A DNA stretch of 20,000 bases from IMG/VR virus record IMGVR_UViG_3300042350_002513, one strand, 5' to 3'. A model generated the notes under the pieces. It saw nothing but the letters and a program-made list of their open reading frames with translations. It had not been told where the DNA came from and ran no database searches. Every line of letters begins with the position of its first letter. Positions within the stretch are counted from its first letter, which is position 1. Origin of the DNA: an uncultured virus (IMG/VR IMGVR_UViG_3300042350_002513). Its lineage: Duplodnaviria; Heunggongvirae; Uroviricota; Caudoviricetes. The position numbers were made by a program, and so were the translations under genes. Shown piece after piece: positions 1 through 20,000 of this stretch.

Positions 1-48
1 TTGACATTTTAATTAGCCTTACTATTTTAATTACATGTATTATATATA

Positions 49-390
49 ATGAGGAACAAATTTCAAGTTACAGTTGTGAACCCTAAGACTTGTAGGAAGA
101 AGATTTGTTGTGAGGGGTGCGAACTGTCATATAGCAAAGAAGATTATTTATTATTCTTCACTGTTCGTAAACTTGTTTATTTTAATATGATTGCTGAAGA
201 TGGGAAGCAAATGAAGATTTGTGACTCTTGTTTAGTGTCTCTCGCTTCGATGACTTGCGCGAAATATGATTTACCATATATTACTATTATAATTAAAGGT
301 GAGGAAAATACAAAACAAATAAATATCGAGTATACTGAAGACAAGTTATTCGAAGAGGAGTTAATGAAAGTATTTAAGAAGATTAAGTAG
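49..390 (+). CDS. hypothetical protein, Cys-rich (possible Zn-binding)
   Basis: 113-aa ORF with CEGC and CDSC motifs; TTGACA at 1-6 upstream. Confidence 0.6.
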   Translation: MRNKFQVTVVNPKTCRKKICCEGCELSYSKEDYLLFFTVRKLVYFNMIAEDGKQMKICDSCLVSLASMTCAKYDLPYITIIIKGEENTKQINIEYTEDKLFEEELMKVFKKIK

Positions 391-876
391 TCTATTGTAT
401 TTTTCGCCGTTTCTCTCTTCTCGCGGTGAGTTGATTATTATATATTCCAGCATGTTAATCGCGGAATGGAAATTGTTTCTATTTTTTAGGGAGTTGCCTT
501 CATAAGAAACAATCTTAACATTCCCCGGCACATAGCCCTTATTTGGATCTATCCTATCTAACGATGCTGATCTTTTATTATCTATTCCTGATTTGTATAG
601 GATTTCGTGGCCTAAAATGGGGCAGGTATTATTTTTAATGTTTATTAAATCCCCCAGCGTAAGGTTGAATTCCAGATTTTTCTTTTTTGAACGCTTTTTT
701 GCTTTGCTTAAGATGACTTTTTTGAGATAAACTATCTCGCCTCCATCAACGTTTCCCATCTTTTCTTTAATTTTATTGTATTCTTGGGAGTAGCAACAGG
801 TGTTACATTTGCCTTTTACTCTGTTGAAATCTGTATCTTCTTTGTTAGCCCCGCAGACAGAACATTTGATTAACAT
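361..876 (-). CDS. putative HNH-type (homing) endonuclease with N-terminal Zn ribbon
   Basis: CSVC/CNTC at N-terminus; CPILG...SLDRIDPNKGYVPGNVKIVSYEGNSLK resembles the phage HNH 'SLDRID..KGY..GNV' signature. Confidence 0.75.
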   Translation of the reverse strand: MLIKCSVCGANKEDTDFNRVKGKCNTCCYSQEYNKIKEKMGNVDGGEIVYLKKVILSKAKKRSKKKNLEFNLTLGDLINIKNNTCPILGHEILYKSGIDNKRSASLDRIDPNKGYVPGNVKIVSYEGNSLKNRNNFHSAINMLEYIIINSPREERNGEKYNRLLNLLKYFH

Positions 877-1047
877 TAGATATATCTACACAAGCTATAT
901 CTAAAAAAGGTATTTTTCAGGGGAGGCTCCGGGGATTTTTTGACCCTGCAAAGTTTCTGGGTTCTCTTTTTTGTTTTATTTTTTAAGAAATAGGGGGGTC
1001 TTATATATGGAGATATATATTATTACATAGAGATAGTAAGTATTTAT

Positions 1048-1126
1048 TAAATTAGGGGCAGAATGAATAGACTTCTTTAATAGGTATATTAAAAAACAAA
1101 TGGTTTAATAAATTAGGGCAGAATGA
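1048..1126 (+). repeat. imperfect direct repeat TAAATTAGGG(G)CAGAATGA x2
   Basis: copies at 1048-1066 and 1109-1126 in a non-coding AT-rich spacer. Confidence 0.7.
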
Positions 1127-1213
1127 TTTTTAGACCCCCCCGCCCCTGTATTTGAGAAACGTCGGGCATTATTTCGAAAAATGGGGGGGAGTGTCAAGAC
1201 AGAATCAGGGCAC

Positions 1214-1239
1214 AAAAAACCCCGCCGTGTGGGCGGGGT
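1214..1239 (-). terminator. intrinsic terminator of 1248-1682 gene
   Basis: A6-CCCCGCC-gtgtg-GGCGGGG just beyond the stop codon. Confidence 0.8.
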
Positions 1240-1247
1240 CGCGTTGG

Positions 1248-1682
1248 CTATTCTACGTTCGCCACGCTGTCAAGCCTGAAAAGCAGGAACTCGGGATCGT
1301 CCTTGTCGGGAGTGTATTCCCGGATCGTGGCGATTTCTTCGGGAGTGGCTTCCCGTCCGTCCACAAGGAATCGGATCGTCCTTTGGGCGTTGCTTGGCAA
1401 GCCCACAAGGTAAAGGTTCCCGTCCGTCTTATGGCGAGCCACGCCGTCCTTGACCCATTCCCACCAAGTCGGCTTTCCGACAGGCTCCCGTCCGTCCTTT
1501 TCCAAGCGGCGACCGTAGGAACCAAGCCCCGCCACGTTGACGACGACCCTGTGATCCCTTGTGACCCTTCCCGTCAAGGGATTGAGGGGAACGCCAGACC
1601 TGCCGCCCTTGTTCATTTTATGCTCGCCCTGAATCAGGATCGTGGCGACTTGACCGGCCCGGATGTTTTCGATGTTGATCAT
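1248..1682 (-). CDS. hypothetical protein, GC-rich paralog A (144 aa)
   Basis: start moved to ATG 1682 (MINIENIRAGQ) because it aligns with the N-terminus of paralog 2110-2538. Confidence 0.85.
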   Translation of the reverse strand: MINIENIRAGQVATILIQGEHKMNKGGRSGVPLNPLTGRVTRDHRVVVNVAGLGSYGRRLEKDGREPVGKPTWWEWVKDGVARHKTDGNLYLVGLPSNAQRTIRFLVDGREATPEEIATIREYTPDKDDPEFLLFRLDSVANVE

Positions 1683-1734
1683 GCTGTGTTGCGTTTTTAG
1701 TTGGTGATCACAAGCGTCTCGCTTGCTTGACCTG

Positions 1735-1762
1735 AAGTTACTAAAGGCAAAGGACATTGCAA
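1735..1762 (-). promoter_or_regulatory. sigma70-type promoter for paralog A
   Basis: TTGCAA-N16-TAACTT; same -10 as promoters at 5406 and 6325. Confidence 0.55.
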
Positions 1763-1801
1763 CGGAAAAGTGCGATTGTCACACAAAAGTAACAAATGCG
1801 T

Positions 1802-1987
1802 TTGGCACGGTCCATGCTCCCCAGCACGTTTCATGCCAAGTCTAAGTTGGCACACTTTTTGCTCCCCAGCAAGTCCTATGCCAAGTCCGTCCAAACGATA
1901 GTTTTCCAATCTGGGGTCCCCAATTCCGAAAACTATCAAATCCCCATAGTTGGCATGGTTTCTGCTCCCCAGCAAGGGTCGTGCCAA
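1802..1987. repeat. three 38-bp palindromes, each two face-to-face sigma54-like -24/-12 boxes joined by CCCC
   Basis: TTGGCA-N7-TGCT-CCCC-AGCA-N7-TGCCAA at 1802-1839, 1847-1884, 1950-1987. Confidence 0.8.
1898..1936. repeat. 39-bp cassette-boundary dyad site #1
   Basis: ATAGTTTT CCAATCT GGGGTCCCC AATTCCG AAAACTAT. Confidence 0.92.
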
Positions 1988-2109
1988 GTGCCCGTTAACG
2001 TAGAAAATTAAAGTAGATTTAGTTCTTGTATATATATAAGTATATAGTAAATTGGCATAGTCAGTTTGGTTCTTATATAAATACAACGTCACTATATAAA
2101 TACAACATC

Positions 2110-2538
2110 ATGATCAATATAAATACAATACGCGCTGGTCAGATCGCTACTATACTACTAGAAGGCGAGTATAAATTAAACACTGGTGGCCGTAGTGGTA
2201 TACCACTAAATATATACAAAGGCCGTGTCACTAGAAAGTTCCGTTTTACTATATCGTTGGCGGGTGAAGAAACCTATTATAATATCAATCCCGATGCTAT
2301 TGGTAAACCCACTTGGTTTGAGTTTATCAAAGACGGCGTAGTGAGAAACAAGAAAACCGGCCAATTGTATTTGGCTGGCATTCCTCATAACAACAAGAAC
2401 AACAAGTTTGATTTATATATAGACGGTCGTCCTATTACTAAAGAAGAATACGACTATATTCAACAATATCGCCAAGATAAAGAAGAATGCAAGTTCCTCA
2501 CTATGTCTGTTGATAGTGTAGTAAATGTCGAAGACTGA
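2110..2538 (+). CDS. hypothetical protein, AT-rich paralog B (142 aa)
   Basis: MININTIRAGQIATILLEGE...GKPTW...DSVVNVED aligns end to end with 1248-1682. Confidence 0.85.
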   Translation: MININTIRAGQIATILLEGEYKLNTGGRSGIPLNIYKGRVTRKFRFTISLAGEETYYNINPDAIGKPTWFEFIKDGVVRNKKTGQLYLAGIPHNNKNNKFDLYIDGRPITKEEYDYIQQYRQDKEECKFLTMSVDSVVNVED

Positions 2539-2592
2539 TATATAAACAGTGGGGCGCGAATACTATAAACGCGCATTTAATACTAAAACACT

Positions 2593-2790
2593 ATGAATGC
2601 TAATAAAATAGGTGTTATGGAAATGATTGATATACGAATTGCTATTCAAGCAGAGATAGACAAATGTAATACGCTTATAGCAGAGTGTGACAAAGGTAAT
2701 TACAATAAGGACATCTTTGTTGATAAAAGAGATAGCCTTACTAGAGGTCTAGCTAAATTGAATAAGCAATACTATGATTTCATGCTATGA
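2593..2790 (+). CDS. small hypothetical protein (65 aa)
   Basis: ORF between paralog B and terminator; weak resemblance to 8285-8473 (E..D/E.R.A). Confidence 0.65.
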   Translation: MNANKIGVMEMIDIRIAIQAEIDKCNTLIAECDKGNYNKDIFVDKRDSLTRGLAKLNKQYYDFML

Positions 2791-2846
2791 TAATACTACT
2801 TCTTGTTGTCGTGTTAATAGGCATGACTAGATAAGCCCTTAATGAC

Positions 2847-2880
2847 AAACCCTCTGTAGTAATACAGGGGGTTTCTTGTT
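2847..2880 (+). terminator. intrinsic terminator
   Basis: AAACCCTCTGTA-gtaa-TACAGGGGGTTT followed by T-rich tail. Confidence 0.75.
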
Positions 2881-2905
2881 TATAAATAGTTGTTTATAAA
2901 TAGCG

Positions 2906-2944
2906 ATAGTTTTTGATTTTGGACACCCCGAATCCAGAAACTAT
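2906..2944. repeat. 39-bp cassette-boundary dyad site #2
   Basis: ATAGTTTT TGATTTT GGACACCCC GAATCCA GAAACTAT. Confidence 0.92.
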
Positions 2945-3017
2945 CAAATCAGTGATAAATCACTAGTACTACTATTATTTGGCATTTATTTGTTTAATAT
3001 TTATTTAATATTTGCAC

Positions 3018-3048
3018 AAAAAAACCCCACTGTTTATCACAGCGGGGT
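3018..3048 (-). terminator. intrinsic terminator
   Basis: A7-CCCCACTGT-ttatc-ACAGCGGGG. Confidence 0.75.
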
Positions 3049-3066
3049 ATTGTATTTGTTTAGTGT

Positions 3067-3483
3067 TTATTCATAATGTGGGCGAGGCTCCGCGCTATTG
3101 TCGGATTCGCCGCGCACCTGTTCGATGGTCACCCACAGTTCGCCGCCATCGTTCCATCCTGTGGGGATGTAGCCCTCATCGTGGTACGCCGTGTCACATT
3201 CCTCGCCCGGAAGCGCGGCCATCGCACGATACCGCGCAGGGGCTTCCTCGCGGTTCTCGCGCTCCACTTCCGCCTTGGCCTTTTCAAGCCAAGCCTCGGC
3301 CCCCTCCGTGGTGGGGAAGTAAATTGACCCCTCCAGCGTATTCCTATCGTACCACCAGCCACCTTCCTCGGGTCCACCGTAGTTCTGGCTTCGGCGATAC
3401 ACACTGACCCACGCGCCTTGCGGCACGTTGAAGTCAGGATGGGATTCGATTTTTTCGATCAGCGACTGCATTGTTGTTTTCAT
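3067..3483 (-). CDS. phage-type hypothetical protein (YGGPEEGGWWYD motif), 138 aa
   Basis: GC-rich ORF with a motif recognisable from phage/plasmid hypotheticals; start 7 nt after -10 TATGGT. Confidence 0.8.
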   Translation of the reverse strand: MKTTMQSLIEKIESHPDFNVPQGAWVSVYRRSQNYGGPEEGGWWYDRNTLEGSIYFPTTEGAEAWLEKAKAEVERENREEAPARYRAMAALPGEECDTAYHDEGYIPTGWNDGGELWVTIEQVRGESDNSAEPRPHYE

Positions 3484-3490
3484 CGTCCAC

Positions 3491-3518
3491 ACCATAACAC
3501 CCGCACAAGGGAAAACAA
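3491..3518 (-). promoter_or_regulatory. sigma70-type promoter, near-leaderless
   Basis: TTGTTT-N16-TATGGT-N7-ATG. Confidence 0.5.
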
Positions 3519-3532
3519 GGGCGAAAGTGATT

Positions 3533-3574
3533 TGTCACAGGAATTTAACAATCGCACTTGGCATGGTCCTTGCT
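3533..3574 (+). promoter_or_regulatory. PhoB/OmpR-like direct repeat plus sigma54-like box
   Basis: TGTCACAggaaTTTAACA-N7-TTGGCATGGTCCTTGCT. Confidence 0.55.
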
Positions 3575-3579
3575 TCACC

Positions 3580-3618
3580 ATAGTTTTCCGATTTTGGCAC
3601 CCCAAAAGCAAAAACTAT
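3580..3618. repeat. 39-bp cassette-boundary dyad site #3
   Basis: ATAGTTTT CCGATTT TGGCACCCC AAAAGCA AAAACTAT. Confidence 0.92.
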
Positions 3619-3649
3619 AAAAACTCCGCTATAGTAGTATAACGGAGTT
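3619..3649 (-). terminator. intrinsic terminator abutting site #3
   Basis: A5-CTCCGCTATA-gtag-TATAACGGAG. Confidence 0.7.
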
Positions 3650-3676
3650 ATGTTATTTGTTATCTATTTAACAAAG

Positions 3677-4093
3677 TTAGTCCCATTTTAATGTCCATTC
3701 TTTACCAATAAAGGGACGCATTTCACGCAATTCAAAAGAACTAATACAAGAACTTCCGCACCTAGTCAATTCAGGATTATCATTAGTCTTCCAATAAACA
3801 GTAGATCCATGTATAGAATTAACTATACAAGTACGGGGGCGATAGAAACCAAAATGCAAAAACTTATCTCCCACTTTAATACTATCAGAAAGATCTTTCA
3901 ATCCAAGTGAGTGACAGACAGAAGCTAATCTGCAATTGATCTTATCAAGCTCCAAAGCAATATCACTAGCAGAATGGAAATTAGCATTTGTTATGTTATT
4001 AGCGCAATCGTTGATTTGTTGAATGACAGACTTCACCTCATGCGCGAGCGCGAGGGTGGCGGCGGTAGTGGCGGGGCAGGAGGAGGAACTCAT
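3677..4093 (-). CDS. hypothetical protein (138 aa)
   Basis: start moved to ATG 4093, 9 nt after -10; the longer ORF would overlap the promoter and site #4. Confidence 0.7.
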   Translation of the reverse strand: MSSSSCPATTAATLALAHEVKSVIQQINDCANNITNANFHSASDIALELDKINCRLASVCHSLGLKDLSDSIKVGDKFLHFGFYRPRTCIVNSIHGSTVYWKTNDNPELTRCGSSCISSFELREMRPFIGKEWTLKWD

Positions 4094-4102
4094 GGTGCCC
4101 AA

Positions 4103-4130
4103 AGGGTAGCTGTCGGGAATGAGATTGCAA
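4103..4130 (-). promoter_or_regulatory. sigma70-type promoter, near-leaderless
   Basis: TTGCAA-N16-TACCCT-N9-ATG; shares TTGCAATCTCAT with promoter at 10953-10980. Confidence 0.55.
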
Positions 4131-4139
4131 ATCAATTTG

Positions 4140-4178
4140 ATAGTTTTTCTTTTTGACCTGCCCAAAAGCGAAAACTAT
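4140..4178. repeat. 39-bp cassette-boundary dyad site #4
   Basis: ATAGTTTT TCTTTTT GACCTGCCC AAAAGCG AAAACTAT. Confidence 0.88.
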
Positions 4179-4179
4179 G

Positions 4180-4210
4180 AAAAAACCCCGCTGTACTAAT
4201 ACAACGGGGC
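4180..4210 (-). terminator. intrinsic terminator abutting site #4
   Basis: A6-CCCCGCTGTA-ctaa-TACAACGGGG. Confidence 0.75.
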
Positions 4211-4228
4211 TGTTTATTTATCACTATT

Positions 4229-4432
4229 TCACCAATCAGAATCTTGCCCAGTGGGGTCTTCGTCCCACCCGCGCTGCCACTCAGAATGGCAGGGTTGGCA
4301 AACCGCGCTCCGTGCCTTCGGGGGCATCAAAACGCTGCAACGGGCGCAATGGAAACGCTCTGCGCCGTTTTCGTCGATGACGGGGCAACCGCCAGCTTCG
4401 TGCCCACAACAAGGGAAGTCTTCGCAAGCCAT
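4229..4432 (-). CDS. small Cys-rich hypothetical protein (CEDxPCCG motif, two CxxC)
   Basis: MACEDFPCCGH...CARC...CQPC; fits between promoter and terminator. Confidence 0.75.
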   Translation of the reverse strand: MACEDFPCCGHEAGGCPVIDENGAERFHCARCSVLMPPKARSAVCQPCHSEWQRGWDEDPTGQDSDW

Positions 4433-4517
4433 AATTTTGTATTGATTTTTTAATTGATTCTAACCGTCGCGCAGATTGTCGCTGACTTTTCATCTCAAAT
4501 CAACGGCAAAAATCATT

Positions 4518-4559
4518 TGTCACCAGAATTTAACAATTGGCTTTGGCATGAGATTTGCT
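4518..4559 (+). promoter_or_regulatory. PhoB/OmpR-like direct repeat plus sigma54-like box
   Basis: TGTCACCagaaTTTAACA-N7-TTGGCATGAGATTTGCT. Confidence 0.55.
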
Positions 4560-4564
4560 TCGGG

Positions 4565-4603
4565 ATAGTTTCTGAAATCGGGCACCCCAGATCCAAAAAC
4601 TAT
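4565..4603. repeat. 39-bp cassette-boundary dyad site #5
   Basis: ATAGTTTC TGAAATC GGGCACCCC AGATCCA AAAACTAT. Confidence 0.92.
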
Positions 4604-4688
4604 GAAATAGTGATAAATCAGTGATAAATCACTATTCTTTATTTATATTTGGTTATTATTTGCAGAACATTTGATTAATATTTGACAC

Positions 4689-4718
4689 AAAAAAACCCGC
4701 CGTATTACTACAGCGGGT
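4689..4718 (-). terminator. intrinsic terminator
   Basis: A7-CCCGCCGTA-ttac-TACAGCGGG. Confidence 0.75.
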
Positions 4719-4735
4719 CTCGTATTGTTATTGAA

Positions 4736-4993
4736 TTATGGTTCGTTGATGTATTGATTCCATTTATCAATAGCGTTTGTCAGAATGTATTCGTCAATCT
4801 CAGTGATAGAATCAGCATCAAACACTGATTTATCATAAGCAACGATACTGACATACTGTTGGCGAGTTTCGAGATCATAATCAAATATCACTTCAACAGC
4901 AATATCAGAACCAAACACATTAATTTTGGAGTTACAAACACTGAGATTCCCTTTGTTTTTAAGGGTTCCGTTTACAATAGGAATGAGATGCAT
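4736..4993 (-). CDS. hypothetical protein (85 aa)
   Basis: ORF just upstream of terminator; second gene of the cassette. Confidence 0.65.
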   Translation of the reverse strand: MHLIPIVNGTLKNKGNLSVCNSKINVFGSDIAVEVIFDYDLETRQQYVSIVAYDKSVFDADSITEIDEYILTNAIDKWNQYINEP

Positions 4994-5001
4994 ATGATTT
5001 A

Positions 5002-5199
5002 TCAGAAGCGGCTGAGATGCAATTCGTACAATTCCTGAAAGTATAAATCAGTGATACTATCACACTCAGCTTCTGTTAAATCGCGATTCAATTGTTTATG
5101 AAAAGCGGAATCGACATAAGCATTGCAGCTACCGGGATTAATGATAATAACTTCCTCTAAATCACTAAACTTGATTGTGGTTTTTGTATTAGTACTCAT
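5002..5199 (-). CDS. hypothetical acidic protein (65 aa)
   Basis: start moved to ATG 5199 (MSTNTKTT); the longer ORF crosses site #6. Confidence 0.65.
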   Translation of the reverse strand: MSTNTKTTIKFSDLEEVIIINPGSCNAYVDSAFHKQLNRDLTEAECDSITDLYFQELYELHLSRF

Positions 5200-5294
5200 G
5201 TTGTGTTTATAAATAAGAACAGTCCGACACTGAAGCTTACCACGCCCACGGAAGGAGTAAACAGGTATTTTTGACCAATTTTGATACCTAATCG

Positions 5295-5333
5295 ATAGTT
5301 TTCCGTTTTGGGCTGCCCAGATCCAAAAACTAT
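5295..5333. repeat. 39-bp cassette-boundary dyad site #6
   Basis: ATAGTTTT CCGTTTT GGGCTGCCC AGATCCA AAAACTAT. Confidence 0.92.
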
Positions 5334-5405
5334 GCCGAGAGCATAGGCGACAAACCCTGTCAAGCACTTTATTTGCACTTTATTTGCGTCAAATTGGAAT
5401 ATTTT

Positions 5406-5433
5406 TTGACAACCGCCAGCGATCTGATAACTT
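5406..5433 (+). promoter_or_regulatory. sigma70-type promoter, near-leaderless
   Basis: TTGACA-N16-TAACTT-N9-ATG. Confidence 0.7.
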
Positions 5434-5442
5434 GTCCCCGTC

Positions 5443-5721
5443 ATGAATCAACACCAACACATCGACACCGCCAGCGACCTCCGCGACCTCATCGCCATTG
5501 CGCCCACGGAGGAAACTCCCGTCGCCGAAGTCCCCACAACCCAAGTGCAAGTCAGTCAAGACATTTTTCTGGAAATGCGCGTCCAGCTTATGGCCTATCG
5601 CTCCGACGTTCGCTACTTCATGAACGGCATCATCGGCGAAGAAGAGAAGAAGAAAACCATTGACAAGTTGAACCAAGTCCTTGAAGACTCGGCTTGGGGA
5701 AAAGTCAAGATGATTTACTGA
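5443..5721 (+). CDS. hypothetical protein (92 aa)
   Basis: ORF bracketed by promoter and UUCG hairpin. Confidence 0.75.
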   Translation: MNQHQHIDTASDLRDLIAIAPTEETPVAEVPTTQVQVSQDIFLEMRVQLMAYRSDVRYFMNGIIGEEEKKKTIDKLNQVLEDSAWGKVKMIY

Positions 5722-5730
5722 AAAAACTCA

Positions 5731-5750
5731 CCCCGCTTCGGCGGGGCTTC
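5731..5750 (+). terminator. GC hairpin/terminator abutting site #7
   Basis: CCCCGC-TTCG-GCGGGG; weak U tract. Confidence 0.65.
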
Positions 5751-5789
5751 ATAGTTTCCAGAACGGGGCACCCCAGACGCAAAAACTAT
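5751..5789. repeat. 39-bp cassette-boundary dyad site #7
   Basis: ATAGTTTC CAGAACG GGGCACCCC AGACGCA AAAACTAT. Confidence 0.92.
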
Positions 5790-5830
5790 CCCCTTCGCTC
5801 CCGCGAAGAAAAAGATTTTTGGTTTTTTAT

Positions 5831-5858
5831 TTGACTCTTTCGGGCCAAAGTTTAATCT
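5831..5858 (+). promoter_or_regulatory. sigma70-type promoter, near-leaderless
   Basis: TTGACT-N16-TAATCT-N9-ATG. Confidence 0.7.
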
Positions 5859-5867
5859 GTAGGGGTC

Positions 5868-6068
5868 ATGAGCAAAACGATTGAATTTTACAACCGCGAA
5901 GTCTACGGCAACCTGCGCGAGTACGTTGCCAACGAAGGTGACGCAAACATCATTTACCGCTTGACGGGAAAGAAAACCATCACTAGTGTGGAGCGCGAGT
6001 TGATTCGTGACCTCTCCGGTGGTCTGATTCATTTCAAACAAATTTTGCCCCCTTCGAAGTCGAAGTGA
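5868..6068 (+). CDS. phage-type hypothetical protein (VYGN...LTGKKT motif), 66 aa
   Basis: ORF directly after promoter. Confidence 0.75.
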   Translation: MSKTIEFYNREVYGNLREYVANEGDANIIYRLTGKKTITSVERELIRDLSGGLIHFKQILPPSKSK

Positions 6069-6084
6069 GGGTGGGTTAAGGCAC

Positions 6085-6262
6085 AAGCGGCATGGTACGC
6101 AGGGAGACCCTGCGGCGGGTTAGTTGAACCTTTAGAAACACCGCTTTTTAGATTGGGTTCGCGTCAAATGGTACGCAGGGAGATCCTGCGGCAGGGTTTT
6201 TTCTAAGAGAATAAGACTTGTTCTCTTTTGGGTTTTGACCCTCATGAAACAGACGCGAATCC
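6085..6262 (+). ncRNA. tandem pair of putative three-way-junction RNA motifs
   Basis: units 6085-6146 and 6155-6262 share ATGGTA-CGCAGGGAGAYCCTGCG-GC...GAAACA with different but base-pairing closing stems; strand inferred from cassette direction. Confidence 0.55.
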
Positions 6263-6267
6263 TTTCG

Positions 6268-6306
6268 ATAGTTTCGGGCAATGGGCACCCCCAACAAAAA
6301 AACTAT
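6268..6306. repeat. 39-bp cassette-boundary dyad site #8
   Basis: ATAGTTTC GGGCAAT GGGCACCCC CAACAAA AAAACTAT. Confidence 0.92.
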
Positions 6307-6324
6307 GAAAAACGATTTTTCTTT

Positions 6325-6353
6325 TTGACAATCAACGCCGATTCCATTAACTT
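6325..6353 (+). promoter_or_regulatory. sigma70-type promoter, leaderless
   Basis: TTGACA-N17-TAACTT-N7-ATG. Confidence 0.7.
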
Positions 6354-6360
6354 GTCCCCG

Positions 6361-6666
6361 ATGAAATTAATGACGAAACAACTCACTGAAAAACTCAAAA
6401 AGGCCGGTTCTGACGGCATGGTCCCCATTTGTAAGCTTTTCACCCCGTGGGGTGCCGTTACTTGGTTGATCACTGGGATCGAAGGTGGCATCCTTTACGG
6501 GTTCGCTGACTTGGGCATGGGTTGCGTTGAATGGGGCGGGATCGCTTCCGTGGAAGAATTGGAAGCAATCAAGGGACCGCTTGGAATGACCATTGAGCGT
6601 GACTTGTACTGGCAACCCAAGGAAGGCGTGAATTACTTTGAACTTGAAACCCTCGCGGCTGTTTAA
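6361..6666 (+). CDS. DUF2958 family protein (101 aa)
   Basis: KLFTPWGAVTWLIT...GFADLGMGCVEWG...ELE...GPLG..IERDLYW; start moved to 6361. Confidence 0.8.
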   Translation: MKLMTKQLTEKLKKAGSDGMVPICKLFTPWGAVTWLITGIEGGILYGFADLGMGCVEWGGIASVEELEAIKGPLGMTIERDLYWQPKEGVNYFELETLAAV

Positions 6667-6668
6667 TT

Positions 6669-6851
6669 ATGAGAGAATCTGTTTATGCTGCCGAGTGTTG
6701 GGCTACTGATAAATCAAAAGAAGAAATCCAATCAGAAATCAATTACTTACAAAACCTTTGGAAGATTAAACACCCAAACCCTTTCCCTAAAAACGCACAC
6801 TATAGTCACATCAGGATTGTAACACTAAAAGAAATCCTTAAGAATAAATAA
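6669..6851 (+). CDS. hypothetical protein (60 aa)
   Basis: tightly packed operon ORF. Confidence 0.6.
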   Translation: MRESVYAAECWATDKSKEEIQSEINYLQNLWKIKHPNPFPKNAHYSHIRIVTLKEILKNK

Positions 6852-6853
6852 AT

Positions 6854-7057
6854 ATGAATCCAAACTATAGACAACTCGCTGAACGTGAAAAACATTTAAT
6901 CCCAAAAGAGTTCTGGGATATGATGGAATCACAAGCTTGGGAGCGTGGACATTCAAGTGGACAACAGGAAGTCGATTTACTACTGATGAATCTAGTGAAT
7001 GATTTTGTTGACGCTACTATCAAATACACTATAAGAACTGGTAAGACGCTTGTTTAA
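6854..7057 (+). CDS. hypothetical protein (AWERGHSSG motif), 67 aa
   Basis: tightly packed operon ORF. Confidence 0.7.
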   Translation: MNPNYRQLAEREKHLIPKEFWDMMESQAWERGHSSGQQEVDLLLMNLVNDFVDATIKYTIRTGKTLV

Positions 7058-7061
7058 TAAT

Positions 7062-7187
7062 ATGTCAATCGACGAAATTCTTTTTAATTACAACAAAGCA
7101 TACGATAAACTAGTTCATTGCGCCGAAAATGAATATGAAGTAGCAGAAAAGAAATTGCAATATTGGCGGCATTTATTTTTCAGATAA
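7062..7187 (+). CDS. small hypothetical protein (41 aa, not in ORF track)
   Basis: MSIDEILFNYNKAYDKLVHCAENEYEVAEKKLQYWRHLFFR fills the gap between neighbours. Confidence 0.55.
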   Translation: MSIDEILFNYNKAYDKLVHCAENEYEVAEKKLQYWRHLFFR

Positions 7188-7188
7188 T

Positions 7189-7383
7189 ATGAAAGCTCTC
7201 ACACTTCAACAGATACAAGCTAACTTAAAAGAATGGATGGGTGATAGTATAAAGCCCGATACCAGAAGCGGAAAACTTGCAGAGCGTACTTACATAAAGG
7301 CTCTTTTAGATACAGGCGCAACTGTTCCGCCGATTTGCATTATACTACTACAGAGTGGACGTAGTATTGTAAACTTCAAATAA
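7189..7383 (+). CDS. hypothetical protein (64 aa)
   Basis: last ORF before terminator. Confidence 0.65.
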   Translation: MKALTLQQIQANLKEWMGDSIKPDTRSGKLAERTYIKALLDTGATVPPICIILLQSGRSIVNFK

Positions 7384-7390
7384 ATAGTAA

Positions 7391-7410
7391 CCCCGCCCCG
7401 GCGGGGCTTT
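7391..7410 (+). terminator. intrinsic terminator abutting site #9
   Basis: CCCCGC-CCCG-GCGGGG-CTTT. Confidence 0.7.
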
Positions 7411-7411
7411 C

Positions 7412-7450
7412 ATAGTTTCCGAAATTGGCCTCCCCGAATCAAAAAACTAT
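7412..7450. repeat. 39-bp cassette-boundary dyad site #9
   Basis: ATAGTTTC CGAAATT GGCCTCCCC GAATCAA AAAACTAT. Confidence 0.9.
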
Positions 7451-7468
7451 CAAATCGAAAAAAAATCT

Positions 7469-7496
7469 TTGACACTCTCCAAGAATCTGATATTTT
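7469..7496 (+). promoter_or_regulatory. sigma70-type promoter, leaderless
   Basis: TTGACA-N16-TATTTT-N7-ATG. Confidence 0.65.
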
Positions 7497-7503
7497 CTCT
7501 CAC

Positions 7504-7896
7504 ATGAACAAAATCACTTTGTCTCTATTTGTCGTCGCCCTTGTAACCCTTGGGTTTTCCCGCCGCAACCACGGCACGAAGGAAGACTTGTTTCGCGCAA
7601 TGGCCCAAGTTGAATCTTCAGGCAATCCCAAGGCAATCAACGCCAAGGAAACTGCCCTTGGAATTTACCAAATCCGCCCCATGTATTTTCTTGACGCTGG
7701 AGTCAAGGGGGCGCATAGTCAGGTGTATGACCCTGCGGTCGCCCGTAAGGTCTGTGAGCGTTACTTTATGCGATATGAGCCTAAAGCTTTTGCCAATAAT
7801 GACATAGAGACTTTGGCTCGCTTGCATAATGGCGGTCCTAATTGGCGCAAAAAAGATACTGATAAATACTGGAATAAAATCAAAAAACACTTGTAA
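7504..7896 (+). CDS. lysozyme-like muramidase (i-type lysozyme/destabilase or SLT-like) with N-terminal signal/anchor
   Basis: hydrophobic N-terminus; QVESSG (catalytic Glu), GIYQI, ARLHNGGP...YWNKIK. Confidence 0.8.
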   Translation: MNKITLSLFVVALVTLGFSRRNHGTKEDLFRAMAQVESSGNPKAINAKETALGIYQIRPMYFLDAGVKGAHSQVYDPAVARKVCERYFMRYEPKAFANNDIETLARLHNGGPNWRKKDTDKYWNKIKKHL

Positions 7897-7900
7897 TAAT

Positions 7901-8002
7901 ATGAGCAACAAAACCTTTGATAGAATCATAAATACTGTAATTACATTACTCGTCATTGCTACTGTTGTTAGTGTTACTGTGGTTTACAATATTATCTTTT
8001 AA
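7901..8002 (+). CDS. 33-aa single-TM membrane peptide (not in ORF track)
   Basis: MSNKTFDRIINTVITLLVIATVVSVTVVYNIIF with 4-nt gaps to both neighbours. Confidence 0.55.
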   Translation: MSNKTFDRIINTVITLLVIATVVSVTVVYNIIF

Positions 8003-8006
8003 TAAT

Positions 8007-8288
8007 ATGGAACTCACTTTTCTTTCTGACCCCGGCCACGGTTGGCTTCGCGTTCCTCATAAATTGCTTGAAGACTGGAATATTGATATCTTAATATCAG
8101 AGTATAGTTATAGAACAAGAGACTTTGCTTACTTAGAGGAAGACTGTGATGCTTCTATCTTCATTGACGAAGCCAAGAAAAGGAATTACAAATATTCTAT
8201 TCACTATAAGTTGATTAAAGACTTCGATTACTATCTCAAAAGCGTTGGCAATTACTATAGATTCAACAATAACCTAAGAACAGCATGA
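8007..8288 (+). CDS. phage/plasmid-type hypothetical protein (DPGHGWL...YLEEDCD motif)
   Basis: start moved to ATG 8007; recognisable motif. Confidence 0.8.
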   Translation: MELTFLSDPGHGWLRVPHKLLEDWNIDILISEYSYRTRDFAYLEEDCDASIFIDEAKKRNYKYSIHYKLIKDFDYYLKSVGNYYRFNNNLRTA

Positions 8289-8473
8289 GTGCAGAATTAA
8301 AAATAACAATACAAGAAGTAGTAGAACTCCGTGTAGCACTAAATAACGCAGAACGCCGTATCAAAGAGCTAATGGCGTTAAAGCATGAAGACTGGCATAA
8401 ATTGTATCATTTAGATATTGATTCAATAGAAAAAGGGAAACAAGCCCTTAAAACTATTATACAAAGAGATTAA
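8285..8473 (+). CDS. hypothetical protein (62 aa)
   Basis: ATGA overlap with upstream ORF; ends before terminator. Confidence 0.7.
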   Translation: MSAELKITIQEVVELRVALNNAERRIKELMALKHEDWHKLYHLDIDSIEKGKQALKTIIQRD

Positions 8474-8478
8474 ATCAC

Positions 8479-8500
8479 AACCCCGCTTCGGCGGGGTTTT
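8479..8500 (+). terminator. intrinsic terminator abutting site #10
   Basis: AACCCCGC-TTCG-GCGGGGTTTT. Confidence 0.8.
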
Positions 8501-8501
8501 C

Positions 8502-8540
8502 ATAGTTTCTGGAATCGGGCACCCCGAAGGAAAAAACTAT
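8502..8540. repeat. 39-bp cassette-boundary dyad site #10
   Basis: ATAGTTTC TGGAATC GGGCACCCC GAAGGAA AAAACTAT. Confidence 0.92.
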
Positions 8541-8567
8541 CCCTTGCAAGAAAAGTGATCATTTCCA

Positions 8568-8596
8568 TTGACGCTTTCCCTTTCAAGGGCTACTGT
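8568..8596 (+). promoter_or_regulatory. sigma70-type promoter, near-leaderless
   Basis: TTGACG-N17-TACTGT-N8-ATG. Confidence 0.65.
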
Positions 8597-8604
8597 TGGG
8601 GCGT

Positions 8605-9480
8605 ATGAATAACACAGTTAAAAACGCTATCCGCCACCTCGTTTGCAAAGCCTATGACGCTTTCGCGCAAAACAAAATAGACATTAGTGTCATATCACTC
8701 CCCGGTTCTTCGTGGGAGTTTGAGAAATACGTTGTTAATCACAGAGACTATTCTAATACGTTTACTACAAACGGATATGGTCTTGAAATGTCACTGTTTG
8801 AATGTGACAGCAGTGAGTATCAGAGCAACTTGCGCCCAGTTGCTGCTATCTTTCCGCATAACAAGACTAGCGCATACATGCTTTCTTGTTCTAATATTAC
8901 TTATCGTAATGAATACATAAACGCTGATAGTGTTAATAAACTCAAATCCAAAAACATTTTCGCATGGTTTGATTTCTGCGGTAATCCTACTACACAAAAT
9001 CTTGATTTAATTAATACCGCTAAGGGCAAGACTGCTACTTTTGTTTTTACTTTCAATACGCACTGGCGTTCTGTCAGTAATCTTAGCCCTGAGATTCTTG
9101 AAGTTGCTAATCAATACAACAAAGGATATGCCATTCAATGCTACTTGCTGCGATTGGCTATTGATTTAGGTTTGTCACTGATTTGGTCTTTTGAGTATGT
9201 GTCAAATAATAATCCCATGATGACTATCTGTGTCAGTAATGACATTAATGTTATCACAAATCGTCCTTTGCAGGTTAAGGACTTCATCACTCACGAAAAG
9301 AAAGACAAAAAGATCAATCTTAATAAGACTAAATTGGTTCTCAATAAACGCGAATTGAGTGCCGTCTATGCGGATTTGAAAGAGCGTGTTAGTGATAGTG
9401 AAATCTGTAACAAACACAATATTAGTACAGGCACACTTGCGGCTTGTAAGGCTTGGATGACTATGTGGAAAGCTTGGTAA
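8605..9480 (+). CDS. hypothetical protein, possible SAM-methyltransferase-like fold with C-terminal HTH-like segment (291 aa)
   Basis: ORF is solid; fold guess from ISLPG / FECD / AWFDFCG pattern and SDSEICNKHNISTGTL. Confidence 0.6.
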   Translation: MNNTVKNAIRHLVCKAYDAFAQNKIDISVISLPGSSWEFEKYVVNHRDYSNTFTTNGYGLEMSLFECDSSEYQSNLRPVAAIFPHNKTSAYMLSCSNITYRNEYINADSVNKLKSKNIFAWFDFCGNPTTQNLDLINTAKGKTATFVFTFNTHWRSVSNLSPEILEVANQYNKGYAIQCYLLRLAIDLGLSLIWSFEYVSNNNPMMTICVSNDINVITNRPLQVKDFITHEKKDKKINLNKTKLVLNKRELSAVYADLKERVSDSEICNKHNISTGTLAACKAWMTMWKAW

Positions 9481-9495
9481 TACAATAGCATTATC

Positions 9496-9518
9496 ACCCC
9501 GCCTTCGGGCGGGGTTTT
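9496..9518 (+). terminator. intrinsic terminator abutting site #11
   Basis: CCCCGCC-TTCG-GGCGGGG-TTTT. Confidence 0.8.
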
Positions 9519-9557
9519 ATAGTTTCCAGATCCGGGCACCCCGAATCCAAAAACTAT
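9519..9557. repeat. 39-bp cassette-boundary dyad site #11
   Basis: ATAGTTTC CAGATCC GGGCACCCC GAATCCA AAAACTAT. Confidence 0.92.
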
Positions 9558-9560
9558 GCG

Positions 9561-9591
9561 AAAAACCCCCTAGTGTTAAACACTAGAGGGT
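9561..9591 (-). terminator. intrinsic terminator
   Basis: A5-CCCCCTAGTGT-taa-ACACTAGAGGG. Confidence 0.75.
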
Positions 9592-9613
9592 GCTTTATTT
9601 GTTATTTGTTGCT

Positions 9614-9808
9614 TTATTCTTTAATATTTTCTTTCTTATCAACAAGCCTATAGACTTTGAAACGAATATTATTAAGGTCTTTTCTAATACTCGCTAATTC
9701 GGCGCGAATCTTTTCGCGTCTGTTTAACAATAGCCTTGCAGACTTTTTCATCTGCTTAAGGTTATTGATTTTAGTTTGCAACTTAGTTATCTGCTTTTCT
9801 TGTGTCAT
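9614..9808 (-). CDS. basic coiled-coil hypothetical protein (64 aa)
   Basis: ORF between Gp88-like gene and terminator. Confidence 0.6.
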   Translation of the reverse strand: MTQEKQITKLQTKINNLKQMKKSARLLLNRREKIRAELASIRKDLNNIRFKVYRLVDKKENIKE

Positions 9809-9872
9809 TTTCTTTTATTGTTTTCTGTTATTATACCTATAACTAATACTATTACAAGTATTGCTATAATCA

Positions 9873-10505
9873 TTAGTGCAATTTGTAACTAACGTTTTTA
9901 ACTGATTTATCCCAACAGGCGCGGCAATTGAGACATTTATTATCTTGATTGGAGGCAGGACAATTGAATGTTTTATCTTTTGACACACCAGAAGTCGTTA
10001 ATCCTAATATCTTAGCAATACCAGTAGGCGCATTGCCGTTTATCATTAGGGAAGAAAGGCGAATAGTGAGATTGGAAGGAATATCACCAAATTGTTTCTT
10101 GTATTGAGTAACAAATGAATATTCCCTAGTGGGTAACCAGAATTTAATACTAGGAAGATTGATAGCAATCTGACAAATCTTTCTCAAATGCTCCACAGAT
10201 TGAATATCTCCACTATCATGCCACCGGAAATAGCCACTAGTTTCTTTTCCAGCAATAGCAATAGTCATAGCGTCAACCCACTCGGGTTTGTTAATAGAGT
10301 CAAATCGTTTTTGTAAAGCGTTTCTGACATTGGGCATGTTATAGAAACCTTTTAATGCATAACACTTAGAACAAACACTATTCTTAATAGACACTAATTT
10401 TCCGCCCGTTTTACAATACTTTGCCGGGATTGAATAGGAGCGGCACGGCATTTTTGAGGGCGCAGAGAGTCCACCAACGAGGTCAAGGGCAAGGTCAAGA
10501 TTCAT
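9873..10505 (-). CDS. phage Gp88-like protein (Cys-rich, radical-SAM-like)
   Basis: SKMP..SYSIPA..C...CSKCYA; FRWHDSGD; FWLPTRE; PSNLTIRLS; CLNCRACW; start 10505 or 10508. Confidence 0.8.
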   Translation of the reverse strand: MNLDLALDLVGGLSAPSKMPCRSYSIPAKYCKTGGKLVSIKNSVCSKCYALKGFYNMPNVRNALQKRFDSINKPEWVDAMTIAIAGKETSGYFRWHDSGDIQSVEHLRKICQIAINLPSIKFWLPTREYSFVTQYKKQFGDIPSNLTIRLSSLMINGNAPTGIAKILGLTTSGVSKDKTFNCPASNQDNKCLNCRACWDKSVKNVSYKLH

Positions 10506-10512
10506 CATGGAA

Positions 10513-10541
10513 AGGTTAACGCAAAGGGCAAACCAGCGCAA
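10513..10541 (-). promoter_or_regulatory. sigma70-type promoter, leaderless
   Basis: TTGCGC-N17-TAACCT-N7-ATG. Confidence 0.55.
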
Positions 10542-10561
10542 CACTTTTGTTGCGTTTTTCA

Positions 10562-10600
10562 ATAGTTTTTCGCGCCGGGGTGTCCAGTTTCAAAAACTAT
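10562..10600. repeat. 39-bp cassette-boundary dyad site #12 (core inverted)
   Basis: ATAGTTTT TCGCGCC GGGGTGTCC AGTTTCA AAAACTAT; core is the reverse complement of the site #2 core. Confidence 0.9.
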
Positions 10601-10614
10601 CAAAATGTAATAAT

Positions 10615-10638
10615 AAACCCCAATCTATCAAATCGGGG
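10615..10638 (-). terminator. probable terminator
   Basis: AAACCCCAAT...ATCGGGG imperfect hairpin. Confidence 0.5.
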
Positions 10639-10681
10639 CTTATTTGACTTATTTGCGGTTAATGTTTTTAATATTTGAAGC

Positions 10682-10945
10682 TTAATGAAAGAAAATTCTT
10701 GACTCGTCTTTGAATGTTTTCTCTTTGCCAGTTTCGTCCCATTCGATACCGTATGTCAAACCTTCTTCGACATGATGTTTATGTAAATAATTGAAACCCT
10801 TGTATTGCTTTGCTTCCATCAGCAGGTCCGTCACGAAGAACTGGAGAGTTCTGCGTTGAATGATCGCTTCGTTTTTGCTGGTGCAAAAGAAGTGATTGGC
10901 TTTCAGTTTGACTGATTCAAGGCTAACCGTTTTACGTTTTGTCAT
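10682..10945 (-). CDS. hypothetical protein (YKGFNYL motif), 87 aa
   Basis: ORF 7 nt after -10 TACTAT. Confidence 0.75.
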   Translation of the reverse strand: MTKRKTVSLESVKLKANHFFCTSKNEAIIQRRTLQFFVTDLLMEAKQYKGFNYLHKHHVEEGLTYGIEWDETGKEKTFKDESRIFFH

Positions 10946-10952
10946 CGGGGAA

Positions 10953-10980
10953 ATAGTAATTCATGGGCATGAGATTGCAA
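10953..10980 (-). promoter_or_regulatory. sigma70-type promoter, leaderless
   Basis: TTGCAA-N16-TACTAT-N7-ATG. Confidence 0.65.
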
Positions 10981-10989
10981 GGGTTTTTC

Positions 10990-11028
10990 ATAGTTTTTTT
11001 ATTCTGGCACCCCAGACCCGAAAACTAT
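10990..11028. repeat. 39-bp cassette-boundary dyad site #13
   Basis: ATAGTTTT TTTATTC TGGCACCCC AGACCCG AAAACTAT. Confidence 0.92.
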
Positions 11029-11039
11029 CGTGGGCAGCG

Positions 11040-11065
11040 AAAAGGGGCACCCCGTAGGATGCCCC
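11040..11065 (-). terminator. intrinsic terminator
   Basis: AAAA-GGGGCACCC-cgta-GGATGCCCC. Confidence 0.7.
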
Positions 11066-11092
11066 GTGCTGCTTCTATTTGGCGATCTGGCG

Positions 11093-11953
11093 TTAGTTGC
11101 TGGCGAGTTTCTTGAACTCGGCTTCGATCAGGCTGGCCTTGTTGAGGGCGACCAACGTGCCCCGGTTGATGCGTTGCGCCAGTTCGTATGAGGTAGGCTC
11201 GACCTGATGCGAGGTGAATTGGGTGACGGCGTTGTACAGGCTCCAGAGACTCCGGTTCTTGTCCTCGCGGTGCGAGGGGTCGTTCCAGATGATTTTGATT
11301 TTGTCCGTGTTGCGGTCAGCGATCACCTTGGCCTTGGTGAGCTTGTCGAGGATAGTGTGCCCCTGATCCTGCTTGATGGAGCGGTCAGCCAAGCGGCTAA
11401 ACACGCTGGTGCTTTCCTTGAAGCCCTCGACCGCGCCAGCCACAACGTCCACAAGGCGGGAAACGTCGAGCTTGTCGGAGTGCTTCTGGGTGAGGCTGAA
11501 CTCATCCTGAAGCGTCTTCAGGCCGTTGGTGCAAACAAGGCGAAGGATGCCCATCTCGAAAGAGACGCGACAGGTGCGGTCGAACGAGTTGTTGAGGATC
11601 AGGCGCAAGCCAAGCTCATCCCCAACCTTGGGCAGCTTCACCAGTTGGTTCTTGAAGTCATACTGGACGTAGACTCGCGCACCGTCGCGCATGGAGTACT
11701 CCTTGCGGGTGAACTCGCCCAACTTGTTGTCGGCGAAGGCGTTCTCGACGGTATCCATCAGGGAGCGGTTCTGAACGAGGGTGTAGCGTTCAGTGCAAAC
11801 CCCAAGCATCTGCTTGGTGTCGGTGCGGCGATTGCCGAGCCAACCAGTGGCTTCGCCGTCAGGGGTGAGAAGCGGGATAGTCTCGACCGTGTAGTCGAGC
11901 AAGCTATCGGCGCGAGTGGTGGCAGTGGCGGGGGTGACGTTGATCTCGGTCAT
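11093..11953 (-). CDS. DUF932/DUF945 family protein (286 aa)
   Basis: LGV.TERY.LVQN; LILNNSFD; RLVCTNG; SLWSLYNAVT; markedly GC-rich codons. Confidence 0.85.
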   Translation of the reverse strand: MTEINVTPATATTRADSLLDYTVETIPLLTPDGEATGWLGNRRTDTKQMLGVCTERYTLVQNRSLMDTVENAFADNKLGEFTRKEYSMRDGARVYVQYDFKNQLVKLPKVGDELGLRLILNNSFDRTCRVSFEMGILRLVCTNGLKTLQDEFSLTQKHSDKLDVSRLVDVVAGAVEGFKESTSVFSRLADRSIKQDQGHTILDKLTKAKVIADRNTDKIKIIWNDPSHREDKNRSLWSLYNAVTQFTSHQVEPTSYELAQRINRGTLVALNKASLIEAEFKKLASN

Positions 11954-11992
11954 AAGTGCAGTGTTGATGTTAAGTGTTAACTGACGGACCAG

Positions 11993-12021
11993 AGGTTAGA
12001 CGGCAATCAAATCAGCCGCAA
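11993..12021 (-). promoter_or_regulatory. sigma70-type promoter
   Basis: TTGCGG-N17-TAACCT. Confidence 0.5.
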
Positions 12022-12059
12022 GTCCTTTTCGCACTTTTTTTTCAGAATCTTTCGGACCC

Positions 12060-12098
12060 ATAGTTTCCTGTGCCGGGGTGCCCAAATCCAAAAACTAT
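12060..12098. repeat. 39-bp cassette-boundary dyad site #14 (core inverted, last copy)
   Basis: ATAGTTTC CTGTGCC GGGGTGCCC AAATCCA AAAACTAT. Confidence 0.92.
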
Positions 12099-12218
12099 CA
12101 TTATCAAAAAAATAATCCTTGACAAACTATCTCATCTACTATCTATCTCCTTATATATTTCAATCAATAACTGGTATTATTTGGCTTATTTGCTGGTAAT
12201 GTTTTTAATATTTGCAAT

Positions 12219-12245
12219 AAAAAAGCCCCCTTTATTTAGGAGGCT
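12219..12245 (-). terminator. terminator downstream of tRNA-Gln
   Basis: A6-GCCCCCT-ttattt-AGGAGGC. Confidence 0.65.
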
Positions 12246-12258
12246 GATCTTTATTATT

Positions 12259-12332
12259 TGGTTGGGGATGATGGAATCGAACCACCACAAAGAGCTTCAA
12301 AGGCTCCCGCACTACCATTATGCAAATCCCCA
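12259..12332 (-). tRNA. trnQ: tRNA-Gln(UUG)
   Basis: cloverleaf with TGGGGAT/ATCCCCA acceptor, GGAGC-CT TTG AA-GCTCT, TTCGATT T-loop, encoded CCA. Confidence 0.93.
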
Positions 12333-12338
12333 GTAAAA

Positions 12339-12371
12339 GAAAAACCCACTAGTATATTAAACCAGTGGGCT
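12339..12371 (-). terminator. hairpin/terminator after 12388-12603
   Basis: A5-CCCACTAGT...ACCAGTGGG. Confidence 0.55.
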
Positions 12372-12387
12372 GTTATTATTTTGATTA

Positions 12388-12603
12388 TTACGCCTTAACG
12401 TACTTAATCTTACCAGACTTAACAGATAGAATCTTACTGACAGGAACACGACGATCAGCATCAGCATTCACATCATAAAAAGAAACAGTCTTATTAGATG
12501 CAGATAGGATCTGAGCGCAGAACGTGGTGTTCTCCTTCTTAGAACCAACGACTAGGGTAGTGAAACGACCGGCAGTATTATTTAGTGTATCAGTTAATGA
12601 CAT
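12388..12603 (-). CDS. small hypothetical beta-rich protein (71 aa)
   Basis: ORF; FYDVNADADRRVPVSKI loosely recalls phage SH3/WYL_2-like barrels. Confidence 0.65.
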   Translation of the reverse strand: MSLTDTLNNTAGRFTTLVVGSKKENTTFCAQILSASNKTVSFYDVNADADRRVPVSKILSVKSGKIKYVKA

Positions 12604-12613
12604 ACACTACATA

Positions 12614-12754
12614 CTAGTCACCGGAGATCTTTTTATACAAAAAAAATAAAGAAATTCCAATCAATGCAAAACCTGCGGGAATCTTAATCATCATCAATCC
12701 AAATAAGAATAATAGCAAGATAAAAGAATAAGACTGCTCAGTTTCGATTTGCAT
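12614..12754 (-). CDS. small membrane protein (46 aa)
   Basis: start moved to ATG 12754; two hydrophobic segments. Confidence 0.5.
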   Translation of the reverse strand: MQIETEQSYSFILLLFLFGLMMIKIPAGFALIGISLFFLYKKISGD

Positions 12755-12907
12755 ATAAGAAAGAAAAAATAAGTAGAAGGCCCCGATTTTATGAGTTACG
12801 GCGCAGGTTTCAATGAGGTACGAATAACACAGCACAACACGACCTATTCTAGCAGACAATCTAGAATATACTCTTTACCTTTAATTTACTTCTACTTATT
12901 TAAAAAG

Positions 12908-13222
12908 TTAAACTGCGGCGAGCTTAGAAAGCTTGTAGAGAGTAATAGTCATGCACCAATTGTTTCGTTCAAAATGCTTCGCATCAATTTCAATAGTACC
13001 ATCTGGGCATGTAATAACAGCAGCGTTAAGGCTCTCATTTGACACCATCAATTCGCCCACATCTCCATTATCAATGTCACACTTCAGACCTTCACCAGTA
13101 AGATGTATTTGACCATAATACAACCTTTCATCAATTACGCCATAATCAATATCTACCGCATCAGCAGACATAATCTGATTAACAATGTCTTGTGCCTTCT
13201 TAGTCAGCTTAACTACTTTCAT
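12908..13222 (-). CDS. hypothetical protein (104 aa)
   Basis: ORF downstream of TTGACA-N17-TATGGT (13273-13301, minus). Confidence 0.7.
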   Translation of the reverse strand: MKVVKLTKKAQDIVNQIMSADAVDIDYGVIDERLYYGQIHLTGEGLKCDIDNGDVGELMVSNESLNAAVITCPDGTIEIDAKHFERNNWCMTITLYKLSKLAAV

Positions 13223-13348
13223 ATATTTATTTAATTACCACCGAATAGTTGAGCTATCTCCCAACTCTCCAAACCATACTTGACGAATTGCTCTATGTCA
13301 AGCTCCTCATACCGGAAATACGACAGGGAATATCCGTCCCCTTCTTTC

Positions 13349-13513
13349 TTAATGAGAATCATTGTGTGTGGCGGGTAGAGTTGCATTTGATTTCTTTTCG
13401 ATTTCAATTATTTCGCCGATTAGATCATAAAGTTTGTCACTAATATTCCACAAGTTTTTGGTGGCATGGCGATTAATGAACTCCTGTACAATGAATAACT
13501 GCTCTTTTTGCAT
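13349..13513 (-). CDS. small hypothetical protein (54 aa)
   Basis: start moved to ATG 13513; the longer ORF overlaps tRNA-Arg. Confidence 0.45.
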   Translation of the reverse strand: MQKEQLFIVQEFINRHATKNLWNISDKLYDLIGEIIEIEKKSNATLPATHNDSH

Positions 13514-13536
13514 ATTTACTAAGTGTTTGTTAAAGT

Positions 13537-13615
13537 TGGCGTTCCCGACAGGATTCGAACCTGTGACCATTCGCTTAGAAGGCGAAAGCTCTAAATCCAA
13601 CTGAGCTACGGGAAC
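13537..13615 (-). tRNA. trnR: tRNA-Arg(UCU)
   Basis: GTTCCCG/CGGGAAC acceptor, TTCGC-CT TCT AA-GCGAA, TTCGAAT, CCA. Confidence 0.95.
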
Positions 13616-13634
13616 CCAAAAAACCTTATACTCC

Positions 13635-13662
13635 ATTATACACTTTTCTTGCGAAAAGTCAA
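13635..13662 (-). promoter_or_regulatory. sigma70-type promoter for tRNA-Arg
   Basis: TTGACT-N16-TATAAT. Confidence 0.7.
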
Positions 13663-13697
13663 ATCAAAACCTCACTAGAATCTTCTAGCAAGGAAAA

Positions 13698-13847
13698 TAT
13701 TCGATGTTGGTTTACGGGAAAATATTCAGTATTTTTATAATCTACAACACGATATCTTGCGTAGATCAACCCACTCACTCTCCACGATCTATATGTTTGC
13801 AACCATATAGTCTTTCTTCAGCATCATGAGCTTGCTGACATCGAATA
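13698..13847 (-). ncRNA. putative structured ncRNA 1
   Basis: 10-bp terminal stem TATTCGATGT/ACATCGAATA enclosing three hairpins. Confidence 0.45.
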
Positions 13848-13869
13848 AAATTATAAAAGAACTAAAAAC

Positions 13870-14033
13870 ATTTGGTTGATGGCAGAGTCCCAAATTTCTC
13901 TGCTTTATAGATGTTGGATTGGTCTAGAACCTCATCAACCAATTTGATGTTTACTGATATGTAGATTGGATACTACACCTCGCTGAATTAACAGACGGCT
14001 CTAATTAAGCTAATATCAGATATTCAACCAAAT
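13870..14033 (-). ncRNA. putative structured ncRNA 2
   Basis: 10-bp terminal stem ATTTGGTTGA/TCAACCAAAT plus internal hairpins. Confidence 0.45.
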
Positions 14034-14067
14034 TATAAAAAGAACTAAAATCGACCCATTGTTGTCG

Positions 14068-14292
14068 CAGTGTAAGGGGACTTGAAACATTATCCCTTGG
14101 GCGCACTGTTTGTTCGCAGATCAGGTCACTCAGACGCTTGATATACCGGAAACTTCCAGCACCCCAAGCTACGTCTCGCTTGAACGACTGTCCTCATTGC
14201 TGCAAAATTATTTGTGCAGTTTATACAGGATTTTCTGCACTAGCCTCTCTATCAGACTTTGTTAGCTGTCCAAAGCATCAAGCTGAGTCCTG
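14068..14292 (-). ncRNA. putative structured ncRNA 3
   Basis: long bulged stem CAGG-ACTCAG-CTTGAT / ATCAAG-CTGAGT-CCTG enclosing several hairpins, plus 3' hairpin. Confidence 0.45.
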
Positions 14293-14301
14293 TTGGCAAA
14301 T

Positions 14302-14389
14302 TGGTGCCACGGGCCGGACTTGAACCGGCACGACCTGTTAGGATCTAGAGATTTTAAGTCTCTTGTGTCTGCCATTTCACCACCGTGGC
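14302..14389 (-). tRNA. trnL: tRNA-Leu(UAA)
   Basis: GCCACGG/CCGTGGC acceptor, AGAGA-CT TAA AA-TCTCT, long variable arm, CCA. Confidence 0.95.
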
Positions 14390-14391
14390 GT

Positions 14392-14468
14392 TGGTGGGCC
14401 AAACCGGACTTGAACCGATAACCAAGGAATTATGAGTTCCCTGCTCTAACCAATTGAGCTATTGGCCC
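14392..14468 (-). tRNA. tRNA with CAT anticodon, probably Ile2 (lysidine) rather than Met
   Basis: GGGCCAA/TTGGCCC acceptor fully paired (not initiator), GGGAA-CT CAT AA-TTCCT, CCA. Confidence 0.9.
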
Positions 14469-14561
14469 GAATGAGCGGGAAGGAAACTATTTCCTTAATT
14501 AAATCTAACACACATTAGACATAATTGACTCCGCCGCTCAAAATGATAAAGAACGAAAATT

Positions 14562-14636
14562 TGGTGCGTCCGGTGGAATTCGAATCCACAACCACCGGCT
14601 TAAAAGGCCGATGCTCTACCGTTGAGCTACGAACGC
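14562..14636 (-). tRNA. trnK: tRNA-Lys(UUU)
   Basis: GCGTTCG/CGGACGC acceptor, TCGGC-CT TTT AA-GCCGG, CCA. Confidence 0.95.
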
Positions 14637-14653
14637 ATCTAAAGAACAGGGAC

Positions 14654-14681
14654 AATCTACACCGTCCTACACTTTCGTCAA
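14654..14681 (-). promoter_or_regulatory. sigma70-type promoter for tRNA-Lys operon
   Basis: TTGACG-N16-TAGATT followed by boxA-like TGTTCTTTAG. Confidence 0.6.
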
Positions 14682-14701
14682 CCCTTTTTCGAAAGTTTTT
14701 T

Positions 14702-14776
14702 TGGCTCTAGGGGAGGGACTCGAACCCCCAACCAACGCATTAACAGTGCGCTGCGCTACCATTGCGCCACCCTAGA
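14702..14776 (-). tRNA. trnN: tRNA-Asn(GUU)
   Basis: TCTAGGG/CCCTAGA acceptor, GCGCA-CT GTT AA-TGCGT, G discriminator, CCA. Confidence 0.95.
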
Positions 14777-14809
14777 ACACAAGCACCCTACACCATACAT
14801 CATACCCCG

Positions 14810-15016
14810 TCAACCACGAAAAGAGAAAATTTTTCCGCCAAGTATTTTGCTTTTCTTGAAGGCTTTGTAATCATTATCATCCTCCAAATCAAACCCATAG
14901 ATGTACTCGTTATCTTCTTTGATGGCATTAATTATTCTCCACTTAGTAAGATTTTTATTGCAATAAACGAACTCAAGAGTATTATTTACGTTGTCGGTGG
15001 CATTATTTGGCTTCAT
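14810..15016 (-). CDS. small hypothetical protein, possibly WYL/SH3-like (68 aa)
   Basis: EFVY...WR.I...YIYGFDL....YKAFKKSKI pattern. Confidence 0.55.
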   Translation of the reverse strand: MKPNNATDNVNNTLEFVYCNKNLTKWRIINAIKEDNEYIYGFDLEDDNDYKAFKKSKILGGKIFSFRG

Positions 15017-15025
15017 TTGATTTAA

Positions 15026-15320
15026 TTATTTAGTCTAAGATCTGGTAAAATTGTCTATGATTAAGTTATTTAGTCTCAAATCGGGCAAAATTGTTTATTA
15101 TTTCCTAGGGGTTTATATAACCTTATGAGTTATTATTTACTTTTCCCTAGGGTAAAATACAATTTAATTCGCCAAAAACTATCCCAAATAATAATCATTA
15201 TTTTGGAAAGTGCCATTTTGCTGGGGTTTTTGCATATTTTCTAATTTGATAGGGAGTTTTGTTTACTTTTCCCTAGGGGTTTATATAAAAATGAACTTTT
15301 GCCTAGGGGTAAATACAAAT
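15026..15320. repeat. iteron-like repeat cluster in long non-coding region
   Basis: 32-bp imperfect direct repeat at 15026 and 15066; four CCTAGGG boxes at 15104, 15146, 15272, 15302. Confidence 0.7.
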
Positions 15321-15771
15321 TTATTGTTATTTAGCAGGGATTAGAATGAAATTTAATGATTATTGCGCGAAGAATCTGACAAAATTGCTATTAAAGTGCG
15401 TTTTTTTGTGATTTTCAGGGGGAATTAGTATTATTTAGTAATTATATTTTTGGCAAACCCATCATTATCCCCCCATATCATACAATCCTATACAATATTC
15501 TCTTATATTACTCTATTATTCTATTACTCTCTATATATATCTTACCTATCTTATTCCTTTATTTATTGAAACTCAATAAAAAAGACAAAAACCCCAGTAA
15601 AACCAGAGTTTTTGCCTTGTTTTCAGAGAGGAAAAGTGATTGATTTTACTACTGTTTTCATCAGTAAAATACAGTCTATTCTTCAACCACTCTTTGCTCT
15701 ACTATTCTCTACTTTATTTAACTTATTACTACCTATAATAGACTACTTCTCTCTTATCTTAACAAAGGCGT

Positions 15772-15975
15772 TTAATCCTTTAAAACTATATTAAATAAAT
15801 CTCCCCCGCGAGCTTTATTATATACCACTTGAAGAGCTTCAGAAGGTATACAAGTGTCACAAATTACCTGAGACTTATTAAATTTATCATTAACAAAGTC
15901 CCAACCTTTCATCCACGCTTCTTTAGTGTCTTTGAATGTTTCTTTCTTGTTGCAACCGCAGCACTCTATTATCAT
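15772..15975 (-). CDS. small Zn-ribbon hypothetical protein (67 aa)
   Basis: CCGC...GWD...CDTC. Confidence 0.65.
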   Translation of the reverse strand: MIIECCGCNKKETFKDTKEAWMKGWDFVNDKFNKSQVICDTCIPSEALQVVYNKARGGDLFNIVLKD

Positions 15976-16099
15976 ATTTATTTAATTATAGGATTTGGAT
16001 TTCTAGCTTCATTATTTTGATGAAAATGACCGCACCTCGGGCAGGTAGTATACTTATAGTTAACTATTTGATTGCAGTCTTTGCAATTATAATTACTAT

Positions 16100-16687
16100 T
16101 TAGATCCTTATCTTTGATTCTAGATTGTAAATTAATGTGTTTAATTTTGTTAGGCATTTAGTAGCCCCCCTTACTACTGCTCTTATTACAGTATTATAAG
16201 GTCTATAGATACATTTGTAACGCCAAGTTTGAACAAATTCGTTTCTCAATCTCAGCTTCTCTTTAAAATTTTCGTCACTCTTCTTCCTCTCAGCATTGGA
16301 GGTAGCTTCAAAATTAAGTAATTTGATATCAGTTAACTTGCCGCCGACAAAGGTAGCAACGTACTGAATCCAATAATCATAATCAGTATTATTAGAGTGA
16401 CGGTAATCATAAAATTGAATAGTGCAAGTATTATTTAAAGGCTCAAGCCAAGTCTTTTTAGTTTTAAGATAGCCTGATTTCTCCAAAAAGCTTTTGCCAT
16501 TTGGATCTCCTTCTATCCATTCTGTCTCTCGACGCTCAATAGATAGTTGACCATCTTTATCGATAATGTAAATATCTAAACTGTTCTCAAGGTCTTTAGT
16601 TTGAAAACCGTATGAACCAGTGTACCCTTTGGGGTCTTCTGGCATTGGCAGTGGATATTGGCAATCTATGCTATCGTACATTCCCAT
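16100..16687 (-). CDS. phage-type hypothetical protein (MGMYD...FQTKDL motif)
   Basis: start moved to ATG 16687, next to the upstream stop. Confidence 0.8.
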   Translation of the reverse strand: MGMYDSIDCQYPLPMPEDPKGYTGSYGFQTKDLENSLDIYIIDKDGQLSIERRETEWIEGDPNGKSFLEKSGYLKTKKTWLEPLNNTCTIQFYDYRHSNNTDYDYWIQYVATFVGGKLTDIKLLNFEATSNAERKKSDENFKEKLRLRNEFVQTWRYKCIYRPYNTVIRAVVRGATKCLTKLNTLIYNLESKIRI

Positions 16688-16688
16688 C

Positions 16689-16916
16689 TCAGTGTCCTCT
16701 TTTCTCGGTTTTGTAATCCATGACATCTTCAAAGAATTTAGCAAAGGCAAAATAATCATTTCTATCTGCATCGTTCATGCCTTTAGTATCTACATGGCTC
16801 AGATAATCACAAATAAGACCAGCATAGTAAGAAGGCATGATAATATTCTTACCATCAAATTTCAAATCATCCGATACAACAGGATATTTATCTTTGAGAT
16901 ATAATTCTTTTTCCAT
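16689..16916 (-). CDS. hypothetical protein (75 aa)
   Basis: translationally coupled operon ORF. Confidence 0.7.
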   Translation of the reverse strand: MEKELYLKDKYPVVSDDLKFDGKNIIMPSYYAGLICDYLSHVDTKGMNDADRNDYFAFAKFFEDVMDYKTEKRGH

Positions 16917-17113
16917 TATAGTTTCTCTTTGAGAGTGGACTCCGCAGACATTTTCAAATCATTACCGTCAAGATTAGAAAACTTATGACGAGTCCCTTTT
17001 ACGGGAATTTCGTCAGTAGCTCCAAATCTACTAACAAATAGTTCTGCCACCTTGTGCAGTGGGTTTCTATCTTTAATGAGTTGCTTAACATACATTGCCT
17101 GTTGGTAAGTCAT
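16916..17113 (-). CDS. hypothetical protein (65 aa)
   Basis: TAATG overlap with downstream ORF. Confidence 0.7.
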   Translation of the reverse strand: MTYQQAMYVKQLIKDRNPLHKVAELFVSRFGATDEIPVKGTRHKFSNLDGNDLKMSAESTLKEKL

Positions 17114-17148
17114 AAAAAATTATAACCTCCAACGGGCGGAATGTAAAT

Positions 17149-17334
17149 TTATTCTCCCTTTTTAAAGCTGTCTTTGACGCTCAGGAGAAGGCTATGAATA
17201 GTATTTAGAGACTCTACTCTGTCCTTATAAAGCTTCTCTGTTTTATATTTCTCATCTTCAATTCTTTTAATGAGATCATTTATTTTGTGCATTGTTAGCA
17301 CTGGCTTGCCTCTTTCAAACTCTGAGATGTTCAT
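17149..17334 (-). CDS. hypothetical protein (61 aa)
   Basis: ATGA overlap with fcl. Confidence 0.65.
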
Positions 17335-18260
17335 AAAGTTATAAAATCTGAATATGTCATTCTAATTCCGCGCTCCAGAGGAATCTGGGGTCGCCATCCT
17401 AATTTAATAAGCTTAGAAGAGTCAAGTAATTTTCTGGGGGTGCCATTGGGTTTAGAAAGATCATATTCAATATCTCCTTCATATCCAACAACTTTCTTAA
17501 TAAGATTAGCGAGTTCACTAATTCTAACTTCCTCGCCGCTCCCAATATTAAACATTATTAAACCATTTTCGCTCTTCTCCGCTTTGTTTTCCATGACATA
17601 CAGGCAAGCAGAAGCAAGATCGTCAACGTGCAGAAACTCTCTATAGGCTTGACCATTGCCCCAAACCTTGACAGAAGGTAGCTTTTGGGTCTTTGCTGCA
17701 TGGAATTTTTGAATCAACCCCGGCAGGACATGAGAGTTTTCAGGATGATAATTATCACCGGGGCCATAAAGATTAGTAGGCATAACGCACCTATAATCAG
17801 TTCCATATTGGGAATTATAATATTGACATAATTTAATTCCCGCAATCTTAGCAATTGCATAAGCCTCATTAGTAGGCTCTAATACACTAGTAAGAAGCTG
17901 ATTCTCAGATATGGGAATGTTGGGAAACTTTGGATAAATGCAACTAGAACCCAAATACAGTAACTTCTTTACATTATTCTTATATGCAGCATTGATTACA
18001 TTAGATGCAATCATTAAGTTCTGATAAATGAATTCAGCAGGGTAAGTGCTATTTGCATGAATGCCTCCCACCTTTGCGGCTGCTAAATATACAACATCTG
18101 GTCTTTCTCTCAAAAAGAATTCTTCTACTTCTTTTTGATTAACAAGATCCAGTTCAGAATGACTTCTCGTAATGATATTATCACTACAGCCATTTTGGAT
18201 CAGTTTTCTGACAATTGCTGAACCAACCATTCCTCTGTGACCTGCAACGTATACCTTCAT
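17331..18260 (-). CDS. fcl: GDP-L-fucose synthase (extended SDR)
   Basis: [76 protein letters not shown]. Confidence 0.96.
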
Positions 18261-18266
18261 GCTTTA

Positions 18267-18605
18267 TTATACATTAGACTTATCTGCATCTAAAATAAAT
18301 AATCCCCCGCAGACAGAAGCTCGCCAAAATACAGACCAAAAGACAGTCTTTTTCATTGCAGATATTACTGTTTCATTGCCACTCCAGCCGCCAGTAGCAA
18401 TTCTTAGGGCGGTAAATGGTTTATCTTTCAAGAGATCATTATTATAATTTGGAATAATCTCCCATTTTCCATAATGCTTATTAAAAGCAGCCTCAGTAAA
18501 AATTAAGAATGATTCAGGCTCCCAGTTGTTATTATTGTACCAATCACTAATTAAAGCCAGAGTTTCGTCAGATGGATAACCATCACTATCAAAAGTTGGA
18601 TTCAT
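18267..18605 (-). CDS. phage-type hypothetical protein (TGGWSGNE motif)
   Basis: DGYPSDETL...ATGGWSGNETVISAM. Confidence 0.8.
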   Translation of the reverse strand: MNPTFDSDGYPSDETLALISDWYNNNNWEPESFLIFTEAAFNKHYGKWEIIPNYNNDLLKDKPFTALRIATGGWSGNETVISAMKKTVFWSVFWRASVCGGLFILDADKSNV

Positions 18606-18793
18606 TTTTTATCATTAGCTCTAAACCACACACAAAATTGAACCAAAGTTCTAATACCCTATGCTTGGAGCAGGGATATTTCTTTTGCCATTATCAACTG
18701 CGGCATAAGCCAATTCCACAAATAATAAACGCCTAGCATGGAAATAAAATTTATAAGTATTTCTACAAGTATCATTAAAAGGATATTCTTCAT
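18602..18793 (-). pseudogene. membrane protein ORF (LWNWLMP motif) interrupted by in-frame TAG
   Basis: 64-codon frame with ATGA overlaps at both ends; TAG at codon 45 (18659-18661). Confidence 0.55.
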
Positions 18794-19359
18794 AGGCTAT
18801 CGTATAAATCTTTTATCCACTTATTGCGCTGTTTGATATTATTAAGATCTTTGGCTTCATATTCTTTATGATATTCAATAGATCTATTGTGTTCTGCGAG
18901 CTTCTTTGCCACATAATCTTCATAAGTCATAGCAGATAAAGAAGCGGTTTCATAAAAACTAATTCCACAATCAAAACTACTTGAATCAGCCAACTGTTCA
19001 ATCATAAAAGCTTTTAGTCTTTCATGTTCTTTGGTGGGCGGTTGCCAGTTCTTAGCTTTTTCAAGAATATCAGAGTAACGCTTTTTTAGTTCGTTTTTTT
19101 CTTTTATGATTTTTTCGTAATCAGCTATCGTTTCCTTAACATAAGATTCGAATTCAGCTTCAGTAGGCTTTTTGAATTCGCCAAGATTCTTCAGCTTCTC
19201 TGTATGATAAGACTCTTCTGGCATGATCTTTGGCTTTACGTCAGCAGGATCATCGCGTTGCATTACGCAAGCACCAAACGCTCTAGCACAACCTAGAGCG
19301 AAGTCCTTGAATGTTACTTCTTTACCATTATATATATCTGATGTATATCCTGTGGGCAT
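18790..19359 (-). CDS. phage-type hypothetical protein (MPTGYT...CARAFGA motif)
   Basis: 189-aa ORF with recognisable N-terminal motif. Confidence 0.85.
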   Translation of the reverse strand: MPTGYTSDIYNGKEVTFKDFALGCARAFGACVMQRDDPADVKPKIMPEESYHTEKLKNLGEFKKPTEAEFESYVKETIADYEKIIKEKNELKKRYSDILEKAKNWQPPTKEHERLKAFMIEQLADSSSFDCGISFYETASLSAMTYEDYVAKKLAEHNRSIEYHKEYEAKDLNNIKQRNKWIKDLYDSL

Positions 19360-19361
19360 AA

Positions 19362-19805
19362 TTATATCAGTGTTAAAGCGTATCTTTTAGAAGAAATAGG
19401 CATTTTATGCCCTTCACTATCGATTCTAAATTTACCATCATTAAATTTCCTGCAACTTGCTTTATACTTAATACAAAGTTTAGCTAAAATACTGGAAAAA
19501 GCTATTTCGTTTCCAATCTTTTTTAGATATTCGACATCGTTTTTACTTGCGTTAGTTTCTCTTTCGAGAATATGCTCCATTACTGTTGTAATTTTTACAT
19601 ATTTTTTTCTTGAATAATCTACTTTAACCCATTTTAGAAAAAGCTCTTCTATTTCAGCCGTTTTAATTGGCCTATAGCCTTCTCTCTTTCTTTGTTTATT
19701 TTCTTCAATTCTTTTTTTCAATACTATGAATGACGGATCTTTGAGATTAGCCTCCATTCTTTCTTTTAGCTTTGCTTCGGACATAACTTCTCTTTCTTTT
19801 GTCAT
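19362..19805 (-). CDS. hypothetical basic protein (147 aa)
   Basis: operon ORF with 2-nt gaps. Confidence 0.75.
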   Translation of the reverse strand: MTKEREVMSEAKLKERMEANLKDPSFIVLKKRIEENKQRKREGYRPIKTAEIEELFLKWVKVDYSRKKYVKITTVMEHILERETNASKNDVEYLKKIGNEIAFSSILAKLCIKYKASCRKFNDGKFRIDSEGHKMPISSKRYALTLI

Positions 19806-19807
19806 AA

Positions 19808-19999
19808 TTAAAATTTAATCTTCTTTGAGTTTCTAGTAGTGTTCCAGTCGTAAGGCGCAAAATAAACTATTGCTTGATATTTCAGATTTTGGAAACAAAC
19901 ATAATCCATTTTCTTATTAAAATCATCGTAATCCAACTTAACTGAAATACGAGGATTCATTTGGCAATCGTCGATTTGATATGGATAATCTCTGAACTC
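19808..19999 (-). CDS. partial hypothetical protein (5' end outside window)
   Basis: open frame EFRDYPYQID...SKKIKF* running off the window edge. Confidence 0.6.
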   Translation of the reverse strand, partial: EFRDYPYQIDDCQMNPRISVKLDYDDFNKKMDYVCFQNLKYQAIVYFAPYDWNTTRNSKKIKF

Positions 20000-20000
20000 T

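Follow-up and report, generated by a model that had tools for sequence, protein, structure and literature searches.

Integrons are single-locus arrays of cassettes that hold one or a few genes of mixed origin and GC content, mostly lack promoters, face one direction, and are read from a common promoter. Their attC sites are imperfect palindromes of 57-141 bp with conserved outer boxes (R'' RYYYAAC ... R' GTTRRRY), an unpaired middle, and uniform polarity, in which structure is conserved over sequence. Cluster A mycobacteriophages possess stoperators (L5 repressor sites), 13-bp asymmetric sequences that occur genome-wide in dozens of copies and are oriented with transcription. Lambdoid phages possess boundary or linker sequences and morons, namely, promoter-gene-terminator units between genes and short border sequences that favor exchange; to our knowledge, they contain no regular array, common fixed-length dyad, or lineage-wide concerted motif change. 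In the hyperplastic regions of T4-type phages, as described in the passages cited, the gaps between ORFans contain PeSL elements, in which an early promoter resembling those of sigma-70 is combined with a stem-loop terminator (PMC2839356). The cited passages further portray them as loose promoter-plus-hairpin composites of several subclasses, with stem-loops that often read poly-G then poly-C, and attribute their exchange to homologous recombination (PMC2839356, PMC4122927).

In the 20,000-nucleotide stretch of uncultured-virus DNA analyzed here (the window), a scan for ATAGTTTY-N23-RAAACTAT returned 14 matches with no mismatches, versus 0.90 ± 0.92 in shuffled windows, none of which (0 of 200) reached 14. 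A looser scan, allowing at most two mismatches in the 14 outer bases and requiring at least four of six core G/C bases, found no further site in the window. An earlier sequence-only reading had placed 14 copies at these same starts, between genes and nowhere else in the window, and all of this was borne out, with none of the 14 overlapping an ORF taken as a gene. Every window copy is 39 bp long and dyad-symmetric (ATAGTTT-N8-GGG-N3-CCC-N8-AAACTAT); its inner box is weak, and the half-site consensus is ATAGTTTYYGGATTTGGG. Across the 67 sites compared, 14 positions are invariant; the spacer between G-run and C-run is a constant 3 bp, and the central triplet is free to vary, differing even where sites are otherwise nearly identical. 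The twin record G002 (61 kb; window base 1 corresponds to its base 47243) carries all 14 sites as well and only two additional two-mismatch matches, both devoid of the GGG/CCC core, while its 47 kb upstream of the window hold no true site. Because these extra matches are few and coreless, the motif is not scattered over the genome but limited to a single array within 61 kb.

All 14 sites are written on the plus strand. The array begins at s1 (1898..1936, core GGGGTCCCC), located between the gene for K01p and its divergent paralogue P1 (1251..1757, minus strand, 50% identity), which lies immediately to the left. Exact pattern matches are found at s2 (2906..2944, core GGACACCCC), s3 and s13 (3580..3618 and 10990..11028, both TGGCACCCC), s9 (7412..7450, GGCCTCCCC), and s5, s8, and s10 (4565..4603, 6268..6306, and 8502..8540, all GGGCACCCC); the weakest core, GACCTGCCC, scores four of six at s4 (4140..4178). 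Site s6 (5295..5333, GGGCTGCCC) marks a divergent junction with promoter sides on both flanks, and s11 (9519..9557, GGGCACCCC) a convergent one flanked by terminators. Site s7 (5751..5789) also has core GGGCACCCC and is the point at which cassette K22 is inserted in relatives. Core polarity is reversed at s12 (10562..10600, GGGGTGTCC) and at s14 (12060..12098, GGGGTGCCC), the right end of the array, whose core is kept in the orthologous site of a sister lineage. An endonuclease VII/HNH-like gene is located ~1 kb left of the array.

The units between the sites run one plus, four minus, five plus, and three minus, with ORFs, terminators, and promoters in agreement, and GC content changes abruptly between neighbors (0.32-0.58 per 500 nt), both as the sequence-only reading had it. 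K01 (1937..2905, plus) encodes K01p (2110-2538, 142 aa), for which family search and fold comparison gave no match, and a 65-aa ORF (2593-2790); all arrays covered at their left end contain this cassette, some of them in inverted form, and its allele tracks site type. The minus-strand block comprises K02 (2945..3579; ORF 3067-3495; GC ~0.55), whose position differs among relatives, K03 (3619..4139; ORF 3677-4093), carried by only part of the arrays, K04 (4179..4564; ORF ambiguous, 4229-4432 or 4281-4493), with an additional 215 bp in the closest relative, and K05 (4604..5294; ORFs 4736-4993 and 5002-5199). On the plus strand follow K06 (5334..5750; ORF 5443-5721, promoter-like sequence 5406-5433), K07 (5790..6267; ORF 5868-6068, promoter-like sequence 5831-5858), K08 (6307..7411; a DUF2958 gene at 6361-6666 and four small ORFs; a 347-bp internal indel, 6841-7189, in lake runs), K09 (7451..8501; an SLT-domain gene at 7504-7896 and two ORFs), and K10 (8541..9518; ORF 8605-9480, with no family match in Pfam and PHROGs scans). 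The last minus-strand units are K11 (9558..10561; a GP88-family gene at 9873-10508 and two small ORFs), K12 (10601..10989; ORF 10682-10945), and K13 (11029..12059; a DUF932 gene at 11093-11953; GC ~0.58).

Terminator-like hairpins are enriched (26 versus 9.8 ± 3.0 expected), with a correct-strand hairpin predicted in 8 of 13 units and hairpins with poorer T-tails spotted by eye in K06, K08, K09, and K11. Where terminators abut a site, the gap is 0-3 nt, and their T-tracts extend into the site arm. A generic sigma-70 scan showed no enrichment (26 versus 22.4 expected). The motif TTGAC-N17/18-TANNNT is enriched (11 versus 1.86 expected) and precedes the first ATG in all five plus-strand units K06-K10, but it occurs in none of the minus-strand units within the array. 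Thus, the claim that nearly every unit has a recognizable promoter was only partly confirmed. The distance from site center to first ATG, counted from the sequence, ranges from ~64 to 129 nt.

Several features suggest how the site is read. Arm positions are paired no more often than in shuffles (76.5% versus 78.2%), in keeping with the earlier statement that the N7 arms do not co-vary; positions 8-12 and 28-32 are unpaired in 35-50 of 67 sites, while pairing is always possible in the 7-bp outer and GGG/CCC stems. Folding energies span -2.3 to -9.0 kcal/mol (z from 0 to -6.6), with z above -1.3 in 5 of 14 sites. In sister lineages (type B), every site retains the 39-bp length and the core but has outer arms AGAGTTG/CAACTCT; the change preserves pairing at both altered pairs, and orthologous A and B sites keep their core triplet. 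The arm census gave 120 AA, 36 BB, and no hybrid sites, and no array mixes the two types. A third type (C) is 45-49 bp long with long G-run/C-run palindromes, so that the fixed length claimed earlier holds for types A and B and not for all. The missing covariation, the weak and uneven hairpins, and the concerted, dyad-symmetric arm change favor the earlier view that the element is bound by protein, most likely as double-stranded DNA, over an RNA hairpin, and the joint switch of both outer arms implies a cognate, sequence-specific phage-encoded protein. Core polarity is C..C in 95 and G..G in 5 of 100 distinct sites, regardless of gene direction.

Whole cassettes have been rearranged extensively. 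In the 28 related arrays, which together comprise 297 sites and 269 cassettes of 32 families, ~14 cassette orders were read, rather than one conserved order, and the changes include whole-cassette gain, loss, translocation, and inverted copies. Two families occur in both orientations; that of the DUF2958 cassette, K08, occupies three array positions in two orientations. K22 is identical at 330 of 331 positions in two lineages whose adjoining cassettes are only 74-85% identical. The gain, loss, and inversion anticipated by the sequence-only reading were therefore found for whole units, with the reservation that inverted cassettes are not simple flips; they are old alleles, ~80% identical, with their own regulatory ends. 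The K01 inversion left its half-sites behind, and in the inverted DUF2958 cassette of array L297 the promoter-side half-site is the reverse complement of the usual A-rich arm.

The junctions indicate where such changes occur. For the K14 indel, whose flanks are 96.4% and 99.2% identical, the empty site consists of positions 1-19 of the left site and 20-39 of the right site, without exception. The K22 indel, with flank identities of 93.6% and 98.8%, has an empty site whose left arm comes mostly from the left site and whose core and right arm come entirely from the right site. Five independent indels had flanks of 85% identity or more, and two of them show this core-hybrid pattern; the remaining three are a case that retains the entire left site, a mixed case, and a case with the opposite pattern. 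In comparisons that have just the right-hand cassette in common (K22-K07 versus K06-K07), the sites differ only at positions 8-16, as is also seen for K21-K18 versus K05-K18 and K01-K19 versus K14-K19. Other breakpoints fall elsewhere: between the window and contig c27140, the K22-slot difference begins in the K06 terminator, outside the core; both indels of the closest pair, and those of the lake-contig variants, break at ORF edges within cassettes; and, of the 43 points at which tracts of 96% identity or more end, drawn from pairs that are not independent, only 6 fall inside a site and 5 outside but within 80 nt. Different cassettes resemble one another at 73-84% over the 60-110 nt surrounding their sites. 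The expectation that breakpoints coincide with sites is supported by site-bounded unit differences and two core hybrids, with the caveat that many mosaic breakpoints lie within cassettes.

The best reading, given about an even chance, is site-specific cassette exchange at polar dyad sites of a putative phage-encoded protein, and the earlier proposal of recombination or insulation boundaries is supported; none of the three outcomes that it named as contrary (a conserved cassette order, breakpoints away from the sites, or a motif scattered genome-wide) was observed. The sites would be polar dyad recognition sequences for a candidate phage-encoded DNA-binding protein, fencing each transcription unit of an ~10-kb hyperplastic array in an uncultured lake phage of an estimated ~170 kb. 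Each half-site would combine a lineage-specific outer box (ATAGTTT here), an inner box that is shared but weaker (GGATTT), and a G-run; where the halves join, a GGG-SWS-CCC core would give the site direction through its asymmetry. A cassette would comprise half-site, promoter, gene(s), terminator, and half-site, and could be excised, inserted, or swapped between co-infecting relatives by conservative recombination, with the crossover placed in the core so that half-sites would remain with the neighboring cassette; the outer arm may double as part of the T-tract of abutting terminators. The sites, their single-array confinement and polarity, the cassette rearrangement, the two hybrid junctions, and the concerted arm change are directly observed; what we infer is the agent of the crossover, namely, a dedicated recombinase in place of general recombination, and the identity of that protein.

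No tyrosine or serine recombinase was found in five records of 49-79 kb (CheckV 30-45% complete), including none with PF00589, the family of IntI-type tyrosine recombinases (0 of 5). Pfam and PHROGs scans of window and upstream ORFs likewise revealed none, matching the earlier observation for the window; in all, these searches covered about half of the genome. One-polarity direct repeats leave inverted cassettes unexplained, which counts against site-specific exchange, as do the three of five indels without a core hybrid, the intra-cassette breakpoints, and a recombinase not found in about half of the genome.

The main rival, tentative and clearly less probable, regards the site as operator, insulator, or roadblock for a dimeric phage-encoded regulator of the cassette genes and shuffling as a by-product of homologous or microhomology recombination between terminator-site-promoter blocks, as proposed for PeSL. 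A regulator fits the concerted arm switch as well as a recombinase does, and the near-contact of terminators with sites, the resemblance of site blocks across cassettes, the many breakpoints in terminators, at ORF edges, and within cassettes rather than in the core, and the absence of a recombinase from the five records searched all accord with it. However, a symmetric dimer site needs no array-wide core asymmetry (95 versus 5), sites also occur at the promoterless s11 and at s6, where there is nothing to stop, and the variable distance to the first ATG gives no fixed operator position. Moreover, two indels switch within a 5-9-bp core despite longer identity in the 7-8-bp outer arms.

Alternatively, the cassettes could be non-autonomous transposable elements ending in bipartite 18-bp terminal inverted repeats, each made up of a GGG tip, an inner box, and an outer box, so that a site would represent two abutted ends 3 bp apart. 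Some insertion sequences (IS30/IS3) target their own ends, giving end-to-end junctions, and half-sites that stay with the adjoining cassette, the constant spacer, the freely varying triplet, and cassettes in either orientation, including the reverse-complemented half-site in L297, would all follow. This explanation is nevertheless improbable, given that core polarity is set by the array and not by the cassette, the half-sites of the inverted K01 allele are not inverted, isolated cassettes or sites are absent from the rest of the 61 kb, and Pfam or PHROGs scans of ~85 ORFs detected no transposase family. Least probable of all is action in RNA or as a hairpin or cruciform in DNA, whether by extending terminators in both directions, by serving as a processing site, or by forming a cruciform that the neighboring endonuclease VII-like enzyme would cut, creating a recombination hotspot. 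In its favor, the outer and GGG/CCC stems can always pair, also after the A-to-B change, type C sites carry long palindromes, T-tracts enter the arm, and an endonuclease VII-like gene lies nearby. Against it, the inner arms are often unpaired, with pairing at or below that of shuffles, energies are weak and uneven, a plain hairpin needs no invariant sequence with lineage-specific arms, and the endonuclease gene, which a type B contig shares with the window at 95% identity, does not follow site type.

Comparison with described systems places the array apart from each. A megablast search with the window found no match among 50,697 phage records, and Rfam 15 gathering-score matches in the window were six tRNAs only, none over a site, so a known RNA family was rejected. 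Like stoperators, the sites are many copies of a short protein site in intergenic gaps of phage genes, but they are 39-bp dyads in a single array whose polarity ignores transcription, being the same in plus- and minus-strand units (95 versus 5), and a stoperator-type site was rejected. Promoter-gene-terminator units added between genes recall lambdoid boundaries and morons, in contrast to which there is a regular array, a fixed-length dyad, and concerted motif change. A single-locus array of one- or few-gene cassettes with mixed origin and GC content, imperfectly palindromic boundary sites of one polarity with conserved outer boxes and an unpaired middle, and cassette-by-cassette gain, loss, and reshuffling recall integrons. 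However, attC identity was rejected: ATAGTTT...AAACTAT reverses the GTT/AAC order relative to attC (AAC...GTT), length is fixed at 39 bp, and sequence (14 invariant positions in 67 sites) rather than structure is conserved. Promoterless one-way cassettes were likewise rejected, since units here face both ways with their own terminators and, in K06-K10, promoter-like motifs; a further difference is the virulent-looking large phage, rather than chromosome or plasmid, as carrier. No IntI-like gene was found in the records searched (CheckV 30-45% complete). A T4-type myovirus host genome was also rejected, as the best cultured TerL matches are the Bacillus siphophages PBC4 and Basilisk (~24% identity), with no T4-like record among the matches listed. 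As far as the cited PeSL passages describe them, those elements share with this locus small ORFan units with their own promoter and terminator packed in a plastic region and conserved intergenic composite motifs where relatives differ by insertion, deletion, or replacement; as a PeSL composite, the locus has terminator hairpins abutting sites and the promoter-like motif only in K06-K10. Set against the same passages, it differs in having a separate dyad without a PeSL counterpart, which is fixed at 39 bp, invariant at 14 bases, polar in its core, and specific to the lineage in its arms; this dyad occurs also at junctions without a promoter and at two junctions switches within a 5-9-bp core. 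The array looks like a gene-shuffling platform of a previously undescribed kind.

The sequence-only reading had described 14 copies of a fixed-length dyad, and all were recovered at the same starts (window 1898, 2906, 3580, 4140, 4565, 5295, 5751, 6268, 7412, 8502, 9519, 10562, 10990, and 12060; s1 to s14) as mismatch-free matches to ATAGTTTY-N23-RAAACTAT, a pattern with 0.90 ± 0.92 matches in shuffled versions of the window and 14 in none of 200 shuffles. A looser scan of the window, with a tolerance of two mismatches across the outer 14 bases and a minimum of four of six core G/C positions, returned the identical 14 sites and no extra ones. Base 1 of the window is base 47243 of a 61-kb IMG/VR record, its twin, which has the same sites at 49140-59340; elsewhere in that record, just two matches with two mismatches were found, both without the core. 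Alignment of 67 distinct sites, from relatives as well as the window, gave the consensus ATAGTTTCCnGnTTTGGGCTCCCCAAAnnCAAAAACTAT, with positions 1-6, 23, and 33-39 invariant and positions 7, 16-18, 22, 24, and 32 at least 90% conserved, a profile that therefore defines a 39-bp dyad of the form ATAGTTT-N8-GGG-N3-CCC-N8-AAACTAT. A weaker inner box is common to both halves, each half-site reading ATAGTTTYYGGATTTGGG from the outside in.

The region to the left (upstream) of the array encodes virion proteins, the large terminase, an ERCC4-type nuclease, PhoH, and two tail-fibre-like proteins (about 2,500 and 2,700 codons), with an endonuclease VII/HNH-like gene (364-876, minus strand; phrog_3322 at 8e-25, endonuclease VII at 6e-17) about 1 kb from the array. 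Directly to its right is a minus-strand cluster of six tRNAs (Gln, Arg, Leu, Met, Lys, and Asn; 12259-14776); an epimerase gene is also on this downstream side. The 61-kb record is 36% complete according to CheckV, and the genome should thus be roughly 170 kb. Its terminase shares only about 24% identity with those of cultured phages (best, Bacillus PBC4 and Basilisk), and megablast of the window against 50,697 phage records gave no match. All 24 public runs with the array are lake-water metagenomes. The cassette genes are mostly ORFans, with the exceptions of DUF2958, SLT domain, GP88, and DUF932.

The unit directions read earlier for the cassettes between consecutive sites (K01 to K13) also stand: one plus-strand unit, four minus, five plus, and three minus. 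Junctions with sites are tandem, convergent (s11), or divergent (s6, s1, and s14), the distance from site centre to first ATG, counted from the sequence, is about 64 to 129 nt, and GC content per 500 nt swings between 0.32 and 0.58. Terminator-like hairpins are enriched (26 versus 9.8 ± 3.0 expected), and the strong ones abut a site, such that their T-tail continues into ATAGTTT. The claim of recognisable promoters held in part: TTGAC-N17/18-TANNNT is enriched (11 versus 1.86) and sits 7-10 nt before the initial ATG of each of the five plus-strand units K06-K10, and none was found in the minus-strand array units. A generic sigma-70 scan showed no enrichment (26 versus 22.4), and a MotA-box reading was dropped by eye, its spacing being wrong. 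The plus-strand cassettes have no Shine-Dalgarno sequence, and 7-10 nt separate the end of the -10-like hexamer from the ATG (at 5406-5445, 5831-5870, 6325-6363, and 7469-7506), a layout that suggests leaderless or near-leaderless mRNAs. The same TTGAC-type motifs occur in the tRNA cluster, on the strand of the tRNA genes.

Two further elements accompany the sites. Another dyad, TTGGCAYG-N5-TGCT-CCCC-AGCA-N5-CRTGCCAA (about 38 bp), kept in relatives, has two copies left of s1 (1802-1839 and 1847-1884) and one right of it (1950-1987), upstream of the divergent paralogues P1 and K01p, and half copies abut the left side of s3 (3558-3574) and s5 (4543-4559). Each half resembles a sigma-54 -24/-12 element (TGGCAC-N5-TTGC); the sigma-54-like TGGCAY-N5-TTGCT beside s3 and s5 was dropped as a separate element, being these half copies. 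The palindrome AGTGATAAATCACT (2951-2964 and 4620-4633) follows s2 and s5 and precedes an AT-rich module in which TTATTTG...TAATATTTG is repeated and which lies between site and terminator in some minus-strand cassettes; after s12 and s14 the module stands alone (modules at about 2960-3020, 4640-4690, 10640-10680, and 12170-12220). It points against the cassette gene, also heads the inverted K01 allele, and resembles Bacteroidota -33/-7 promoter motifs.

A motif scan of IMG/VR yielded arrays of at least two sites in 12 contigs, two anchor-protein scans added more, and a metagenome scan placed sites with the outer arms of the window (type A, ATAGTTT...AAACTAT) in 40 of 46 loci. Altogether, 28 partly redundant sources hold 297 sites, 269 cassettes, and 32 cassette families in about 14 distinct orders, as read from their listing. 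After merging and orientation of the sequences, cassette maps differ among relatives. The window and contig c42887 carry K01 to K13 in order; c09183 has K01 K04 K14 K02 K05 K15 K07 K09 K16 K17 K11; c28394 has inverted K01, then K04 K14 K02 K05 K18 K06 K07; c27140 has K01 K19 K20 K05 K14 K21 K18 K06 K22 K07 K08 K23 K10 to K13; and c35661 has K01 K04 K14 K19 K24 K05 K14 K21 K18 K06 K22 K07 K09 K16 K25 K11 to K13. The DUF2958 cassette is found before K09, between K09 and K10, or, inverted, after K10, and inverted K01 copies occur in seven type A sources as well as the arrays of a second arm type (type B, AGAGTTG...CAACTCT). The window and c27140 are 96.8-99% identical across K06-K08 and 78-86% identical across K01, K05, and K10-K13, while K22 of c27140 and c35661 differs at 1 of 331 positions and their K06 and K07 are 74-85% identical; such near-identical cassettes amid diverged neighbours indicate that single cassettes have recently moved between diverged backbones. 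In c35661 (IMGVR 3300035661_000279), the adjacent sites 6-8 share the outer-arm change ATAGTTC and flank a second K14 copy, 70-77% identical to the first, suggesting local duplication of a site-cassette unit.

The core, GGGC-W-CCCC, is asymmetric, and its polarity is nearly uniform: positions 19 and 21, in array orientation, are C and C in 80 type A and 15 type B distinct sites and G and G in four and one, respectively, with equal polarity in plus- and minus-strand units. The sites thereby have the appearance of direct repeats of a recombination site, and the most likely reading, at about an even chance, is that a dedicated putative protein uses them as polar recombination sites for cassette exchange. 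The main rival, somewhat unlikely, is a regulator or insulator site that, being repeated, allows the units to be shuffled by general recombination, in the manner of the PeSL (promoter/stem-loop) cassettes; a symmetric operator would have no evident need of core polarity.

Where breakpoints fall bears on both readings. Indels were sought in which one array reads A-site-C-site-B and another A-site-B with flanks at least 85% identical, and five independent events were obtained. At K14 (flanks 96.4% and 99.2% identical across 250 nt), informative positions of the empty site match the left site up to position 14 and the right site from 20 onward, with no exceptions. At K22 (flanks 93.6% and 98.8%), the right site supplies the whole core and right arm, and the left site most of the left arm, with three differences next to the core. 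The empty site at K18 is the entire left site; one remaining event is mixed and the other reverses the expected pattern. Where only the right cassette is shared, site differences are confined to positions 8-16 in the three clearest comparisons; averaged over all pairs, sharers of only the left cassette are more alike over the whole site than right-only sharers. Between the window and c27140 at the K22 slot, the difference starts in the K06 terminator, which counts against a strict core rule.

Many changes also lie away from the sites. Among 43 ends of tracts of at least 96% identity, drawn from pairs that are not independent, 6 fall in a site, 5 outside but at most 80 nt away, and 32 elsewhere, and the two indels of the closest pair are inside cassettes (215 bp in K04, about 340 bp in K08). 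In assembled lake contigs, short pieces from four of the 24 runs, two of these four runs hold a form lacking 347 bp of K08 that comprise two small ORFs (joint 6841>7189, with six other letters at the joint), a form equal to c42887, and one run has 151 bp of K05 (4848-5000) swapped for 141 other letters. Loose ends occur at ORF-terminator and promoter-ORF edges, for example at 7370, 8481, and 8624; joints 7386>8601, 8501>8601, 5495>5731, and 2587>2846 were discounted as weak, with sides of 21-30 letters. Exchange thus takes place on two levels, that of whole cassettes at the sites and that of single ORFs inside a regulatory frame. Abutted transposon ends would likewise form dyads bounding movable units; beside the nearly uniform core polarity, this origin of the sites appears improbable.

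A change of outer arms points toward a cognate protein. A 79-kb relative, G012, whose terminase is 99% identical, has no ATAGTTT site on scanning; its homologues of K02-K04 and K07-K13 (82-95% identity) are once more differently ordered. Between them lie 15 type B sites that match type A in length and core and have the outer arms AGAGTTGC...GCAACTCT (formula AGAGTTGC-N7-GGGNNNCCC-N7-GCAACTCT), each changed relative to type A at positions 2 and 7 and at the mirror positions 33 and 38. Besides G012 (L187+L188), four contigs (L192, L206, L203, and L201) carry type B arrays. The 156 distinct sites comprise 120 with two A arms, 36 with two B arms, and no hybrid, and there are no mixed-type arrays. 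Between orthologous sites of the window (s11-s14) and G012, the core is kept, including the rare reversed GTG at s14, and divergence is far greater in the arms than in the flanks. Since the arm change is dyad-symmetric, array-wide, and lineage-specific, it implies one cognate phage-encoded protein or, less likely, stem pairing. In 67 sites, the dyad hairpin is without covariation support (76.5% of cells paired versus 78.2 ± 0.6 in shuffled data), positions 8-12 and 28-32 being unpaired in 35-50. An RNA or cruciform role is most improbable of all, with single-stranded folding of the 14 sites at -2.3 to -9.0 kcal/mol, and z-scores of 0 to -6.6 (weaker than -1.3 in five sites). An Rfam search over the window returned the six tRNAs and nothing else.

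At least five sites of a type C, 45-49 bp long (L283 484-529, 2144-2190, and 5195-5239; L333 12298-12346 and 13695-13741), occur in a more distant relative; in them, type B outer arms surround longer G-run/C-run palindromes (G5-6...C5-6). Type C arrays have fewer sites, and L333 also carries tandem 41-bp repeats at 8330-8454. In G012, one interval holds parts of K04 and K03 with no site between them, and K08 is preceded by part of K09. A reading of the type B arms as two direct AGAGTTG subsites finds no backing in the half-site consensus.

Searches of five records (49-79 kb) and of the scanned ORFs gave no tyrosine or serine recombinase. In every array whose left end was seen, s1 is flanked by two paralogues with 50% identity, P1 (1251-1757, minus strand) and the K01 protein, K01p (2110-2538, right of s1). 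K01p is 67-83% identical to the window copy in seven type A contigs and 52-54% identical in three of type B, and type A sites were present in 39 of 39 metagenome loci with a K01p match of at least 67% identity; this correlation may reflect linkage, because K01p lies inside the array, and P1 shows no split by arm type. K01p is thus a candidate site-binding protein as a lead only. The pair is beta-rich and family-less. K01p (AlphaFold pLDDT 76) falls into no Pfam or PHROG family, and its homologues are confined to this phage group; it has no tblastn match in cultured phages, no Foldseek match in the PDB at E ≤ 0.001, a best Z of 3.9, at noise level, in the VIA wide search, and Atlas scores of 0.83 or less. 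The endonuclease VII-like gene and orf49 were rejected as type-tracking proteins, since their alleles do not follow arm type (95% and 99% identical, respectively, between the window and type B contig L192).

To our knowledge, the gain and reshuffling of small accessory genes in large virulent phages is largely unexplained, with illegitimate recombination and homologous recombination at regulatory motifs having been put forward. In this array, a single discrete, directional, and lineage-specific site marks the boundaries, and some junctions change over in its core, which makes the question testable. If a dedicated enzyme exists, this would be a new recombination system, and the insulated promoter-gene-terminator cassette format may interest builders of genetic constructs; if not, the array would still be the clearest natural phage example of a standardised expression-cassette rack. 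The array also accounts for assembly breaks at this locus in an abundant lake phage: many contigs terminate within the array and K01p-family proteins are mostly on 1-3 kb contigs, as fits an assembly-breaking locus.

It is possible, though doubtful, that the array is an independently evolved, integron-like phage platform for gene capture and shuffling, in which a new kind of recombinase, for which the K01p/P1 pair would be one candidate, acts at the dyad core. In that case, diversification within one lake phage group would have produced a minimum of three arm specificities (types A, B, and C). A literature search returned PeSL papers and none on this motif or array, which is not proof of absence. 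Compared with the integron and the PeSL region, the array works alike, yet it fails defining features of both.

Follow-up and report, generated by a model that had tools for sequence, protein, structure and literature searches.

In the usual view, a sigma-54 promoter is a single switch on the chromosome that is gated by an activator, and the sigma-54 holoenzyme can form stable closed complexes even when no activator is present. An open promoter is mimicked by 6S RNA, which sequesters the sigma-70 holoenzyme. The available portion of one paper gives the sigma-54 consensus as TGGCACN5-7TTGCT (PMC12316311). Between the cassettes of the hyperplastic regions of T4-like phages lie composite terminator/promoter sequences, the PeSL motifs, as described in the available portions of two further papers (PMC4122927, PMC2839356). 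A full-text literature search returned no account of phages in which sigma-54 boxes form palindromes or arrays. Here we analyse a 20,000-nt stretch of DNA (the window) in which boxes resembling sigma-54 promoters are arrayed around a central palindrome between two divergent genes; elements of this kind are known, but the arrangement is new. The DNA comes from a tailed lake-water phage whose GC content is about 35%.

The sequence TTGGCA-N7-TGCT-CCCC-AGCA-N7-TGCCAA occurs at 1802-1839, 1847-1884 and 1950-1987, giving three 38-bp palindromes with six exact TTGGCA-N7-TGCT boxes. The boxes of each palindrome face each other: those on the + strand lie at 1802-1818, 1847-1863 and 1950-1966, with predicted starts at about 1829, 1874 and 1977, and those on the - strand at 1823-1839, 1868-1884 and 1971-1987, with predicted starts at about 1812, 1857 and 1960. 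By reading the sequence and by pattern search, we found all six half-sites given in a preliminary description of this DNA to be exact, with the letters as given there. Two single + strand boxes, at 3558-3574 and 4543-4559, were absent from its list. Together these make 8 exact matches to the 17-nt pattern TTGGCANNNNNNNTGCT in the window, against 1.50 expected, and 8 matches to the eight-letter core TGGCA-N7-TGC, against 0.51 expected; for neither pattern did any of 200 shuffles reach 8. In all 8 boxes the GG and GC dinucleotides are exactly 10 bp apart, and palindromes 1, 2 and 3 (numbered from the left) are all kept in relatives.

Of the two boxes in each palindrome, one is directed at gene A and its partner at gene B, the genes on either side of the array. 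The single boxes are each placed 5 nt before a copy of the central site described below, and both are oriented away from the nearby gene starts, at 3495 (- strand) for the box at 3558-3574, where this is the nearest start, and at 4432 (- strand) for the box at 4543-4559. Because each faces a site copy and then a terminator, neither can drive a protein gene. Just past the -12 element, the palindromes have a GC-rich tract (CCCCAGCA), which would be poor for melting. We rejected an RNA hairpin formed from the palindromes, as the N7 parts of the two arms are not complementary (e.g. CGGTCCA vs CGTTTCA), and for the same reason no cruciform is conserved.

Two other short motifs were noted near the boxes. 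An imperfect inverted repeat at 1776-1795, TTGTCAC-N7-TAACAA, adjoins the outermost box and is kept in relatives; it is also found beside both single boxes, at 3532-3551 and 4517-4536. In each of the three GC-rich - strand cassettes, it lies 6-7 nt from the outer side of a box. Other lineages have related ATTGTCA repeats close to their arrays. The motif GGG(A/C)ATGAGATTGCA, at 4116-4131 and 10968-10983 and about 10 nt from two site copies, is like the box at 4543 with one base fewer before the GC, and on the - strand it gives TTGCAA hexamers upstream of - strand genes.

The palindrome boxes are found again in 22 contigs of IMG/VR, and a single integrative element in a Chthoniobacter MAG has them too. 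We compiled box statistics from 21 related loci (93,052 bases) and from the 143 distinct boxes of the related IMG/VR loci. The GG/GC spacing is strictly kept: in the 21 loci, TGGCA-Nx-TGC has 169 matches with N7, compared to none with N6, 4 with N8, 5 with N5, 4 with N4, 1 with N9 and 9 with N10. The neighbouring letters are biased as well. A T precedes TGGCA in 128 of the 143 boxes and follows TGC in 141; the three positions after TGGCA favour C or T (74 and 68 boxes), G or A (93 and 48) and G or A (77 and 34). By these position counts, the unfixed positions of the box agree with the extended sigma-54 consensus YTGGCACGr-N3-TTGCW, which Barrios reportedly gave in 1999. In close relatives, the N7 letters vary freely while TGGCA and TGC stay constant, and whole boxes are gained or lost.

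Similar to the bacterial sigma-54 promoters glnAp2, nifH and pspA, the boxes have the -24 GG and the -12 GC, an invariant spacing and the same flanking preferences, including TTGCT. The sigma54-like identity first proposed for them is well supported by the strict N7, by the agreement with the consensus at degenerate positions and by a motif that is constant while the central palindrome differs. Genome evidence points the same way, in that the sole bacterial genome with the palindromes has rpoN, three activator genes and seven TTGCT-type boxes. Judged from sequence, it is probable that the boxes are sigma-54-class recognition elements.

The boxes are independent units, since the gaps between them vary, some stand singly and others run in tandem; this would fit a factor for which a single 17-nt box is a complete target. 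Among 47 distinct facing pairs from the 21 loci, the gap from TGC to GCA is 6 in 28 pairs, 5 in 5, 7 in 8 and 10 in 6. A gap of 6 corresponds to the 4-bp CCCC spacer of the preliminary description, which, present in only 28 of 47 pairs, does not stand as a conserved feature. Back-to-back gaps are 7 or 9, plus one 23-nt case. In one related locus (L038, 1795-2130), seven boxes point in one direction, five of them in tight tandem with a 26-28-bp period and a last step of 46 bp, and the run lies upstream of TTGACT-N17-TATTCT and a gene. A dimeric-repressor operator spanning the palindrome was rejected, as the facing gaps (5, 6, 7 or 10) are not fixed and single and tandem boxes exist.

Every lineage has a central palindrome with boxes on either side. 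The box motif stays constant, whereas this palindrome is wholly different between lineages (ATAGTTT.., GAGTTGCA.., GGGGCCCC.., CCCTTGAT..). Given that the motif stays constant while the centre changes, the simplest account would be a conserved host factor acting on the boxes and lineage-specific factors acting on the centre. The common layout is an outward box, a palindrome, the centre, a palindrome and another outward box; in several relatives, L012 and L008 among them, the array ends in single boxes that are directed outward, towards the flanking genes. The window has two palindromes to the left of the centre and one to the right, and its array looks like a deletion variant of the common layout. 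Chromosomal sigma-54 promoters are single, whereas here six to eight boxes occupy each control region, alternating or in tandem, with a 26-45-bp period. The block is best explained as part of a GC-rich mobile regulatory cassette.

The centre of the window's array (site #1 of the preliminary description) is a palindromic 39-bp site at 1898-1936, which reads ATAGTTTTCC...GAAAACTAT and has the arms ATAGTTT and AAACTAT on either side of GGGGTCCCC. Gaps of 13 nt separate it from palindrome 2 (1885-1897) and from palindrome 3 (1937-1949), so that the spacing reported earlier is exact on both sides in the window. In an alignment of ten arrays of this lineage, from which an eleventh (L043) was left out, the left gap is 13 nt in 10 of 10 and the right gap in 9 of 10, the exception being L002 with 12 nt. 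Comparable to the enhancer or DNA-bending site of sigma-54 promoters that have an upstream enhancer, a palindromic, putatively protein-binding site lies near the boxes.

A hairpin or attC-like reading of the 39-bp site was rejected. In 31 distinct copies, inner positions 9-16 and 26-33 pair only 19-58% and show no compensatory pattern; the outer arms are set by the search pattern and so are no evidence for pairing. Because the inner parts pair only to this extent, we read the site as a protein-binding palindrome rather than a conserved hairpin, that is, as a lineage-specific and putatively protein-binding element.

The 37-nt core of this site, TAGTTT..GGGCACCCC..AAACTA, has 14 copies, all within 1899-12097 of the window and none elsewhere in the 67 kb examined. 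The wider context had escaped the preliminary description, which missed the 13 further site copies and the divergent paralogous genes. Most copies stand directly behind an intrinsic terminator hairpin, which may be on either strand: the copy at 5751-5789 directly follows a hairpin and that at 8502-8540 lies behind one, 4140-4178 adjoins a - strand terminator (4184-4211), 9519-9557 lies between convergent terminators, and 7412-7450 lies between a terminator hairpin and a promoter-like site at 7469-7496. The copies at 3580-3618 and 4565-4603 follow the single boxes, and the copy at 2906-2944 is directly behind two TATAAATAG motifs. Further copies are found at 5295-5333 and 10990-11028, at 6268-6306, which is 19 nt before a TTGACA box, at 10562-10600, where the centre is in reverse orientation, and at 12060-12098, where the centre is also reversed and a TTGACA box follows after 21 nt. 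Sigma-70-like hexamers follow most copies at variable distance, often only 7-9 nt before an ATG without a Shine-Dalgarno motif; they were called by eye and are candidates only. The site copies mark the cassette boundaries of a 10-kb variable region.

Similar to PeSL motifs, as far as the available portions of the two papers describe them, short regulatory motifs (terminator, site, promoter) are here repeated between small variable genes of one plastic region, and the cassettes differ between close relatives. The confinement of the 14 copies to 1899-12097 of 67 kb, most of them beside terminator hairpins, is likewise of the PeSL type. Unlike PeSL motifs as described in those portions, the repeated unit contains a 37-39-bp palindromic site that is itself no terminator hairpin, and some units carry sigma-54-type boxes. 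No T4 core genes were recognised among the 36 proteins scanned of the 47 kb upstream, with about 36% of the genome sampled.

The 190-bp block of boxes and site stands between the divergent genes A (1251-1682, - strand; 143 aa, 59% GC) and B (2110-2538, + strand; 142 aa, 38% GC), which are full-length paralogues with 50% identity. Behind gene A is an intrinsic terminator at 1218-1240 (- strand), and the array is followed on the other side by an AT-rich tract at 2000-2110. The A family forms 48 clusters in metagenomes. Proteins A and B belong to no family in Pfam, PHROG or NCBIfam and have no sequence match in the PDB. With a structure model of pLDDT 87.5, Foldseek returned nothing at E <= 0.001, and a wide structural search returned only small beta-barrel (Sm/Tudor/BAH-like) matches with a best Z of 5.2; the modelled fold is thus weakly like a small beta-barrel. 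An Atlas search gave sub-threshold leads, including Phage_ProQ_C_like at 0.83. The GC-rich copy of the A/B family remains GC-rich in AT-rich relatives.

Sigma-70-like hexamers, again called by eye, lie between the array and the start codon for genes A and B, and for the genes behind the arrays of L038 and L046. A simple sigma-70 promoter scan did not rise above chance (8 vs 8.4 expected, and 18 vs 13.1 in a second scan), and of the candidates called by eye it flags only 7469-7496.

As to how the arrays work, the reading that we favour, with slightly less than even confidence, is that they are docking sites for the host sigma-54 polymerase and serve as poised, bidirectional, activator-gated promoters between genes A and B. 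The boxes would be sigma-54 (RpoN)-class -24/-12 elements read by the host sigma-54 RNA polymerase, and each 38-bp palindrome, being two independent facing boxes, would dock one polymerase in either direction. Two polymerases at once on one palindrome are improbable because each predicted start lies inside the opposing box, in agreement with the earlier remark that convergent boxes 4 bp apart are unlikely both to fire. The polymerase would be held on the boxes in closed, poised complexes. An ATP-dependent activator, be it an enhancer-binding protein of the host or a factor that occupies the central site, would then fire the boxes to the left into gene A and to the right into gene B. The outcome would be a conditional mode of expression beside the candidate sigma-70-type promoters nearer the genes. 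While the motif, its strict spacing and conservation, the independence of the boxes and their association with a central palindrome are observed directly, we infer the binding and firing by sigma-54 and the activator.

Several points stand against a promoter reading. Boxes at a 26-45-bp period cannot all hold the holoenzyme simultaneously, the partial records contain no recognised activator, the tract after the -12 element is GC-rich, and the single boxes face no gene. Unlike glnAp2, nifH and pspA, moreover, these boxes are carried by a phage and an integrative element, two of them are geneless, and a cognate activator was not found in the partial records. Specifically, enhancer-binding proteins (PF00158) were not found in four partial phage records (G001, G002, G004 and G005; 16-45% complete). 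PF04552 was absent from these same records, 16-45% complete, which gave no support to the earlier idea that the phage encodes a protein with the DNA-binding domain of RpoN. The palindrome was in none of the bEBP-bearing viral contigs among the matches listed (80 of 131).

Some of these points would suit boxes that do not fire. Such boxes could act as a sink or parking lot that sequesters sigma-54 or its holoenzyme, or could form a roadblock or insulate cassette borders; arrays on replicating phage DNA would then silence sigma-54-dependent host responses. The preliminary description had proposed that the array may be a decoy, sponge or tether for host sigma54-RNAP. All of the evidence for sigma-54-class boxes counts here too. 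A box density (26-45-bp period, five in tandem in L038) above the need of one promoter, single boxes that have a site copy and a terminator in front of them and no gene, a GC-rich tract downstream of the -12 element and phage contigs (partial records) in which an activator was not found are all consistent with this explanation. A sink needs no fixed place, yet the arrays surround a central palindrome in a regulatory intergenic region with the 13-nt gaps kept, and the outward single boxes in relatives look like promoters. Moreover, the 67 kb examined contain no more than 8 boxes (and the 61-kb record G002 has 10 core-motif matches), so titration would depend on genome copy number. We consider non-firing boxes unlikely on balance. 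It is tempting to speculate further, though we think it rather doubtful, that dense sigma-54 docking arrays, present in lake phages and in an integrative element that resembles a satellite, act as a DNA decoy or parking lot and, on replicating DNA, capture the scarce sigma-54 or holoenzyme of the host. If so, sigma-54-dependent stress and defence programmes would be shut down, or poised polymerases would be kept at cassette borders. Such an array would be a DNA counterpart of 6S RNA, as both would be nucleic-acid decoys for one form of RNA polymerase; unlike 6S RNA, which is a host-made RNA directed at sigma-70, it would consist of double-stranded phage DNA putatively aimed at sigma-54. We did not find such a takeover strategy described in our literature search.

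The likeness to the sigma-54 consensus could instead be coincidental, the arrays being operators for a phage- or element-encoded binder unrelated to sigma-54, namely a monomer whose two DNA-reading heads are spaced by one helical turn. Arrays that lie beside small genes without known function, including the A family, and upstream of candidate sigma-70-type promoters, where regulators bind, would fit such a protein, as would the fact that no activator was found in phage genomes only 16-45% sampled. This coincidence would have to span nine fixed letters, the spacing and four degenerate positions. Furthermore, the motif does not co-vary with lineage as the central site does, it occurs in a 61% GC integrative element that has no protein in common with the window's cassettes by tblastn, and a dimer across the palindrome is excluded by the variable gaps. 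Nor was a DNA-binding domain recognised in the neighbouring small proteins: none of 16 gave a match above threshold, the one lead being Phage_DsbA (E 0.035) for 5005-5199. An unrelated binder therefore seems to us quite improbable. Least probable, and very unlikely, is a structural element of replication or recombination, either an origin at which transcripts from the boxes prime both ways or a hotspot of cassette shuffling. A nested palindrome lies where transcription diverges, with the AT-rich tract 2000-2110 after it; boxes and cassettes are gained and lost between relatives, and the site repeats at cassette borders as PeSL motifs do in the available portion of their description (PMC4122927). 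Against this, cumulative GC skew has no turning point at the locus, on which ground we rejected a replication origin, and the N7 parts of the palindrome arms are not complementary and so offer no conserved cruciform. The inner parts of the site are only 19-58% complementary, and they vary too much to support either homologous exchange or a stable hairpin. Within the window, the array has no recombinase next to it, and the only enzyme nearby is an HNH endonuclease (361-876).

If the arrays are read by sigma-54, as in the poised promoters that we favour or in a sink, the phages of an uncultured lake host either use enhancer-dependent transcription or manipulate the host's sigma-54 pool. A lead to this host comes from the exact palindrome, which occurs in one contig among 185,579 species genomes. 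This contig (L060; contig C116 of G003) is 7,955 bp long with 61% GC, encodes a tyrosine integrase and a D5-type primase, and is binned into the Chthoniobacter MAG. The MAG has rpoN and three full enhancer-binding protein genes, and elsewhere in it are seven further TGGCAYR-N4-TTGCW boxes, all ending in TTGCT, compared to 0 in the reversed control. Of 401 genomes searched of the MAG's phylum, only the MAG itself contains the palindrome; because the other 400 lack it, the palindrome appears to be a feature of mobile elements and not of the chromosome. Such integrative elements may be the source of the phage's GC-rich cassettes, although tblastn found no protein common to the integrative element and the window's cassettes. 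A sequence signature in which strict N7 boxes surround a lineage-specific palindrome connects AT-rich phages that look lytic with a GC-rich integrative element of the Verrucomicrobiota. This link is a testable lead to the host, whose identity we infer from one contig assigned to the MAG by binning, and to gene flow between phage and element. In the contig, two of these palindromes (691-785) precede, at a distance of about 130 nt, a gene that has a weak helix-turn-helix match.

Two IMG/VR records overlap the window, one of 61 kb (estimated 36% complete) and one of 27.5 kb (estimated 16% complete). Genes for a tape-measure protein, a large terminase, very large tail fibres and PhoH are found in the 47 kb upstream, all on the - strand. 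No DNA or protein match to this phage was obtained from 50,697 deposited phage records, and an IHF/HU-type protein (PF00216) was not found in phage records G001 and G002. The first 12 kb of the window consist of small genes with GC-rich islands (50-58% GC at 1000-2000, 3000-3500, 4000-4500, 5500-6500 and 11000-12000). Island genes at 3067-3495 and 4229-4432 and a DUF932 gene at 11093-11953 have 59-61% GC, which suggests that the GC-rich island genes are cassettes from a GC-rich source.

The HNH-type endonuclease gene (361-876, - strand; phrog_3322, E 7.7e-25) adjoins the variable region, and its product has weaker matches to the Srd anti-sigma factor and decoy of host sigma-70 families (E 5e-10 and 5e-7). 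Six tRNA genes (Gln, Arg, Leu, Met, Lys and Asn) lie on the - strand at 12259-14776. Repeats of TATAAATA(C/G), which we take to resemble T4 late promoters, occur three times before or across the start of gene B (2072-2128) and twice directly before the site copy at 2906 (2880-2905). The early + strand genes at 5400-8610 seem leaderless, with TTGAC(A/G/T)-N16-17-TAnnnT 7-9 nt before the ATG and no Shine-Dalgarno motif, and the downstream genes in this region are joined via TAATAATATG-type junctions; these leaderless-looking genes may hint at the translation signals of the host.
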